IMG/VR virus record: IMGVR_UViG_3300042892_003674
Length of the DNA stretch: 64,000 nucleotides
Source of the DNA: a virus
Lineage: Duplodnaviria; Heunggongvirae; Uroviricota; Caudoviricetes
Direction: 5' to 3' (one strand)
Positions 1 to 64,000 of this stretch are shown here, in pieces (position 1 is the first letter of the stretch; each line of letters begins with the position of its first letter). The position numbers and the translations under genes were made by a program. Under the pieces are notes generated by a model that made no database searches, had not been told where the DNA came from, and saw nothing but the letters and a program-made list of their open reading frames with translations.

Positions 1-73
1 GAAGAACTGGTATGACAGAAGTAAATTGGATTAAAATAAAAAGATAATATGGTTTTCTCTATTAGAAAGTAAC

Positions 74-505
74 TTATATCTTATCTACTATCTTTATATT
101 TATTCCCCAAATAGGATAATCTAAACCGGTTTTATCATTTATCACTTGGTCTAATGATAAATATCTTAATCCACTTGTAGTATTAAAACAAACGTAAATG
201 TGAGCAGTATCATCTAAATAAGGTAGTAACTCATATCTTCTTTGTAACATCTGTAAAAATGGTATGTAGTAATCTTTTACATCATTCCAATTGAATTTTT
301 GATAACCTACTGCATAGTTTTCTTCAGGTAAACCTAAACTTACGATTATATGGTTCCTCCCTGGATACTTTACTTGATCTCTTATAGATAAACTAACATT
401 ATATCCATCATCTAATAGATAAGCGAGTGAAGTCTCACAGAAGTCTTTTAACTCGTCAACCTCATCTGATTGTAAACTTTCATTAAACTTTTTTAAATGT
501 TTCAT
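74..505 (-). CDS. Orphan member of the N-leader array family (MKHLKKFNE; DFCETSLAYLLDDG; W-x-D-VKD-YYIPFL)
   Basis: Same three motifs as the 16025-27975 paralogs; TAATATATA motif just upstream. Confidence 0.85.
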   Translation of the reverse strand: MKHLKKFNESLQSDEVDELKDFCETSLAYLLDDGYNVSLSIRDQVKYPGRNHIIVSLGLPEENYAVGYQKFNWNDVKDYYIPFLQMLQRRYELLPYLDDTAHIYVCFNTTSGLRYLSLDQVINDKTGLDYPIWGINIKIVDKI

Positions 506-511
506 ATAATG

Positions 512-520
512 TATATATTA
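512..520 (-). promoter_or_regulatory. TAATATATA putative phage late-promoter motif
   Basis: Same motif recurs shortly before starts at 8519, 8796, 16025, 21717, 24857, 28654, 39301, 43687, 54392, 63656. Confidence 0.6.
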
Positions 521-535
521 TAAAATAAAATTACT

Positions 536-543
536 TATCTTTG
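536..543 (+). promoter_or_regulatory. Bacteroidota housekeeping sigma -7 element (TATCTTTG)
   Basis: Matches TAnnTTTG; sits 4 nt before the tRNA-like region. Confidence 0.7.
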
Positions 544-547
544 TAGA

Positions 548-577
548 AGTCATGTGCTGGAATGGTGTCCTGACTAC
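548..577 (+). pseudogene. Collapsed remnant of the tRNA-like element
   Basis: agtcatgtg..ggaatggt joined directly to gtcctgactac, i.e. the 5' and 3' ends of 628-730. Confidence 0.5.
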
Positions 578-627
578 AAGCAGGTGGGTTGTGAGTGACT
601 TCCCGGAAGTATGGAACTCTCATTTTT

Positions 628-729
628 AGTCAGGTGGTGAAATTGGCAACCACAGCATGTAAATCCCCGGGTATTGTGTTGAAAACTTACGAGTGATTAG
701 ATATACAGGTTCGAATCCTGTCCTGACTA
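628..729 (+). ncRNA. tRNA-like RNA with no canonical anticodon arm
   Basis: Acceptor AGTCAGG/CCTGACT, D arm GTG-AAATTGGCAAC-CAC, T arm ACAGG-TTCGAAT-CCTGT, ACT-TACG-AGT extra hairpin; 51-nt centre lacks a 7-nt anticodon loop. Confidence 0.75.
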
Positions 730-743
730 CTAAATAATAAATA

Positions 744-941
744 ATGAACGTAGGTGATATAGTAAAGATTAAAAGTATTCCAGGTTCAAGAGATATTATA
801 AAGTTTATTGGTAATAATGCAAAACATTTTATATATCTTGAGAATAGTTCATATCCATTCTTTGTATCTGAACTAGAACTTCACGAAGATCAAATAAAGC
901 TTAATAATAGAGAAATTAAACTAAATCAAATAGGAATATAA
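744..941 (+). CDS. Small hypothetical protein with C-terminal tag (NREIKLNQIGI)
   Basis: ORF, A-rich leader, tag motif. Confidence 0.75.
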   Translation: MNVGDIVKIKSIPGSRDIIKFIGNNAKHFIYLENSSYPFFVSELELHEDQIKLNNREIKLNQIGI

Positions 942-942
942 A

Positions 943-1305
943 ATGAATAAGGAAGAATTAAAAACAGTGATTGGTTCACTAATGTCAGACCTCAGAGGAA
1001 ACTGGGGCTATGATTATATTGAAAGAATGAGATTACTTATTGAACTATTAAATGAATTGAAATCATTAGATCCTGAACTCCAATCTGATTGTGATAACTT
1101 AATTAGTCATACAGAAGGTGAGATTGAAGATCCATATGATGGTAGAACTTTTAGAGGTGCATTTCTTTATGGATATGCAAGCGAAGAAGGTTGTACCAGA
1201 GAAGTACACACATATTTAGAAAGAGTTTTAACACACCCTGAATATAATAACATTAAAGTAAATATTTCTACAGAAAGAGACGAAAAACTAAATCAAATAC
1301 TATGA
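943..1305 (+). CDS. Hypothetical protein with C-terminal tag (ERDEKLNQIL)
   Basis: ORF, tag motif. Confidence 0.8.
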   Translation: MNKEELKTVIGSLMSDLRGNWGYDYIERMRLLIELLNELKSLDPELQSDCDNLISHTEGEIEDPYDGRTFRGAFLYGYASEEGCTREVHTYLERVLTHPEYNNIKVNISTERDEKLNQIL

Positions 1306-1448
1306 TAAAAAGTAAATGTTGTAATTCGACTGAACTAATCGAACCCGATTGGGATAAGGCAGAAGAAATGGGTAGTATGTGGAGAGCTTATGTTTGCTAT
1401 ATATGCAAAAAGTGTGGTAAAGTATGTGATGTACAAACCGATAAATAA
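1302..1448 (+). CDS. 48-aa Cys-rich putative Zn-binding protein (not in ORF track)
   Basis: ATGA overlap; MIKSKCC...YICKKCGKVC. Confidence 0.65.
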   Translation: MIKSKCCNSTELIEPDWDKAEEMGSMWRAYVCYICKKCGKVCDVQTDK

Positions 1449-1485
1449 AAATCAAATTAAGATTAGGTTATTCAATTTTTATACC

Positions 1486-1493
1486 TATCTTTG
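1486..1493 (+). promoter_or_regulatory. Bacteroidota -7 promoter element
   Basis: TATCTTTG upstream of 1511. Confidence 0.65.
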
Positions 1494-1510
1494 TAAAACA
1501 AAATCAAAAT

Positions 1511-1726
1511 ATGAGTAACTACTTTAAATCCGTACGTGACAACATCTTTATCTATATAGCTTATATGATAATAGTCGCTTTCCTATTATTTATCTCAATT
1601 GAAATGCTAAGACTAGCTAGACCTCTTAAAATTATAGGAATTCTAGGAACATTAGGTTCAATATGGGCAATCTTCAAATATCCAGACTTTCAAAAATACT
1701 TAACAACAAATAAAACAAAAAAATAA
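1511..1726 (+). CDS. Small membrane protein
   Basis: Two hydrophobic segments. Confidence 0.7.
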   Translation: MSNYFKSVRDNIFIYIAYMIIVAFLLFISIEMLRLARPLKIIGILGTLGSIWAIFKYPDFQKYLTTNKTKK

Positions 1727-2556
1727 TGAACTTAACATTTACAGGAATTTTAAAAATTTTAGCAGGACTCGGCCTTGTAATTACTCTCGCCATCTTTGTA
1801 TTTAGTGGTAAAACAATCAAACCCGGAGAAGAAGGGTTCCTCTTCGATAGCTTCGGCGGTGGTATCGATAAAACTATGACCTATAGTGAAGGGTATACAC
1901 CATACCTACCTTGGAAAGAAATGATTACCTACAACGTGCAGTATAAATCATATAAGTATACCGCCAAAGTACTCGATAAAGACGGAACCGAAGTAACCGT
2001 ATCCGTAACCGTGTCTGCGGCTTTACTAAGAGGTAAATCACCATTCATACACCTTAAACACGGTCCAGGCTATGAAGCTAGTGTAATTGATGTACAATCA
2101 TCCGGGGCTATTAAAGATGCTATTGGTAGATATGGATACGAACAAATATATGGAGCTAAACGTGAAAATGTAGAAAGTGAAATCGAAACAAGTATTAGAA
2201 CCTCACTAGCTAAAGAAAATATTCACGTTGCTTTCGCAGAGGTTACCGATGTTGATTTACCTGGTGCCATTGCTTCCGCTATTATCGCTAAACAAGAACA
2301 AGAACAACTTAACTTGAAAGCAGAGAAATTAAAAGCATATGAAACAAATATTGCAGCATCTACTGTAGAAGCAGCTAGAGGACGTTTTGAAACGGCTGAA
2401 TATGATACTAAAGCTAAAGCACTTATGTCTCAACCAGCAATCTTGAGATTGAAAGAACTTGAAATTGAAGAGAAGTGGGCCGATAAAGGAGTTTCTCGAT
2501 ATGGTAATAACAACGTCTTTGGTGCAGGAACAACTGTCATAAAAGGATTAAAATAA
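1726..2556 (+). CDS. SPFH/band 7/prohibitin-family membrane protein
   Basis: N-terminal TM, IKPGEEG, DVDLP-x-x-I-x-x-AI-x-x-K followed by Ala/Glu coiled coil. Confidence 0.85.
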   Translation: MNLTFTGILKILAGLGLVITLAIFVFSGKTIKPGEEGFLFDSFGGGIDKTMTYSEGYTPYLPWKEMITYNVQYKSYKYTAKVLDKDGTEVTVSVTVSAALLRGKSPFIHLKHGPGYEASVIDVQSSGAIKDAIGRYGYEQIYGAKRENVESEIETSIRTSLAKENIHVAFAEVTDVDLPGAIASAIIAKQEQEQLNLKAEKLKAYETNIAASTVEAARGRFETAEYDTKAKALMSQPAILRLKELEIEEKWADKGVSRYGNNNVFGAGTTVIKGLK

Positions 2557-2560
2557 TAAA

Positions 2561-2584
2561 AGAGGGTCTTATGACCCTCTCTTT
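2561..2584 (+). terminator. Hairpin terminator
   Basis: AGAGGGTC-TTAT-GACCCTCT then CTTT. Confidence 0.65.
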
Positions 2585-2615
2585 AGTTAAATAACAATTA
2601 TAAAAATTATAAATT

Positions 2616-2939
2616 ATGAAAAAAATCTTATCAATACTTATCCTATTATTCTTACTAACATCTTGTGAAGATAAAGGTGTAACCAGTCAAAAACTAACAG
2701 GTGACGAATCAACCTTACCCACAGAACTAAAAGGTCTTAAAGTTTATACCGTATCTACTGGTGATGGTAGCTACGTAAAAGTCGGTATTCTAAACAACCA
2801 AGCTATTTCTACGACATATCAATCAGGTAAACATTCACAATCAATAATCCTTTTGAATAACGAAACTAAAACAACAATCAATGTAGAATCAATTATATCT
2901 GAGAATGATTCTATTATAGTGATTAAAAAATCTAGATAA
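2616..2939 (+). CDS. Putative lipoprotein
   Basis: MKK + hydrophobic core + LLTSC lipobox. Confidence 0.75.
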   Translation: MKKILSILILLFLLTSCEDKGVTSQKLTGDESTLPTELKGLKVYTVSTGDGSYVKVGILNNQAISTTYQSGKHSQSIILLNNETKTTINVESIISENDSIIVIKKSR

Positions 2940-3139
2940 TGAAAGTTATAAATTCAGAGACCGTATTACAATCTATGGGAATCTATGTTATAATAACCTT
3001 GTTGAACCTTTTAATAGGTACAGGTTATTGTTTAGTAAATTCACTAGATGATTATTATATAAACTATGTAGTGATTAGTCAATTGATACTAATACCAGTA
3101 TCTATACTAATCTCAATCTTTATCAATAAAAAAATATAA
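2939..3139 (+). CDS. Small membrane protein
   Basis: Two hydrophobic helices, coupled start. Confidence 0.65.
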   Translation: MKVINSETVLQSMGIYVIITLLNLLIGTGYCLVNSLDDYYINYVVISQLILIPVSILISIFINKKI

Positions 3140-3165
3140 ACAATAAACTTAAAAGAATTAAAATT

Positions 3166-3474
3166 ATGGCATACACACGTGATGAAATAGAAAATAAACA
3201 CGGTCAATACATTGCAGATTTTTCTAGAGAGAAAGGAAATACTGAACTTGAGAAGTTTAGAAATTTTATTAAAGGTGGAAGTGGTGCTGAGTTTATCATA
3301 CCTGATAAACAAGGTTTAGACATGACTTGTATTGTTGATTTAGATGAAGGTCCAGAAGGTTATGCCTTAGTTTGTTTCAATCATCTTGGTGAAACTTTCT
3401 TTCAAACAGAAGATTGTTATAACCCAGATAAAGAATCAATTGTAGAATGCTTAAAAGATTATGATATTCTGTAA
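3166..3474 (+). CDS. Hypothetical protein
   Basis: ORF with A-rich leader. Confidence 0.75.
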   Translation: MAYTRDEIENKHGQYIADFSREKGNTELEKFRNFIKGGSGAEFIIPDKQGLDMTCIVDLDEGPEGYALVCFNHLGETFFQTEDCYNPDKESIVECLKDYDIL

Positions 3475-3477
3475 ACT

Positions 3478-4062
3478 ATGAACTTAAAAGTAAAAGATAA
3501 GGTTATACTAACCTGTGATGAAACAGATTTTGAAAACCAAGAACCGAGAAGAGATTGTATCAATAAAATAGTCACCATCAAACAAATCTTCTATGATGAT
3601 GATAATAACATTGATACATTCTTTGTAGAAGAGAATAAGTATGAATGGGTTCCTGAAAACATACTCACTAGAGTACCAAACAATATGACCCTACAAGAAA
3701 AAATCGATCTAGTCAAACAAGACATACTGACTAGGTTCCCAGATTGTCACCACACCATTAGAATACTTCTATGGGATGATAATACCGATATGGTTGAATG
3801 TAGACACGGAGACGGTGAAAAACTTTATATGTCTAGATACTATGATAATAAACTTACCTATGAAGAAATCGATCTAAGAGGTAGAGCCAATAGTATGTTG
3901 ATTGATGAAGAAGGAACTGAATACTTTCCAATGCCATACACAGACCATAGTATTACATCACAAGATTTTAAAAGCTGGTTGCAGTCAATAGATGATGATC
4001 AAACTGAATTAGAAGATTTGCACCTAGAATACCTAGCAGAGGTAAAGGCTAATAAACATTAA
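3478..4062 (+). CDS. Hypothetical protein
   Basis: ORF in tight operon. Confidence 0.75.
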   Translation: MNLKVKDKVILTCDETDFENQEPRRDCINKIVTIKQIFYDDDNNIDTFFVEENKYEWVPENILTRVPNNMTLQEKIDLVKQDILTRFPDCHHTIRILLWDDNTDMVECRHGDGEKLYMSRYYDNKLTYEEIDLRGRANSMLIDEEGTEYFPMPYTDHSITSQDFKSWLQSIDDDQTELEDLHLEYLAEVKANKH

Positions 4063-4065
4063 AAA

Positions 4066-4413
4066 ATGAGTAAAATAGAATTATACTTAGTTAAATCAAG
4101 TTCAGGTTCCTATGATGATTACAGAGAATCTAATGAAACTATTATCTATGCTACCTTAGAAGCAGCAGAGAAAAGAAAACAAGAAATTATTGATTCTCAT
4201 AAAGAAAAGCCATTCCCATTCGATTGGTGTACCGAACAGGAGTTTGATGAACTTAGATGTGAAGATGGTAAAGTAACTGATGAACAATGGACAATCTATG
4301 ACCAATGGGATTCAGATAACTATAATGCTAGAGAGTTTGGATCAGCGTGGGTACAACCAGTTGAGTTAGACCTACAAAGCTGGAGAGAAAGAAAACTAGA
4401 AAGTCTACTATAG
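4066..4413 (+). CDS. Hypothetical protein with C-terminal tag (WRERKLESLL)
   Basis: ORF, tag motif. Confidence 0.8.
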   Translation: MSKIELYLVKSSSGSYDDYRESNETIIYATLEAAEKRKQEIIDSHKEKPFPFDWCTEQEFDELRCEDGKVTDEQWTIYDQWDSDNYNAREFGSAWVQPVELDLQSWRERKLESLL

Positions 4414-4433
4414 GTTAGAGATAAAAAAATCCG

Positions 4434-4441
4434 TATATTTG
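4434..4441 (+). promoter_or_regulatory. Bacteroidota -7 element, probable leaderless transcript
   Basis: TATATTTG 4 nt before ATG 4446. Confidence 0.6.
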
Positions 4442-4445
4442 TAAT

Positions 4446-4838
4446 ATGAAACTAATCAAAGAAATAAAATCGAAAACCGGTGATATACACTTTAAACGAT
4501 GGGAAATACTTAAAACTCCCTTCGGCTCTATCTGGTTACACGCTATTCATAAAGCAGATACTGATAAACACCTTCATAACCACCCTTGGGACTTCATTTC
4601 AGTCGTTTTAAAGGGTTCTTATTATGAACAGACACCAAAGGGTAATAAGAAACAATACCCTGGTAAAATCAATGTAAGAAACGGTGAAGGATATCATAAG
4701 ATACTAGAAATGGTAAGTCCTGTTGTTTATACCTTATTCTTTGTGTCTCCACCAAAGAGACAGTGGGGTTATAGAGTTAGAGGTGAGTTTATAGATCACG
4801 AAACATATAGAGAAATGAAAAATAAAGGAGAGATATAA
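4446..4838 (+). CDS. Cupin-fold protein
   Basis: LHNHPW...VLKGSYYE...YHKI metal-binding pattern. Confidence 0.7.
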   Translation: MKLIKEIKSKTGDIHFKRWEILKTPFGSIWLHAIHKADTDKHLHNHPWDFISVVLKGSYYEQTPKGNKKQYPGKINVRNGEGYHKILEMVSPVVYTLFFVSPPKRQWGYRVRGEFIDHETYREMKNKGEI

Positions 4839-4925
4839 TATGAACATATTGACTCATGGTTGTCACTATGGGAAATAATGCCAGAAGACTTTACTCCACG
4901 AACATTAAATATAAAAAATATAGAT

Positions 4926-5138
4926 ATGAGAATTTTAGAAATTAAAGAAAAAGTACCACAAACAACAACGTTACCAGATGGTTCATATTTTGGTATATGG
5001 GGTGGTAGTGTAATTGAATTAGATTACAAAGGTAAAACTTATGAACTAACAACAGAAGAAGGTGTTAGAGGAATTGGTTATAAAGTAGTTGTAAACATCA
5101 AAGATGGTGTGGCAACGTTTACTGAGATTAAAAACTAA
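4926..5138 (+). CDS. Hypothetical protein
   Basis: ATG 4926 preferred over TTG 4860. Confidence 0.65.
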   Translation: MRILEIKEKVPQTTTLPDGSYFGIWGGSVIELDYKGKTYELTTEEGVRGIGYKVVVNIKDGVATFTEIKN

Positions 5139-5208
5139 TGTTAGTAGGTATCTTTGATTTACTGTGGGAAATAGTTGAAGGAATAATCAAGCTATTTAAA
5201 AAATAAGA

Positions 5209-5424
5209 ATGGAATCATATCTAATTATATCATTGATAGGTATATCTATCGCTGTTACCGGTTTAATACTAATAAACTGTGATATAAAGTATAAAGGTAA
5301 ATGTATTCTACACGATTGGGAATATAAGTTTGAGTACGGTGACTATTGGAAATATACAGGATCATTCCTGAAATCCAATAGAAGATATGTTTGTAATAAA
5401 TGCTATAAAGAAATAAAGGAATAA
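5209..5424 (+). CDS. Membrane-anchored C-x-x-H-x-W / CxxC putative Zn-finger protein
   Basis: TM + CILHDW...CNKC; similar layout to 29401-29595. Confidence 0.65.
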   Translation: MESYLIISLIGISIAVTGLILINCDIKYKGKCILHDWEYKFEYGDYWKYTGSFLKSNRRYVCNKCYKEIKE

Positions 5425-5425
5425 A

Positions 5426-5875
5426 ATGACGAAAGAACCTTGTATCTACAGAGGTCATAATACCGAAGAAAGAAGAGCTGCTATTGAAAGACCTGATGGT
5501 AAATCATATTGGGTAGACTTCCCAGATGATGAACCAAATGATAAAAATCTACTAACTTGGATTAAACCAATAGTAGAATCATTGACTATATCATATTGGA
5601 GAGATATAGCTTTAGATAAAACATTTAATATAAAAAGAGAACAGAGTGTCTGGGTAGAAGGACTATGGTTCTCATATGACTATAAAGACGGTGTAGTAGA
5701 AGTATATGATATAAGAAAAGATAAACATACTTTTGGTTCTATCTATAAGTCAGTAATGAGTTTATTCACAATTTCAGAAGAAACCAAACAAAAGATAAAA
5801 GATAGTATTGAAGATGTGGTAACTGATGTTACGTTCATTGATTATAAAGAAAATTCTAAATACATTAAAATATGA
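5426..5875 (+). CDS. Hypothetical protein (internal tag-like WRDIALDKTF)
   Basis: ORF in operon. Confidence 0.7.
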   Translation: MTKEPCIYRGHNTEERRAAIERPDGKSYWVDFPDDEPNDKNLLTWIKPIVESLTISYWRDIALDKTFNIKREQSVWVEGLWFSYDYKDGVVEVYDIRKDKHTFGSIYKSVMSLFTISEETKQKIKDSIEDVVTDVTFIDYKENSKYIKI

Positions 5876-6180
5876 TAATCAATAGTGTAAAAGAACTACA
5901 AGACATACTAATCTCTAGACCTGGTTACTTCGATAATATGTTAGAAGATAAGTTCAGTATAAAATTAGATGATCTTACTCCTGATAATATTAGTTGGGGT
6001 TCTATAGGTATGGATGACCTAGATAGTGTTGAAATGATTATGGACTTTGAAAAGTATTTCGATATAGAAATTCCAGATGATCTTATGAATAGTATTGAGG
6101 ATACAAATTTCTATGAGTTTTATAGTAAAGTATCTATAGCTAGAATTAGACAAGATAAATTAAACGAATTGGGAATATAG
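5872..6180 (+). CDS. Acyl-carrier-protein-like protein lacking the phosphopantetheine Ser, with C-terminal tag
   Basis: GMDDLDSVEMIMDFEKYFDIEIPDD versus ACP [25 protein letters not shown]. Confidence 0.75.
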   Translation: MIINSVKELQDILISRPGYFDNMLEDKFSIKLDDLTPDNISWGSIGMDDLDSVEMIMDFEKYFDIEIPDDLMNSIEDTNFYEFYSKVSIARIRQDKLNELGI

Positions 6181-6611
6181 TGGGTGTGGAAATAATTAAG
6201 GTAGGTGACTTAGTATCATCAAGAACATCATATCATCCACCAAAGATGATTTATGGTAACATTACAGAAATTAAAGATAGTAATGATGAAATACACGATC
6301 AATATGAAGTAATAACAGGAAACGGTGATAGAAACTCAAAACTAGAAGTCACAGTTAGTTATTTTGCGGAATTAGATGAAGATTATCATTATGATATAAC
6401 TGATGCAATAAAATACTTTGAAACTCCTTTAGTTAAAGTAGAAACTAATATGCACAATCTTGTATTTCATACAGATAAAAAAATAAAAGGTACATTTAAA
6501 CATTATAGAACTAAAATTACTAATATCAATAATAAAATAAACTTTCTAAAAAAACATAGAAATATAATAGAACAAAGAGAAGAGAAACTAGTTAGTTTAC
6601 TTGATAGATAA
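6180..6611 (+). CDS. Hypothetical protein with C-terminal tag (QREEKLVSLL)
   Basis: ORF, GTG start, tag motif. Confidence 0.7.
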   Translation: MGVEIIKVGDLVSSRTSYHPPKMIYGNITEIKDSNDEIHDQYEVITGNGDRNSKLEVTVSYFAELDEDYHYDITDAIKYFETPLVKVETNMHNLVFHTDKKIKGTFKHYRTKITNINNKINFLKKHRNIIEQREEKLVSLLDR

Positions 6612-6615
6612 AGTT

Positions 6616-6885
6616 ATGAAAGTGATGTGTGTTTATAATAGTTGTGAAGATTTAACTATTGGGAAAATATATGATGTTATACATTTGGAAAAATCTCGTA
6701 TATTACCTCGTATGTTACATTCTATACTTATTGTCAATGACAAAGATGAACAACAACTTTACTATATTGAAGATAATAAAAGAGTTTGGTTTGAAGATGC
6801 CACACCTTATATAAGAGATAATAAACTAAATGAATTAGAATTAGATAAATGGAGAGATAACCAAATAGAAAGTGTATTACAATGA
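6616..6885 (+). CDS. MKVxC small beta-barrel family protein with two tandem C-terminal tags
   Basis: MKVMCV..LTIGKIYDV..IRDNKLNEL-ELDKWRDNQIESVLQ. Confidence 0.8.
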   Translation: MKVMCVYNSCEDLTIGKIYDVIHLEKSRILPRMLHSILIVNDKDEQQLYYIEDNKRVWFEDATPYIRDNKLNELELDKWRDNQIESVLQ

Positions 6886-7106
6886 TAGTTAAATGTATAT
6901 CAACTAGTTCAACCTTTGATAGACCAGATGCTCTTCATTATAGATGGTTGACATTGGATAAGATTTATAATGTGATTGAATATAATAGTGATTTGACACA
7001 TTACGATATAAGAGATGATGGTGGAAATGTTTCATCATACCCTCAACATTGTTTTATGGATTTAATGTTGTGGAGGAATCAACAAATAGAAAGTGTATTA
7101 CAATGA
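6862..7106 (+). repeat. 24-bp exact direct repeat (6862-6885, 7083-7106) bracketing one gene
   Basis: caaatagaaagtgtattacaatga twice. Confidence 0.9.
6882..7106 (+). CDS. MKVxC family protein with C-terminal tag
   Basis: MIVKCI..LTLDKIYNV..WRNQQIESVLQ. Confidence 0.8.
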   Translation: MIVKCISTSSTFDRPDALHYRWLTLDKIYNVIEYNSDLTHYDIRDDGGNVSSYPQHCFMDLMLWRNQQIESVLQ

Positions 7107-7348
7107 GAGTGATGTGTATAAAGAAAATGATTTCTAGTGATGTTGTATTCTCTAGTATTAAAGTAGGTGACTGGATTGAAGTATATGAGAAATCTATATA
7201 CGATATGACTAATAAAGATCCCAATCATTCATCATGTTACTTTTATAGTCCATCACCTAGTAATGAGTATGCTTTTTATAAGAGTAACTTCATTACATTA
7301 GACCAGTGGAGAGAACAACAAATAGAAAAGTTATTGGATAATGAATAA
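7103..7348 (+). CDS. MKVxC family protein with C-terminal tag
   Basis: Start at ATGA overlap; MRVMCIKK..SNFITLDQWREQQIEKLL. Confidence 0.8.
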   Translation: MRVMCIKKMISSDVVFSSIKVGDWIEVYEKSIYDMTNKDPNHSSCYFYSPSPSNEYAFYKSNFITLDQWREQQIEKLLDNE

Positions 7349-7610
7349 GATAGTTTATACCGGACCAACCTGTTACTTAGGTCAATGGCATTTCACCACC
7401 TGTAAAACATATGATGTTCATCTGTATGAAAGAAGTGTGTATTATGTTATGGCAGATAATGATATACCTTATTATATAAATATGGGTAATTCACGTTCTA
7501 CATATATATCTCTGGAATCTGGAATTTTGGGTCTGTTCCCAGAGATAAATAGTAGTTTTATGACATTAGAACACTGGAGAGAGAATCAATTAAACAAGGT
7601 TGGAATATGA
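7341..7610 (+). CDS. MKVxC family protein with C-terminal tag
   Basis: FTTCKTYDV..FMTLEHWRENQLNKVGI. Confidence 0.8.
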   Translation: MNKIVYTGPTCYLGQWHFTTCKTYDVHLYERSVYYVMADNDIPYYINMGNSRSTYISLESGILGLFPEINSSFMTLEHWRENQLNKVGI

Positions 7611-7882
7611 AATATGTTAAATGTATTTATAAAGGCAGATTTTTAGGTAGTCCATATAGTGATTTAACCGCAGATAAGATCTATGAGGTTATAAATCATA
7701 ATTCAGATACTAAACCTCATAATAACCCCACCTATACAGGTAATATATGGAACGAATCAATTGATATTATTAACGACAAAAATGAATTGAGAAATTACTA
7801 TCTAATAGATACTGATGGTAGATGGTTTGAAGATGTCACATCCGAAATAAGAAATGATAAACTAAATGAATTAGGTATATGA
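7607..7882 (+). CDS. MKVxC family protein with C-terminal tag
   Basis: MKYVKCI..LTADKIYEV..IRNDKLNELGI. Confidence 0.8.
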   Translation: MKYVKCIYKGRFLGSPYSDLTADKIYEVINHNSDTKPHNNPTYTGNIWNESIDIINDKNELRNYYLIDTDGRWFEDVTSEIRNDKLNELGI

Positions 7883-7959
7883 AAGTTATATGTGTTAAGA
7901 AGAGTAATTTCATCACCTTACAACAATGGAGAGAGAATCAACTAAATAAAATATTATAA
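7879..7959 (+). CDS. 26-aa mini-member: family N-end fused directly to tag (not in ORF track)
   Basis: MKVICVKKSNFITLQQWRENQLNKIL, ATGA-coupled. Confidence 0.65.
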   Translation: MKVICVKKSNFITLQQWRENQLNKIL

Positions 7960-7974
7960 AAAGTTAAAATAATA

Positions 7975-8006
7975 TTTGGTAGTCTAATTTAGTTTACATA
8001 TCTTTG
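7975..8006 (+). promoter_or_regulatory. Complete Bacteroidota promoter
   Basis: TTTG-N20-TATCTTTG. Confidence 0.8.
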
Positions 8007-8027
8007 TATCTAATTTAATAAAATAAT

Positions 8028-8102
8028 ATGAGAAGAATTATCTGTAATTTCATCAGTAAGATTACCTCTGGAAAGATTTGTTTCGGTTGGTGTAAAAATT
8101 AA
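8028..8102 (+). CDS. 24-aa cationic Cys-containing peptide (not in ORF track)
   Basis: MRRIICNFISKITSGKICFGWCKN; own promoter and terminator. Confidence 0.65.
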   Translation: MRRIICNFISKITSGKICFGWCKN

Positions 8103-8107
8103 AACAT

Positions 8108-8135
8108 AATCCACTCGTTAAAGAGTGGGTTTTTT
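8108..8135 (+). terminator. Rho-independent terminator
   Basis: AATCCACTC-GTTAAA-GAGTGGGTT + T run. Confidence 0.8.
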
Positions 8136-8141
8136 AGTTTC

Positions 8142-8202
8142 ATATGGAACGAAACAATTGATATTTTTAAGAAATGATAAACTAAAACAACTGGGAATAT
8201 GA
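8142..8202 (+). pseudogene. Deleted, frameshifted relic of a 7607-like gene
   Basis: IWNETIDI followed out of frame by RNDKLKQLGI; both match 7607-7882. Confidence 0.6.
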
Positions 8203-8405
8203 AAGTGATGTGTATAGATCAATGTAATTTCAAAATGTGTGGATTTACTATTGAACCTGGTGACTGGTTAGAAGTTTATGATAATACCACAGATATAATT
8301 TCATATACATTTGAGAGAAATGGTAGTGAATGGTTTGTTGAGAAATATAAATTCATTACCGTTCAACAATTCAGACAGAAACAACTAGAAAAGATTGGTG
8401 TATAA
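8199..8405 (+). CDS. MKVxC family protein with C-terminal tag
   Basis: MKVMCI..FITVQQFRQKQLEKIGV. Confidence 0.8.
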   Translation: MKVMCIDQCNFKMCGFTIEPGDWLEVYDNTTDIISYTFERNGSEWFVEKYKFITVQQFRQKQLEKIGV

Positions 8406-8426
8406 AATCCGTACGTTTTTTATACT
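8399..8426. repeat. 28-bp palindromic site, copy 1
   Basis: tgtataaaatccgtacgttttttatac(t). Confidence 0.85.
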
Positions 8427-8518
8427 CTGTTTCACAGACTTAGAAGATGAAGACTTAATGTTTGACTTTTGTTAAAAAATAATGTGTTTTTTATTTAATA
8501 TATAAAAATAAAAATATT

Positions 8519-8773
8519 ATGATAATTAGAAAATTTAATGAAGAAAATGATAATCATTGGGATGATGATTTAGAAATTGAAAAGGGTGACTTAATAAAAG
8601 TAACCATGAAATTTGAAAACTTAATTGGAGTTGGATTTGTTTACTCTGAACCAGAGGAATCAAATCATTTAATTGTTGATTTATCTTGGCAAAGTGGAGG
8701 TTCAACAGAGTGTATGGAAATTAGTGAATTGCTTGAGACCCCACACACTAAAATAGAAGTTATTAATATATAA
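8519..8773 (+). CDS. Acidic protein with N-leader (MIIRKFNEE)
   Basis: Leader; TAATATATA at 8496. Confidence 0.75.
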   Translation: MIIRKFNEENDNHWDDDLEIEKGDLIKVTMKFENLIGVGFVYSEPEESNHLIVDLSWQSGGSTECMEISELLETPHTKIEVINI

Positions 8774-8795
8774 CCAATAAAAATAAAAATATATT

Positions 8796-8984
8796 ATGAA
8801 ACACATTAAAAAATTTAATGAGGATAATTCACAAACTAACACACAAGAACAAATGAAACAATTAGAAGATAAAATTATTGACTTGCTTGATGAAGCAGGT
8901 GAAAAGTTATCTAAGGATGACTTTGGAATACTTGCAGAGTCTATTATAGATTATATAGATGATATATCAAGAAGTAAAAGATAA
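8796..8984 (+). CDS. Small helical protein with N-leader (MKHIKKFNED)
   Basis: Leader; TAATATATA at 8764. Confidence 0.75.
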   Translation: MKHIKKFNEDNSQTNTQEQMKQLEDKIIDLLDEAGEKLSKDDFGILAESIIDYIDDISRSKR

Positions 8985-9033
8985 AAAAATACTATATTAA
9001 AAAATATATAGTATATAAAAAAATAATATTATT

Positions 9034-9282
9034 ATGATACACATTAAAAAATTTAATGATAAAGTAAATGAGGAATTTGGAGAACCTCTTAAAGATGTAA
9101 TGGGCACTAGAGTAGACCAACTTATAGAATATCTACAAGACTATAAACAAAAATTAGAATCAAGTGAAGATGAAGCTTATTCATTTGAGGATGAGACTGA
9201 AAAAGTAGATAAAATGTGGCAAGATGTATTCTATCCAGTACCTAATGACATCAACAGTAAAAGAAGTTCATTTAATAAATAA
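9034..9282 (+). CDS. Small acidic protein with N-leader (MIHIKKFNDKVNEE)
   Basis: Leader; AAATATATA at 9002. Confidence 0.75.
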   Translation: MIHIKKFNDKVNEEFGEPLKDVMGTRVDQLIEYLQDYKQKLESSEDEAYSFEDETEKVDKMWQDVFYPVPNDINSKRSSFNK

Positions 9283-9286
9283 TTTG

Positions 9287-9319
9287 AAAAAGACTAAATA
9301 ATTTGTTTAGTCTTTTTTT
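9287..9319. terminator. Hairpin terminator overlapping the next promoter
   Basis: AAAAAGACTAAATA-ATT-TGTTTAGTCTTTTT. Confidence 0.7.
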
Positions 9320-9333
9320 ATTATATATCTTTG
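9302..9333 (+). promoter_or_regulatory. Complete Bacteroidota promoter
   Basis: TTTG-N20-TATCTTTG. Confidence 0.75.
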
Positions 9334-9355
9334 TAGTCTACAATAAGTAAATAAC

Positions 9356-9898
9356 ATGAGAAAATTAGAAGCAGAATTAGTTAAATCAATCAGAAATAAT
9401 GATATTGATACATTTAAAGTATTAGTAAGACTCATTGATGTTAATAAACCAATTAAAATCACTTATTATGATGATGAATTGTTATGTACCCCATTACAAT
9501 TTATCTCAAGACTTGAATATGAGAGAAAAGATAATCTAAGATATAATGGTGTACAACCTAAAACAGATTTCAATTCTGACTATAAATTCACTAAAATTCT
9601 GATTGAAAATGGAGCTGATGTAAATTTAAAACAAAAAGGTATAAGTCCACTAATCAATTTTACTCAGTATAATAACATTGAACTTGTTAAGTTATTAATT
9701 GAAAATGGCGCAGACTTATCTACAACTGATAATAATCGTATGACACCATTATTGATTGCAACTGATAACAAACATAAAGATTTGATGAACTTATTACTAT
9801 ATAAAGGTAGTAATATAAATCATAAAAATATAAATGGTGAAGATTATAAAGTAATGTATAACTATAATTTTCATAATATACTATTACCCAAATGTTAA
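9356..9898 (+). CDS. Ankyrin-repeat protein
   Basis: TPL/SPL...LIENGAD repeats. Confidence 0.9.
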   Translation: MRKLEAELVKSIRNNDIDTFKVLVRLIDVNKPIKITYYDDELLCTPLQFISRLEYERKDNLRYNGVQPKTDFNSDYKFTKILIENGADVNLKQKGISPLINFTQYNNIELVKLLIENGADLSTTDNNRMTPLLIATDNKHKDLMNLLLYKGSNINHKNINGEDYKVMYNYNFHNILLPKC

Positions 9899-9901
9899 AA
9901 A

Positions 9902-10153
9902 ATGATAAAAAAAATTGTATGTATTTCTAAAGAACATAATGGTAGTATATATAATGGAGTTATTGTTGGCGAAATATACGATATAGTAGAATACCTACCT
10001 ACTGTTGCACCAAATGGTAGATTTAGAATAAAAGGTAAATTAGAAGGGATAGAATATTCTTCTGGTATAAAAACAATTGATCTTTTCCCAAAAGAACTAT
10101 TTATTACCTTACAACAATGGAGAGAACAACAATTAAATAAGATTGGAATATGA
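9902..10153 (+). CDS. MKVxC family protein with C-terminal tag
   Basis: KIVCI..VGEIYDI..FITLQQWREQQLNKIGI. Confidence 0.8.
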   Translation: MIKKIVCISKEHNGSIYNGVIVGEIYDIVEYLPTVAPNGRFRIKGKLEGIEYSSGIKTIDLFPKELFITLQQWREQQLNKIGI

Positions 10154-10350
10154 CACTAAAAGAATATATCGAACAACTACAAAAGTTCGCCGAAATGAAC
10201 CCCGAAACATTAGATATGGATGTTATCTACTCACGCGATGATGAAGGTAATGGATTCCAACAAGTTCATTATGCACCATCCAAAGGTAACTATGAAGATA
10301 TGGAGTTCCAAGAAGGTGATGAAGATGTAAATGCGGTTTGTATAAATTAA
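10150..10350 (+). CDS. Hypothetical phage protein
   Basis: ATGA-coupled ORF, DDEGNGF motif. Confidence 0.75.
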   Translation: MTLKEYIEQLQKFAEMNPETLDMDVIYSRDDEGNGFQQVHYAPSKGNYEDMEFQEGDEDVNAVCIN

Positions 10351-10355
10351 ATAAT

Positions 10356-10838
10356 ATGGAAGAAATAGAAAACGTTTACAAAATTATACATGATGAAACC
10401 TATAATAACCAGGTTCTTCTTGATATAGAACTTAGTAAAATTAGTGATCAAAAACTAGTAGTAGGTATGTTATGTGACCTTTATGCCAAAGAAGGTTATA
10501 AAGCAGATAAAGACGCAATGATATTAAGTATGAGAAACTACTGTGATATAGAACACCTTAATCTACAAGAATGTAATGCTTACTTTATTGATAAAATGAA
10601 AGAATATAGATCAACTAAAGTAAAGGCACCAAGCGCTGATAAACTTAAACAATTTTTATCTATTCTTCAATTAAGTATGAAACAAGCAGTTGATGGTCAT
10701 GTTACCCTACCTGAAAATAAAGAGTATGTTGACTTTGTTAAAGAACTATCCAATGATGAATTTGAATTCTTCAAAAATATCCTAATTGGTCAAGAACTAT
10801 ATGAAGAAGTAACTAATATGATAAACATCAGATTGTAA
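10356..10838 (+). CDS. Hypothetical protein
   Basis: ATG 10356 preferred over TTG 10338. Confidence 0.75.
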   Translation: MEEIENVYKIIHDETYNNQVLLDIELSKISDQKLVVGMLCDLYAKEGYKADKDAMILSMRNYCDIEHLNLQECNAYFIDKMKEYRSTKVKAPSADKLKQFLSILQLSMKQAVDGHVTLPENKEYVDFVKELSNDEFEFFKNILIGQELYEEVTNMINIRL

Positions 10839-11032
10839 TGGCAACTACTAGAAAAACACCACAGCGAGTTTTCTGTGAAGATACCTCAACCCTTCTCAAA
10901 ACAATACGTTCTCATAAAGAACACGGTAAAACAAAGGTTATAAATGGGATAACGTATGAGATTATAGGTGGTGATATGTTATTTAATACAAAAACAAATA
11001 GAATAGAACAAGTTAAAAGTTTAGAAAGATAA
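10838..11032 (+). CDS. Hypothetical protein
   Basis: Coupled ORF. Confidence 0.6.
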   Translation: MATTRKTPQRVFCEDTSTLLKTIRSHKEHGKTKVINGITYEIIGGDMLFNTKTNRIEQVKSLER

Positions 11033-11063
11033 ACTTTTAAAATCAATAAATAAAAATTAAACT

Positions 11064-12113
11064 ATGAGAGTAAAATTACTTTTCCTATTATTTCCCTTCT
11101 TTTGTCTAGCACAAATCCCTACATACTATACATCTATTGATTTCTCACAGACTGGTAACAATCTAAAAAACCAGCTTACCACTTTAATAACAAATACACA
11201 CACTACCTTTTTACCATATACAGCTACAGGAACTACTGATACTTGGGATGCTTTATATCAAACTGATTTAAACCCAACAAATACTAACAATGTTCTTTTA
11301 ATTTACGGTTGGGATGATAATGATAATGATTTCACAAATGATTACTCTCGTGATAAAACTTTATCATGTCATACGTCTTCATGTTCTGGTCTATGGCAAA
11401 GAGAGCATGTTTTCCCTCGTTCATTAGGTACTCCAAATTTAGGTTTTGAATTCGCTGGTTCAGATGCTCACAATTTAAGATCTATCGATGCTGACAGGAA
11501 TGGTGCAAGAAGCAACCGCATGTTTGAAGACAGTTCAAGCTCTGTGATGTCTTTTATTACGACATTAGGTAATTGGTATCCTGGTGACGAATGGCGTGGT
11601 GATGTCGCACGTATGATAATGTATATGTATGTTCGCTATCCTACTCAATGTGCCGCAACAAGTGTCGGTGCAGGAAGTACTACCTTCTCTGTTGATATGC
11701 CAAATGTTTTTTTAAATTGGAATGTAGCAGACCCTGTTTCTCAATACGAACTAAATAGAAATAATATACTTCAAAATATTCAAGGCAATAGAAATCCCTT
11801 TATTGACAATCCCTATCTAGCAACTGTTATTTGGAATGGTCCAAATGCTCAAAATCCTTGGGGTTCATTATCATCAAGCAATCAAAGTATTGCTAACATA
11901 TCAATATATCCTACTATAACAAAAAACATAGTACACATAACAAATCCTAACAACCAAAATTATCAATACTCTATTTTTAATACATTAGGTCAATTAATCA
12001 AGACCAATACCACTACTGATATTATAGATATTTCAAACAATTCAAAAGGAATATACTTTATCAATTTACAATTAGAAAATCAATCAAAAAATTTTAAAGT
12101 TATTCTAAATTAA
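11064..12113 (+). CDS. Secreted endonuclease I-family nuclease with T9SS C-terminal sorting domain
   Basis: Signal peptide; WQREHVFPRS, DAHNL, RGDVAR, QGNRNPFIDNP; IYPT..NTLGQLI..KGIYFI..KVI. Confidence 0.9.
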   Translation: MRVKLLFLLFPFFCLAQIPTYYTSIDFSQTGNNLKNQLTTLITNTHTTFLPYTATGTTDTWDALYQTDLNPTNTNNVLLIYGWDDNDNDFTNDYSRDKTLSCHTSSCSGLWQREHVFPRSLGTPNLGFEFAGSDAHNLRSIDADRNGARSNRMFEDSSSSVMSFITTLGNWYPGDEWRGDVARMIMYMYVRYPTQCAATSVGAGSTTFSVDMPNVFLNWNVADPVSQYELNRNNILQNIQGNRNPFIDNPYLATVIWNGPNAQNPWGSLSSSNQSIANISIYPTITKNIVHITNPNNQNYQYSIFNTLGQLIKTNTTTDIIDISNNSKGIYFINLQLENQSKNFKVILN

Positions 12114-12132
12114 ACAGATCTTTATCCCTAAA

Positions 12133-12160
12133 TGTATAAAATCCGTACGTTTTTTATACA
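12133..12160. repeat. 28-bp palindromic site, copy 2
   Basis: tgtataaaatccgtacgttttttataca. Confidence 0.9.
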
Positions 12161-12166
12161 CTTTAC

Positions 12167-12197
12167 TTGGTAGACACATATAATCTCCGTATCTTTG
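12167..12197 (+). promoter_or_regulatory. Bacteroidota promoter with no downstream ORF
   Basis: TTG-N20-TATCTTTG. Confidence 0.65.
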
Positions 12198-12201
12198 TAG
12201 T

Positions 12202-12290
12202 GTAATCTCGAAGAAAGTCGAGTAGTGGATGACGGGCGATGTGTAACACCAACACAGGAAGAGTAGACTCCACCCTATTTTTATATTTTT
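12202..12290 (+). ncRNA. Candidate structured small RNA
   Basis: CTCGA/TCGAG, GTGGA/TCCAC and TGTGT/ACACA stems, GC-richer than flanks, T-rich tail. Confidence 0.5.
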
Positions 12291-12298
12291 TAATATAA

Positions 12299-12326
12299 TG
12301 TATAAAAAACGTACAGATTTTATACA
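12299..12326. repeat. 28-bp palindromic site, copy 3 (inverted, 1 mismatch)
   Basis: tgtataaaaaacgtacagattttataca. Confidence 0.9.
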
Positions 12327-12338
12327 AAGAATCAAATA

Positions 12339-12503
12339 TTAATGAAAATGTTTATCAGAAAATAACCGATCGATGATTTTCATCCTCCTTATTGTATTAA
12401 ATACTGAAAGTGGCTCTAACAAACCACTACCAGTATTATAAGTTATATTCTTTAATCCCAACTTCCTCTCAATCGATTCCTTTATCCTCAATTTTAAATC
12501 CAT
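12339..12503 (-). CDS. 54-aa micro-ORF with basic tag (IRRMKIIDRLF)
   Basis: Manual translation MDLKLRIKESIERKLG...; abuts 12506. Confidence 0.6.
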   Translation of the reverse strand: MDLKLRIKESIERKLGLKNITYNTGSGLLEPLSVFNTIRRMKIIDRLFSDKHFH

Positions 12504-12505
12504 AA

Positions 12506-12748
12506 TCAAACCAATACCCCTATTGTTGTCATTAAACCACCATTAAACGTGTTCCTTGAAACATCTATAGCTCTTATAACATAAGTTACACCTTCATATA
12601 AAATCGTGTCTCCCACGTCAACTTTCGGTAACTCCTTCTCCCATACCTCAGAACATAAACCAGACTTAATGAAATCTATAATCAATACAACTCCACGACC
12701 AGTTAGGTTAAACTTATCCGTAACAACCAAATTATCCCAATTCTTCAT
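12506..12748 (-). CDS. Small beta-barrel-like hypothetical protein
   Basis: DKFNLTGRGVV..VGDTI pattern, reminiscent of EF-Tu domain II-like barrels. Confidence 0.65.
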   Translation of the reverse strand: MKNWDNLVVTDKFNLTGRGVVLIIDFIKSGLCSEVWEKELPKVDVGDTILYEGVTYVIRAIDVSRNTFNGGLMTTIGVLV

Positions 12749-12873
12749 AATACTTTCCTCCTTCTATATACAATACGATCCTCATCAAAAATACCAAAAA
12801 TCCTCCTTATCGCAGCCTTCCTCATTAAAACACGTAAGAACTCATACTCATAATCATCTATCATAACTATCAT
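12745..12873 (-). CDS. 42-aa micro-ORF with basic tag (MRKAAIRRIFGI)
   Basis: ATGA overlaps at both ends. Confidence 0.65.
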   Translation of the reverse strand: MIVMIDDYEYEFLRVLMRKAAIRRIFGIFDEDRIVYRRRKVL

Positions 12874-13052
12874 CTCAAATAGGTGATACTATTTTGATTA
12901 AAATGTAACTTAATATATTTCCACTCTAAATACTCCTTTGAATGTGTCTTGTCATAAATAACTAAAGAATCAATAGGTAAATGAAATAACCTCTCAACCT
13001 TTCTAACTCGCTGCAATCTTTTCATCATATTACCCTCTTTCTTTAAATTCAT
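12870..13052 (-). CDS. Micro-ORF with basic tag (QRVRKVERLF)
   Basis: Coupled ORF. Confidence 0.6.
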   Translation of the reverse strand: MNLKKEGNMMKRLQRVRKVERLFHLPIDSLVIYDKTHSKEYLEWKYIKLHFNQNSITYLR

Positions 13053-13056
13053 GACC

Positions 13057-13428
13057 CTAACTTAAAATCTTCTCTAACTTTATCTGCCTAATCTTTTGCG
13101 GTAAATCCTCAATAATTTCTGATCCACTTACCGAAATACCATCATATAAACATGATATATGAACCTGATGATATTTCTCATTATAAACCGAAGAGTTCCA
13201 AGTCATTGATGATAACTTCTCAATAATTCTTATCACCTTTATACTATGATAATCATTTAAACCAGGCTTCTCCTTCATAAGTATATCAAATACATCCTGT
13301 GCCAAAAACTCAGCAATCTTAGTATAATCAAAATCCTGACCACTAGTAGTAAAACTAAATGACTTATCGTCGTTCTCTATAAGAACATCAACCAATTCTC
13401 CAAAACTATTTTCAAATATCATATCCAT
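13057..13428 (-). CDS. Hypothetical protein with C-terminal tag (IRQIKLEKILS)
   Basis: ORF, tag motif. Confidence 0.8.
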   Translation of the reverse strand: MDMIFENSFGELVDVLIENDDKSFSFTTSGQDFDYTKIAEFLAQDVFDILMKEKPGLNDYHSIKVIRIIEKLSSMTWNSSVYNEKYHQVHISCLYDGISVSGSEIIEDLPQKIRQIKLEKILS

Positions 13429-13598
13429 GAGATCTTATTTGTTAAATTATAATACCAATCACCATTAGTCATCCCATCAGGTTTAAATAACCTGAAAATC
13501 TTTCCCATACGATTCATTACAACCCTATGCTGTCTAGGTGTTCTATTAGGCTTCGTACTCTGTGTATGCAGAGAGTGTTTCACACTACTACTACTCAT
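13419..13598 (-). CDS. 59-aa micro-ORF with basic tag (NRMGKIFRLF)
   Basis: Manual translation; ATGA coupling. Confidence 0.55.
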   Translation of the reverse strand: MSSSSVKHSLHTQSTKPNRTPRQHRVVMNRMGKIFRLFKPDGMTNGDWYYNLTNKISWI

Positions 13599-13708
13599 AT
13601 CAATCCTTTCAAAATATGAATTATCTTCATCTTTCTTACAACACGTCTTCTCTCAATCCAACCAGGTAGATGAGAGCTCATATACTCTTCATACCACTTA
13701 TTATCCAT
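13595..13708 (-). CDS. 37-aa micro-ORF with basic tag (VRKMKIIHIL)
   Basis: MDNKWYEEYMSSHLPGWIERRRVVRKMKIIHILKGLI. Confidence 0.6.
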   Translation of the reverse strand: MDNKWYEEYMSSHLPGWIERRRVVRKMKIIHILKGLI

Positions 13709-13832
13709 TCAATATCCTTTTAATCTTTTTCATCCGTGAGTTCTTTCTTATCCACTTTAAATTCGTCGGTCTGTGAACTCTCTTAGACCATTCGGTATAA
13801 CCCATACCATAAGTGACTATCGGAAGCGCCAT
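13701..13832 (-). CDS. 43-aa micro-ORF with basic tag (SRMKKIKRIL)
   Basis: Manual translation; overlaps neighbours. Confidence 0.6.
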   Translation of the reverse strand: MALPIVTYGMGYTEWSKRVHRPTNLKWIRKNSRMKKIKRILNG

Positions 13833-13939
13833 GACAAAATCCTTTTAATCTTATACTTTCTTGTTAGAATAACAGGTAACCTAGCTTCTCGTAACTTATG
13901 CTTTTTCCACCACCTCAATTGAGTAAAATCATTATTCAT
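13817..13939 (-). CDS. 40-aa micro-ORF with basic tag (TRKYKIKRIL)
   Basis: Manual translation; ATGA coupling. Confidence 0.6.
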   Translation of the reverse strand: MNNDFTQLRWWKKHKLREARLPVILTRKYKIKRILSWRFR

Positions 13940-14163
13940 ATAAAAATCCTTTTAATCTTATTCTTTCTTATTAGTCTAGTCGGTAGTGTAACGTGAAGTT
14001 TAGCACTAGGGTTCAGAATACCTAAACCAACATTTACTGCACTGTAGAGAGTAAAAATCTTTTTAATCTTTCTCTTTCTAGCAATCTTACTACTATAGGT
14101 TCCTTTCACAGCATAGTACGAACCCGGTGAAATACCTAAACTACCTTTTTTTATCGGTTCCAT
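13936..14163 (-). CDS. Basic protein with two tag copies (ARKRKIKKIF, IRKNKIKRIF)
   Basis: ORF track and motif. Confidence 0.65.
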   Translation of the reverse strand: MEPIKKGSLGISPGSYYAVKGTYSSKIARKRKIKKIFTLYSAVNVGLGILNPSAKLHVTLPTRLIRKNKIKRIFI

Positions 14164-14338
14164 ACTTATTCAAAAACTCTTCTAAGATACATTCGATCAA
14201 TTCGTTTCTCTTATATTGGTTCGTCTCACAGTACAACTCAAACTGGTCATAAACCTCTTTGTTCATAAAGAAGTTTATCCTTTGCTTTTTTGGTTTAGGT
14301 GGTTTAAAACCTTTCTTCGCTCTTTCAAACATCGTCAA
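14141..14338 (-). CDS. Ribbon-helix-helix (CopG/Arc-like) DNA-binding protein
   Basis: KQRINFFMNKEVYDQFELYCE...KRNELIECILEEFL. Confidence 0.7.
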   Translation of the reverse strand: MTMFERAKKGFKPPKPKKQRINFFMNKEVYDQFELYCETNQYKRNELIECILEEFLNKYGTDKKR

Positions 14339-14558
14339 CTATTTTCTTTCTATATATATTCTAAATAATGCGAAAAGTTATCCACAATCGCAAATAAATG
14401 TAATGACCTTGAAAAGGTTTTTGGAACAACCTTACAAACACGAATAGGATCAACTAAAAATTTGTATAAAAAACGACCGGATTTTATACACTTTTGGTAA
14501 TTACACTTATTTTCACTATATTTAGGTAACTTCACGATACTATACTAATATAATGTAA
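14339..14558. other. Putative replication origin
   Basis: Divergent intergenic gap at C-rich to G-rich skew switch; DnaA box TTATCCACA at 14378-14386; palindrome copy 4. Confidence 0.55.
14463..14490. repeat. 28-bp palindromic site, copy 4 (inverted, 2 central mismatches)
   Basis: tgtataaaaaacgaccggattttataca. Confidence 0.9.
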
Positions 14559-14723
14559 ATGGATGATAAAAATATTGATAAAGTATGTACTGTTTTGGCT
14601 ACTCGAAAGTGTATGACTTTATATGGTTTTTACAGAAGTATAAGTAAGAATATGGTAAGATATGTTTTAAGACAAGCTAAGATTGTTTCAATATTTAAAG
14701 AGAGATTTGATTATGAAGAGTAA
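14559..14723 (+). CDS. 54-aa micro-ORF with tag (LRQAKIVSIF)
   Basis: Manual translation MDDKNIDKVCTVL... Confidence 0.55.
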   Translation: MDDKNIDKVCTVLATRKCMTLYGFYRSISKNMVRYVLRQAKIVSIFKERFDYEE

Positions 14724-15111
14724 TAAGAATTATCATAAGGATATGATAGAAAGTATAAAAGATTATACAAAGCATTATACTATAATAAGAGGTTATTGTG
14801 ATGTTTTTATAGATCCTAACAGAACACTTGTTCCACTTTATAGTGTTACTAATAATGACTATTGGATTGTGTTGGGTAATTTATCTGATGAGGCAATCGA
14901 TGATTTATTTGAGGATAGTTCTTTTAGTGATGAGGATGGTATTGAACGAGAAGGTTGTTATGAGTATTCGGCTTGTTTGTATTATTCTTCTGGTAGTTGG
15001 GATGAGCAATCAGAAAGTTACATTGATTATATAGATTTTAATTTTGTGGAGACTTTTGAGAGTAGGGATCGAGATAAGAAGTTGAATGAGTTATTGGGTT
15101 TTGATTTTTAG
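14713..15111 (+). CDS. Acidic hypothetical protein with C-terminal tag (DRDKKLNELLG)
   Basis: ATG 14713 preferred over TTG 14683. Confidence 0.8.
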   Translation: MKSNKNYHKDMIESIKDYTKHYTIIRGYCDVFIDPNRTLVPLYSVTNNDYWIVLGNLSDEAIDDLFEDSSFSDEDGIEREGCYEYSACLYYSSGSWDEQSESYIDYIDFNFVETFESRDRDKKLNELLGFDF

Positions 15112-15716
15112 TTTAGATTCCAGTCTATAGGTGTTATATTATTCTGTAATAGATATTGATTAGTTTTACTAAAGTGTTTATTATTGAACCATTTCCCTTG
15201 GTTGGCGGATAGGGGTGATGGATGGCCAGACTTGAGTATAAGGTGTTTTGTGCTATCGATTAGTTTTTCTGTTTTGTGAGCTTGTGAACCCCATAGAATG
15301 AATACGAGGTTTTCTTTATTATTATTTAGTTCTGATATAATATTATTGGTAAATTGTTCCCATCCTTTATTCTTATGTGAGTTGGGTTGGTTCTTTCTTA
15401 CTGTTAGTATTGTATTAAGAAGTAGTACACCTTGGTTATGCCAATGAGTTAGATTCCCGTGAGATGGTATTGTGATGTTTAAGTCGTTATTAAGTTCTTT
15501 AAAGATGTTTTTCAGAGAAGGTGGAATAGTTGTATCTAGGGTGGAGAAAGCTAGACCGTGAGCTTGGTTTTCACCGTGGTACGGGTCTTGACCTATGATG
15601 ATTACTTTAGTGTTATTAAGGTTGGTTAGTGCGTTAAGTATTAAATCTTTAGGTGGGAAGCATTGGTGTTGGGAATATTCTTTATCTATGAATTTTTTTA
15701 ATTCGGATGGTATCAT
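15108..15716 (-). CDS. ung: Uracil-DNA glycosylase, family 1
   Basis: GQDPYH, AHGLAFS, PPSLKNIFKEL, GVLLLN, HPSPLS. Confidence 0.97.
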   Translation of the reverse strand: MIPSELKKFIDKEYSQHQCFPPKDLILNALTNLNNTKVIIIGQDPYHGENQAHGLAFSTLDTTIPPSLKNIFKELNNDLNITIPSHGNLTHWHNQGVLLLNTILTVRKNQPNSHKNKGWEQFTNNIISELNNNKENLVFILWGSQAHKTEKLIDSTKHLILKSGHPSPLSANQGKWFNNKHFSKTNQYLLQNNITPIDWNLN

Positions 15717-16000
15717 GACAGGAGTAATTTTATTCTAAAGTTTCTTATTGTTTGTTTATCTGCTTTGGCAAGTTCTAGTGCGTATAGTAGTGCGCTTTCG
15801 TATGTTGGTAGTGTTATTTCGTTATTTGTGCCGTAGCCGCCGCATATAGCTGTTCCTAGTTGGTGTGTTACGGTACAGGAGTATCGGTTACCTTTGTGTG
15901 TAGTATCGTAGAAAGCATCAATTTCGATGGTTGTGTATTGGTCTAGTTGTATTGTTTCTATTATATTTTTGGTATAGTACTTTGATTTTGGTAATTTCAT
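15713..16000 (-). CDS. Hypothetical protein with C-terminal tag (IRNFRIKLLLS)
   Basis: Coupled to ung. Confidence 0.7.
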   Translation of the reverse strand: MKLPKSKYYTKNIIETIQLDQYTTIEIDAFYDTTHKGNRYSCTVTHQLGTAICGGYGTNNEITLPTYESALLYALELAKADKQTIRNFRIKLLLS

Positions 16001-16024
16001 TATGATGATTTAATATATAAGTAT

Positions 16025-16441
16025 ATGATGAGGTATTTAAAAAGTTTTATGGAGTCTGATTTTTATGTTAGGTTGAAAGGTGATGATTTGCAGGATGAAT
16101 TGGATGATGTTTGTGAGCAATTTTTGGCACCATTGGCGGATGATGGGTTTACGTATGAGGTTAGACCTGCTTGGAATGGTGAGTTTGATATAAGGTTATC
16201 TTTTACTGATGGTGGTCGTACGAATAAGTTATATGATTATTCTTTGGTGATGGATAGGTTTATCCCGTTGGTTCGTATGTTATCTAGGAGGTATGATTTA
16301 CATGATACTGTTTATTTTTATAGTACAGAGGTTTATGATATGGATAGGAAATCTTTTACGGTTGGGCAGATATTGAATGATGAGGCGCCGGATTTTTTGG
16401 TTACTACGGTTAAGTTGACGGTTAAGTCGAGGAAAGGTTAG
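16025..16441 (+). CDS. N-leader array paralog 1
   Basis: MRYLKSFMES; VCEQFLAPLADDGF; DRFIPL; TAATATATA at 16011. Confidence 0.85.
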   Translation: MMRYLKSFMESDFYVRLKGDDLQDELDDVCEQFLAPLADDGFTYEVRPAWNGEFDIRLSFTDGGRTNKLYDYSLVMDRFIPLVRMLSRRYDLHDTVYFYSTEVYDMDRKSFTVGQILNDEAPDFLVTTVKLTVKSRKG

Positions 16442-16540
16442 GATTGTGGTGGGACCAATCAGGGGTTCGGGGAGCCGTTGCCTTCGGCAAGTAGTTTGAG
16501 GGTCGTCGGAGTCGTAAACGTGCTGACGCACGTGGGGTTT
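16442..16540. other. GC-rich multi-hairpin non-coding island
   Basis: TGGT/ACCA, TTGCC/GGCAA and ACGTGC/GCACGT stems in an AT-rich genome. Confidence 0.6.
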
Positions 16541-16557
16541 TAAAATAAATTGTAGTG

Positions 16558-17028
16558 ATGAGATACATAAAGAAGTATAACGAAAGTAATTCAGAAGGTT
16601 TAACTGAGGAAGTAATAAAGGATTTCTGTGAGATGAATCTAGCTTATCTAATGGATGATGGTTTAAAGGTTTTGGTTTCACCAGATTATTTTGATTTAAA
16701 GGTTATAGATTATAAGGTGACGTTATCGTTTAGATTATTTGTTAATAAGAGGTGGGGTCAGATAAAGGATCAGGTTATACCATTTTTAACACATTTAAAG
16801 AATGAGTATGATTTAGTAGCAGATTTAGGTAATATGGGGGTTTCTGATTATTCTCAAAAGGTATTTTTAAAGAATAATATAAGGATTGAGATGATTGGTT
16901 CGGTAACTACATATCCTGATTGGTTTAATATAGATGATGTTATATCGGAGAAGATTGTTCCGGCTGGTCGTCTCCAAGACGATTATAAGATTTATACAAT
17001 TCAGTTTAAAATTAAAGGTAAGAAATGA
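16558..17028 (+). CDS. N-leader array paralog 2
   Basis: MRYIKKYNES; DFCEMNLAYLMDDG; WGQIKDQVIPFL. Confidence 0.9.
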   Translation: MRYIKKYNESNSEGLTEEVIKDFCEMNLAYLMDDGLKVLVSPDYFDLKVIDYKVTLSFRLFVNKRWGQIKDQVIPFLTHLKNEYDLVADLGNMGVSDYSQKVFLKNNIRIEMIGSVTTYPDWFNIDDVISEKIVPAGRLQDDYKIYTIQFKIKGKK

Positions 17029-17441
17029 AATACATAAAGACTAGTGAGACATTGAAATCAGAGGCAGATGTTGCTTATCAGAAAAGGATGGAGTTACAGG
17101 AGTTTGCTAATGATTGTTTAGTTTATCTTATAGATGATGAATGGTCGGTATCGGTGTGGGGATTTACTACATCGTTTAAGATTGTTTTGTTATCACCTAG
17201 GTCGGTTAAGAGAAATAGAGTTCATCATGATGATGTTACTTGGTTATCGGTAAAGAATCATGTTATTCCATTTGTTCAGATGTTATCTAATAGGTATCAT
17301 TTGGGTTATGAGGCAAGTTCATCGATTATTAGGATAGAGGCGACTTATTCGGATGATATACATATTAAGGATATAAAACAGTTAGAGGATTTATCGGATG
17401 ATATGTTATTTTATAGTTTTTCGATTGTAGTAAAAAAATAG
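17025..17441 (+). CDS. N-leader array paralog 3
   Basis: MKYIKTSE; FANDCLVYLIDD; WLSVKNHVIPF. Confidence 0.85.
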   Translation: MKYIKTSETLKSEADVAYQKRMELQEFANDCLVYLIDDEWSVSVWGFTTSFKIVLLSPRSVKRNRVHHDDVTWLSVKNHVIPFVQMLSNRYHLGYEASSSIIRIEATYSDDIHIKDIKQLEDLSDDMLFYSFSIVVKK

Positions 17442-17448
17442 GTTAGGT

Positions 17449-17955
17449 ATGAAACATTTGAGAAAGTTTAATGAGAGTATAGATGAGAATGAATTAAGGG
17501 ATTTCTGTGAGATCAATTTAGCTTATTTGTTAGATGATGGTTTTGAGATAATGATTAGTGGTAATAATTTCAGTGGAGATTCTTTTAAAAGTATAAAAAT
17601 AACTAATCCAAGGTCTTTAGATGATCGTCAGGATGGTACGGTAAATTATTTTAAATGGAATGACATTAAAGATCATTTTATACCATTTTTTACACGTTTA
17701 TTAAATCAGTATTCACTTTATGGTAACTTTATAGTGGCGGATGGTATATTGTTTCACTATATTGCACCTATGTATGCTCATGATAGAAGTACTAATTGGT
17801 ATAAATTCTCTGGGTTAAGGACTACAAAGTTGTATAAACCATCTTTAGATAATGTATTAAATGATGAGGTATATGATGATGTAAGTACAATACATAATGG
17901 TAATCATTGTATGAATTACTTATATAGTATTGAATTATTAGTAAAAGAAAAGTAG
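17449..17955 (+). CDS. N-leader array paralog 4
   Basis: MKHLRKFNES; DFCEINLAYLLDDGF. Confidence 0.9.
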   Translation: MKHLRKFNESIDENELRDFCEINLAYLLDDGFEIMISGNNFSGDSFKSIKITNPRSLDDRQDGTVNYFKWNDIKDHFIPFFTRLLNQYSLYGNFIVADGILFHYIAPMYAHDRSTNWYKFSGLRTTKLYKPSLDNVLNDEVYDDVSTIHNGNHCMNYLYSIELLVKEK

Positions 17956-17961
17956 TAAGGT

Positions 17962-18420
17962 ATGAAACATTTAAGAAGGTATAATGAGAGTTTAGATAAA
18001 GATGAGTTAGAGGATTTCGTAGAGAGTTGTTTAGCTTATTTATTGGATGAGGGTTTTAATGTTTTTATTCCTAGATCATCTGGTGATGATTCTGTTGCGA
18101 TTTGGTTAGCTATTTCTAATCAATATTCTACTAATTCAACTTCATTCACTTGGGATCAGATAAAGGATCATTACATACCGTTATTGAAGTTATTATCTAA
18201 TAGGTATGATATAATTGGATTTGGTGAGCCGAGTAGAGATGGTCGTTCTATTGAGATGGATTCGACTGCTCAGATAAGATTTAGATTACAACCGGAATAT
18301 AGTAGTGATGCGTTTAGGGATTTTCCGTTATACAAGGTGATGAATGATACTTTATTTGGTTCTTATTCGTATGAGCCAAGTTTATATTCGGTGGGTATTA
18401 TGATTAAAGAAAAAAGATAG
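17962..18420 (+). CDS. N-leader array paralog 5
   Basis: MKHLRRYNES; CLAYLLDEGF. Confidence 0.9.
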   Translation: MKHLRRYNESLDKDELEDFVESCLAYLLDEGFNVFIPRSSGDDSVAIWLAISNQYSTNSTSFTWDQIKDHYIPLLKLLSNRYDIIGFGEPSRDGRSIEMDSTAQIRFRLQPEYSSDAFRDFPLYKVMNDTLFGSYSYEPSLYSVGIMIKEKR

Positions 18421-18422
18421 GT

Positions 18423-18935
18423 ATGAAACATTTAGTACGAAGTACTCTTTACGGAGGTAAAGTAAGAAGATTCAATGAAGGTTTGTCTTCTAATGAATTT
18501 GATGAGTTAAAAGATTTTAGTGAAAGTTGTTTAGCTTATTTATTGGATGAGGGTTTTGAGCTTGAGTTGGTGGATAGATATGGTCGTGATTCAAATGACC
18601 CTTCGTATGAGATTGACTCGGATTACTTTTGGATTGATCTTTATGGTCCGTTTATTACTCAGCCTGATATGTATGGTGCAGTTCCTAATGATAGAAGTTA
18701 TAGTTGGAATCAGATAAAAGATTATTATATTCCATTTCTTCAGTTATTAAAGGCGAGGTATGTATTAGTAGATGATGAAAGAAGTTATAAAGGAGATGTG
18801 GTTTACTTTAAGATACTAGAAGGCGCAGATGTTGATACGGCATTTAAAGAGTTTAAACTTGACGAGGTTATAGGAGATAAGATTACATTAGATAGTATCT
18901 TTTCAGTATCAATAAAAGTAAGTAGTAAGATATGA
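18423..18935 (+). CDS. N-leader array paralog 6 (10-aa insertion in leader)
   Basis: MKHL[VRSTLYGGKV]RRFNE. Confidence 0.9.
   Translation: MKHLVRSTLYGGKVRRFNEGLSSNEFDELKDFSESCLAYLLDEGFELELVDRYGRDSNDPSYEIDSDYFWIDLYGPFITQPDMYGAVPNDRSYSWNQIKDYYIPFLQLLKARYVLVDDERSYKGDVVYFKILEGADVDTAFKEFKLDEVIGDKITLDSIFSVSIKVSSKI
18433..18464. mobile_element. 28-bp double-hairpin insertion flanked by TA
   Basis: TA-GTACGAAGTACTCTTTACGGAGGTAAAG-TA. Confidence 0.55.
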
Positions 18936-19459
18936 AACATTTGAGAAAGTTTAGTACGAAGTACTCTCTGCTAGAACAGAGTAATGAGAGTTATACTCAG
19001 CAAGATTTAGATGAGTTAAAAGAGTTTTGTGATGATCACTTATCATATTTGATTGATGAGGATTATAAGGTTTCTGTTCAAGATTTTGAGACAAATGCTG
19101 GTAGTGTATTACAGGTTGTTGTTAGACCACCGAAGGTTATGAGAAAGAATAATTGGGCAACAAGATTAAAAACGAATTTAATTGAGGAAGAGTTGGGAAC
19201 ACCTTTTTCACATTTCAAGGATAGGTTGATACCATTTGTTTATATGTTATTGAAGGATTATCGTTTGATAACCAATGAAGAGATGGATAGAATGGAATTA
19301 GGTCATGATGAGGGTGGTATGGGTTTTGCGATGCCTAATCCTAATAGTAACATATTAGATACGAAAATGGTACGTGTTAGTTCTTTAGAACATTTAGAAC
19401 AGGTTGAAGATAATCTAATGGTTTCAACATTTTATATAAGAATAAAAAAGAAAGATTAG
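18932..19459 (+). CDS. N-leader array paralog 7 (10-aa insertion in leader)
   Basis: MKHLRKF[STKYSLLEQS]NES. Confidence 0.9.
   Translation: MKHLRKFSTKYSLLEQSNESYTQQDLDELKEFCDDHLSYLIDEDYKVSVQDFETNAGSVLQVVVRPPKVMRKNNWATRLKTNLIEEELGTPFSHFKDRLIPFVYMLLKDYRLITNEEMDRMELGHDEGGMGFAMPNPNSNILDTKMVRVSSLEHLEQVEDNLMVSTFYIRIKKKD
18952..18983. mobile_element. 28-bp double-hairpin insertion flanked by TA
   Basis: TA-GTACGAAGTACTCTCTGCTAGAACAGAG-TA. Confidence 0.55.
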
Positions 19460-19461
19460 TT

Positions 19462-21162
19462 ATGAGAAAGTTTTTATTAACTATATTATTAATGTTAGCT
19501 ACAATTGCCGTTACAGCTCAAAGTGTTACCGCTCCTCCAGCAACATCATATAATCAAAATACTTCAAATCAAAGTGCTACGGGATTTTCGGTATCAGGAT
19601 TTGTACCGACATCTACTTTATTAGTTACTGTTGGGTTAGTTAATCCTCCGTCAGGTACTACTTTAAGATTTTCGACGACATCAGGAGTAACTGCGAGCAC
19701 AGGATATGCAATGACATCTAATTTTACTAGAATTAGTTTTACAGGCCTTCAAGCAAATGTAAATACAGTTCTAGCATCACTTTTAGTAAACACAGGTTCA
19801 ACACCTGGGAATTTATATATAGCAGTTACTGCAACAGAAAATCCGGCAGGTTATTTTTATTTACCGACAAATGGTCACTTTTATCGACCAATCGCCGCGG
19901 GAGCAACTTATACCAATGCAAGAGCTGCTGCATTGAATACGACATTTAGAGGTCAGCAGGGATATTTAGTAACTATCACTTCTGCTGATGAAGATTTGTT
20001 TATCTTTAACAACGTTCCTCAATCTCAAATATGGTTTGCATTAACAGATGAAGGAGTAGAAGGACAGTGGAGAATTGATGCTGGTCCAGAAGCCGGTACA
20101 TTAATCAAGACATCTAATGGTCAGACAGCAGGTAACATTGCAGGTCAGTATAATAATTGGGCAGGTGGAGAACCTAATAACTCTGGTAATGAAGATTATG
20201 CAGTAACAAAGTGGAATGGTTCTCAATGGAATGACTTACCTAACAGTTTTTCATGTCCTTATGTAATTGAATATGGTACATGGTCTGATCCTGCAAATCA
20301 AACTTTTACAAATTTCTATACAGGATTCGTAACTCATCAAATAGCGTGTAGTCCTGCAACCTCACCAACAACTCCTAACGGAGTTAATGGCTCTAGATCA
20401 TTAGCAGGAACAGTTTCTTTATCAGCAACGACAGCAGCGGGTACGACTGTAGATTGGTATGCTAATGCAACAGGTGGTAATGTACTTTCTGGAGGTTCTG
20501 GAACTTTATCATTTACGACTCCTAGTATTTCAGAAACTAAAACATATTACGCTCAAGCTAGGAATTCAACGACAGGATGTGTTAGTTCATCAAGAACTGC
20601 TGTGGTGGCTACTGTAAATTACCCAACACCATTTACATACTCAGGCACTATTAATAGTTCTTTAGGAGCTGGAGTACCAAATATTGCAGTTAAGGTTTAC
20701 TATAAAACAAAGGCAGGATCTACATATACATTGTTACAAACATATACGACAGATAATTTTGGTATATTTTCAATTTCAACTTCGCTAGATATTTCAAGTT
20801 ATGACTTTCAAATAGTTATTGATAGCATACCTATTACATCTCCTTCTGTATCCGATGCATTAATATTTAATCAAAAGGTATTATTTCAAACGTTTGATGC
20901 AAAGGATTATTATAGAATGAATACCAATGGTAATTCTAATTTAACAGTCGCTGATATATTTTTAATCTATAGAAGAATTAATGGTACTTCATTTTCAGTA
21001 CCAGTATATAGATTATTTACACAAACCGAATGGAGTATTATTAATGCATCGACTGCAAATTTAACAGCCTCATATACAGGCACACAAACTATAACTTTAA
21101 CTAACCCAACAGCAGGTGGTAATTCAACATTCTACCTAATTAAAACAGGATTCGCTAACTAA
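19462..21162 (+). CDS. Secreted C-type lectin / Ig-like domain protein
   Basis: Signal peptide; GHFY..YLVTITSADE..WAGGEPNN..WND..YVIEY; VDWY..TPSISETKTYY Ig-like; dockerin-like NTNGNSNLTVAD. Confidence 0.85.
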   Translation: MRKFLLTILLMLATIAVTAQSVTAPPATSYNQNTSNQSATGFSVSGFVPTSTLLVTVGLVNPPSGTTLRFSTTSGVTASTGYAMTSNFTRISFTGLQANVNTVLASLLVNTGSTPGNLYIAVTATENPAGYFYLPTNGHFYRPIAAGATYTNARAAALNTTFRGQQGYLVTITSADEDLFIFNNVPQSQIWFALTDEGVEGQWRIDAGPEAGTLIKTSNGQTAGNIAGQYNNWAGGEPNNSGNEDYAVTKWNGSQWNDLPNSFSCPYVIEYGTWSDPANQTFTNFYTGFVTHQIACSPATSPTTPNGVNGSRSLAGTVSLSATTAAGTTVDWYANATGGNVLSGGSGTLSFTTPSISETKTYYAQARNSTTGCVSSSRTAVVATVNYPTPFTYSGTINSSLGAGVPNIAVKVYYKTKAGSTYTLLQTYTTDNFGIFSISTSLDISSYDFQIVIDSIPITSPSVSDALIFNQKVLFQTFDAKDYYRMNTNGNSNLTVADIFLIYRRINGTSFSVPVYRLFTQTEWSIINASTANLTASYTGTQTITLTNPTAGGNSTFYLIKTGFAN

Positions 21163-21246
21163 AAATTTACTATTTTTACTGTTAAGTTGAAGATGGTTTA
21201 ATGTTTTCTACGTTTTATATATAAGAGTTAAAAGAAAGATTAGTTT

Positions 21247-21702
21247 ATGAAACATTTAAGAAAGTTCAATGAGGGGTTAAAAGAAGAGTTACAGGATTTC
21301 TGTGAGACTTACCTAGCTTATTTGATTGATGAGGGGTTTAAAGTAAGGATTTCAAAGTTTGAAGGAGATGACTTTCATCAGATAATGTTGGGTTATGCAA
21401 CAGACGGTTCGGGATATGGTAATAATAATCGTTTATGGTCAGAGATGAAGGATCAGGTTTTGCCGTTCTTACATTTTTTATTTAAGGATTACGAATTGTA
21501 TTGGGATAACGGTGTAGAAGCACCGATGGGTATTATTTATCATTTAATGGGTGGTTCTGGTACATCTGGTTCTCTTAGACAAAGTAGTCTAACATTGAAG
21601 CAGATAAATGATTTACCTGATGATACTGAGATAGCTACTTTATTTATTAGGGTTATTAAAAAGGAAGAAAAGGTTGAAAAAGCTTGGTTTAGAAAATTTT
21701 AA
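21247..21702 (+). CDS. N-leader array paralog 8
   Basis: MKHLRKFNEG; DFCETYLAYLIDEGF. Confidence 0.9.
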   Translation: MKHLRKFNEGLKEELQDFCETYLAYLIDEGFKVRISKFEGDDFHQIMLGYATDGSGYGNNNRLWSEMKDQVLPFLHFLFKDYELYWDNGVEAPMGIIYHLMGGSGTSGSLRQSSLTLKQINDLPDDTEIATLFIRVIKKEEKVEKAWFRKF

Positions 21703-21716
21703 ATAATATATACATT

Positions 21717-22163
21717 ATGAAGTATTTAAGAAGTATTTTTGAAGAGGTCAATCAAAATGAGTATGAAGAGTTAAAAGATTTCTGTGAGATGTATTTAGCT
21801 TACTTATTAGATGATGGTGATTGGCGAATAGACATTTCTATGAGAACTCAGGTTTATCCACATACTGGTTTTTATGACGTTATGATTTGGAGAAGATATG
21901 AGACGAATGCAGATGGATCACATAGTTATCCTAATTGTACTTGGGATGATGTATCTGATTATTTTATACCATTTTTCAAAGTTTTGATAGATAATTATGA
22001 GTTAGTGCCTAGTGTTTCTCGTAGTATGAAAACGGGAGAGCTTGTTGATAATTTAGTGGAGTTTTCAGGGGCAAATGTACCAAAGGAAAAGATATTAGGT
22101 AATTTGATACCGGGTAATCAACCAGCTAGAAAAATAAGTTTTAAAGTAAAACGTAAGATATGA
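21717..22163 (+). CDS. N-leader array paralog 9
   Basis: MKYLRSIFEE; TAATATATA at 21704. Confidence 0.9.
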   Translation: MKYLRSIFEEVNQNEYEELKDFCEMYLAYLLDDGDWRIDISMRTQVYPHTGFYDVMIWRRYETNADGSHSYPNCTWDDVSDYFIPFFKVLIDNYELVPSVSRSMKTGELVDNLVEFSGANVPKEKILGNLIPGNQPARKISFKVKRKI

Positions 22164-22612
22164 GGTATTTAAAGAAGATTTTCGAGAACGATTTATATAA
22201 ACAGGTTGATTCGGATGAGTTAAAAGATTTCTGTGAGACTTACTTAGCTTATTTATTGGACGATACTAGTTTTAAGATAGAGGTTATTGATACAGAAAAG
22301 TGGGATTCATATACTATCTGGTTGGGTAAGACTTTAGTAGATCGTCGTATTCAGACTTTTAGTTGGGATGACATTAAAGATTATTATATTCCATTTGTTA
22401 CGATTTTATCAAGAGAATATGATTTGAATGATATAGATTTAGATCAGAGAAGTTCGAGTATTATTATCAATTTTATGTCTGGTAATCAATTATTTGTTAC
22501 TGCGTCTGGTATTGAAGATTGGGATGGTAGACTTACAAAAAGACCAGATTTTTATAACGGTAATGGTATCAAAGAGATTGGTATTGTAGTAAAAAATACT
22601 ATAAAGATATGA
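22160..22612 (+). CDS. N-leader array paralog 10
   Basis: MRYLKKIFEN; WDDIKDYYIPF. Confidence 0.9.
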   Translation: MRYLKKIFENDLYKQVDSDELKDFCETYLAYLLDDTSFKIEVIDTEKWDSYTIWLGKTLVDRRIQTFSWDDIKDYYIPFVTILSREYDLNDIDLDQRSSSIIINFMSGNQLFVTASGIEDWDGRLTKRPDFYNGNGIKEIGIVVKNTIKI

Positions 22613-23067
22613 GGTATTTAAAAACATTTGAGTCTATTGATTTAGAGAAAGATTTAAGAGATTTTTGTGAGACTTATCTAGCTTATTTGTTAGATGGTGA
22701 TTTTGAATTATCTGTTATTTGGCAGGGTCATAATCCTTTTCTGGTCCCATATAACCGTTATAATATAAATCTAGTTAAGTTAAATGATTATGGAGCTACT
22801 GGATTTACTTGGAATGAGGTTAAAGATTACTATATTCCTTTTTTACATATGTTGAATAAAGATTATGAGATAATGGATGAAGGTGAAGCAAGTAGAAACG
22901 CGGGGCAGTGGGATGTTCCTTGTATTTGTTTATATAATGGTAGTCAAAACTTTTGTGTTTCGGTTAAGGATATTTTATCTGGTGAGCCTTTACCTGGTAG
23001 ATATGATGATAGACCTTTATTAGAGATTACACTTCAGGTTGCGTTCAAAAATAAATTGGTAGAATGA
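22609..23067 (+). CDS. N-leader array paralog 11
   Basis: MRYLKTFES; WNEVKDYYIPFL. Confidence 0.9.
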   Translation: MRYLKTFESIDLEKDLRDFCETYLAYLLDGDFELSVIWQGHNPFLVPYNRYNINLVKLNDYGATGFTWNEVKDYYIPFLHMLNKDYEIMDEGEASRNAGQWDVPCICLYNGSQNFCVSVKDILSGEPLPGRYDDRPLLEITLQVAFKNKLVE

Positions 23068-23945
23068 GATATTTAAAAAGATTTAATGAGTCAGTTGATT
23101 TAAAATCACAACTACGTGATTTTAGTGAGTCTTATCTAGTTTATTTGTTAGATGATGGTTATACGGTAAATATTACACAAGCAAGTGATCATTCAGGTGG
23201 TGGTGGTTTGCCACCAAATGCATTTTTGATAAAATTGAGTAATGACATTGATTTTACTTGGTTAGATGTTAAAGAGTCATATATTCCATTTTTACATATG
23301 TTAAATAGAGACTACAATATAGTAGATCAGTCTATAATGATTTATGATTATAATGATGATACTGAGTTTGGTATTGAAACAATTTTATCTGGTAATCCTT
23401 TACCATTTGATAATAAAAGTTTAATAGAGATTTTAGTTTGGGTCACTTTTGATAAACCTATTAAAGAGTCTGTTGAATTGAAGACAGATGATGTAGAACA
23501 TTATTTGGTTGAGTTATTGGATTCTGGATTTGATGATGTCAGGGTTACTAAAAGTGCTGATAGATATAAGGATGTTGAACCAATGACTGCAATTTCTATG
23601 GAGAGAAAGCTTACTACTGATGAGTGGCAATCTATTTTAAGAACTGGTATTATATATGAGAATGTGATAATTGGTGTGAGATCTGAACCGATGAGAGTAT
23701 TTACTTCTAGTCAATTTAAGAAGCCAGTTCCTTTATCTATTTTTAAATCTGATATATTGAATCAGGTTGAGTTTTTCGCACAGGATGCTGCAGATAAGAT
23801 TTTATTGAGTTTATCTGATAAGTTTGTTAGTAAGAAGATTGTGATGTCTTTTAAGGCAGGTGCAGGTCAGGTTCAACGATATAATTTTGGTGACATTTCG
23901 ATTAGATTACAGATTATTTTAACAGAAAAGGAAGATACAAAATGA
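23064..23945 (+). CDS. N-leader array paralog 12, two domains joined at IKE-S
   Basis: Second YLVELLDSGF motif after KPIKESV. Confidence 0.9.
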   Translation: MRYLKRFNESVDLKSQLRDFSESYLVYLLDDGYTVNITQASDHSGGGGLPPNAFLIKLSNDIDFTWLDVKESYIPFLHMLNRDYNIVDQSIMIYDYNDDTEFGIETILSGNPLPFDNKSLIEILVWVTFDKPIKESVELKTDDVEHYLVELLDSGFDDVRVTKSADRYKDVEPMTAISMERKLTTDEWQSILRTGIIYENVIIGVRSEPMRVFTSSQFKKPVPLSIFKSDILNQVEFFAQDAADKILLSLSDKFVSKKIVMSFKAGAGQVQRYNFGDISIRLQIILTEKEDTK

Positions 23946-24370
23946 AATATTTAAAGAGGATTTTTGAGAATTTAGATAAGGATGAGTTACAAGATTTCTG
24001 TGAGATGAACTTAGCTTATTTATTGGATAATGAAGATTTTAGGATAGACATTGAATACTTTGATGACTTGATAGGTCAGTATTTGGTTGTTATTAAATTG
24101 GTTAAAATGGTTGAGCTTAGTGCTGGTGGAAGAATGACGACGATGTATCAGTGGCAAGAGGTTAAAGATTATATTGTACCGTTTATTGTACAATTGAATA
24201 AGAGTTATAGTTTGAATACAACTTGGAATGATAATAAAGGTTCGATTACTATTCGTCAGGAACAAGAGTGGAGAAACTTTTCTTATGAGAAGTTTATGAG
24301 GGTTGTTGATAATTGGTATGAAGATGATGATGAGATAAGATATATTGAAATAATATTAGATAATAAATGA
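23942..24370 (+). CDS. N-leader array paralog 13
   Basis: MKYLKRIFEN. Confidence 0.9.
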   Translation: MKYLKRIFENLDKDELQDFCEMNLAYLLDNEDFRIDIEYFDDLIGQYLVVIKLVKMVELSAGGRMTTMYQWQEVKDYIVPFIVQLNKSYSLNTTWNDNKGSITIRQEQEWRNFSYEKFMRVVDNWYEDDDEIRYIEIILDNK

Positions 24371-24840
24371 AACACTTAAAAAAATACAATGAAGCGGTTG
24401 GTGGTGTGAATGGAGTTAATGATTTCTGTGAGGGTTACTTAGCAAATATTTTAGATGATGATTCTTATCAGTTTAATGTAACAGAGCAAATGTCTGGCCA
24501 TAGGGTATCACCATCGTATTATTTTAGTTTATACAAAGTAGGTAATGGTGCATATGATATAATTCAGTGGGATGAGATTAAGGATCAGATTATACCATTT
24601 TTACATATGTTGATAAGAGAGTATAGTATTGAACCTATGAGACTTATAGATCAATCGAAGCTAACCTATCAAACAAAAAACGTTTATATAGATGATAATC
24701 CTAGAAACAGAACGATTCAGTTTAACAGGTATTTACCGGATACTTATAGTTCTGATCTTTATTATATGGATGTGAGGAATGTTATAAAGGACGAGGATGT
24801 TCCTGAAAAATTCTATCGAATACAATTACAATTTTACTAA
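24367..24840 (+). CDS. N-leader array paralog 14
   Basis: MKHLKKYNEA. Confidence 0.9.
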   Translation: MKHLKKYNEAVGGVNGVNDFCEGYLANILDDDSYQFNVTEQMSGHRVSPSYYFSLYKVGNGAYDIIQWDEIKDQIIPFLHMLIREYSIEPMRLIDQSKLTYQTKNVYIDDNPRNRTIQFNRYLPDTYSSDLYYMDVRNVIKDEDVPEKFYRIQLQFY

Positions 24841-24856
24841 TATAATATATAGTTCT

Positions 24857-25324
24857 ATGAAATACTTAAAACCATTTAACGAAGCCGTAACACAAGACGA
24901 CATTGAATTATGTTGTGTTGATTTATTTGATGATGGATTTGAATTAAATGGTTATAATAAGACTGGTAAAACAATAATTCAGTTAGTGAAGAATATTACT
25001 TCTTCATTACCAGACGATCAATCTAATATAGTTGTAGTTGATGAACATTCAAAGAATTATAGACAAGGTACAATAACTATATCAGGTAGAAATTTTGATC
25101 ACGTTATTGCAAAAGAAAGATCTAGTGATCTACCATTTACTGAGAATGAGAATAAACTTATAAGTCAAGTTAGTGATGCTGCAAATCTATTGAGACATTA
25201 TAGTAGTACTAATGGTGGGACTGATCGTGTTGTTATTACTATAACAAGTAGAGGAATACAGAATCCTATGAACTTTGAATATGAAAGATACTTAACACAA
25301 ATAAATATATTATTCTATATATGA
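24857..25324 (+). CDS. N-leader array paralog 15 (LCCVDL subfamily)
   Basis: Start moved to MKYLKPFNEA; TAATATATA at 24843. Confidence 0.9.
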   Translation: MKYLKPFNEAVTQDDIELCCVDLFDDGFELNGYNKTGKTIIQLVKNITSSLPDDQSNIVVVDEHSKNYRQGTITISGRNFDHVIAKERSSDLPFTENENKLISQVSDAANLLRHYSSTNGGTDRVVITITSRGIQNPMNFEYERYLTQINILFYI

Positions 25325-25830
25325 GATACTTAAAAGGGTTTAATGAAGCTATTGAACAAGACAACATTGATTTATGTTGTGTTGATTTATATGATGATGG
25401 ATTTCAGTTACTAGGTTATAACAAGACTGGTAATACCTTGATTTCATTACAGAAGAAAATAGTTAGTCAATTAGATCAGTGGGATGGTCACACAGGAACA
25501 GATACTAGAGCAGGAGTTATGTGGGATGAACATTTAAGTAAGTATCAACCGGGAACTATTACTATTACTGGTGATAATTTTGATAAGGTTGAAACTAGTT
25601 TTAGACAAACTTGTGGTTGGGATAGAACTAGACCATTACCATTTACTGATGATGAGAATAAACTTATAAATCAAGTTACTGATGCGGCTAGTATATTGAC
25701 ACATTATAGTGATACTGAGGTAAAAAGAAAAAGAGTTGAAATACAAATTTCTAGTAGAGGTTTACAAAATCCTATGAACTTTGAATATGATAAATACTTA
25801 ACAATATTAAAGGTAACATTCTTCTTATGA
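25321..25830 (+). CDS. N-leader array paralog 16 (close duplicate of 15)
   Basis: LCCVDL, GYNKTG, LPFT..ENKLI, QNPMNFEY shared. Confidence 0.9.
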   Translation: MRYLKGFNEAIEQDNIDLCCVDLYDDGFQLLGYNKTGNTLISLQKKIVSQLDQWDGHTGTDTRAGVMWDEHLSKYQPGTITITGDNFDKVETSFRQTCGWDRTRPLPFTDDENKLINQVTDAASILTHYSDTEVKRKRVEIQISSRGLQNPMNFEYDKYLTILKVTFFL

Positions 25831-26768
25831 GATACTTAAAGAGATTTAATGAGGCAATTGAACCAGATGAGATAAAAGACTTCTGTGAGCAGTATCTAGC
25901 TTATTTGTTAGATGATGGTTATGCTTTAGCTTTTAGAGAATCTGGTAGAATAACTCAAGTAGACTTTGTTAAACCAAAGGAAAATCCTTTACACGGTAGA
26001 TGGAGTCCTGGTTTTGGTGGACCGGTTGATTGGATGGATTGGGATCATATAAAAGATAGTTTTATTCCTTTTTTAAAGATGTTAGATAAGGAGTATGATG
26101 TTAAGGATAATCTTATAACTTTTCAATGTCCTAGCGCGATACAAATTCAAATATCTTTTCAGGATGTTATTGATGATAAAGTAAAAGATATACTTCATGA
26201 CAAACTTACATTAGATGCTAGAGATAGAATTAGTTCTGTTAGAATAAATGTTATCGATCATAGTGTTAAGGATTATGCTTGGCAGGTTAAAGAAGCTAAA
26301 GAAGATTGGAGAAGAAACTTCAGTGATGATGAGTTACAAGAAGTTTGTGATACATTTTTACCTTATCTTTATGATGAGGGTTTTGTTGTACACACCACGG
26401 TGCCTACTTATTTTATGTTTAAGAAAAACATTATTACACTTTGGAAAGAACAAGAAAAAGGTGATGGTCGAGGATTAGAGACTCTTCCATTTTATTGGCA
26501 TGAGATAAAAGATAGATTTCTACCACTTTTTGATTATTTGAATAAGAATTATCCGTTGGGTAAGGTTAGATTGGTTCATTATTATAATTCTTGGGAAAGA
26601 AAAGAGAACAAGAAAGAAGTGGTTTTTAAATCGGATAATGATAAAGAATCTTGGAGTGGACTTCCATTTAGTAAGTTTGAGGAGATTATGTCGAGAGATG
26701 CCGCTTATAGAAGACCAATGAAGATTGGTGAGATAATAATAGAAGTACAAAATTTAGATGAGTTATGA
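25827..26768 (+). CDS. N-leader array paralog 17, two domains joined at VKE-A
   Basis: Second VCDTFLPYLYDEGF and WHEIKDRFLPL. Confidence 0.9.
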   Translation: MRYLKRFNEAIEPDEIKDFCEQYLAYLLDDGYALAFRESGRITQVDFVKPKENPLHGRWSPGFGGPVDWMDWDHIKDSFIPFLKMLDKEYDVKDNLITFQCPSAIQIQISFQDVIDDKVKDILHDKLTLDARDRISSVRINVIDHSVKDYAWQVKEAKEDWRRNFSDDELQEVCDTFLPYLYDEGFVVHTTVPTYFMFKKNIITLWKEQEKGDGRGLETLPFYWHEIKDRFLPLFDYLNKNYPLGKVRLVHYYNSWERKENKKEVVFKSDNDKESWSGLPFSKFEEIMSRDAAYRRPMKIGEIIIEVQNLDEL

Positions 26769-27154
26769 GATATATAAAGTTATTTGAGGGTTTTAAAGAT
26801 GATTTACTTGGATTTACTCAGGACCGCTTAGCTTATCTTATGGATGATGGATTTGATCTTACAACAAATGACACACAGAATGGTTACTGGCGTGAATATA
26901 ATGTTGATTGTGGAAAAATTTCAATAGTTAAACGTTCAGGTTTCACTTGGGAGGAAATTACTGATAGATTCTCACCGTATATTTATATGTTGAATAAAGA
27001 ATATAGTATTTTAGAAATAGTATTTCATCAGAGTGGTGGAAGACAACAACAATATGATACTAGAAAAGATATAGAAGAACTTGTAAGTGGTGAATCGGAT
27101 CAGTATCTTACCAATAAGTTGTATTGGATGATAACAATAATAGTAAACAAATGA
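26765..27154 (+). CDS. N-leader array paralog 18
   Basis: MRYIKLFEG; LAYLMDDGF. Confidence 0.9.
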   Translation: MRYIKLFEGFKDDLLGFTQDRLAYLMDDGFDLTTNDTQNGYWREYNVDCGKISIVKRSGFTWEEITDRFSPYIYMLNKEYSILEIVFHQSGGRQQQYDTRKDIEELVSGESDQYLTNKLYWMITIIVNK

Positions 27155-27975
27155 GATATATAAAATTATTTGAAGTATTTGATAGATGGTCAAGAGATCA
27201 GAAATCTGAACTACAAGATTATTGTGAGACTAATCTAGCTTATCTTATGGATGATGGTTTTAAAATAAGAGTTGGTCAAAACATTGATAAAACAGTTCGT
27301 AATGTTACAATTCAAATAACTAAAAAAGATTCCGTGGATACTAGTGATATAGATAGAGAAGATTTCTTTTGGGAAGATGTTAAGGATCAAATTATACCAT
27401 TTGTTTTGAGATTAGAAAATAAGTATGATATTGAAAAGATTAGAATTTTAGGTGAGGATAATTATCGTTATATGAGAGATAATTTTGAATTTGAATTGGA
27501 TACACTACCTATTTACAAAGTATCTTATATAGATATATTTTTATCAGGTGAGAAAGATGTACTTAATGAGAGTATGTCACACAAAGAAGAGATTGAAGAC
27601 TTTTGTGATACATATTTATCTTATCTTACTGATGAAGGATTCTATATTGAGTATGAAGAGCTTTATGGTGGTCATTGCACCAATGTAACAATTAGACATT
27701 CAAAGAGAGAGGATAGTAGGTACTCTCATGATTTTAGTTGGGATGAGGTTAAAGATCGTTTCATACCATTCTTACAAATGTTATCAAAGGAATATAAACT
27801 ATTTAACTTCCATCATGAAGATTTTAATTGTAAAAGAAATCAAGTGGTTTGTATGAGAAGGTTAGATGATCTTTTATCTAGTGATTATTATAGTTATGAT
27901 GATGTTATTAAAGATACTATAAATGCAGATTTTCTCTTCTACATAAAGTTAAAGGTTGGTGGTAAACTTACCTAA
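27151..27975 (+). CDS. N-leader array paralog 19, two domains joined at LNE-S
   Basis: Start moved to MRYIKLFE; second DFCDTYLSYLTDEGF. Confidence 0.9.
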   Translation: MRYIKLFEVFDRWSRDQKSELQDYCETNLAYLMDDGFKIRVGQNIDKTVRNVTIQITKKDSVDTSDIDREDFFWEDVKDQIIPFVLRLENKYDIEKIRILGEDNYRYMRDNFEFELDTLPIYKVSYIDIFLSGEKDVLNESMSHKEEIEDFCDTYLSYLTDEGFYIEYEELYGGHCTNVTIRHSKREDSRYSHDFSWDEVKDRFIPFLQMLSKEYKLFNFHHEDFNCKRNQVVCMRRLDDLLSSDYYSYDDVIKDTINADFLFYIKLKVGGKLT

Positions 27976-28196
27976 GCTTGTTTGTTAAACGAAAATAGTT
28001 TTCTCTTAGCCACTTGTTCTAACGTTAAAAAGTATAATTTCTTTATAATATAAATATCGTGGTCAAATAAGAACATATAGCAATTATCATATTCAGATAA
28101 GGTATCATAGACTTGACCTCTCTTAAATACAATTCTTACATTACCAGTCTCACATTTGTGAGTGGCTTCATATCCTATGTTACAGATTACTTTCAT
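27972..28196 (-). CDS. MKVxC family protein
   Basis: MKVICN..RGQVYD..FLTLEQ. Confidence 0.7.
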   Translation of the reverse strand: MKVICNIGYEATHKCETGNVRIVFKRGQVYDTLSEYDNCYMFLFDHDIYIIKKLYFLTLEQVAKRKLFSFNKQA

Positions 28197-28596
28197 TTAA
28201 TATTTTTTCAATTTCTTTATATTCGTCTTTAGATAAACCAATCCAACTACGACATTTTACCACATTATTTATATGTCTTTCTATATCAGAAGTTTTATCA
28301 TCTATGATAACAAAGTTATCAACAGAGTTATTTTTTAACCATTCTTTTATTTCTATTCCTCTGTCTGCCTGATCTATATGAGGTGTAAAATCATAAATTT
28401 CAAAGTTTATTCCTTGTTCTTTGAAGATGGTATTTAACTGCTCTTTGGTGTGATTTAATCTCCACGTTGAGGTAATCACTATCTTTAGATCAAACTGCTC
28501 ACATAGTTGATTATATATGCATATAGCGGGTTTACTCCACTTGGTTCGCCAGTGTGGGTTTAGAACTCCGTCAATATCGGTAAATAGTACTCTCAT
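28180..28596 (-). CDS. HAD-superfamily protein (Swiss Army Knife RNA-repair-like HAD)
   Basis: FTDIDGVLN, IVITSTWR, RGIEI..WL, VIIDD; TAnnTTTG at 28605-28612. Confidence 0.85.
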   Translation of the reverse strand: MRVLFTDIDGVLNPHWRTKWSKPAICIYNQLCEQFDLKIVITSTWRLNHTKEQLNTIFKEQGINFEIYDFTPHIDQADRGIEIKEWLKNNSVDNFVIIDDKTSDIERHINNVVKCRSWIGLSKDEYKEIEKILNESNL

Positions 28597-28653
28597 ATTA
28601 GATACAAATATAGTGATAAAATTATAATATATATAATAAAAAATTATATTATT

Positions 28654-29337
28654 ATGGCAACCGCGTCATTAACTGCTACATCTTTTAGTGGTTACTTGTT
28701 GAGAGATGATGTATTAGTATTTGATCCTTCAACAGAGTGGTCGAATACCGTAAATGCTACTACTGCAACAACAGTTTATACATGGCAATCTAATGCTCAG
28801 GTAATGGCTGATACAAGTTTTAATTTACGTATAAATAGATTATATTTAGTTTTTGATACATCATCAATACCACCAAGTGCTGTAATAACATCAATCTCAT
28901 TAAAACTATATGTTGCAACTAAGTTAGGTGATACAGATTTTAAAATATACAAAACTTCTTCGCCAACCTTATCAACAACTTTACAAGTATCTGATTATAA
29001 TTTAACTAACTTTTCAACTGATTATGGTGATGGTAATGCATTTACTGTAACTTCTACAGGTGCTTATGATATTATACTGAGTCCAACCGGAAGTTTAGCA
29101 AGTGATGTGAAAAGTTTAAATGAACTTTCAATAGTTTTTAGAAATATATATGATTATGATAATACTGTACCACCAGGAACCTATAATGCAGTAAGTTTTA
29201 GATTGTCACAATCACCATCACCTTACATATCAGTTACATATACTACCGGATATGGAAATAAAGTAGATTCCATTTTAAATATGGCAAGTGTTAATGGTGT
29301 TAGTAAATCTAATATTAGTAAGATAGACGGAATATAA
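28654..29337 (+). CDS. Putative virion-surface beta-sandwich protein
   Basis: YLVFDTSSIP..A.ITS.SLKLY pattern; Ser/Thr-rich; TAATATATA at 28625. Confidence 0.6.
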   Translation: MATASLTATSFSGYLLRDDVLVFDPSTEWSNTVNATTATTVYTWQSNAQVMADTSFNLRINRLYLVFDTSSIPPSAVITSISLKLYVATKLGDTDFKIYKTSSPTLSTTLQVSDYNLTNFSTDYGDGNAFTVTSTGAYDIILSPTGSLASDVKSLNELSIVFRNIYDYDNTVPPGTYNAVSFRLSQSPSPYISVTYTTGYGNKVDSILNMASVNGVSKSNISKIDGI

Positions 29338-29348
29338 ATATCATTTTT

Positions 29349-29380
29349 TTTGTGAGTATGTATATTTTTTCTTATATTTG
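29349..29380 (+). promoter_or_regulatory. Complete Bacteroidota promoter
   Basis: TTTG-N20-TATATTTG. Confidence 0.75.
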
Positions 29381-29400
29381 TAAAACAAAACAAAAACATT

Positions 29401-29595
29401 ATGGACTTATCTTTCTTCTTTTTATGTGCTGCTGCGGTAGCTATTGTTTATCTTAGACGTGACAAGTGTCTTCACAATTGGGAAGACAAGAGCGTGGAGA
29501 ATACGGTTGGTTTAGGTGAATCAAAATATAAAGTCATTCGTCAGAAGTGTACTAAGTGTGGAAAAAATAACATTGAAAAATTCCATATAAACTAA
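29401..29595 (+). CDS. Membrane-anchored C-x-H-x-W / CxxC putative Zn-finger protein
   Basis: CLHNW...CTKCGK. Confidence 0.7.
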   Translation: MDLSFFFLCAAAVAIVYLRRDKCLHNWEDKSVENTVGLGESKYKVIRQKCTKCGKNNIEKFHIN

Positions 29596-29656
29596 AAACA
29601 TGTAACATCATGATATATAACTAATAATAAATAAATGTCGGGTTTTTTCTCGACAT

Positions 29657-29941
29657 TTATTGTTTAATTAGTTGACTGATTTTTTTATCTCGTTGTTTAA
29701 TAGTTTGTATCATTTCATGAATTTTCTCAAAATTATATTCGTAATGGTTATCAAACTTTAAATCTTTGCCATAATAAACTCTTATTGCCCAGTCGTAATC
29801 TTCATCATAAACTCTTATTAGAAGAACAAGTGGTTTACCGTATTGGTCTTTATAGATTTCACAATCTCTTGTTTCTTTACAATAAGAAACAATTGTTGCT
29901 TTATTATCATTTACCCAATTATCTTTTTCAAGTTTTGTCAT
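29657..29941 (-). CDS. Hypothetical protein with C-terminal tag (QRDKKISQLI)
   Basis: ORF, tag. Confidence 0.75.
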   Translation of the reverse strand: MTKLEKDNWVNDNKATIVSYCKETRDCEIYKDQYGKPLVLLIRVYDEDYDWAIRVYYGKDLKFDNHYEYNFEKIHEMIQTIKQRDKKISQLIKQ

Positions 29942-30312
29942 ATTCCTAATTGTTTGAGTTTTCTTTCTCTTTCTAATTCTATGAAGTTTTTTAGTAAAAA
30001 AGGATACTTTTTAATATATTTTGTTTCTAAAATCTCATTCGCTTCTATATCTTTATGAAGAAGTAAATTTAGAGATCTGCATATTTCAGTTTTCCATTTT
30101 GGATCTTGTATGTGACCCCACGGAGTTTCTGCAGTTAGTACTCTTCTTAAATATGTAAATCTTTTATTAGTACAACCAGGATAAGTAACTACACGAATAT
30201 ATTCAGCGATTTGAATACCGAATAGTAATTTTATATTACGAATGTATATTACATCTAAAGGGAATGTGGCTCTAGAGTCTGACTTTTTAGTTTTCCATTT
30301 AGAATTTATCAT
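29938..30312 (-). CDS. Hypothetical protein with C-terminal tag (ERERKLKQLGI)
   Basis: ORF, tag. Confidence 0.75.
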   Translation of the reverse strand: MINSKWKTKKSDSRATFPLDVIYIRNIKLLFGIQIAEYIRVVTYPGCTNKRFTYLRRVLTAETPWGHIQDPKWKTEICRSLNLLLHKDIEANEILETKYIKKYPFLLKNFIELERERKLKQLGI

Positions 30313-30361
30313 AGGTCTTATATTTGATATTTTATATATAGTTTATAAAAATATAACAAAT

Positions 30362-33112
30362 ATGTCAGAACTTCCAAATACAGATCAACAACCATCAATA
30401 GGAAAGATGGGAAGAATTTCCTTAGCATCAATAAATACATTGGCAGGACTATCTATGTTAAGTGTGGCAAAAGTAGATGGACTTGATATTGGTGGTAAAA
30501 CACTTACTGGTAATTTTAAAAGTACTTGGAACACAAATAAAGCTGGTGTCACTAACACCAACTCAATACAATTACCTCTTGTAAATAGTGGTACATATGA
30601 CTTTACCGTTGATTGGGGAGATGGTAATACAGATTATATTACTTCTTATAATCAAGCAGAGACGTTACACGAATATGGTTCAACAGGTACATACTCAATA
30701 GCTATAAGTGGTACGTGTAGTGGTTGGTCATTTGAGCAACAACCAGATACTAGTGAGGAAGGTGGTACTTCACCATCAAATCCTTTAACCGATAGACTTA
30801 AAATTTCTTCAATTGAAGAATGGGGTTGTCTTAGATTAGGTACAGAGAACTGTAATTTTGGAGATTGTAAAAATTTAACATTAAATTCAGTAGTTGATGT
30901 TCTTAATCTATCTGGAACTGTTGACTTATATGGATTATTTCATGGATGTACTTCGTTGACAACTATTAATAAACTTAACCAATGGAATTTATCTAATATT
31001 TCAAAGGCCGATTATATGTTTTTTGGTTCCGAGTTATTTAATCAAAATATTGGTGATTGGGATGTTTCTTCAGTAACTACTATGAAAGCTATGTTTAGTA
31101 CTAGAGGAAAAACTATAATGATTTTTAACAATGGTTCAGACACTTCTATTAATAGCTGGGATACATCATCAGTAACTGATATGTCTTATATGTTTAAACA
31201 ATCTAATTTTAATCAACCAATTGGAAATTGGAACACATCACAGGTTACAAATATGAGAGCTATGTTTCTATCTAATAACTTATTTAATCAACCAATTATT
31301 AGATCAGGTACTAGTTGGAATACTAGTGATGTTACTGATATGAGTGCAATGTTTTATAATGCATATGACTTTAATCAAGATATTAGTAATTGGATAACAA
31401 CAAATGTAACTGATATGAATCTTATGTTTGCCAATGCTTATGATTTTAATTATCCTCTTACATCTTATGATGATGGATTACTTAATATTTGGAAAGTTAG
31501 TAATGTAACCGATATGACTAGTATGTTTGCAGGAACTATTTTATTTAACCAACCCCTTAATAGTTGGGATGTTAAAAACGTACAAAGTATGTCTAATATG
31601 TTTGCATACTCACAAGCATTTGATCAACCGTTATCAAATTGGGATGTTACTAATGTAGTTAATATGAATTCTATGTTTGCTGGAACTATATTCAATCAGG
31701 ATATTAGTAATTGGCAACCATATAATGTATATTATATGTCCTTTATGTTTGGTCAATCAACATTTAATAATGGTGGATCGAGTTTAATCAGCAATTGGTT
31801 TCCAGTAGGTCCCCCTTATGCACCTCAACAATGGGTTATACAAGATATGTCTTTTATGTTTTATAATTGTTTATTTAATCAACCAATTCCAGATTGGAAT
31901 ACATCAAATGTAACTACTATGGAGGGAATGTTTGGTGGATCTGCATCAGTATTCGATCAAGATATTTCTAGTTGGGATGTTGGTAATGTTACTAACTTTT
32001 CACAATTTATGTCGGATGGTGTTCTTGGAAATACTAGAACAACACCATTTACACATTTAGATGCTATATATGGAACTGTAAGTGGATGGGCTAGTCGTAG
32101 TATGCAATCCGTAGTTGGTAAATATATTGACTTTGGTGGTGCTTATTATAATTCAACTGTCCAAGCAGGTAGAGATGAAATTACTGGTTATGGTTGGATT
32201 CCTCGAGATAATTTAGTATCAGTTGGTTATTCAATTGGTGGCCCAACTGGTTCATCAGTTACTTTCGCGAGTCTTGGTGTAGGTAAATTTCCTCAAGGTA
32301 TTATTACAGACAGTTTAGATAATGTTTATGTATATAATTCAGGTGGTTCTCCTAATACTATTATTAAGATAACACCGTTAGGAGCGACTAGTAATTTTAC
32401 GAATATAACAGTTGGATCAACCGGTAGAATGACCATAGATAGTTCGGATAATATTTATATACCATTAACTAATAATGATACAGTTGGTAAAATAAACCCT
32501 GCTGGTGTTTTAATAGCAACATATTCAACAGGAGACCAACCATATTCTTGTGCACTTGATAGTAATGGTAATCTATTTGTTGTAAATTCACAATCAAATA
32601 ATGTTACTAAAATAACACCAGGTGGTACATCGAGTGTATTTGCCAATGTTGGGACAAGTCCAACTGATGTTGTAATTGACGAATTAAATAATTTATATGT
32701 TATGAATAACATGAGTAGTAATATATCTAAAATCACACCAGGTGGTACATCAAGTATATTTGCCAATGTTGGTTCGGGTATATTTTCTTATAGTATTAAG
32801 AGGGATAGTATCGGTAATTTTTATGTTGTTGATTTCGATAATACGGCAAGTGTTGTCAAAAAAATCACACCAGGTGGTACAGTAAGTACCTTTGCAACCT
32901 TAGGTGCTTGGTGTCAATATATAGAGATAGATGTAAATGATAATTTATTCGTCAATGCAAGAAATAATAATTATATTTATAAAATAACACCAGGTGGTAC
33001 ATCGAGTGTTTATGCTACAACTGGAATGGGCCCTTATGCAATTGCAATTGATAGTTTGGGTAATAAATATACCGCAAACTATAATGATAATAATGTTACT
33101 AAAATATCATAG
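30362..33112 (+). CDS. PKD-like + DUF285/BspA-type repeats + NHL-like beta-propeller protein
   Basis: VDWGDG; many W-x-T/V-S-x-VT-x-M-x-x-MF and FNQ-x-I-x-x-W repeats; KITPGG repeats; start moved to 30362. Confidence 0.85.
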   Translation: MSELPNTDQQPSIGKMGRISLASINTLAGLSMLSVAKVDGLDIGGKTLTGNFKSTWNTNKAGVTNTNSIQLPLVNSGTYDFTVDWGDGNTDYITSYNQAETLHEYGSTGTYSIAISGTCSGWSFEQQPDTSEEGGTSPSNPLTDRLKISSIEEWGCLRLGTENCNFGDCKNLTLNSVVDVLNLSGTVDLYGLFHGCTSLTTINKLNQWNLSNISKADYMFFGSELFNQNIGDWDVSSVTTMKAMFSTRGKTIMIFNNGSDTSINSWDTSSVTDMSYMFKQSNFNQPIGNWNTSQVTNMRAMFLSNNLFNQPIIRSGTSWNTSDVTDMSAMFYNAYDFNQDISNWITTNVTDMNLMFANAYDFNYPLTSYDDGLLNIWKVSNVTDMTSMFAGTILFNQPLNSWDVKNVQSMSNMFAYSQAFDQPLSNWDVTNVVNMNSMFAGTIFNQDISNWQPYNVYYMSFMFGQSTFNNGGSSLISNWFPVGPPYAPQQWVIQDMSFMFYNCLFNQPIPDWNTSNVTTMEGMFGGSASVFDQDISSWDVGNVTNFSQFMSDGVLGNTRTTPFTHLDAIYGTVSGWASRSMQSVVGKYIDFGGAYYNSTVQAGRDEITGYGWIPRDNLVSVGYSIGGPTGSSVTFASLGVGKFPQGIITDSLDNVYVYNSGGSPNTIIKITPLGATSNFTNITVGSTGRMTIDSSDNIYIPLTNNDTVGKINPAGVLIATYSTGDQPYSCALDSNGNLFVVNSQSNNVTKITPGGTSSVFANVGTSPTDVVIDELNNLYVMNNMSSNISKITPGGTSSIFANVGSGIFSYSIKRDSIGNFYVVDFDNTASVVKKITPGGTVSTFATLGAWCQYIEIDVNDNLFVNARNNNYIYKITPGGTSSVYATTGMGPYAIAIDSLGNKYTANYNDNNVTKIS

Positions 33113-33352
33113 TATACCTAAGTATTTTAACTTTTTATTACGTTCTTCTGCTTTGTTTACTCGTTTGAAACTATCACTATAGAAACATTCAGTGTAACCT
33201 AAATCATTTTCAATAAGATAACTTTCTTCGGAAGAACCTTGTTCTATTATATTATAAATACCGACTTGATACTCTTTACCAGTAGTAAGAGTATCATAGT
33301 AGTCGTCGATATAAACAACGGTAAATGTTCCGTATGCTGATCTATTAGTCAT
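33107..33352 (-). CDS. MKVxC-like barrel protein with C-terminal tag (ERNKKLKYLGI)
   Basis: LTTGKEYQV..YLIENDLG. Confidence 0.75.
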   Translation of the reverse strand: MTNRSAYGTFTVVYIDDYYDTLTTGKEYQVGIYNIIEQGSSEESYLIENDLGYTECFYSDSFKRVNKAEERNKKLKYLGIL

Positions 33353-34047
33353 TATGAATTTATCATATAGTTTGATAAGTCTTGCCAAGTATTCTTGTAA
33401 GAATGTCTAATTTTAGACACCATTATCAATGTTCTAAGGTTTAAGTTATCACTTTCTTTATTCTCTGATAAGAATTTTAAAGCATCTTTCTTAACAGCTA
33501 ACTCATAGTCTGGTAAGATATTAGGTAAGATGTATTCCATTCTTTCAATTTTTTCATCTGGTGTCATACTCAAATCAACAGTTAAACTTCTTGATAAAAT
33601 AGCACCATCGATTTTAGATTTGTCTTTATTAGAGATAAAGATAATTCTTCCAGTGAAGTCAAATGATTGTGGATAAACATCTGCCTTATTCATACGAGCA
33701 GACCAAGTGATTGTTCTTTTTTCGTAAGAGTCAAGTGCTGATTTTAAGATGTTTAAAGCCACTTTATCTTCTAAAACAGAGTCACAGTCGTCAAAAACGA
33801 TTAGCTTTCCGTTATTATCATATAAAGTATTGTAAAGACCTCTTGCAGTTGAGTAACCTTTGATGAATAAGAAGTTATTTTCATCAACATCATTACCTTT
33901 AATAGTTGCTGTTACAGAGTGAGTTTTACCCAAACCTCCTTCACCGGTCACGATCAATGATGGTGTGATGTTGGTAACTACCATAGTAGTTAAGTCACTT
34001 AAAAAGTCGAATTTTTGATTTATTGTAAAGTCTGTAGTTTTTGTCAT
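33352..34047 (-). CDS. P-loop (AAA+) ATPase
   Basis: GEGGLGKT, IVFDDCD, IFISN, AILSR; TAnnTTTG at 34066-34073. Confidence 0.85.
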   Translation of the reverse strand: MTKTTDFTINQKFDFLSDLTTMVVTNITPSLIVTGEGGLGKTHSVTATIKGNDVDENNFLFIKGYSTARGLYNTLYDNNGKLIVFDDCDSVLEDKVALNILKSALDSYEKRTITWSARMNKADVYPQSFDFTGRIIFISNKDKSKIDGAILSRSLTVDLSMTPDEKIERMEYILPNILPDYELAVKKDALKFLSENKESDNLNLRTLIMVSKIRHSYKNTWQDLSNYMINS

Positions 34048-34133
34048 ATCTCTTATTTTGTTTTACAAAGATAGTAAAAAAATACTAATAATTAAATTTA
34101 ATATATATAAATAAACAATTAAAACTATAAATT

Positions 34134-34316
34134 ATGGTTAAACTAATCTTATTGTCATTATTAGAAATGACTAGTAAAAAAATTGTAATGACTACAGGGA
34201 AAAAAGCACCTGTTAGTGGAATCTATAGAAGTGGAAAAGAATACATTCCTCTATCAAAAGGAGAAAGATTTCCTCCTTCTATTGATTTAAAATGGATATT
34301 GGTAGTAAGTATTTAA
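34134..34316 (+). CDS. YjzC-like small protein
   Basis: TG-x-KAPVSGIY..LSKGERFPP..W; true start may be downstream. Confidence 0.65.
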   Translation: MVKLILLSLLEMTSKKIVMTTGKKAPVSGIYRSGKEYIPLSKGERFPPSIDLKWILVVSI

Positions 34317-34329
34317 TTAGGTTTAGTAC

Positions 34330-34788
34330 CTATAAGTATTTCGTAAATATTTCAATAGGAATTCTATGTCCTATATCTTCTTTATTATACTTAAACTCAC
34401 CTACACCATTTTTCATAAAATAAGCCGTAGATTTAATCGGATCAATCACATCATCATTTATACCTAATACAACAGAATGTAATGATGGTTTATCCCCTAA
34501 TTCTACAACTGGATCAAAAGATCTACCAATCACAGCAGGATTGAATAATAAAGTAGGTATACCAGTCATTGTAGATAAACAATAAGCAAAGTATCCACCC
34601 ATCGATGAACCAATAAGTAATTGTATATCTCTCTCTTTTATTTCTTTTAAAACAGTATCAAATAAATTTGGGTCTCGATAGTCCATAGCGGGAGCATAAA
34701 CATTAGATTCACCAAAATGTTTTACTAATTCTATGTTCTTTTCACTATGTGGTTTTGACTCTAGGCCGTGGAAAAATGCTACTCTCAT
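34330..34788 (-). CDS. YqiA-like alpha/beta-hydrolase (esterase)
   Basis: FFHGLES, GSSMGG, LFNPA, D and H triad candidates. Confidence 0.85.
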   Translation of the reverse strand: MRVAFFHGLESKPHSEKNIELVKHFGESNVYAPAMDYRDPNLFDTVLKEIKERDIQLLIGSSMGGYFAYCLSTMTGIPTLLFNPAVIGRSFDPVVELGDKPSLHSVVLGINDDVIDPIKSTAYFMKNGVGEFKYNKEDIGHRIPIEIFTKYL

Positions 34789-34855
34789 ATTGTATTTTAT
34801 GCAAATATAGATAAAAGTTTTGTAAAACAAAAATTATATTTTAAGTATAATTACT

Positions 34856-35788
34856 ATGAATAAAATTGCATTGATAAGTACTTTCTGTGACACACAAGAA
34901 AAATTAGATATTTTAGAAAAGAATATAAAAACTATAAAGTCATATGATATAGATGTTATGGTTATAAGTCCTTTCTATCTTGAAAAAAATATAGTTGATT
35001 TATGTGATTATTTCTTCTTAACAAAAGATAATCCTATATTAGATTGGCCACAAAAGTCAATGTTACAATGGACAATTAGATCTTTTAATGATAAAGAATA
35101 TAAATTTTCTAGAACTTATCCAGATTATGGATTCTCTGGTTTATCACAAGTTAAACAATTAAGTGATATTGCACTCAATCTAAATTATGACCAGTATCAT
35201 CATATGATTTATGATTTAATTATTGATCAAAATGTTATTGATGGACTTCTATCTGATAAAAATTGTAGTGTTTATCCATCAAAAAGAGAAGATACAATTT
35301 GGGCAGTTGGATTACATTATATGATTTATAATAAACAGAAATTGATAGAGTTTGTTTCTCATATAACATTAGAGAACTATCTATCTTGTAATGATGGTGA
35401 TGCGTTTGTTTGGTTACATAATTTACAACCTATTATTGGATATCAAATCGAGGAAACGCCAGTAGAAGACGCGATCTATTTTTATCAGAATTTTGACTTT
35501 TTTAATTATTTAACAATACCTGATATTAAAATGTTTGTACATAAAAATGACTGGATGTTTAATCCTGATGTAGATACTATAAAACTAGTATTCTATGACA
35601 CATTTAAAGATATAAAGATATTTGTTGATGGTGTTGAATCACAATATAATGTAAATGAGTTTCTAATTGTTGATTTACAATTTAATAAGACAAACTACAA
35701 GAATGTTGTAATTGAATTTGATTCAATTCAATATGATATTACTAAAATAATTGTAGATATAAAACATAACGCAATAGAATATGATTGA
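34856..35788 (+). CDS. Hypothetical protein, possibly glycosyltransferase-like
   Basis: Rossmann-like start, first gene of acetyl/methyltransferase operon. Confidence 0.5.
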   Translation: MNKIALISTFCDTQEKLDILEKNIKTIKSYDIDVMVISPFYLEKNIVDLCDYFFLTKDNPILDWPQKSMLQWTIRSFNDKEYKFSRTYPDYGFSGLSQVKQLSDIALNLNYDQYHHMIYDLIIDQNVIDGLLSDKNCSVYPSKREDTIWAVGLHYMIYNKQKLIEFVSHITLENYLSCNDGDAFVWLHNLQPIIGYQIEETPVEDAIYFYQNFDFFNYLTIPDIKMFVHKNDWMFNPDVDTIKLVFYDTFKDIKIFVDGVESQYNVNEFLIVDLQFNKTNYKNVVIEFDSIQYDITKIIVDIKHNAIEYD

Positions 35789-36326
35789 GAATATACACTT
35801 ATGGCACTCTGATCGAGGAACATACTTTGATCGTAATGTAAATATAATTAGTTGGAGTGATGATTACCATATTAAAGTTGGTAAGTATTGTTCTATAGGG
35901 AGAGACTGTACATTCTTCTTACACGCAAATCATCGACCAGACTGGATCACAACAAGTTCTCAATTATGGGGACCTGTTACACCAGAGATTGCGGATATGC
36001 ACATGAGAATGGGTCATCCTTCTTGTAAAGGCGATATAATTATTGGTAATGATGTTTGGATTGGTGCAAAAGCTACCATAATGTCCGGTATTACAATAGG
36101 TGATGGTGCTATTATTGCAGCTGGTTCTGTTGTAGTTAAAGATGTTGAGCCTTACTCAATGGTTGGTGGTAACCCGGCTAAACATTTAAAGTTTAGATTT
36201 ACAGAGAAACAAATCGATTCATTGTTAAAAATTTCTTGGTGGAATTGGACAGAAGATAGAATAAAATCAGATGCAATGATGATGTGGTCTGATAGTATAG
36301 ATGAATTTATAGATAAAAACTTATGA
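35781..36326 (+). CDS. CatB/Vat-related hexapeptide O-acetyltransferase
   Basis: VGKYCSIG, IGNDVWIG, VGGNPAK, WWNW. Confidence 0.9.
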   Translation: MIENIHLWHSDRGTYFDRNVNIISWSDDYHIKVGKYCSIGRDCTFFLHANHRPDWITTSSQLWGPVTPEIADMHMRMGHPSCKGDIIIGNDVWIGAKATIMSGITIGDGAIIAAGSVVVKDVEPYSMVGGNPAKHLKFRFTEKQIDSLLKISWWNWTEDRIKSDAMMMWSDSIDEFIDKNL

Positions 36327-37153
36327 TAGACATAGATTATTCAAACGGAAAGATTAAGATAAACACCGGTGATTTAGCTGGATTATTCACTAATCTACCT
36401 TTAAAATTTAAAATAAAGAAAGTTATTTCAAAAGAAATAGTTTGGGAAACTGACTTATATAGTTTTATGTGGGCGGAATTTGGTACAAATGAGATCAATG
36501 ATGTTATCGTAGAAGATAGTTTAGGTAATTTTGTTTATCAGTATCACTGGGATGTAATTCAACACGGTTCTATCTTTTATAAATCATTGTGGTTATATTG
36601 TAAGTCATTGATAAATCGTGGTGTGAAACCACGTGGAGTTGTTGTGGGAACACATGATGGAGAGTTTGGTGAATGGGTTCCATTAGTGAGAAACTTTATG
36701 TCTGATATGTTATTAGTAGAAGCATCACAGAAACAATTTGATAAACTTCATCAGAACTTTATTGATAAACCAGGTATTATATTTCTAAATGATTTGATTA
36801 CAACTGATGGCTCTGATGTTGAGTTCTTTGAAGGTGGTGCTGGTTACACGAATACTGTGGTTGAGAGAGTTATTAGACATTGGGAAACAGAGGAAGTTCA
36901 TTCATCAAAAAGAACATCGACTAGTTTTAATACTTTGATTGAGAGCTATGGTAAGGTTGATTGGTTACATTTAGATGTAGAGGGATTGGATGCAAAGTTA
37001 TTGATGTCATTAAAGGAAGAGAATATACCTAATTTTATAATCTTTGAAGATTATAATTTGGACACTGAAGAGTTTAGTAAAGTATCTACTTTTTTTAAGG
37101 ATAGAGGGTTTAGATTACATTCGGAAGGTGGAATATGTATGGCTTTTAAATAA
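36323..37153 (+). CDS. FkbM-family methyltransferase
   Basis: VVGTHDG, LLVEA, LHLDVEGLD, IIFE. Confidence 0.8.
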   Translation: MIDIDYSNGKIKINTGDLAGLFTNLPLKFKIKKVISKEIVWETDLYSFMWAEFGTNEINDVIVEDSLGNFVYQYHWDVIQHGSIFYKSLWLYCKSLINRGVKPRGVVVGTHDGEFGEWVPLVRNFMSDMLLVEASQKQFDKLHQNFIDKPGIIFLNDLITTDGSDVEFFEGGAGYTNTVVERVIRHWETEEVHSSKRTSTSFNTLIESYGKVDWLHLDVEGLDAKLLMSLKEENIPNFIIFEDYNLDTEEFSKVSTFFKDRGFRLHSEGGICMAFK

Positions 37154-37535
37154 AAAACCATCCAGATGGGTTATGTGATATATAATATTCTGATAAGGAT
37201 AAATATAATCTAACTTCTTCTTCATCAGCACCAGTCATATCCATTATTTTATGCTTAATAGTAGGATATTCAATCTTTATTTTATATAAAGATTCTTGAA
37301 TTCTATTAAATAAGTTAGATCTCATCTCAACTCTTTTAATGAATTCATTTATTGAATTGGATAAATTGATTGATGAACTATCTGCCATATCAATAGTAAT
37401 CTCACAAGTTTTATTATCTGTGTGAAACTTAATTATAAAGTTATCTTCGTCGATAAAATCAACGAAACACATTTCAATATAATCTTTATCAATTATATCT
37501 TGGTCTATATTTTCAAATAGTTTTATGTATTTCAT
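37146..37535 (-). CDS. N-leader protein (MKYIKLFEN), distant array relative
   Basis: IEMCFVDFIDE. Confidence 0.8.
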   Translation of the reverse strand: MKYIKLFENIDQDIIDKDYIEMCFVDFIDEDNFIIKFHTDNKTCEITIDMADSSSINLSNSINEFIKRVEMRSNLFNRIQESLYKIKIEYPTIKHKIMDMTGADEEEVRLYLSLSEYYISHNPSGWFFI

Positions 37536-37536
37536 A

Positions 37537-38019
37537 TTATATTTCGTTTTTAACTATTGTAATTGAAATTGATATAAAGTCTCTACTCCATACTTTTTCA
37601 TCTAATACATGAAAGTAAGTATCATTTGCAGTAACTGCGTCTTGTCTAATAATCTTCTCGATCTTTGCACCATTCCATCTTCTGTCTAACAAAGCTAGAA
37701 GTGTTTCAAAACAGTCAGTTATCTTATCTTTAAATTCTTCGGACTTATTGTTCTGTACTGTTCTTTGGAAATCTACTACATCTTCATCTTGGTCCTTATG
37801 TCTTACAAGTCTAATATAAACAACATTACATTGATTATAACTTTCAGCCATACGAGTTGTATAATCATTGATACGTGACTTAACTCTTTGTTGTAATAGA
37901 ATTTGTGGTGAAAATCCTTCATCTATCAAATCAACAAAAATCATTTTAATTGTCTCTCTGAATTGATCTAGTTCTTCTTTACCTTCTTTTAACGATTCAA
38001 GTGTTTTTACGTATCTCAT
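37537..38019 (-). CDS. N-leader protein (MRYVKTLES), distant array relative
   Basis: MIFVDLIDEGF. Confidence 0.8.
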   Translation of the reverse strand: MRYVKTLESLKEGKEELDQFRETIKMIFVDLIDEGFSPQILLQQRVKSRINDYTTRMAESYNQCNVVYIRLVRHKDQDEDVVDFQRTVQNNKSEEFKDKITDCFETLLALLDRRWNGAKIEKIIRQDAVTANDTYFHVLDEKVWSRDFISISITIVKNEI

Positions 38020-38020
38020 A

Positions 38021-39301
38021 TTACATATCCATTTCTAATTCATCATCACCTTCTCTATCAGGATCATATCCATAAACATCAGCTCTGTGTTTATTCATCA
38101 TTGACATAAATGTTTCATCACCTAATTCAATACCATAACTTTCAATTTCTTTCTCAAGTTTAACCATCTCATCATTTAATGGTCCCCACTCATCTCTGAA
38201 TAATTTTATAGATTCTTCGTTTCTACCTTCTTTGTTTAATTCTTGTATTTTTTTATTTACAACTTTAAATCTTGTAGTTATGTCTCCCATTCTATCGATT
38301 GTATCTAAAATAGGTTCATCATCCATTGAAAATAGATCTAATCTTTTCTTTTCTATATCAGTTAAAGATGTTAGGCCAGTATCATTTATCTTATCTAATA
38401 ATTCATTAAACTCATCTGTTTCAACAAATTTACTTTTCTCAAAGATTTGATTGAATTGTGTAAAGTTTTGTATATTACTTTCAAAACTGTATTTCTTATT
38501 AAGATTATCTAACATTCTTTTGGCAGCATTCAATTCATTTTGAAGTGCTTCTTTATCAGAACCGCTAGCTCTTTTTAATTGTTCTTCTCTTAATTTAACT
38601 GTATCTTTTAAGTTTTGATACATTGCTCCTTTTGGATGATCTCTCCACTTTGGTGGTGTACTACTAGATCTTTGTTGAGAAGAACCACTTGATCTACCTG
38701 ATGAACCTGATGAAGAACCTTTTCCATAACTATCATATCTATCGTAACCAGATCTACCACTTGCAGGTCTTGATGTACCCTTCTTAATCATTTCATTTGC
38801 TAAATCTATAAATTTACCTGACCATATAGAACCAAGTGTATAAATATGAGTTTCCGATTCTAACTGGTATCTATTATCAGTAGAATTCTTATACATTCTG
38901 ATAACTTTCCCATTCTCAAATGTATAGTAGAAAGCAGTTTTACCATTTCTTTGTGGTGTACTAATCTTATCTGAATAACGAGCTGAAGTAAAATCTGAAA
39001 TTATTGATCGATAAAGAGTATTAAGATCTCTTTCAATTTTTTCTTGCTGTTCTCTTTCATCTGCTTCTTTTCTCCAAGCATTATATCTATCTTGTTGTTC
39101 TTTTCTCTCTTTTTCTGCTTTTTCTCTAGCTTCTGCTCTTTTTTTAGCTTCTGCTCTAAGTTTATCTTGTTTTTCTTTTTCAAGTTTAGCGGCCTTTCTT
39201 TTAGAAGGTTCGCCACTAATATCATCACCAGTATTGACTTCAAAGTCAACAAAGTTTCTTAACCACTCTGGGCTTCTGTATTTAGCTTCATTCAATTTCA
39301 T
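38021..39301 (-). CDS. Multi-module protein with short leader (MKLNEA) and internal leader-like site
   Basis: FESNIQNFTQFNQIFEK then LLDKINDTGLTSLT; TAATATATA at 39306-39314. Confidence 0.85.
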   Translation of the reverse strand: MKLNEAKYRSPEWLRNFVDFEVNTGDDISGEPSKRKAAKLEKEKQDKLRAEAKKRAEAREKAEKERKEQQDRYNAWRKEADEREQQEKIERDLNTLYRSIISDFTSARYSDKISTPQRNGKTAFYYTFENGKVIRMYKNSTDNRYQLESETHIYTLGSIWSGKFIDLANEMIKKGTSRPASGRSGYDRYDSYGKGSSSGSSGRSSGSSQQRSSSTPPKWRDHPKGAMYQNLKDTVKLREEQLKRASGSDKEALQNELNAAKRMLDNLNKKYSFESNIQNFTQFNQIFEKSKFVETDEFNELLDKINDTGLTSLTDIEKKRLDLFSMDDEPILDTIDRMGDITTRFKVVNKKIQELNKEGRNEESIKLFRDEWGPLNDEMVKLEKEIESYGIELGDETFMSMMNKHRADVYGYDPDREGDDELEMDM

Positions 39302-39364
39302 ATTGTATATATTAAAGTTTTTAAACTAAAAGTAATTTTTTAATATAAAAAAGAAAACACAATT

Positions 39365-39769
39365 ATGAAAAAAGATGAATTATCAGGTTTATTAGTAAGT
39401 GATACTAGAAGTTTTGATAGAAAAGGTTGGACTATCATAGGTTCTATATTTTTAATTTTACTACTATTGTTTACTAACCCTTCACAAGATGAACATAAAT
39501 TAGCTTTAAAAGATAAGTTTGTTGTTAGTATTACTAAAGAATTGGAAAAACAAAAACAAAAAACTGGTATGGAAGGTTTACAATCAGTTGTTGCCACAAT
39601 GTTTATTGATAATATGGTTGATAAAACAGTTACATCAGAAAACTGGTTATTATTTTCTACTACAAAGATAACTATTGAAGGTAATGAAAAGACAATAGGT
39701 TTTGGAATTCTAGGTCACGTTTACTTATCAAGTTCAATAGATGAAGCACTTAACGAAGGATTAAAATAA
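39365..39769 (+). CDS. Membrane-anchored DUF4359-like protein
   Basis: TM-TNPS..H; NWLLFSTT; GFGILG. Confidence 0.65.
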   Translation: MKKDELSGLLVSDTRSFDRKGWTIIGSIFLILLLLFTNPSQDEHKLALKDKFVVSITKELEKQKQKTGMEGLQSVVATMFIDNMVDKTVTSENWLLFSTTKITIEGNEKTIGFGILGHVYLSSSIDEALNEGLK

Positions 39770-39796
39770 AAAAAGAGAGCAATTGCTCTCTTTTTT
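39769..39796. terminator. Bidirectional terminator
   Basis: AAAAAAGAGAGC-AATT-GCTCTCTTTTTT between convergent genes. Confidence 0.85.
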
Positions 39797-39868
39797 GTGT
39801 CTAAACTGTACCAGATATATGTCCTGTCTTTCAACCTCTCAGACTTTTAATCCTATTTAGAACTTATT

Positions 39869-40171
39869 TTAGTTTAAATGTATTTTAGCTTTACAACGAA
39901 ATGTTTTTCTTCCTAATGTTGCAGGACAGTCTAAAAGAAACATTTGTTCTTTTTCGTCATTATACTTTACCTCTAAAACTATTTTAGATCTATTTGGCCA
40001 CTTAGAAGTATCTTCACTTTCATCTAACATCAAGTGAACTAAAAAGGGAGTTCTATTAGGGGCCCACTCAACCTCTTCTACAATTGCACCTACTTTTACA
40101 TCAGATTTATCATCTGATAAAGTCATACTTAATTTCGTTCCGTACTTGTATTCAGTAAAATCGATTATCAT
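39869..40171 (-). CDS. Hypothetical protein
   Basis: Preceded by both TAATATATA and TAnnTTTG. Confidence 0.75.
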   Translation of the reverse strand: MIIDFTEYKYGTKLSMTLSDDKSDVKVGAIVEEVEWAPNRTPFLVHLMLDESEDTSKWPNRSKIVLEVKYNDEKEQMFLLDCPATLGRKTFRCKAKIHLN

Positions 40172-40214
40172 ATACTATATATTATTTTTCTATAGCAAAG
40201 ATACGAATTTTTAC

Positions 40215-40574
40215 TTAAATAATGAATAAACTTTCTAATTTATATTCTCTGATTTCTGTTTTAAAAAGTGCGTTTAAATCCAACTCACCTAATATACAAA
40301 GGTCTCTATCATTTAATGACAAAGTATATGTAATACAATTATCAGAGTGTATTTTTATGAATAGTGGAGTTGCTAATCTAACAACTGCATCTAATCTATC
40401 ATTACCACTTTGTAGTTTGTGGTAGTTTACTATATTTTCATAGCAAGGTTGACTCTTACTAATAAAACCATCATAACATACTTTATATAAAGTGTTACCA
40501 TTAGGTTCTAACCCTAAGTGTTTAAGTATTGTGTAATCTAATGCTTTTGTCAATCCTTTCATTTCTCTAATCAT
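40215..40574 (-). CDS. Hypothetical protein with C-terminal tag (IREYKLESLF)
   Basis: ORF, tag. Confidence 0.75.
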   Translation of the reverse strand: MIREMKGLTKALDYTILKHLGLEPNGNTLYKVCYDGFISKSQPCYENIVNYHKLQSGNDRLDAVVRLATPLFIKIHSDNCITYTLSLNDRDLCILGELDLNALFKTEIREYKLESLFII

Positions 40575-40776
40575 TTTCTTTTTTTAACCAAGTACTATCA
40601 ATCCAATCATTATATCCTTCCACCTTAATCCATTGACTTGAGGTGGCACCAGTTATGTCAGATGTATCTTTTACATCTATAACAAGTTTCTCTCCACTTG
40701 TGAGAAAATCACCATCTTCAAAAGGATTTGATTTTAAGATAACTTTATCTCCGACTTCAAATTGTTGTAGTGTCAT
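40567..40776 (-). CDS. Small SH3-like hypothetical protein
   Basis: FEVGDKV pattern. Confidence 0.7.
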   Translation of the reverse strand: MTLQQFEVGDKVILKSNPFEDGDFLTSGEKLVIDVKDTSDITGATSSQWIKVEGYNDWIDSTWLKKEND

Positions 40777-40781
40777 ATATA

Positions 40782-41015
40782 TTATTTTAAATTTTCATTA
40801 AGTTTCATTTTTTCCAATTGTTCTTTAAACTCTTCAATAGTTCTAAAGGAACTTATAGGTGCGGCAGAAACAATTTTCTTATCATTTACAACCCAATGAT
40901 ATCCAGTATCATATATATCAGGATCATTTATAAAACGATAAACCCTTCCATAAGTAAAGTTGTGTAACTTCTTACTGGTACAAACCATTAAACCTTTAAT
41001 AACTCTTACTATCAT
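40782..41015 (-). CDS. MKVxC-like family protein
   Basis: MVCT..FTYGRVY..VVND..FRTIEE. Confidence 0.7.
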   Translation of the reverse strand: MIVRVIKGLMVCTSKKLHNFTYGRVYRFINDPDIYDTGYHWVVNDKKIVSAAPISSFRTIEEFKEQLEKMKLNENLK

Positions 41016-41350
41016 TTTAAAATTTCAATAAGTTTTTCGTTTCTAATATTTTGTAATGATAACATTTCTTTACCGAAGTCAGTCAGTTCATAAGTTATGT
41101 GCCAAGCGTCTTCAACATGATCTATTAAGTTATATTTTAATAGTTCTGAAGTTAGGTAGTAAGTACCACCGTGATTACGATTTAAAAAATAATCTTCTGT
41201 TTGAAAGGTAGTTTTATCATCATCTACACGAAAATCTTCTAATGATTCCCAACGAGTATCTCTATACTCTGCGTAACCTTCTTTCTGAATAGAAAGTAAG
41301 AGAGTATATGCGTCATCAGATAATTCAAATGTGTACGTAAATGTTTTCAT
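41012..41350 (-). CDS. Hypothetical protein with C-terminal tag (IRNEKLIEILK)
   Basis: YELTDFGK wing-like; TAnnTTTG at 41355-41362, 4 nt before ATG. Confidence 0.8.
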   Translation of the reverse strand: MKTFTYTFELSDDAYTLLLSIQKEGYAEYRDTRWESLEDFRVDDDKTTFQTEDYFLNRNHGGTYYLTSELLKYNLIDHVEDAWHITYELTDFGKEMLSLQNIRNEKLIEILK

Positions 41351-41418
41351 ATAGCAAATATAATAAAAATAATTTTAAATATATTAAATAATTTTACATA
41401 TATTTGCATATAATAATT

Positions 41419-41625
41419 ATGAAGAATATACTATACTTTTCTAGTTTATCACCAGTTGAAAGAGTTTCATTCATAGAAACATTACCTTTCTGTGAATTGG
41501 TAGTACTTAGAAATATATTAGAAGAAACTTATCAACAAAATGGTATGTGGGAAGCTTATGTAATTCAATGTGATAAAGAAATAGCAAAACGTAGAGAAGA
41601 TAAAATAAACGAAATATTAAAATGA
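41419..41625 (+). CDS. Hypothetical protein with C-terminal tag (RREDKINEILK)
   Basis: TATATTTG at 41399-41406; ATG 41419. Confidence 0.75.
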   Translation: MKNILYFSSLSPVERVSFIETLPFCELVVLRNILEETYQQNGMWEAYVIQCDKEIAKRREDKINEILK

Positions 41626-42326
41626 AACCAAAATTATATTATAGAGTAGATGAAAATGGTGTACCGTTCGATAACTTTTGTTCGGATGCAGCCATTGGTG
41701 CCAATGATGCAGGAATTGAATGTATTCCTTTCTCTGACATAAAACAAGTCAATATGAATCCTTACAACATCGTTGTAACATCTGTTGAGGAATCGCTAGA
41801 GTGGTTATGTCAAAACATTCAGGCAATTGATGATAAATGGGCCACTGACTTTAAGAAAAGAAAAGAAGTTATTACAACTATAGATGAAATAACTGAGTAT
41901 CCTTGTTTTATCAAACCTTACAAACATATTAAAGCATTTACTGGTATTGTTGTGAGTGATGTAAGAGAAGCTAAGTTATTCACACAAGATTTTAAAGATA
42001 GTGTTTCTTGTCAAGAGATTGTAGAATTTGAATCTGAGTACAGAGTTTATATTCATAAAGATAGAGGTATCTTAGGAGTTAAACATTACTTAGGTGATCC
42101 TTATATTGTACCTGATAAATCTTTTGTTGATGAGATTTATCAATTGTCGAAGTCTAACTTAGATCAAAATAGTTATACATTAGATATTGGTATAGATGAT
42201 AAGGGAACTAACTATTTGATTGAAATAAATGATGGTTGGTCAGTTGGTAATTATGGTTTGAACCCAAGTGATTACTTTAGTTTTGTTAAATCTAGATGGT
42301 TACAGATAACAGGAATTTTAAAATAA
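41622..42326 (+). CDS. ATP-grasp domain protein (R2K/DUF4343-like)
   Basis: FIKP..K.FTG, EYRVYI, YTLDIG, LIEINDGWSVG. Confidence 0.8.
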   Translation: MKPKLYYRVDENGVPFDNFCSDAAIGANDAGIECIPFSDIKQVNMNPYNIVVTSVEESLEWLCQNIQAIDDKWATDFKKRKEVITTIDEITEYPCFIKPYKHIKAFTGIVVSDVREAKLFTQDFKDSVSCQEIVEFESEYRVYIHKDRGILGVKHYLGDPYIVPDKSFVDEIYQLSKSNLDQNSYTLDIGIDDKGTNYLIEINDGWSVGNYGLNPSDYFSFVKSRWLQITGILK

Positions 42327-42331
42327 GAAAT

Positions 42332-42892
42332 ATGAGTAATAAGTTTAAGTTTATTTTATTCCATTTTTTTGGAATTAGTTTGGTTATTTTAGGTGCAATT
42401 TTATGTACTTATTTAGGTAAAATATGTCTTAAAGATGAGAACTCTGGTTTACCGGAGTTGTTTTTCTCCGGTTTATTCTTCTTTTTAATATGGTGTTTAA
42501 TAACAAATGGTCTTATAGGTGGTGCCATAATGGATGGTAAGAAAAGTATATTTAACTATCTTTTGAATTTTAAGAGATATAGAAATATAAAATGGATTTA
42601 TCATTCTGAGTTAGGTTATTTCCCATCAGTAATCGGTAAGAAAAAACTTTTATTATATAGACAGAATATATTTACGGTAGATGAACTATTGGATATAGAT
42701 ACTAGTGGTCGTAGTATAAAGTATATATCTGATACTGCTAAATCTCACTTAGATTGGCTTTATAAAAATCAATTAGATGATAATAAAAGAGCAGAACAAA
42801 TTAAGGCTAAGAATGATGAAATTAGAAAATGGGATGGATTTTTAGATGTTCCTTCACGAAGAGATAAAAAAATAGACGAACTACTTAAATAG
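42332..42892 (+). CDS. Membrane protein with C-terminal tag (RRDKKIDELLK)
   Basis: Two TM helices; tag. Confidence 0.75.
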   Translation: MSNKFKFILFHFFGISLVILGAILCTYLGKICLKDENSGLPELFFSGLFFFLIWCLITNGLIGGAIMDGKKSIFNYLLNFKRYRNIKWIYHSELGYFPSVIGKKKLLLYRQNIFTVDELLDIDTSGRSIKYISDTAKSHLDWLYKNQLDDNKRAEQIKAKNDEIRKWDGFLDVPSRRDKKIDELLK

Positions 42893-42908
42893 TTCGTCTA
42901 TTTTTTTT
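42866..42908. terminator. Bidirectional terminator
   Basis: AAAAAAATAGACGAACTA-CTTAAA-TAGTTCGTCTATTTTTTT. Confidence 0.8.
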
Positions 42909-43617
42909 ACCATTGAAATGAACCTGCACTAGTACTTTCTACTATACCTTCAAATAAATCAACCCACTCTTTAGTAAATTCAAACTCTTCTTTATTATCT
43001 AAAATAAAGTCAATCTTTAAATCCCTTCTTTGAACTCTATTTCTAGAAACTTGCTCCCAATCTCTACTTTCTAATTTAGCTCTTCTATGTTGTGCTCTTT
43101 CATATGAGTACATTTGAGCATCTTTATTTTCACTATATTGTTTATTTAAACAATGTAAAATAGCAGACTCACAATTTTCATAGAGAACTCCATTGGACCA
43201 ACTCACACCACAACAACTAAAATCTACATTTCCTATAAGATTTTTAAAGTTATCTGCATAGTTTTGTTGTTCTGATTTATCATTTGACATTGATTGTATT
43301 CTAGGTCTAATCAATTGAACTACTTTAGTTCCTTTAATCCAAGTACGTGGTTCTGATATAACGTGTATTGTTGAATAAAGATTAGTAATGTCAACCGATG
43401 TAAGTTTTTCAAAGTGATGGTATCCATTTTTTTCTAAAATATATTCTAGTTTTCTAAGTGATTGTGCACCACATAAGATGTCAACATCATTGATTGGTTG
43501 GTCTGCAATACTATCACGAATTGCACCACCAAAGATTCTCACCATTGAGTCCATATAAAGTTGATTATTATCGAACTCTAAATACTCATTTAGTCGATCA
43601 TTTATTTTTTGTATCAT
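42907..43617 (-). CDS. Nucleotidyltransferase-like protein (poly(A) polymerase/CCA head-like)
   Basis: FGGAIRD, NDVDI, VDFSC; near-terminal RRDLKIDFIL tag. Confidence 0.7.
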   Translation of the reverse strand: MIQKINDRLNEYLEFDNNQLYMDSMVRIFGGAIRDSIADQPINDVDILCGAQSLRKLEYILEKNGYHHFEKLTSVDITNLYSTIHVISEPRTWIKGTKVVQLIRPRIQSMSNDKSEQQNYADNFKNLIGNVDFSCCGVSWSNGVLYENCESAILHCLNKQYSENKDAQMYSYERAQHRRAKLESRDWEQVSRNRVQRRDLKIDFILDNKEEFEFTKEWVDLFEGIVESTSAGSFQW

Positions 43618-43686
43618 AAGGTATATTTTTAGTTATATAAAAACATGAATTAAAGGTTTTGGGAAAAATAATTTAATATATAGTTT

Positions 43687-45072
43687 ATGAGTGAAATTAT
43701 AAAATTTACAGATTATACAGAAATAAATGAGAATGTTATAATACCTGTTGTTGATGCGGTTATTAGTGATAGTGGTATTCTTAATACCAAAACTGCTACT
43801 GGACTTCCTTTAAAAGGAAGTGTAGAGTTAAATACAATACCTGTTTTTGACATAGAAACTGGAAAGAAGGTAATGGCAGTTTCAAGAACAGTAGGACAAG
43901 ATTCAAAAGCACAAAAAACAAAGAAAGTTGTTTCTGGTATAAAGGGTAATGATGGTAAATATTATCCTGGAGGATTAGACAAAAACGGTACTTTAGTTGG
44001 TGTGAATTTTGATGAAAATAATTACTTATTGACACTAGGTGCAACTGAATCGAGAACAAGAATTCCTATAGATCCAGAATCACAATCAAAATTAGATACA
44101 AAGTATCAAGATATAGAATTTTGGAATAAAGATGTTGATTATATTAAATGTGTTCCAAATATATCAACTGGTTGGGTAAATGTTAAAATTGATATGGAAG
44201 TAATTAAAAGAGTTAGAAGATATTCTGCTGGTTTAGTTGAAAAAGAGAAAGCTAGTGATAATAGTCACTTAACATTTGTAAGTAAGTTAAAAAGTTTAGA
44301 TAGAATAAGTAATAGAACTATAAAAATTGATAATATTACTAGACAGAAAATTCAAAAACAAATGTCTGCAATTATTTTATTACATTATATAAATGAGATT
44401 AAAACATTCTTTACACCATCTGCAGCAGGTTTATTATTTGAATCATTTATAGGTGGTCTAATTCCGTATGCTAAAGTTACTGAAGATAATGGTAAGGCAG
44501 ATATTACAGTTCCTACTGATGATGGAAAAATCGAATATCAAGTTAAGTTATATAGTACTGCAGCACAGTACATAGATATTGCAGTGAATAGATATGATGA
44601 TGATTCTATTCATCCTAATAGGGAAGTACCATTAGATTACTACTTAATATGTATAAAGAAGAGTGATGAAGTTATTATTTATGTTTTAAATAATGATCCA
44701 ACTTCTCCTGGATATTATAGTAATTTTAGAACATCTGGTAGAAATAGTAAGTCAAAAACTTTTTCTGTTAATGAATTAAATAATAGTAAGCTAGATTTTA
44801 GAACTGGTACAAAATTTATTTTATCACTTACTAATTTAGAGGAAAGAATTAAAAACTTAGGTGATAGTTTAAAAGGATGTTTAGATGAATTATATCGTTT
44901 ATTGAGTCAGTTTCAATATAATGTTGAAACAATAATAACTGGTGTAGATCAGGATGGTAAAAAAGTTAGTGAAACAGATTTTTCAAAACATTCTACTGAT
45001 GCCACCAATAATGTGAAATCTATGAGTGAGAAACTGGATGAACTTATTAAAGAGGTCAACATTAATAGATAA
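43687..45072 (+). CDS. Hypothetical protein with possible PD-(D/E)xK nuclease-like core
   Basis: GLLFESFIGGL..KADI..EYQVKLY; TAATATATA at 43674. Confidence 0.55.
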   Translation: MSEIIKFTDYTEINENVIIPVVDAVISDSGILNTKTATGLPLKGSVELNTIPVFDIETGKKVMAVSRTVGQDSKAQKTKKVVSGIKGNDGKYYPGGLDKNGTLVGVNFDENNYLLTLGATESRTRIPIDPESQSKLDTKYQDIEFWNKDVDYIKCVPNISTGWVNVKIDMEVIKRVRRYSAGLVEKEKASDNSHLTFVSKLKSLDRISNRTIKIDNITRQKIQKQMSAIILLHYINEIKTFFTPSAAGLLFESFIGGLIPYAKVTEDNGKADITVPTDDGKIEYQVKLYSTAAQYIDIAVNRYDDDSIHPNREVPLDYYLICIKKSDEVIIYVLNNDPTSPGYYSNFRTSGRNSKSKTFSVNELNNSKLDFRTGTKFILSLTNLEERIKNLGDSLKGCLDELYRLLSQFQYNVETIITGVDQDGKKVSETDFSKHSTDATNNVKSMSEKLDELIKEVNINR

Positions 45073-45550
45073 TAGAATTTATTTTATGTTCTCTCATATC
45101 AATAAAGTATTCATTAAACTCACCTTCTGTGATATAAATCTTTTGATTTTCTGCAAATACTACTAAGTTTTCATTTGGAAAAAATCCTTCTAACTCACAA
45201 TATAAATAAGTAATACTAGGATAAAACTTGGCATTTGACTTTACTTGAAAGAATTTAGTACAAACACAGAACTTTGTTGGATATGGTTCACCATTATATT
45301 TAAAGATAAATGCTTCTAACTTTCTTTTCTTTAGAACCTTTACACGATTGTATATAATTACTTTATTATGAATTTCCTTCTTGTGTTTATCAAACTCTTT
45401 TACAAGTGGTCCTCTCTCTAATCCTAACTTATCCGCAAACTTCTCAGGTGAGAAACGGATGAAACCATTTAGTAAATCAATATTATCCTCATCAACATCT
45501 AAGTTTTTAACTTTTTCAATCCATTGATTTAATTCTTGTAAACTATTCAT
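45062..45550 (-). CDS. Hypothetical protein with C-terminal tag (MREHKINSII)
   Basis: ORF, tag. Confidence 0.75.
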   Translation of the reverse strand: MNSLQELNQWIEKVKNLDVDEDNIDLLNGFIRFSPEKFADKLGLERGPLVKEFDKHKKEIHNKVIIYNRVKVLKKRKLEAFIFKYNGEPYPTKFCVCTKFFQVKSNAKFYPSITYLYCELEGFFPNENLVVFAENQKIYITEGEFNEYFIDMREHKINSIIY

Positions 45551-45595
45551 ATTTAATTTATATAAGTATATTACGATAAAGTTTTTTTAAAAATA

Positions 45596-45626
45596 TTTGT
45601 TTATTAAAAATAATGTCGTATATTTG
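45596..45626 (+). promoter_or_regulatory. Complete Bacteroidota promoter
   Basis: TTTG-N19-TATATTTG. Confidence 0.75.
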
Positions 45627-45649
45627 TACTCTAAATAAAAAATAAAACT

Positions 45650-46054
45650 ATGATGTGGTTTAATAACTCTGATAAATTACCAAAAATGACTGAAGACGAA
45701 ACTAAAATGTACAACGTCATCACTAACTTAATTATACAACCTGATTGTATTATCGAGGTAAATCCTGAGAATATGGATTATATGTTGTGTCTTGAAAAAG
45801 AGCAATACTTTTTACTTATTGATGGTAATGGTGTTCAATTCAGTAACCACGGATTTGTAGTTATTGAAAGATATTCAGATGTAATACTTACAGCATACAA
45901 AAAAGTTGTTAAGACCGAAACAATTCGTAGAAGAACTGCTCGTCGTAACGAAATCTTTAAGAACAAATGTAACTTACTTGATAGTATCAATGATAAGTTG
46001 ATTAAAAGAACTCCAGTAGTTGTTGTAGATGAAACAGTAGTAGAAACAGTATAA
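45650..46054 (+). CDS. Hypothetical protein
   Basis: ORF between promoter and terminator. Confidence 0.8.
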   Translation: MMWFNNSDKLPKMTEDETKMYNVITNLIIQPDCIIEVNPENMDYMLCLEKEQYFLLIDGNGVQFSNHGFVVIERYSDVILTAYKKVVKTETIRRRTARRNEIFKNKCNLLDSINDKLIKRTPVVVVDETVVETV

Positions 46055-46055
46055 T

Positions 46056-46083
46056 AAAAAACCCATCTTATGATGGGTTTTTT
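46056..46083. terminator. Bidirectional terminator
   Basis: AAAAAACCCATC-TTAT-GATGGGTTTTTT. Confidence 0.85.
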
Positions 46084-46628
46084 ATTTGCTCTATTTTATC
46101 TGTATAAATCTTATTTATCTTTTGTAATGTTTCTTCTTTTAATGTTCCAACTGTGTTGAATGCTTCTAAGTAAGATTGTAATGTTTCAATTTTATTTACT
46201 GATTGTAATTTATTTTCTAACACTCCGATTAAAATCTCTTCATCATATTTTTCTAATAAACTTTTTACTTTATGAATTGTTTTGAATTTATCTCCAAGTA
46301 ATTTCTCATTAAGATCTTCAATTTTATTATCAATCGTTTCCCAGTCTCTTACGTCACTTTTTAAACTTTCTAATAGTTTTGCTTGTTCTTTAACTGTTTT
46401 CTCATCTAATAAGCTTAAAATCGCATCTGCTGCCATTTCTTTTCCTTTTATTGTAATTGATCCTGCTCTCAAGTATCTATCGACAGGACCATAAGTCTCA
46501 ATTGAAAGAAATTGTTCTAATAGATTGATTACTTTTAATCTAAAAAGATCTGCTTCATCTATTTTATATTCTACTTCTACTGGTTTCTCACCAACTACAT
46601 AATTTGATATATTACTAAATTTCTTCAT
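46068..46628 (-). CDS. Helical hypothetical protein
   Basis: Weak leader-like start MKKFSNI. Confidence 0.8.
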   Translation of the reverse strand: MKKFSNISNYVVGEKPVEVEYKIDEADLFRLKVINLLEQFLSIETYGPVDRYLRAGSITIKGKEMAADAILSLLDEKTVKEQAKLLESLKSDVRDWETIDNKIEDLNEKLLGDKFKTIHKVKSLLEKYDEEILIGVLENKLQSVNKIETLQSYLEAFNTVGTLKEETLQKINKIYTDKIEQIKNPS

Positions 46629-46636
46629 TATTTGTT

Positions 46637-47170
46637 TTATTTTTTAATTATCTCATAGTTATTATTATCTAACCATTCTATAAATTCAGAGTTTAATCCA
46701 CCCTGTTCAGCATCTGGATTTTGTGACCAGAAATTGTATAGTATACCATCAAATCCTTTCCAATTACCATCTTTAAATATTTCAAAATCATTATCTTCTA
46801 ACCAATCTGATAATCCTATGTAATCTTTATCATAATTACTTCTCCAAAAATCATATAATAATTTACCACTTTTAGAGTTTATTGATATATCTAAATCATC
46901 ATCACTTGCTATATAACTTTCATTCCAAGAAGGTTTTCCCATACCATCTTGCCACCCACCTCTACTATCGTTACTATCATCATAATGTTTATCATCTCTT
47001 GGATACATTCCGTCTGGATCTTCTTTACGAACTCTTTCTTCTCTTTCTTCTCTTTTCTTAGCATCTTCTTTAGCACTATGTGGGAAGTTAGAAATTTGAT
47101 TTCTTTTAGCTTTTTCTTTATCTTTCTTATCAAGATCAGAATAATCTTCAAATGTTTTTAAGTTTTTCAT
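46637..47170 (-). CDS. N-leader protein (MKNLKTFED) with internal NE-S site and duplicated LYxFW..WL motif
   Basis: Translation. Confidence 0.8.
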   Translation of the reverse strand: MKNLKTFEDYSDLDKKDKEKAKRNQISNFPHSAKEDAKKREEREERVRKEDPDGMYPRDDKHYDDSNDSRGGWQDGMGKPSWNESYIASDDDLDISINSKSGKLLYDFWRSNYDKDYIGLSDWLEDNDFEIFKDGNWKGFDGILYNFWSQNPDAEQGGLNSEFIEWLDNNNYEIIKK

Positions 47171-47176
47171 AATTTT

Positions 47177-47542
47177 TTATTTTAATTGTTTTAGTATAAC
47201 TTGAATAACAGAATCTACATCATCTGCATTATAATCACCAAGATTTTCTGTTATACCACCATCTTTTTCTACAGTAACTACTACAGTTGTGTTGTTATCA
47301 GTCAGTGATAAACTAAAAGTTAAGTCCTCTAGTACAAACTTTAAGTAGTCATTAAACATTTTACCGAATCTAACATCCGATAGTTCACGTATTTTAGTGC
47401 CATATATGTCACGTTGTAATTTATACCATATTTCAATCAGTGATGTGGTAGGTTTCAATAAAGTATCTTTAGAATCTCCTCTTTCAATGAAAACTGAGCC
47501 ATACTTTCCACGACTTTCGTTAAAACTTTTTAAGTATTTCAT
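47177..47542 (-). CDS. N-leader protein (MKYLKSFNES)
   Basis: Start moved to leader; TTATATATA upstream. Confidence 0.8.
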   Translation of the reverse strand: MKYLKSFNESRGKYGSVFIERGDSKDTLLKPTTSLIEIWYKLQRDIYGTKIRELSDVRFGKMFNDYLKFVLEDLTFSLSLTDNNTTVVVTVEKDGGITENLGDYNADDVDSVIQVILKQLK

Positions 47543-47606
47543 AATCTGCATTATTTTTATAATGTATATATAAAAAAAATCAAGCTAAAAACTTGATTTT
47601 TTATCA

Positions 47607-47822
47607 TTATATTTTACCTTTATAGTCTTGAACATCTGTTCGTACTTCTTGTGATAATCTTTTTAGCTCTTGCATAACCTTTCTTATACGAGTCCCTGCA
47701 GTTTTATTACCTCTGATGAAAAACTTCTCAAAGTCATCCTTCAAGTTAAATTTCTTTCCATCTACTTCTACTTCTTCAGTAAGAATTTTAACTAATTGGT
47801 CATATTTATCTAAATATTCCAT
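47607..47822 (-). CDS. Histone H1-like Hc1-family protein
   Basis: KF..RGNKTAGTRIRKVMQELKRLSQEVR. Confidence 0.75.
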   Translation of the reverse strand: MEYLDKYDQLVKILTEEVEVDGKKFNLKDDFEKFFIRGNKTAGTRIRKVMQELKRLSQEVRTDVQDYKGKI

Positions 47823-47886
47823 AGTATTTTATTATTTTTTATGAATTATATATTCTATTATTGTTGCTCTCTATCAACCATAATAA

Positions 47887-48492
47887 TTAACTTATTTCTT
47901 CTATTAAAAGATTTAATGGTGCTATAAAACTTTCTCCATTATTGAATATCCTTATTTCGTAATCTGGAGTTGGTCCATACGTCAATGTATTGTTCACGAA
48001 TAACTTTAGTATTCTTACTTCACCACCATTTGCTTTAGCTGCATAATTAATACTACCAGTAGCTTGTACTATACTAACAGGACCATTTGGGTCTACAAAA
48101 TAACTTAAATAGCATTCATATTTTACCAAACTTTCTTCTCCGGCCTCATTATTTATATTTCCTACGTCAAAGGTAAAATCATATGTTGTACTATTAGTTA
48201 CATCATAAAGTTGTTGTATTATATTTATATCATACCCATCATATGGTTTTAAGAAATACATTGTTATTCTAAAAGTTCTTCCATCATCTGCATTTAAAAA
48301 ATAATTTTGAGGAAGATAATTTGTGCCTTTATAGTTCACTAAATTGGATTTTATTGTTTCAAAAACTTCTTTGGCATCATCTACTTTTCTTGCTTCAGTA
48401 GCTTGATAATTATACAAAACTTTAGTTGTAAATCCTGATGTTAAATGATCTTTTTTATTTGGGGTATATACCCATGTTGCACTTGCTGGCAT
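47887..48492 (-). CDS. Putative virion protein downstream of the fibre gene
   Basis: Beta-rich, co-oriented with fibre. Confidence 0.6.
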   Translation of the reverse strand: MPASATWVYTPNKKDHLTSGFTTKVLYNYQATEARKVDDAKEVFETIKSNLVNYKGTNYLPQNYFLNADDGRTFRITMYFLKPYDGYDINIIQQLYDVTNSTTYDFTFDVGNINNEAGEESLVKYECYLSYFVDPNGPVSIVQATGSINYAAKANGGEVRILKLFVNNTLTYGPTPDYEIRIFNNGESFIAPLNLLIEEIS

Positions 48493-48513
48493 AATTTCAT
48501 ATTATTTTTATTA

Positions 48514-51500
48514 TTAGTAAACTGCTCTTAATATTAATCTTGATGTTAAGTTAATATTTGTAACTTCTCCATTTCCTAAATTAGCATCTATATCTACTGA
48601 TATTTGTGTTCCATTATTATATACCCTAAATGTTACTCCTGATGCACTTCCTATAGATAATATATCAGTCTCTGACCAATTTATAACTGACATATCTGCT
48701 AAGAACACTGCTCTTATGGTTCCACTTCTCATAATATTATTTGAAGATGCTTCTTGAAATACATAGTCTAAGAAGAATCCTGAGTATACATTTGGGTCTA
48801 TTACAAGTATAGGTGTTGATCCACCATCTCCTACTCCAATAGTAGTAGGTGCCCAGAAGTGTGGATATCCGAAGTAGTCATCACTATTTTTACTAATACT
48901 TAATGTATTATCCCCGTTAAAAGAATTACCTGTAGGATAATAATCTAAACCATTTCCTATAATAATATTTTGACTTCCTCCAACAATACTTTGACCGGCA
49001 CTTACACCAATAACAAGATTATTTGATCCCTCGGTATTTCCTGACAAAGAATACGCACCAATTCCTATATTATTATTACCTATTTGGTTAGCGGCTACCG
49101 CTCCAAATCCTATAGCAGTATTAAATTGACCACTATTGTTGTCTGATAAAGAACTATATCCTACTGCAGTATTGTAAGTACCACTAGTATTAGATAACAT
49201 AGATACAGCACCTACTGCGGTATTATAATTACCTGAGGTATTATTATTTAAAACAGATAATCCTATTGCAGTATTTTCTACAAGATTTCCATTTCCTCTA
49301 CCAAATCTTAACGAATTTATTAAAGCATCCCCACTTACACCTAGTTTATAACCAGAACTAAATGTTCCTATTCCTACATCACCACTTGAGGTGATACGCA
49401 TACGTTCTGTATTAGCATCCGATCCAGCGGGTGTTGTGTAGAATGACATATATCCACTATATCCACCTCCTGATACTTCTTTTAATCCTTTTATCTGTGC
49501 AAAAGTATAAGGTGTTGAACCTGCTTCACTTCCTCCTCCGAATGCAATAGAACCTCCCTTATTTTGGGTTGATGTTGTATCTGTTGTTCCTAAGAATAGT
49601 GTTGGGTAGGATGAATTAAATGAACTTACAAATGTTGCTGCTAATCCATAAGAATAACCTCCTGTCCCTGTATAGTTACCTATTTGTAAAGGTGAATAAG
49701 GCGCCGTTGTTCCAATACCTACGTTACCTGATATTAAAGTGTTTGTAGGTCCAAATTGTATCCCTGTACCATTTTGTATACCAACAGTAAAGTAATTTGA
49801 TGCAGGACCAAATAATATTGATCCTCCTGCAACACTTAAACCATTGTAACCTCCACTAGAAACATATGGAACATATACTAAAGTATTTGTACTATCTCCT
49901 ACATATAGAGCGGGTGTGTTAGTGCTAGAAACTCCTCTATTTATGTCTAATTTGGCACCTGGAGTTGTAGTTCCAATACCTACATTTGTTCCGTTATCAT
50001 AGATAATAGTATTACCAATTGTAGTTGATGAAGTAAATTTAACAACATAGTTTGTAGTTCCACTTACTGTAACAGATGTACCGCTTGTACCTGAAGTACC
50101 ATCAATACCATTTACTCCAGATAGACCGGATGTTCCAGAAGAACCACTACTACCGGATGAACCAGAAGATCCACTCGATCCTGACTTTCCACTTGAACCG
50201 CTAGATCCAGATGTACCAGATGAACCACTTGTACCAGAACTACCAGAAGAACCAGAACTACCAGAAGAACCAGATGTACCTGAACTTCCGGATGTACCAC
50301 TAGTACCTCCACCAACAATTAAAGCGGCAGTAAACCATGTACCTGAACTTGCACCATTTATATTTTGTGATGTGGTGTTACCTGTGAAGGCAGTAACCTC
50401 GATATAATCAGTACTACCGTTAAAATACACAATGATGTCAATTTCCTGACCATATCCGGCACCTGTTAAAATTTGTGTTTGTTGGATAGCTACTTGGGTA
50501 CTGCCATTTTTTCTTAGTTGGATATTATTTTGATTGGTAGAAATTGAACCTGCATCCCACCATACTGCTGTTTGTATATTATAATATCCTGCAAGTGTAG
50601 GCTGGAACTTATTGGAGGTTAACCAGTTATTTTGATCAAATTCATCAATAAATGTAACAACAACATCAGAACCGGACGTTATTGTTTGTACACTACCACC
50701 TTTAATACCCTTAACGACATAATTGGAAGCAACCAATCCTGTCGGTGACGTTCCGCTGGTTCCTGATGAACCACTAGAACCTGAACTACCAGAAGAACCA
50801 GAAGTTCCGGAGCTTCCTGAAGTTCCACTTGTTCCTGATGCTCCATTTACACCATTTACACCACTAGTTCCAGAAGAACCACTTGAACCAGATGTACCAG
50901 AGCTACCACTTGAACCAGATGTACCAGAGCTACCACTTGAACCAGAGCTACCTGATTTTCCACTTGAACCAGAACTACCAGATGAACCAGATGTACCAGA
51001 ACTACCAGATGAACCAGATGTACCAGAAGATCCACTAGAACCAGATGTACCAGATGAACCAGAACTACCAGAAGAACCGGATTTACCAGAACTTCCAGAT
51101 GAACCACTTGAACCAGAACTACCAGATGAACCAGATGTACCAGAAGATCCACTAGAACCAGATGTACCAGATGAACCAGAACTACCAGAAGAACCGGATT
51201 TACCAGAACTACCAGATGAACCAGAACTACCAGAAGAACCAGATGTACCAGAAGATCCACTAGAACCAGATGTACCAGATGAACCAGAAGATCCACTAGA
51301 ACCAGATGTACCAGATGAACCAGATGAACCAGAACTACCAGAACTACCTGAAGAACCAGATGTACCAGACGAACCAGATGTACCTGAAGAACCAGATGTA
51401 CCAGACGAACCAGATGAGCCACTAGAACCTGAACTACCAGAACTACCAGATGTACCAGAACTACCAGATGTACCAGATGTACCAGAAGATCCACTAGAAC

Positions 51501-53958
51501 CAGATGTACCAGATGAACCAGAACTACCAGATGAACCAGAACTACCAGAAGAACCAGATGTACCAGAAGAACCAGATGTACCAGAAGATCCACTAGAACC
51601 AGATGAACCACTAGAACCGGAACTACCAGAAGAACCACTTGTACCAGAAGTTCCTGCAATTGCACCAACTGATGTTACAACAAATGAGTAATATGAGTTA
51701 CCTTCAGTATAATAAACAACTGAATGTGTTGTTGAATCATTATTAGTAAGATATAATCTAACAATCATCCTGTTTGTTGGATCTATAGTTGTTGTTGGTA
51801 ATACTATATCAACATTAACTTCAACCGGTATTACTGAACTAACCCAACCAATTAACGTAATATTAGACATGATTGTTGGTCCTATAGGTGTGCCCGTTGA
51901 ATTAGTTAGTTGTATTTCAACATAAGCATCAATATCATCATTACTTGCTTGTTTTAAAAAATGTAAATGAAATCTTTGTACACCACCCGGAATTACTGAA
52001 AAACCTAATTGTGGTGTTATATAATCGGAAACCATCACATTTTGTTGACTCCCTGTTAAATTTGTCGTTACTGTTTGTGTTGTTGTGATTGATGGATATA
52101 AATCTAATAATTTATAACCTGAAATATCTGAATCTTGACTTTCATTTAAGTAGTATGCCTGACCCGCAGATATACCATTTTCACCAGAAGTACCGGATGA
52201 ACCGGATGTACCACTAGAGCCAGAGCTACCAGATGTACCTGAACTACCGGATGAACCGGATGTACCACTAGAACCAGAAGAACCACTAGAGCCGGATGTT
52301 CCACTAGATCCCGAAGAACCGGATGAACCACTAGATCCAGAAGAACCACTTGTACCAGATGTACCTGAACTACCGGATGAACCGGATGTACCACTAGAAC
52401 CAGAAGAACCGGATGAACCACTAGATCCAGAAGAACCACTTGTACCAGATGATCCTGAGCTACCGGATGAACCACTTGAACCAGAAGTACCGCTAGATCC
52501 CGATGTACCGGATGAGCCACTTGAACCAGAAATACCAGATGTACCAGAGCTACCGGATGTACCAGATGCCCCATCAATACCACTAACACCGGATGTACCA
52601 CTACTACCTGAAGTTCCACTTGTTCCGGAACTACCTGAACTACCAGAAGTACCTGAGCTACCAGAATTACCAGAAGTACCTGAGCTACCAGAATTACCAG
52701 AAGTACCTGAGCTACCAGAATTACCAGAAGTACCTGAGCTACCAGAATTACCAGAAGTACCTGAGCTACCAGAAGTACCAGAAGAGCCAGAATTACCACT
52801 CGAACCACTAGATCCTGAACTACCAGAATTACCAGAAGTACCTGAACTACCAGATGAACCAGAAGTACCGCTCGAACCGCTAGATCCTGAACTACCAGAT
52901 GAACCAGAGCTACCAGATGAACCAGAGCTACCAGAAGAACCTGAACTACCAGATGTACCAGAAGTACCTGAACTACCAGATGTACCAGAAAAACTTGCTA
53001 GAGTTGTTTGAGTAAAAGAGTAATGTATCGAACCTTCAGATTTAAGGTACACTACTGGTGGTGGATAAATACTACTAATTAAACTATTCATAGATTTAAC
53101 CTTAATTAGTATCCTATCCGTTATATCTAATGAACTACCATTTTGATATGTATCCGTATTTATCATATTTAGTGTAGTAGGTACTACAACAGGTTCCGTT
53201 GAGAATAATAAAGTTTCTACCCCAGTAATGTCAACCTTATAAACTTCACAAAAAATAGATAAGTTTGAGGTATAAATAGGATCACCATCATCAAATGATT
53301 CTCTATAACAATGAAGATAAAAAGACCAAATACCTGAGTTTATCCTTGTTATATTTGGATAATCTACTGGTGTTAAATAACTAGCAACCGTTACTGTAGA
53401 ATTTAGAGTAACTGACGCACTCGCTGTACTTTCTGTAGCACCACTTGAAATTGTAGATATTTCATTATAAGAATATGTTCCTATTGATTGTGTTGTAGAT
53501 GTATTAAGGTATAATATTTGACCAGCTGAAATTCCATTTACACCATCCGATCCACTTGTTCCTGATGTTCCTGAAGATCCATCTATCCCTGATTTTCCAG
53601 AACTACCAGATGAACCACTAGACCCTGAAGATCCATTTATCCCTGAATTTCCGGATGTTCCTGAACTACCAGAACTACCAGATGAACCACTAGATCCTGA
53701 AGATCCATTTATTCCTGAATTTCCGGATGTTCCTGATGTACCTGATGTACCATCTGAACCAGTTGCACCGTTTATCCCATCTATCCCTGAAGTACCAGAT
53801 GTACCTGAAGTTCCTGCATCACCTTGAGGTCCTACTGAGGAAGTTCCTCCACCTAAATCTAATAAGTTACCAAATCCATCGTAATATAAACCACCAACTA
53901 TTTGTACTAATCGACCATATGTATTTGAGACTGTAAGGCCTGTTAAATTATTACTCAT
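48514..53958 (-). CDS. 1814-aa tail fibre/fibril protein with long Gly-Ser-Ser/Gly-Thr-Ser repeats
   Basis: G-X-X tracts, duplicated SAGQxxYLN modules, C1q-like PTLAGYY domain, NVGIGTT.P and NTAVG repeats. Confidence 0.8.
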   Translation of the reverse strand: MSNNLTGLTVSNTYGRLVQIVGGLYYDGFGNLLDLGGGTSSVGPQGDAGTSGTSGTSGIDGINGATGSDGTSGTSGTSGNSGINGSSGSSGSSGSSGSSGTSGNSGINGSSGSSGSSGSSGKSGIDGSSGTSGTSGSDGVNGISAGQILYLNTSTTQSIGTYSYNEISTISSGATESTASASVTLNSTVTVASYLTPVDYPNITRINSGIWSFYLHCYRESFDDGDPIYTSNLSIFCEVYKVDITGVETLLFSTEPVVVPTTLNMINTDTYQNGSSLDITDRILIKVKSMNSLISSIYPPPVVYLKSEGSIHYSFTQTTLASFSGTSGSSGTSGTSGSSGSSGSSGSSGSSGSSGSSGSSGSSGTSGSSGSSGTSGNSGSSGSSGSSGNSGSSGTSGSSGTSGNSGSSGTSGNSGSSGTSGNSGSSGTSGNSGSSGTSGSSGSSGTSGTSGSSGTSGVSGIDGASGTSGSSGTSGISGSSGSSGTSGSSGTSGSSGSSGSSGSSGTSGSSGSSGSSGSSGSSGTSGSSGSSGTSGTSGSSGSSGSSGSSGSSGTSGSSGSSGSSGTSGSSGSSGTSGSSGSSGTSGSSGTSGENGISAGQAYYLNESQDSDISGYKLLDLYPSITTTQTVTTNLTGSQQNVMVSDYITPQLGFSVIPGGVQRFHLHFLKQASNDDIDAYVEIQLTNSTGTPIGPTIMSNITLIGWVSSVIPVEVNVDIVLPTTTIDPTNRMIVRLYLTNNDSTTHSVVYYTEGNSYYSFVVTSVGAIAGTSGTSGSSGSSGSSGSSGSSGSSGTSGSSGTSGSSGSSGSSGSSGSSGTSGSSGSSGTSGTSGSSGTSGSSGSSGSSGSSGSSGTSGSSGTSGSSGTSGSSGSSGSSGSSGSSGTSGSSGSSGSSGTSGSSGSSGTSGSSGSSGSSGSSGKSGSSGSSGSSGTSGSSGSSGTSGSSGSSGSSGSSGSSGKSGSSGSSGSSGTSGSSGSSGTSGSSGSSGTSGSSGSSGSSGKSGSSGSSGSSGTSGSSGSSGTSGSSGSSGTSGVNGVNGASGTSGTSGSSGTSGSSGSSGSSGSSGTSGTSPTGLVASNYVVKGIKGGSVQTITSGSDVVVTFIDEFDQNNWLTSNKFQPTLAGYYNIQTAVWWDAGSISTNQNNIQLRKNGSTQVAIQQTQILTGAGYGQEIDIIVYFNGSTDYIEVTAFTGNTTSQNINGASSGTWFTAALIVGGGTSGTSGSSGTSGSSGSSGSSGSSGTSGSSGTSGSSGSSGKSGSSGSSGSSGSSGSSGTSGLSGVNGIDGTSGTSGTSVTVSGTTNYVVKFTSSTTIGNTIIYDNGTNVGIGTTTPGAKLDINRGVSSTNTPALYVGDSTNTLVYVPYVSSGGYNGLSVAGGSILFGPASNYFTVGIQNGTGIQFGPTNTLISGNVGIGTTAPYSPLQIGNYTGTGGYSYGLAATFVSSFNSSYPTLFLGTTDTTSTQNKGGSIAFGGGSEAGSTPYTFAQIKGLKEVSGGGYSGYMSFYTTPAGSDANTERMRITSSGDVGIGTFSSGYKLGVSGDALINSLRFGRGNGNLVENTAIGLSVLNNNTSGNYNTAVGAVSMLSNTSGTYNTAVGYSSLSDNNSGQFNTAIGFGAVAANQIGNNNIGIGAYSLSGNTEGSNNLVIGVSAGQSIVGGSQNIIIGNGLDYYPTGNSFNGDNTLSISKNSDDYFGYPHFWAPTTIGVGDGGSTPILVIDPNVYSGFFLDYVFQEASSNNIMRSGTIRAVFLADMSVINWSETDILSIGSASGVTFRVYNNGTQISVDIDANLGNGEVTNINLTSRLILRAVY
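50750..51650 (-). repeat. 9-nt degenerate tandem repeat encoding GSS/GTS (longest tract)
   Basis: accagaact/accagatgt/accactaga units; further tracts near 50080-50310, 52180-52990, 53540-53820. Confidence 0.9.
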
Positions 53959-54007
53959 AATGTATATATAATTTCAAAGGCAGTGTAATTTTAAAAATAT
54001 ATAGATT

Positions 54008-54355
54008 ATGTTACAAAAAAAATACTTGAAATGGGAAGAGGTTGACTCTGTTTGGGAAGAAACAAATTATCTTTGGGAAGATGTTGCTATTCTTATTGAG
54101 ATAGAACAAGCCGTTCTTAGAGGTGGTGGAGATTATGCTGCTTATGTAAAAGGAAATCCGTGGGAACAAGTTAGAAAAGACTTAGGTGAAGAAAAAACTA
54201 AACGAGTTATTAAACTTTATTGTAACTATAAAGGTATTGAATATGATAAATCAATTGAGATAAATGAGAGTAAAGTTAAAGTAACCGCATCAGAATTTGA
54301 ACAGTTTATCAAAACTAGTATTAGAGAATCGATAAGTATAAAAGTGAATTTTTAA
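54008..54355 (+). CDS. Hypothetical protein
   Basis: AAATATATA at 53995. Confidence 0.8.
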   Translation: MLQKKYLKWEEVDSVWEETNYLWEDVAILIEIEQAVLRGGGDYAAYVKGNPWEQVRKDLGEEKTKRVIKLYCNYKGIEYDKSIEINESKVKVTASEFEQFIKTSIRESISIKVNF

Positions 54356-54391
54356 ATTTAATATATAAAATAAGAAAAATAATAAAAAAGT

Positions 54392-54994
54392 ATGGAAGAT
54401 GTTTTTAATTTTGATGAGTTTTTAAGTGGAACTCCAAAACCTATTATTAAAGAATCTATAAAAGAAGAAGAAGTACCAACCGAAGTAACTAAGTTCAAAC
54501 AACCTGAAGTTGAAAAAGAACTTAAATCTGAAGTAGTTAAAGAAGTAGAACCTAAAGAAACAGAAGAAGTTATGGGAACTCATATTGAAGAGTTTATACC
54601 AACAACTGAATCAGTTGAGGATGATACTTTCTATAAACTATACAAAGACATAAATGAAGAATTTGTTTGTGATATTGCAATCGAAGGTTCTTCACCAGAA
54701 GATACTTACGCCAGAATTATTGTTGAATCTGATGAATGGTCTTTAATGTTCCCAGGTGAAATCAGAAATGGTAAATGTATCGTTCCTATTAAGAAATTAG
54801 GAATCTTAAAAGAAGGTGAAATGGGTACAATTAAACTAGAAGTAGTTGCAGAAGGTAACCTATTCATACCTTGGGAGGATACATTCAAAGTAAAACTTTC
54901 AAAGAAAGTAACAGTTTCTCTTAATGAAACAAAACAACAACAAAGAAAACCAATTGTAAATAATAAAGTCGGTGTTAAAGTAAATGTAAGATAA
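54392..54994 (+). CDS. Glu-rich hypothetical protein
   Basis: TAATATATA at 54359; several I/L-x-E sites. Confidence 0.8.
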   Translation: MEDVFNFDEFLSGTPKPIIKESIKEEEVPTEVTKFKQPEVEKELKSEVVKEVEPKETEEVMGTHIEEFIPTTESVEDDTFYKLYKDINEEFVCDIAIEGSSPEDTYARIIVESDEWSLMFPGEIRNGKCIVPIKKLGILKEGEMGTIKLEVVAEGNLFIPWEDTFKVKLSKKVTVSLNETKQQQRKPIVNNKVGVKVNVR

Positions 54995-55023
54995 AAAAAG
55001 AGAACGTAATGTTCTCTTTTTTT
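54994..55023. terminator. Bidirectional terminator
   Basis: A-run GAGAAC-GTAAT-GTTCTC T-run. Confidence 0.8.
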
Positions 55024-55115
55024 GTTAAAATATAAACGATAGTATCCACGACCATAGTTTATAACCAATAAAAATTATTATTGTCCACGTTATTAAAAAC
55101 GTCCAGTTTAATCTT

Positions 55116-55967
55116 TTAATTTTGTTCCACATAGTTAGTTATTATTATTTCAGTTGTTTCTTTATTTCCTTTTCTTGATACTTTATTGTAATCATATTTA
55201 ATCTCTTTATAAGTGAATCCATCTGTTATTAACTTATCTAACATCCAACAAGTTTTACCATCGTGGTGAAGAACCCCTGATACCATAAACGAAGCACCAA
55301 TCGAATCAATCTTCTTAATAAACTCATAAAGTTTCATATCATCTTCTTGTTTCCAAAAAGCGTTATATCCTGCTTCTGAGATTTGTTTCTTTCCAATTTT
55401 ACCGTCATCATTCTTAATTCTACCATAAGGTGGATCTAAATAAATCATCATATCAGACTGAATCTCAATATTTTCAAATGCTGTAGATAAATATACTAAA
55501 TTATCTTTAAACTTCCTAATATGTTCTGTAAAATTATTTACTTTTCTTTGTGTTGCATCCGAAAAACCACGATCACCATAAGTTTGATTAAACTTAAACT
55601 TTTGGTTGAATCTCATCATGTTGTTGGTACAAGACAACATAAGAGCCCATAACCCTTCAGGTGAAGGGTTATCATTATAATTCTCTCTAAGTGTCCCATA
55701 ACCAACCGGATTGCTTTTACCAGGACATAATGACTTAGTTTTATTTACTATATCATCAGATTCAAGTAAGCCTTTATGTATTCCAATAAGATCAGTTATT
55801 ATATCGTTAGCAATTACTGATTTATATTTATCTAAAACATTAGTATAAACAGAACCACCACCTGTGAAGACATCAACAAATGTTGATTTTGTTGTGTCAA
55901 ACTCAGGTAGTAGTTGTTCTAATAATTTAAACTTGCTTCCCGTATAGTTAAATGGTGTTTCTATCAT
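55116..55967 (-). CDS. DNA adenine methyltransferase (Dam/D12 class)
   Basis: FNYTGSK, DVFTGGGSV, IYLDPPY; target specificity unknown. Confidence 0.9.
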   Translation of the reverse strand: MIETPFNYTGSKFKLLEQLLPEFDTTKSTFVDVFTGGGSVYTNVLDKYKSVIANDIITDLIGIHKGLLESDDIVNKTKSLCPGKSNPVGYGTLRENYNDNPSPEGLWALMLSCTNNMMRFNQKFKFNQTYGDRGFSDATQRKVNNFTEHIRKFKDNLVYLSTAFENIEIQSDMMIYLDPPYGRIKNDDGKIGKKQISEAGYNAFWKQEDDMKLYEFIKKIDSIGASFMVSGVLHHDGKTCWMLDKLITDGFTYKEIKYDYNKVSRKGNKETTEIIITNYVEQN

Positions 55968-57058
55968 TACTCTATATTAAAGTGTTTTCTTAATGTTTCA
56001 AATGCCATATCCCTTTGTTTACCAAAGTATTTAGCAGAACCACTTACTTTAATAATATTAAGATTTGCAATTACTTTTACAAAATTGATAACATCTTTTG
56101 GAAGTACTATAATGTCAGATGCTTTACACATATCAATTATTGCTTTGTTAGATGGTAACTTTTGATTTACCTTAGTATCTTCTGTAAAGATAACCTTTAA
56201 CATCTCATCATACAATAACCATTTTTGATAATTTGGATCTTTCTCAATCTTATCTCTAAACTCATTGTAACTTCTAAATTTATAGTATTCATTGAAGAAT
56301 ACACCTGCAAGTATAGTTAGTTCAATTAAAGTAGAAATAATAATAAACATTATAGAGTTTTTACTATTATCTTCTTTCTGACCTGCTGCTTCTGTTGTTA
56401 CACTTGCTTCATGTTCTTTAATCTTAGTGGCTAATTCTGTTTTCTTATCAGTAACTTGTTGTTGAATATCTTTTTTCTGTGTACTCAAATCACTAATAGT
56501 TGTTCTTTGATCTTTAGATAATCTTTGTGTTAAAGCTAAGTTTTGTAAGTTTGTAAGTGTCTCATCTTTAGACTTGAATGAATCTTCTAATCCTTTAATT
56601 TCATCTGTATAAACTTTAGTTAAACTATCATTGTATGTTTTAATAGTTTCTTTACCTTTTACTTCAATCTCTGCACTTTTAGAAGAAAACTCACTTGCAC
56701 CTTTGATAGATGCATAAAATGATAAACTTATTATTGTTAAACTTATAAAGAACAAAGGTAATACTTCTTTTGTTATTCCTTTTAACTTTAAGAAAGAAAT
56801 ACTAAACTTATCAAACATATCTCTTTTAAGTAATTCTAATCCAGCTAAAAGAATAACTGATGCAACTCCTGCTACAATTATATTACCAGTCATAGCACCT
56901 TCAATTACCTTTGATAACATGAAGTATGCCAAAAATATGGATGCAATATGTCCAAAATAAGATAATACGGTAAGTACTATGTTTATAGTCTTATAACTTT
57001 GATTGAAGTTTTGCCCGTTTATTTTCTTCTCTAATTCTTTAAATTTCTCTATTTTCAT
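55967..57058 (-). CDS. Multi-TM membrane protein with coiled coil
   Basis: Three N-terminal TM, coiled coil, further TM. Confidence 0.75.
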   Translation of the reverse strand: MKIEKFKELEKKINGQNFNQSYKTINIVLTVLSYFGHIASIFLAYFMLSKVIEGAMTGNIIVAGVASVILLAGLELLKRDMFDKFSISFLKLKGITKEVLPLFFISLTIISLSFYASIKGASEFSSKSAEIEVKGKETIKTYNDSLTKVYTDEIKGLEDSFKSKDETLTNLQNLALTQRLSKDQRTTISDLSTQKKDIQQQVTDKKTELATKIKEHEASVTTEAAGQKEDNSKNSIMFIIISTLIELTILAGVFFNEYYKFRSYNEFRDKIEKDPNYQKWLLYDEMLKVIFTEDTKVNQKLPSNKAIIDMCKASDIIVLPKDVINFVKVIANLNIIKVSGSAKYFGKQRDMAFETLRKHFNIE

Positions 57059-57380
57059 CTTTAGTTATTATTTTTCCTGTCCATCTTTCCTTAAAGGTCA
57101 GATTTCTATTTTTTATACTTGAAATATAGTCTTCTTTATTTGCAAGTTTTACCTGTAAATCAAATTCACTTTTCTTTTTTACTTCAAGTTGTTCTTCTAC
57201 TTTTAATAATTTATCTTCTAAACTCATTTTAGACTGTTCACTTCTACCTTGAAACAATCTAAAGAAATATCTCCATTTTACTAAAAGATATTTAAGCTCT
57301 TCCGGAGAATAATCTCCTTCAAAATCACTTGTCATTAAAAAATTAAGAATATCTTCATCATTTAATTCTGAAATTTTCAT
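57039..57380 (-). CDS. Coiled-coil hypothetical protein
   Basis: Coupled ORF. Confidence 0.75.
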   Translation of the reverse strand: MKISELNDEDILNFLMTSDFEGDYSPEELKYLLVKWRYFFRLFQGRSEQSKMSLEDKLLKVEEQLEVKKKSEFDLQVKLANKEDYISSIKNRNLTFKERWTGKIITKDENREI

Positions 57381-58459
57381 TGTAATCCTATTTTTTTATA
57401 CTCTTTACTATTAGTCTTCTTAATTATATCAACTAATTTAGTTTTGTTTTTATATTTTTTTGAGTGATTTAAGTGTTTACTCAAATCATTCGACTCTTCT
57501 TTAGATAGATACTCAAATTCAATTACATCTAATAAAGAGTTTGAATCTAATAAAGCGTGATCGATTTCTGTATCATCATCAACATTAAATATTGTTATAA
57601 TGTTGACCTGTATTGAATCCGATAAAAGTCCCTCTACCATCTGTAAAAGATTATTAACATATATATTAGATTTTGTAAATAGTTCATTAAAAATCATTTC
57701 ACAATCATCAATAACGATAATAGGTTTATGATATTTTTTTAAAAAACTTCTAAACTCTGAATTATTCAATGTTGCTTCCAGTAAACTATTTGGTATATAA
57801 ATTACGATCCTATCAACCTTTTCACTTATATGACTGATTATACTTGTTTTACCAGTACCTCTCTCACCATAAATAATACTCAACCCTTTATCAGATTTTT
57901 TAATAGTTTTACATAATTTATCTATAGACTTTATAGTTTTCTCATTATAATAAAGTTCTATATTATCATCTAAGTTTATTCTACTTATTGGTTCGACTTC
58001 TAAACCAGTAGGTGCGATATAAATAGTATTTAGTTTACACCCAGATTCATCATCATCATCAAAATCAATTTGACAATCAGATAATTCATTAGATATTTTA
58101 TCAACTAATTCAGAATCATCTTGATAACTTTTAAAATAGAAACTTATTTCGTGTATAAATGATGAATCACTTTCTCTATCTAACAAAATATATGAAATAT
58201 AAATAGTTTCAGAAACTTTTATAAAATAAATATCATTTATAATATTAAATTCATCTGCAGGAACTACCTCACTTGAAAAGCTTTTTTCTATGGTATACTT
58301 ATCAATAACCTCGTTAAAATCATTTTTTGAGTAGCTATTATACATTTTAATTTTATTTGGTCGATCACCAAATTTATCCCAACAATAAAGAAAATTGTTA
58401 TCATTATCTTCTTTACTTATATTTATCGACAGTTTTGTATTTTTTTTTACGGATTTCAT
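57377..58459 (-). CDS. AAA-family ATPase
   Basis: YGERGTGKT, IVIDDCE, TIFN, IDHALL. Confidence 0.8.
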   Translation of the reverse strand: MKSVKKNTKLSINISKEDNDNNFLYCWDKFGDRPNKIKMYNSYSKNDFNEVIDKYTIEKSFSSEVVPADEFNIINDIYFIKVSETIYISYILLDRESDSSFIHEISFYFKSYQDDSELVDKISNELSDCQIDFDDDDESGCKLNTIYIAPTGLEVEPISRINLDDNIELYYNEKTIKSIDKLCKTIKKSDKGLSIIYGERGTGKTSIISHISEKVDRIVIYIPNSLLEATLNNSEFRSFLKKYHKPIIVIDDCEMIFNELFTKSNIYVNNLLQMVEGLLSDSIQVNIITIFNVDDDTEIDHALLDSNSLLDVIEFEYLSKEESNDLSKHLNHSKKYKNKTKLVDIIKKTNSKEYKKIGLQ

Positions 58460-58519
58460 AAAAATCAATTTTTTTTTTTATATATAGATTACAATAAACT
58501 ATAAACTATTACATTTTTT

Positions 58520-58735
58520 ATGAGAAATTCAGAATTAAATTCTATCCTATTGGTAAATTTGTACTTTACTGGTTGTAAATTACAAAAGCCTTCATGTCCT
58601 AGGACAGAAATGGTTAGAAAGTATCTAAGTAAAAGAATAAATAAAGCTCTAATTGAAAGAAATAGTACAGGTCGTACTTCACTTACAAGTAAAGCTTTTA
58701 TTGTTCTAGGTATTTTTGCAATATTAGTGAACTAG
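58520..58735 (+). CDS. Possible small protein
   Basis: Fills the gap; TATATATA upstream. Confidence 0.35.
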   Translation: MRNSELNSILLVNLYFTGCKLQKPSCPRTEMVRKYLSKRINKALIERNSTGRTSLTSKAFIVLGIFAILVN

Positions 58736-58736
58736 A

Positions 58737-59075
58737 CTATTGTAAGTCATTTTCATTTATTTGTTCATCCTCTGGTTGAACAATACTCTCATCTACTACA
58801 GGTATATCAATAATATCTGCAACCGGTCCACCTAAAGTTGGTCCATCAAATGTCAATAAGTCACCATCAAATGACAAAGGTCCACCCATTAAAGGACCAT
58901 TCATCATTGGTCCTGCTGGTACATTATCAAATGCTCCTTTTTCTTGTTCTTGTTTAATTAAATTCATTATGAACTCTTTTTGTGCTTTTTGAATTTTAGT
59001 ACTCTCATTCTTAACTGCGGTATTACGTGCAGCAACTTTTTGTTTGTGATTCTTTCTTGTTTTTGACTTTGGCAT
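58737..59075 (-). CDS. Hypothetical protein, basic N-terminus and acidic tail
   Basis: MPKSKTRKNHKQKV; GP repeats. Confidence 0.75.
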   Translation of the reverse strand: MPKSKTRKNHKQKVAARNTAVKNESTKIQKAQKEFIMNLIKQEQEKGAFDNVPAGPMMNGPLMGGPLSFDGDLLTFDGPTLGGPVADIIDIPVVDESIVQPEDEQINENDLQ

Positions 59076-59123
59076 AATTTTTAGTATTTTATTTCTAATT
59101 ATATCTATTTAGTCAAATAAGTT

Positions 59124-62100
59124 TTAAAATGTGAAGTCAAAATCAAATTCCTTATTTTGTTCAATGAATAAATCTAACTGATCTCTATCTAAAAATGACT
59201 TCGTTGTACCATCTGGTAATTTAACTTCATACATGAAACCTTGTACTACAGGATTCAAAGAATCAACTGCACTTGTATTACTACCAGTAATTGGATTTGG
59301 TATATTACTACCTGTAACTCCCTTTGGTTCAATACCATCTAAAACTTTCTTAATGTCTTCCGGTGACATATTAGTAGTATCTTCAGGTACAATTTTGATA
59401 TGTGGTGCTTTAATTAAAGCTTCTATACCAAGTAAAGACCAAATAAAATCAATTACACCATTTATAAACTTTTGTATCATCTGAAAGATTGTAAGTAATC
59501 TTAATGGTTGTACTCCTTTTAGTAGATTTTTATATTGATCAGCTGTATAAGTTGGTAATGTTGGAATCATATTTACACTAATATACTTACTTAAATCTGC
59601 CTTACCTGATGCAAGTTTATCACCTACTTTACCTGCCTTACCACCTACTGCTTTACCACTAGCCGCTGCCGCTGCTGCCGCATAAGGTATTAAAGTAAGT
59701 GGACTAAATTTTAATCCAAATATTGCTAATATACCAGTTGGTGTAAAAAATTGAAGAATCCATTGAAAAGATAAGAACTCTTTCATTTTACTGGCAAGTG
59801 TCATAGGATTTGTTAAACTTGCAAAGAAATCAAACATCCATTTTATTATGTCTGCAACGACTTTAATTGGAAATGTTGTTAGTCCAAGTATAGCTTTTAA
59901 TAAGGGTTGTAAGTTTTTAGCAAATGATTCATTCTTATCAGATAACTCTTTTAATTTATCATCAATTGCAGAATTATTAGGAAAGTTTTTCTTTGCTTCA
60001 TCTAATTTTTCTTTTGCTTTATCTAAATCTTCTTGAGTACCACTTTCTAATAAAGTATCAACATCTACAAATGTTTTATTTATTTCCTCTGTAACATAAA
60101 TGAAATTATATTTATTTTGATTAGTCAAAACAAATGTTTGTAAAGAATCTTTGGGAATATACTCTACCGAACCATCCTCAAACTTTATTTGAACTTTATT
60201 TACGTCCTCATTAAAGTTAATAGTTTTATTTTTAAATGGTGGTTGTTTGTCTAGTGCAGATAACTGACTTTGAACTGGTGTCTTTAAATCTAATACCTCT
60301 TGCTTAACAATGTTTTCTAGTGGTTGACCGGTATTTTTAGCAGTTGGTTTTGCATTATCAATTAAGTATTGAACATTTTTGAAAATGTTTTTACTATCAG
60401 GAAAAATTAGTTTTAGTGGTGGTTTATTAGGTACACTACCCATATTCATTGCAATACCAAAGTTTAATTTTGCACCAAATACTGATAATGGAATTGTTGC
60501 ACCGCCATCTAATGTAAAAATACTTTGTAGATTAGTTTCATCTACATAAACATAGTTTGATAATATTGAATTCTTATAGTGTTCTCTTAATTTAGCAACT
60601 GCTTGTTTCTTTTTATCTACAACCTTTTGTAATTTACTTATTCTTTCCTCTGTCTTTTTATTTATATCTTCTACCATTTTTTTGGCTTGTGATTGTTCCA
60701 AATCACTTTTACCTTGTGCATCAGTTACTACTTTACTAGATAATTTACTGGATTCTATTCTAATACTATCAATGTTTTGTTTAATATTATCAATATCAAT
60801 GTCTTTATTACCAATTTGACTCCTCAACTGACCTGCTTTCTGAAATGTTGAAATAGCATCGCTAGATAAAAACTCAAAGTTCTTTGTCAATTTTTCGGAC
60901 ATAATATCTGTTACAAATTTAGCAGGGTTTTGAAATAATGCCATCAGCTTACTAATCTTTGGAAGTAACTTAACTCCTATATCAATCAGTAGTCTAATAA
61001 ATACACCACATGCACCAATTGCATGAGGTAGTCTATACCAACCACCGCCACCTTTACCACGACCAGCATTCTTTCTTTTACCATTCTCATCGGTATCAAA
61101 CTCATTATCATTTTTTAAAATACCTTCGACAATATAATATGACTCTTCATCTAAATCAGTTAAAGCATATCTCTTTATTATACCTAATGTTTGTGGATCA
61201 TCGGGTGCGCCGTGTCCATACCAAAGTGGATCTTTAGTAAATAAATCCGCAGTTGTTAAAAAATCATTAGTTACCTGTGTAGGATCAATAATTTTAGAAT
61301 TACTATATCTATCATCTACTTTTAATCTCCAGATTGGAATTGATTTATCAGTTACATCTATTGTATCTTTTTCGTAGTTTATACTAATACTTCTTTCTAT
61401 ACCAAATGCGGGAAGGTTATATTGAGTATTAGGTCCTTTAAATGTTTCATTATAAATATAATACCATCTTTTTATTATACCATCTTCTGAATAAACTGCT
61501 GCTTTTGTATCACCTAAAAAGTTTATACCATTTTTAATATAGTTGTTTGCAGTTGATGAGTAATACCAAATACCATCTTTTTTAGTAATTCTATAGTAAT
61601 CAGGTGTTTGTAATTGCATTGAGAAAGAAGCACCATTTGTTCCAGGTATAACTATTTTTAATGGTGCTCGTTCAACACTCCATTGATAATGATTATTAGT
61701 AAATCTAGTTGGTGCTAATTCAGACCAAACACTTATATCGTATGTATTTGTATTTTTAATTGTATTATTTTCATAATTCCAGTTCTCAAATGTATAATCA
61801 CTAATTTTATCAAAAATTTGTGTATCTGCACCATTCTTTGATATACTTAAACTAAAAGTTGCACCATTTGAAAAAGAAAACTTAACTCTATTTTTAACAA
61901 ACTTTCTAATACTTGTTCTTATCTCTGGTGTTCCTACTGCATCCAAATACTCAATTGAAGTAACCGGATCAATACGAATAACTTTCATATCATAATCTGC
62001 TTCTGGATCAATCCAGATCATACCTGCTTTACTTCCTCTTTGAACTGCTAGTTTTGCTAACTCAGGATCTTTTGCTGCGTCCGGTATAAAAACTTCAAAT

Positions 62101-63608
62101 GGTTTATATGATTTTTTCATAGCTTCTGGAAAAGCTTCTTTGTTATTTACTTTGTTATAGATAGAGGCTTTGGTGTGTCCATATAAATAAGTCAATTCTA
62201 TCTGAGGTTTTATATCTAAACGACCATTTATATCTTTATTTATTTGTACTTTCTCTTCTTTGGATAAATCTACATTACCATTCAAACCTATATCAATTAG
62301 ATCATTATAATATTTTTTGTGACTTTCTGATTCAATTGTATCAAAACTTTGTATTACAGGATCTTTGGGTATTGCTGGATTACCAGTTAAAATATTTTTA
62401 TCACCTGCTTTATACCTCTTGATTGAGTAGTTCACACCAGGACTTTTTTTACTAACTTTAGTATTTATACCACCAAATAAAGTTTGTTCTTGCCAAATAA
62501 AGTTAGGTGTTCCAAAGTTTGGCCACTCAATCATATCTTGTGGTAGTTTCCATTTTTCAGAACGTAAAATCCACTCTGCTCTTTTAAATGGAGTTACTTC
62601 CTCTGTTCTATCATTACCCTTTAAACCAATAGTTTTTAAATACTCATTGGGATCTAAAGCCTCACCTTTTGAATTATAAATACCAAATATCATTGTCTTT
62701 GGTTTATATGGGTCAAATGGGTCGGTATCTTCAATTTGTACAGGATCAACCTCTGGTAAAGGTTCATCTGCGGGTAGATTTATATAAGTATACGTATAAT
62801 CTAAATTAGGTTCAAATACCCCTGTTGAATAAACTGTTGAAAGAACCTTCCAATATTGACTGTTGAATCCACTTGTATTAGTGTTTTGATTTTTAATATC
62901 TAAACTAACATCATTAGGGTTTGTAGTTTCATTTTGTGCCTTAGTTTCTTTTGGTTTAGTACTTGCTTGAATTGAATTAAGTTTCTGTAACTTTTCTTTT
63001 GTTTCTGCAGCACCTTTATAACCAATTGCTTTTGGTCTTGATGTACCAGAACCTGCATTACCTACTGGTTTTCTTGACTTAACCGTTAAAGGGTCACCAA
63101 AGAAAGGCATGACTCTTGCTATAACATCTTCTGCTTTGGCAACTGAACCAATAGCAACACCAACAATTTCCATAAATGGCTTTTGTGTATCAAAGATAGA
63201 TTGTAAGGTAGTTTTCTCAAATGCCTTAAACCCGGTCATATTAAATTCATCCGGTATTTTAATTTGATCTTTAGGTATTACAAATTTATTACCTTTCTTA
63301 AACTTACTTATATCACCAACATCAATTTTATTCTGTTTAGCAAATTGTCTAAATACTGCTTCATCTTTAGATGCAATAGGACTATTCATATTTTTGAATA
63401 ACATATTCCTAATAAAGGAATCACTGATTCCTAAATCTCCTTCTGCAAACTTTTGAATATAATCTGTGTTTGGTAGTACTAAACCCGTTGAAGAGTTTAG
63501 TCCAATAGACTTAGATGCTTCACTAAGAGGTCCAAAGAAAGCTAATGATACGTTGTAATTTCCACTACCGAGTGGTCCGTAATACGGATATTGTGCTGAT
63601 AATCCCAT
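59124..63608 (-). CDS. Large hypothetical protein (about 1490 aa), probably virion-associated
   Basis: Long ORF, amphipathic helices; GAATATATA just before ATG 63608. Confidence 0.7.
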   Translation of the reverse strand: MGLSAQYPYYGPLGSGNYNVSLAFFGPLSEASKSIGLNSSTGLVLPNTDYIQKFAEGDLGISDSFIRNMLFKNMNSPIASKDEAVFRQFAKQNKIDVGDISKFKKGNKFVIPKDQIKIPDEFNMTGFKAFEKTTLQSIFDTQKPFMEIVGVAIGSVAKAEDVIARVMPFFGDPLTVKSRKPVGNAGSGTSRPKAIGYKGAAETKEKLQKLNSIQASTKPKETKAQNETTNPNDVSLDIKNQNTNTSGFNSQYWKVLSTVYSTGVFEPNLDYTYTYINLPADEPLPEVDPVQIEDTDPFDPYKPKTMIFGIYNSKGEALDPNEYLKTIGLKGNDRTEEVTPFKRAEWILRSEKWKLPQDMIEWPNFGTPNFIWQEQTLFGGINTKVSKKSPGVNYSIKRYKAGDKNILTGNPAIPKDPVIQSFDTIESESHKKYYNDLIDIGLNGNVDLSKEEKVQINKDINGRLDIKPQIELTYLYGHTKASIYNKVNNKEAFPEAMKKSYKPFEVFIPDAAKDPELAKLAVQRGSKAGMIWIDPEADYDMKVIRIDPVTSIEYLDAVGTPEIRTSIRKFVKNRVKFSFSNGATFSLSISKNGADTQIFDKISDYTFENWNYENNTIKNTNTYDISVWSELAPTRFTNNHYQWSVERAPLKIVIPGTNGASFSMQLQTPDYYRITKKDGIWYYSSTANNYIKNGINFLGDTKAAVYSEDGIIKRWYYIYNETFKGPNTQYNLPAFGIERSISINYEKDTIDVTDKSIPIWRLKVDDRYSNSKIIDPTQVTNDFLTTADLFTKDPLWYGHGAPDDPQTLGIIKRYALTDLDEESYYIVEGILKNDNEFDTDENGKRKNAGRGKGGGGWYRLPHAIGACGVFIRLLIDIGVKLLPKISKLMALFQNPAKFVTDIMSEKLTKNFEFLSSDAISTFQKAGQLRSQIGNKDIDIDNIKQNIDSIRIESSKLSSKVVTDAQGKSDLEQSQAKKMVEDINKKTEERISKLQKVVDKKKQAVAKLREHYKNSILSNYVYVDETNLQSIFTLDGGATIPLSVFGAKLNFGIAMNMGSVPNKPPLKLIFPDSKNIFKNVQYLIDNAKPTAKNTGQPLENIVKQEVLDLKTPVQSQLSALDKQPPFKNKTINFNEDVNKVQIKFEDGSVEYIPKDSLQTFVLTNQNKYNFIYVTEEINKTFVDVDTLLESGTQEDLDKAKEKLDEAKKNFPNNSAIDDKLKELSDKNESFAKNLQPLLKAILGLTTFPIKVVADIIKWMFDFFASLTNPMTLASKMKEFLSFQWILQFFTPTGILAIFGLKFSPLTLIPYAAAAAAASGKAVGGKAGKVGDKLASGKADLSKYISVNMIPTLPTYTADQYKNLLKGVQPLRLLTIFQMIQKFINGVIDFIWSLLGIEALIKAPHIKIVPEDTTNMSPEDIKKVLDGIEPKGVTGSNIPNPITGSNTSAVDSLNPVVQGFMYEVKLPDGTTKSFLDRDQLDLFIEQNKEFDFDFTF

Positions 63609-63655
63609 TTTGTATATATTCAAACAAAAGGTATTCCTAAAATAATATATAAGTT

Positions 63656-64000
63656 ATGAAGTATTTAAAACGATTTGATGAGAGATTAGGTATATCTCAA
63701 GACATGGAGCAACAAGTTGATGATTATATGAAAACTATTAGAAGTAAACCAATTTCAAAAGTTTTTAAATTACTTTATAAATGTGATTTAGGTAATTATT
63801 ATTTTAAACTAGTGATAGATCCGAAAATAACTAGTGAAGGTTATTTTACTAGTGATCCAAGTTCAATTACTGGATTAGAAATCCATTTAAAAGATAGAGA
63901 GGATGAATCAACATTATTACATGAGGTTAAACATTTAGACTTTCATTTAAGAAAAAAAGGTAAAACCAAAACAAACTTTACTAAAGCACAAAAGTCTATA
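63656..64000 (+). CDS. N-leader protein with HExxH motif (partial, runs off window)
   Basis: MKYLKRFDE...TLLHEVKH; TAATATATA at 63643. Confidence 0.8.
   Translation, partial: MKYLKRFDERLGISQDMEQQVDDYMKTIRSKPISKVFKLLYKCDLGNYYFKLVIDPKITSEGYFTSDPSSITGLEIHLKDREDESTLLHEVKHLDFHLRKKGKTKTNFTKAQKSI

Follow-up and report, generated by a model that had tools for sequence, protein, structure and literature searches.

A tandem array of 19 old, diverged paralogs with a conserved N-terminal leader in an uncultured large phage, and its possible relation to head-loaded phage proteins

Introduction

[quoted passage not shown] Head proteases of the T4 kind cleave after Glu, and in doing so free ejected proteins of their targeting propeptides (PMC7411985, PMC5694885). 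Large sets of head paralogs are also known from giant phages: SPN3US encodes a 20-member head-protein family, family B (gps 83, 138-154, 161 and 237, mostly consecutive numbers), none of whose members is among the eight head proteins reported to be cleaved, and phiKZ-like phages have inner-body paralogs whose numbers differ among phages (PMC5694885).

Here we describe an array of paralogs in a 64,000-nt stretch of an uncultured giant freshwater phage, a tailed virus (IMG/VR record IMGVR_UViG_3300042892_003674; hereafter the window). Like T4 IPI, IPII, IPIII and Alt, its products carry an N-terminal tag found on otherwise unrelated bodies, ending here in Glu before a small residue, and in relatives with the family or its leader a protease of the gp21 type occurs alongside a capsid protein of the gp23 type. 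Unlike the T4 proteins, they form about 20 paralogs in one array rather than three unrelated genes, their bodies resemble no Pfam family and are acidic rather than highly basic as in IPI-III, the Glu stands at position 9 after Phe-Asn rather than at 10, and some members have two domains with internal sites that resemble cut sites. With SPN3US family B and the phiKZ inner-body paralogs (PF12699 family) the array shares a giant phage, a large paralog family with many consecutive genes and with numbers that differ among related phages, and a T4-related head protease that cuts after Glu (PMC5694885), which for the array phages is a prediction from relatives. It differs from them in host and phage lineage, being from a Bacteroidota phage with a T4-type capsid, and in protein length (130-175 aa, compared with 276-498 aa from annotated coordinates for the SPN3US members within 120-165 kb).

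Organization of the array

The original prediction of a 19-gene tandem array was borne out by the ORF listing and motif mapping, which place 19 same-strand genes of one family at 16025-27975 (plus strand), and a family profile matches every one of them (Table 1). The motifs said to be shared by the array genes are likewise real. Most of the genes are coupled by 4-nt ATGA stop/start overlaps, and the array is interrupted by a single unrelated gene, encoding a secreted lectin, that is missing from relatives. The true starts of g01, g02, g15 and g19 are probably 16028, 16558, 24857 and 27151, where the leader begins. The prediction of 22 domain copies held for 19 full-length copies, with two domains each in g17 and g19 and one in the first half of g12 according to the family profile; g15 and g16 share only residues 1-45 with the family (hhalign probability 96%), and the second half of g12 is doubtful (hhalign probability 20%). 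All 22 copies are acidic, with a pI of 4.4-5.9 and a net charge of -1 to -12. The recurring DNA block was also recovered, GATTTCTGTGAG-N6-TTAGCTTAT occurring 13 times with at most three mismatches and 0 times in 100 shuffles. Another block, of 59 nt, recurs 20 times, and in one block TTC, GAG and GCT codons show excess conservation. The spacer between g01 and g02 (16442..16554) had no match in Rfam.

Table 1. Coordinates of the array genes and of associated features in the window.
Feature	Coordinates	Strand	Description
Outlying full family member	74..505	-	143 aa; profile E 1e-38; TAATATATA upstream
g01	16025..16441	+	138 aa; family member, profile E 9e-30; leader MRYLKSFMES from 16028; TAATATATA at 16011-16019
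g01-g02 spacer	16442..16554	+	Rich in GC and hairpins
g02	16555..17028	+	157 aa; ATG at 16558; no ortholog among the related arrays examined
g03	17025..17441	+	138 aa; ortholog in relatives fused with the following domain
g04	17449..17955	+	168 aa; L004 is the sole related array with an ortholog (84% identity)
g05	17962..18420	+	152 aa; copy used for the structure model
g06	18423..18935	+	170 aa; leader holds a 30-nt in-frame hairpin insert, about 18435-18464
g07	18932..19459	+	175 aa; leader holds a 30-nt insert related to that of g06, about 18953-18982
Inserted non-family gene	19462..21162	+	566 aa; secreted C-type lectin / CHU_C-type Ig protein; Pfam Ig_7 and Lectin_C
g08	21247..21702	+	151 aa; TATATAAG 29 nt upstream
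g09	21717..22163	+	148 aa; TAATATATA at 21704-21712; most conserved member, 83-90% to orthologs
g10	22160..22612	+	150 aa; family profile
g11	22609..23067	+	152 aa; family profile
g12	23064..23945	+	293 aa; first half a clear family domain, second half doubtful; junction I-K-E-S
g13	23942..24370	+	142 aa; family profile
g14	24367..24840	+	157 aa; family profile
g15	24857..25324	+	155 aa from leader Met; subfamily; TAATATATA at 24843-24851
g16	25321..25830	+	169 aa; g15 paralog (53% identity)
g17	25827..26768	+	313 aa; two full domains; junction V-K-E-A
g18	26765..27154	+	129 aa; family profile
g19	27151..27975	+	274 aa from leader Met; two full domains; junction L-N-E-S (residues 138-141)
Leader-bearing gene, family-like by eye only (leader and EMCFVDFIDEDNF helix)	37146-37535	-	No profile match
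Weak family member, leader-bearing	37537-38019	-	Profile E 4e-5

The leader and the domain junctions

The most conserved part of the family is the leader, for which 239 diverse members give the logo M-[KR]-[HY]-L-[KR]-[KR]-F-N-E-[SAG] (F7 in 191, N8 in 194, E9 in 209 and S/A/G10 in 173 of the 239). Synonymous codons differ within the leader, indicating that the constraint acts on the protein, and the peptide is predicted to be disordered, with pLDDT below 50 at residues 2-8 of the g05 model and 1-11 of the g19 model. Strict leader matches in six-frame translations all lie at ORF N-termini (19 matches in the window, 8 in G010, a related huge-phage contig). The leader is also portable: within the window it precedes bodies not recognized by the family profile at 9034, 47542 (minus strand), 47170 (minus strand) and 63656, as well as a gene at 8796 that the profile matches weakly over leader-region residues 2-32 only, and in G010 it is carried by a HAD-like protein. 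Searching the literature for leader strings found no paper.

At internal junctions the MKHLKK part of the leader decays and the hydrophobic-x-E-[SAG] end alone survives, [LIVFM]xE[SAG] being retained at 42 of 53 distinct domain junctions (not independent, as many are orthologous to one another) compared with 4.3 expected. In the g19 model, pLDDT drops below 50 internally only at the junction L-N-E. We read the leader as a putative propeptide of roughly nine residues, equivalent to the capsid targeting sequence of T4, on the basis of a likeness of pattern rather than a statistically scored homology. The T4 protease gp21 prefers Leu or Ile at P3, unlike the leader, in which P3 is mostly Phe or Tyr.

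Head genes and promoter-like motifs in related phages

Three huge-phage contigs carrying the family or the leader (G001, G009 and G010) have a capsid gene of the Gp23 type (E 1e-27 to 2e-30). In relatives, the capsid gene is adjoined by an ORF of ~740 aa that matches phrog_207, a family of head maturation proteases (E 4e-29 and 7e-28), and, weakly and below the cut-off, Pfam S77; both genes are known from relatives, and neither lies in the window. As phmmer matched no PDB sequence to the capsid protein of G010, alignment of its propeptide with that of T4 gp23 is a rough guide only.

Every transcription unit with leader genes starts behind a motif of the TAATATATA/TATATAAG type, and in G010 motifs of this type also lie upstream of portal, protease, capsid and fibre genes. 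The TAATATATA-type motif is rich in AT and close to a palindrome; when it acts is judged only from the genes downstream. The host-type TAnnTTTG motif precedes none of 20 leader genes, a sigma-70 promoter scan was at chance level, and the TATAAATA of T4 is not positioned before the array genes.

Age of the paralogs and selection on the array

Paralogs of the array are 26-53% identical, most pairs falling at 26-40% and the closest, g15 and g16, at 53%. In related metagenome contigs both the genes and their order recur, with 53-91% identity between positional orthologs, which indicates that the expansion is old. The array encodes a small acidic alpha/beta protein in about 20 paralogs that diverged long ago, and the description "hypervariable" fits the comparison between paralogs and not that between strains, across which each paralog is conserved with dN/dS below 1. 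Whole genes are nevertheless gained, lost, swapped or fused from strain to strain; for example, g07 is missing from three related arrays (L013, L019 and L017), and relatives have either g15 or g16 where the window has both. The refuting condition proposed for the locus, an invariant array under uniform purifying selection, had a mixed outcome: the array is not invariant, yet all of its genes are under purifying selection. This selection is relaxed: dN/dS is 0.2-0.6 for array genes and 0.03-0.18 for flanking genes, a 2-5-fold difference, and never exceeds 1, so that no arms-race signature was detected. The anticipated division into constant scaffold and variable regions was evident between orthologs, which differ at 13-21% of positions across leader, both helices and last strand but at 37-40% in the C-terminal half and the loop region between beta1 and beta2; pooled dN/dS shows it too (0.23 and 0.43-0.47, respectively). 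Diversity-generating retroelements (DGR) and other programmed hypervariation were dropped as candidates, given the conservation of orthologs and dN/dS below 1.

The locus had been predicted to be accordion-like, that is, a gene recently and repeatedly amplified in an ongoing arms race. The tandem, same-strand, translationally coupled arrangement favours this, the recurring DNA blocks could drive unequal recombination, and the over-conserved TTC, GAG and GCT codons in one block point the same way. Like poxvirus-type genomic accordions, the array comprises tandem same-strand paralogs of a presumed host-interaction gene; unlike them, its paralogs are old and positionally conserved, with no recent copies. 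No near-identical tandem copies are present in the array. Together with the low identity of even the closest paralogs, the shared gene order of relatives and dN/dS below 1 throughout, this largely refutes recent amplification, which we regard as highly improbable.

Possible roles of the array proteins

In our judgment there is an even chance that the array proteins are head-loaded, Glu-cleaved and ejected cargo. This reading draws on the leader logo, the leader on unrelated proteins, the junction motif and the disorder of leader and junction, and also on the T4-type capsid protein and head protease of relatives and the promoter-like motif common to structural genes; loading into the head and injection like the T4 internal proteins is plausible but unproven. 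The genes would be transcribed alongside structural genes from phage-type TAATATATA-like promoters, presumably late in infection. The leader would dock each protein on the scaffolding core of the procapsid, and a T4-type (S77 / phrog_207) head maturation protease would cut after the leader Glu and would also release the single domains of two-domain members by cutting at their [LIV]-x-E-[SA] junctions. Once mature, the proteins would remain in the head until ejected with the DNA into the Bacteroidota host, where loop and C-terminal regions that vary among paralogs with one shared scaffold would bind different host targets; their most likely job would be to neutralise defence or other host proteins. 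Gene content that varies by strain and raised dN/dS are as expected of accessory proteins that face the host.

Many phage accessory proteins outside the virion are likewise small, acidic, strain-variable and under relaxed selection, so that the array could instead encode unpackaged cytoplasmic proteins of accessory or host-takeover function, whose N-terminal peptide might, for instance, dock them to a partner shared by all of them in phage or host, regulate their turnover or help translation to start efficiently. Neither docking nor turnover explains why the hydrophobic-x-E-[SAG] end survives alone at junctions where MKHLKK decays, or why the junctions are the disordered linker; a pure effect on translation start is unlikely given the varying synonymous codons, and the motif upstream of leader genes is the one common to structural genes and not of the host-type promoter class. 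We consider an unpackaged role unlikely. The leader, protease and promoter evidence would fit equally well a structural role inside the head, as scaffold, inner-body-like or DNA-organising mass for assembling or filling a very large capsid, for which the paralog families in phiKZ and SPN3US heads offer a precedent (PMC5694885). However, members are individually dispensable (g02, g04 and g07 are missing from relatives, and g15 and g16 alternate), acidic proteins make DNA condensation unlikely, and the SPN3US array region from gp143 onward was unmatched by the family profile: the best hit among six-frame ORFs (--max) of SPN3US 120-165 kb, which starts within gp143, had an E-value of 0.16. Nor did any of ten array proteins match Pfam PF12699. 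We consider a structural role improbable, more so than an unpackaged one.

A broader form of the head-loading reading, which we hold only tentatively, is that one portable propeptide lets huge freshwater phages of Bacteroidota, with heads of the T4 type, fill the capsid with a very large proteome. Two- and three-domain members would then be small polyproteins cut in the capsid by the head protease, and no phage is known to inject an effector set nearly as big as the one of which the array would be the largest module. Should the leader indeed serve as a tag for capsid loading and cleavage, sequence alone would reveal which proteins uncultured huge phages inject. The family, with about 1,500 clusters and no annotation anywhere, would then exceed in size every known family of ejected phage proteins, and its junction sites would provide the first example of phage cargo processed like a polyprotein. 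Its members would also amount to a natural library in which a single scaffold bears many binding surfaces, useful for finding inhibitors of defence systems in Bacteroidota. Even without packaging, the analysis delineates a large family, confined to viruses, that has a conserved linear motif, and it indicates that an array of 19 genes can be an old, stable feature and need not be a passing amplification.

Fold and distribution of the family

Structure prediction and a Foldseek search, proposed as a check on the locus, yielded an alpha/beta model for g05 (pLDDT 79.6) and no convincing fold match, Foldseek returning nothing at E <= 0.001 from PDB and BFVD. Ferredoxin-like alpha/beta sandwiches (S6 permutant, MotB/PomB and tail terminators) were rejected, as the best Z of a wide VIA-align search, 5.8, is within the stated background of the tool. 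Searches of Pfam and PHROGs with ten array proteins gave sub-threshold noise only, with no model for the family and no likeness to known anti-defence proteins.

Neither megablast of the array nor tblastn of three members found a match among 50,697 GenBank phage records, so that no carrier emerged among cultured phages, and family members are absent from five IMG/VR relatives found via a flanking gene (G002-G006). A pattern scan of 185,579 species genomes gave a single match, on a 2.4-kb MAG contig, and the ESM Atlas returned only "hypothetical protein" entries, 100% from Viruses. The family is thus virus-only and all but absent from cellular genomes, and it occurs almost only in uncultured large phages, with about 1,500 clusters at 50% identity in metagenomes. 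Within the window, the family also extends beyond 16025-27975, with members on the minus strand at 74-505 and, weakly, at 37537-38019.

Composition of the array

The ORF listing places 19 tandem genes (g01-g19), encoding proteins of 129-313 aa, on the + strand at 16025-27975, in most cases with an ATGA overlap between one ORF and the next. Motif mapping identified three features common to the encoded proteins: a leader (M-[KR]-[HY]-[LI]-[KR]-x-F-N-E) at the N-terminus, a first helix (ELxDFCExxLAYLLDDGF) and a second helix beginning WxxIKDxxIPF. A family profile built from the array copies and 57 metagenome homologs (alignment A1) matched all of the array genes, with two domains each in g17 and g19, and the 19-gene tandem family of the original prediction is thus present. 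Of the 22 domain copies proposed at that time, 19 are full; the matches of g15 and g16 are limited to the first 45 residues (hhalign 96%), and g12 has a doubtful match over its second half (hhalign 20%). The recurring DNA block noted previously was also recovered, with 13 occurrences at ≤3 mismatches and 0 in shuffles, and a 59-nt block recurs 20 times. The array is broken by one unrelated gene, encoding a 566-aa secreted lectin (Pfam Ig_7 and Lectin_C), whose 35-nt upstream region is a duplicate of that of g08.

Several minor features of the array DNA were observed. The g01-g02 spacer has a high GC content within a genome of ~30% GC and contains several short stable hairpins (e.g., TTGCC-TTCG-GGCAA); it had no Rfam match. 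Within the DFCE..LAY block, the TTC (Phe), GAG (Glu) and GCT (Ala) codons are more uniform than the codon usage of the array predicts (p = 5e-4, 6e-3 and 4e-3, respectively), for which gene conversion or a signal at the nucleotide level is a possible cause. At the C-terminus, most members have a hydrophobic strand and then a Lys-rich tail. The A-rich codons of the tail also form the region upstream of the start codon of the next, overlapping gene; this double use may be a by-product of translational coupling, the host making little use of Shine-Dalgarno pairing.

Features of the window associated with the array, its leader and its upstream motifs
Feature	Position	Strand	Basis or remark
Full family member outside the array	74-505	-	family profile
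Weak family member outside the array	37537-38019	-	family profile
Family-like ORF outside the array	37146-37535	-	by eye only
Secreted C-type lectin / CHU_C Ig protein gene	19462-21162		inserted in the array
Leader proteins without a family-profile match	9034, 47542(-), 47170(-), 63656
Leader protein at 8796	8796		weak profile match to the leader region only
Three tiny leader-bearing ORFs	8519-9282		84, 62 and 82 aa
Leader insert, g06	18435-18464		30 nt, in frame
Leader insert, g07	18953-18982		30 nt, in frame
Units behind TAATATATA or TATATAAG	505, 8519, 8796, 9034, g01, g08, g09, g15, 39301, 47542, 63656
TAATATATA-type motif sites (examples)	16011, 21704, 24843, 28625, 34099, 43674, 54359, 63643
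g01-g02 spacer	16442-16554
DFCE..LAY block	16621-27243
DUF285 / beta-propeller protein gene	30242-33112		956 aa
tRNA	628-729		Rfam, 37.5 bits; ARAGORN made no call

Distribution and fold of the family

No Pfam or PHROG model exists for the family. When 1.8 billion representative proteins were searched with the profile, 1,536 clusters matched at E <= 0.001, of which 1,065 reached E <= 1e-10, two- and three-domain forms among them; neighbours of the family in the ESM Atlas were labelled 'hypothetical protein' and assigned to Viruses in 100% of cases. Searching 50,697 GenBank phage records by tblastn with three family members gave no match, and in 185,579 species genomes scanned by pattern the sole match was on a 2.4-kb MAG contig. 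The AlphaFold2 model of g05 is a confident alpha/beta domain (pLDDT 79.6, pTM 0.75), for which no convincing structural relatives were found (best Z 5.8). All copies are acidic, with pI values of 4.4-5.9.

A conserved leader and related sites at domain junctions

Across 239 diverse members, the N-terminus is the most conserved stretch (M, K/R, H/Y, L, K/R, K/R, F, N, E, S/A/G). Its codons vary synonymously, and therefore the constraint acts on the protein. In the predicted models the leader falls within a disordered segment before helix 1, and every strict leader match in a six-frame translation lies at an ORF start. The leader is not confined to the family, being found on several proteins of the window that the family profile does not recognise (see table) and, in the related huge-phage contig G010, on proteins that likewise escape the profile, including a HAD-like protein. 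The three tiny leader-bearing ORFs have very acidic bodies, and a TAATATATA-type motif lies upstream of each.

At the domain borders within multi-domain members, the MKHLKK part of the leader has usually decayed and hydrophobic-x-E-[SAG] remains, often as L/I-N-E-S. This signature occurs at 42 of 53 distinct junctions, compared with 4.3 in control windows; many junctions are orthologous, so the independent events are fewer than 53. In the model of the two-domain protein g19, pLDDT falls below 50 only at residues 1-11 and 138-140, the latter being the L-N-E of the junction.

The leaders of g06 and g07 each carry an in-frame insert with a TA duplication and the hairpin AGTAC-GAA-GTACT. The g06 insert is missing from the orthologs in three related metagenome contigs (L019, L017 and L012), and the g04 ortholog of another (L004, about 2773) has an identical insert at this position of its leader. 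A different 10-aa insert directly follows N-E-A in the g06 ortholog of L013/L012. The 30-nt insert resembles a very small mobile element with leaders as its landing sites. The toleration of in-frame inserts in the g06 and g07 leaders is as expected if the peptide is discarded.

Upstream motifs

TAATATATA occurs 15 times in the window (6.6 expected), nearly always just upstream of a start codon, and every leader-gene unit starts behind it or its close variant TATATAAG. The collagen-like fibre gene is also preceded by a motif of this type, as are the portal (phrog_213, E 2e-62), protease, capsid and fibre-like genes of G010. The Bacteroidota-type TAnnTTTG is found upstream of 11 other genes and of 0/20 leader genes, and the two motifs look like two promoter classes. 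The TAATATATA-type motif, which is AT-rich and nearly palindromic, is probably a phage promoter and, to judge from the genes behind it, probably a late one.

Possible relation to head assembly

In T4, a capsid targeting sequence (CTS) of about 10-20 residues (MKTYQEFIAE in internal proteins) loads IPI-III and Alt into the prohead; gp21 cuts off the CTS, and ejection then carries the proteins into the cell (PMC8442874, PMC7411985). The internal proteins of T-even phages have been described as diverse defence proteins with only a conserved CTS in common (PMC3012670), and giant-phage proteases related to gp21 cut after A/S-x-E (PMC5694885). Six IMG/VR contigs carrying the family or leader (G001, G007-G011) are 79-191 kb in length and 20-40% complete by CheckV, and three of these (G001, G009 and G010) encode a Gp23-type capsid protein. 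A ~740-aa ORF adjoining the Gp23-type capsid gene matches the head maturation protease phrog_207 (E about 1e-28) and, weakly, Pfam S77. These three Gp23-type capsid proteins (L063, which is G010, at 16530-18266; L071; L072) share a nearly identical 47-residue N-terminus, in which S-I-N-E-N-A holds the last Glu before the conserved core. From this single observation, S-I-N-E-N-A is a possible maturation site bearing the hydrophobic-N-E signature of the leader.

The best explanation, to which we give about even credence, is that the array proteins share one scaffold with differing surfaces and would be loaded into the head, cleaved after Glu and ejected into the cell. By likeness to IPI*, which inhibits the GmrSD nuclease, it is reasonable to suppose that they might act against host defences. 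The main rival, which we consider rather unlikely, is an ordinary accessory role in the cytoplasm, with the N-terminal peptide serving some other purpose. A structural role in the inner head comes next and has only a small chance of being correct. The nearest precedent for a large family of head-protein paralogs is family B of SPN3US, with 20 members (PMC5694885), and the family profile showed no similarity to the SPN3US region searched (120-165 kb, gp143 onward). CTS-type cargo and arrays of head paralogs are already known. The new elements are this family and how large it is, a leader of distinct type, the sites at the junctions, and the occurrence of all this in huge Bacteroidota phages whose heads are T4-type.

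Evolution of the array

Our reading of the window is that it comes from a very large phage with a host among the Bacteroidota. The GC content of the window is ~30%, and it contains a collagen-like fibre gene that has many matches to PHROG tail-fibre models. It also encodes a Dam-type methylase, a UDG, one ankyrin and one DUF285 protein, and an endonuclease I that bears a type IX secretion sorting domain. The exact sequence of the g04 protein is recorded on a 328,661 bp contig, and metagenome contigs from lakes and other waters carry family arrays of 3 to 18 genes each.

By sequence comparison, expansion of the array is old and its gene order has been kept, because window genes have positional orthologs of 53-91% identity (in L013, L019, L017/L020, L010 and L012), whereas identity among the window's own paralogs is only 26-53%. 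This pattern argues against the accordion-like array originally envisaged. Strains do differ by whole genes. Counterparts of g02, g04, g07 and the lectin are missing in L013, L019 and L017; of g15 and g16, every relative has one and the window both; and 2-4 members in each relative are missing from the window. Genes are also fused or split between strains, the orthologs of g01 and g03 in L013 being two-domain proteins and g17 in L010 a three-domain protein.

Pairwise dN/dS was 0.2-0.6 for array genes and 0.03-0.18 for flanking genes, values that do not show positive selection in the array. Pooled dN/dS was 0.22-0.30 in the leader, the two helices and the last strand, compared with 0.31-0.47 in the loop and C-terminal half, where amino-acid differences between orthologs are likewise concentrated. 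Both patterns fit the predicted constant scaffold with freer regions. Beyond the array, the gene for the 956-aa DUF285 / beta-propeller protein is missing in L013 and L019, in which its two neighbours are adjacent.
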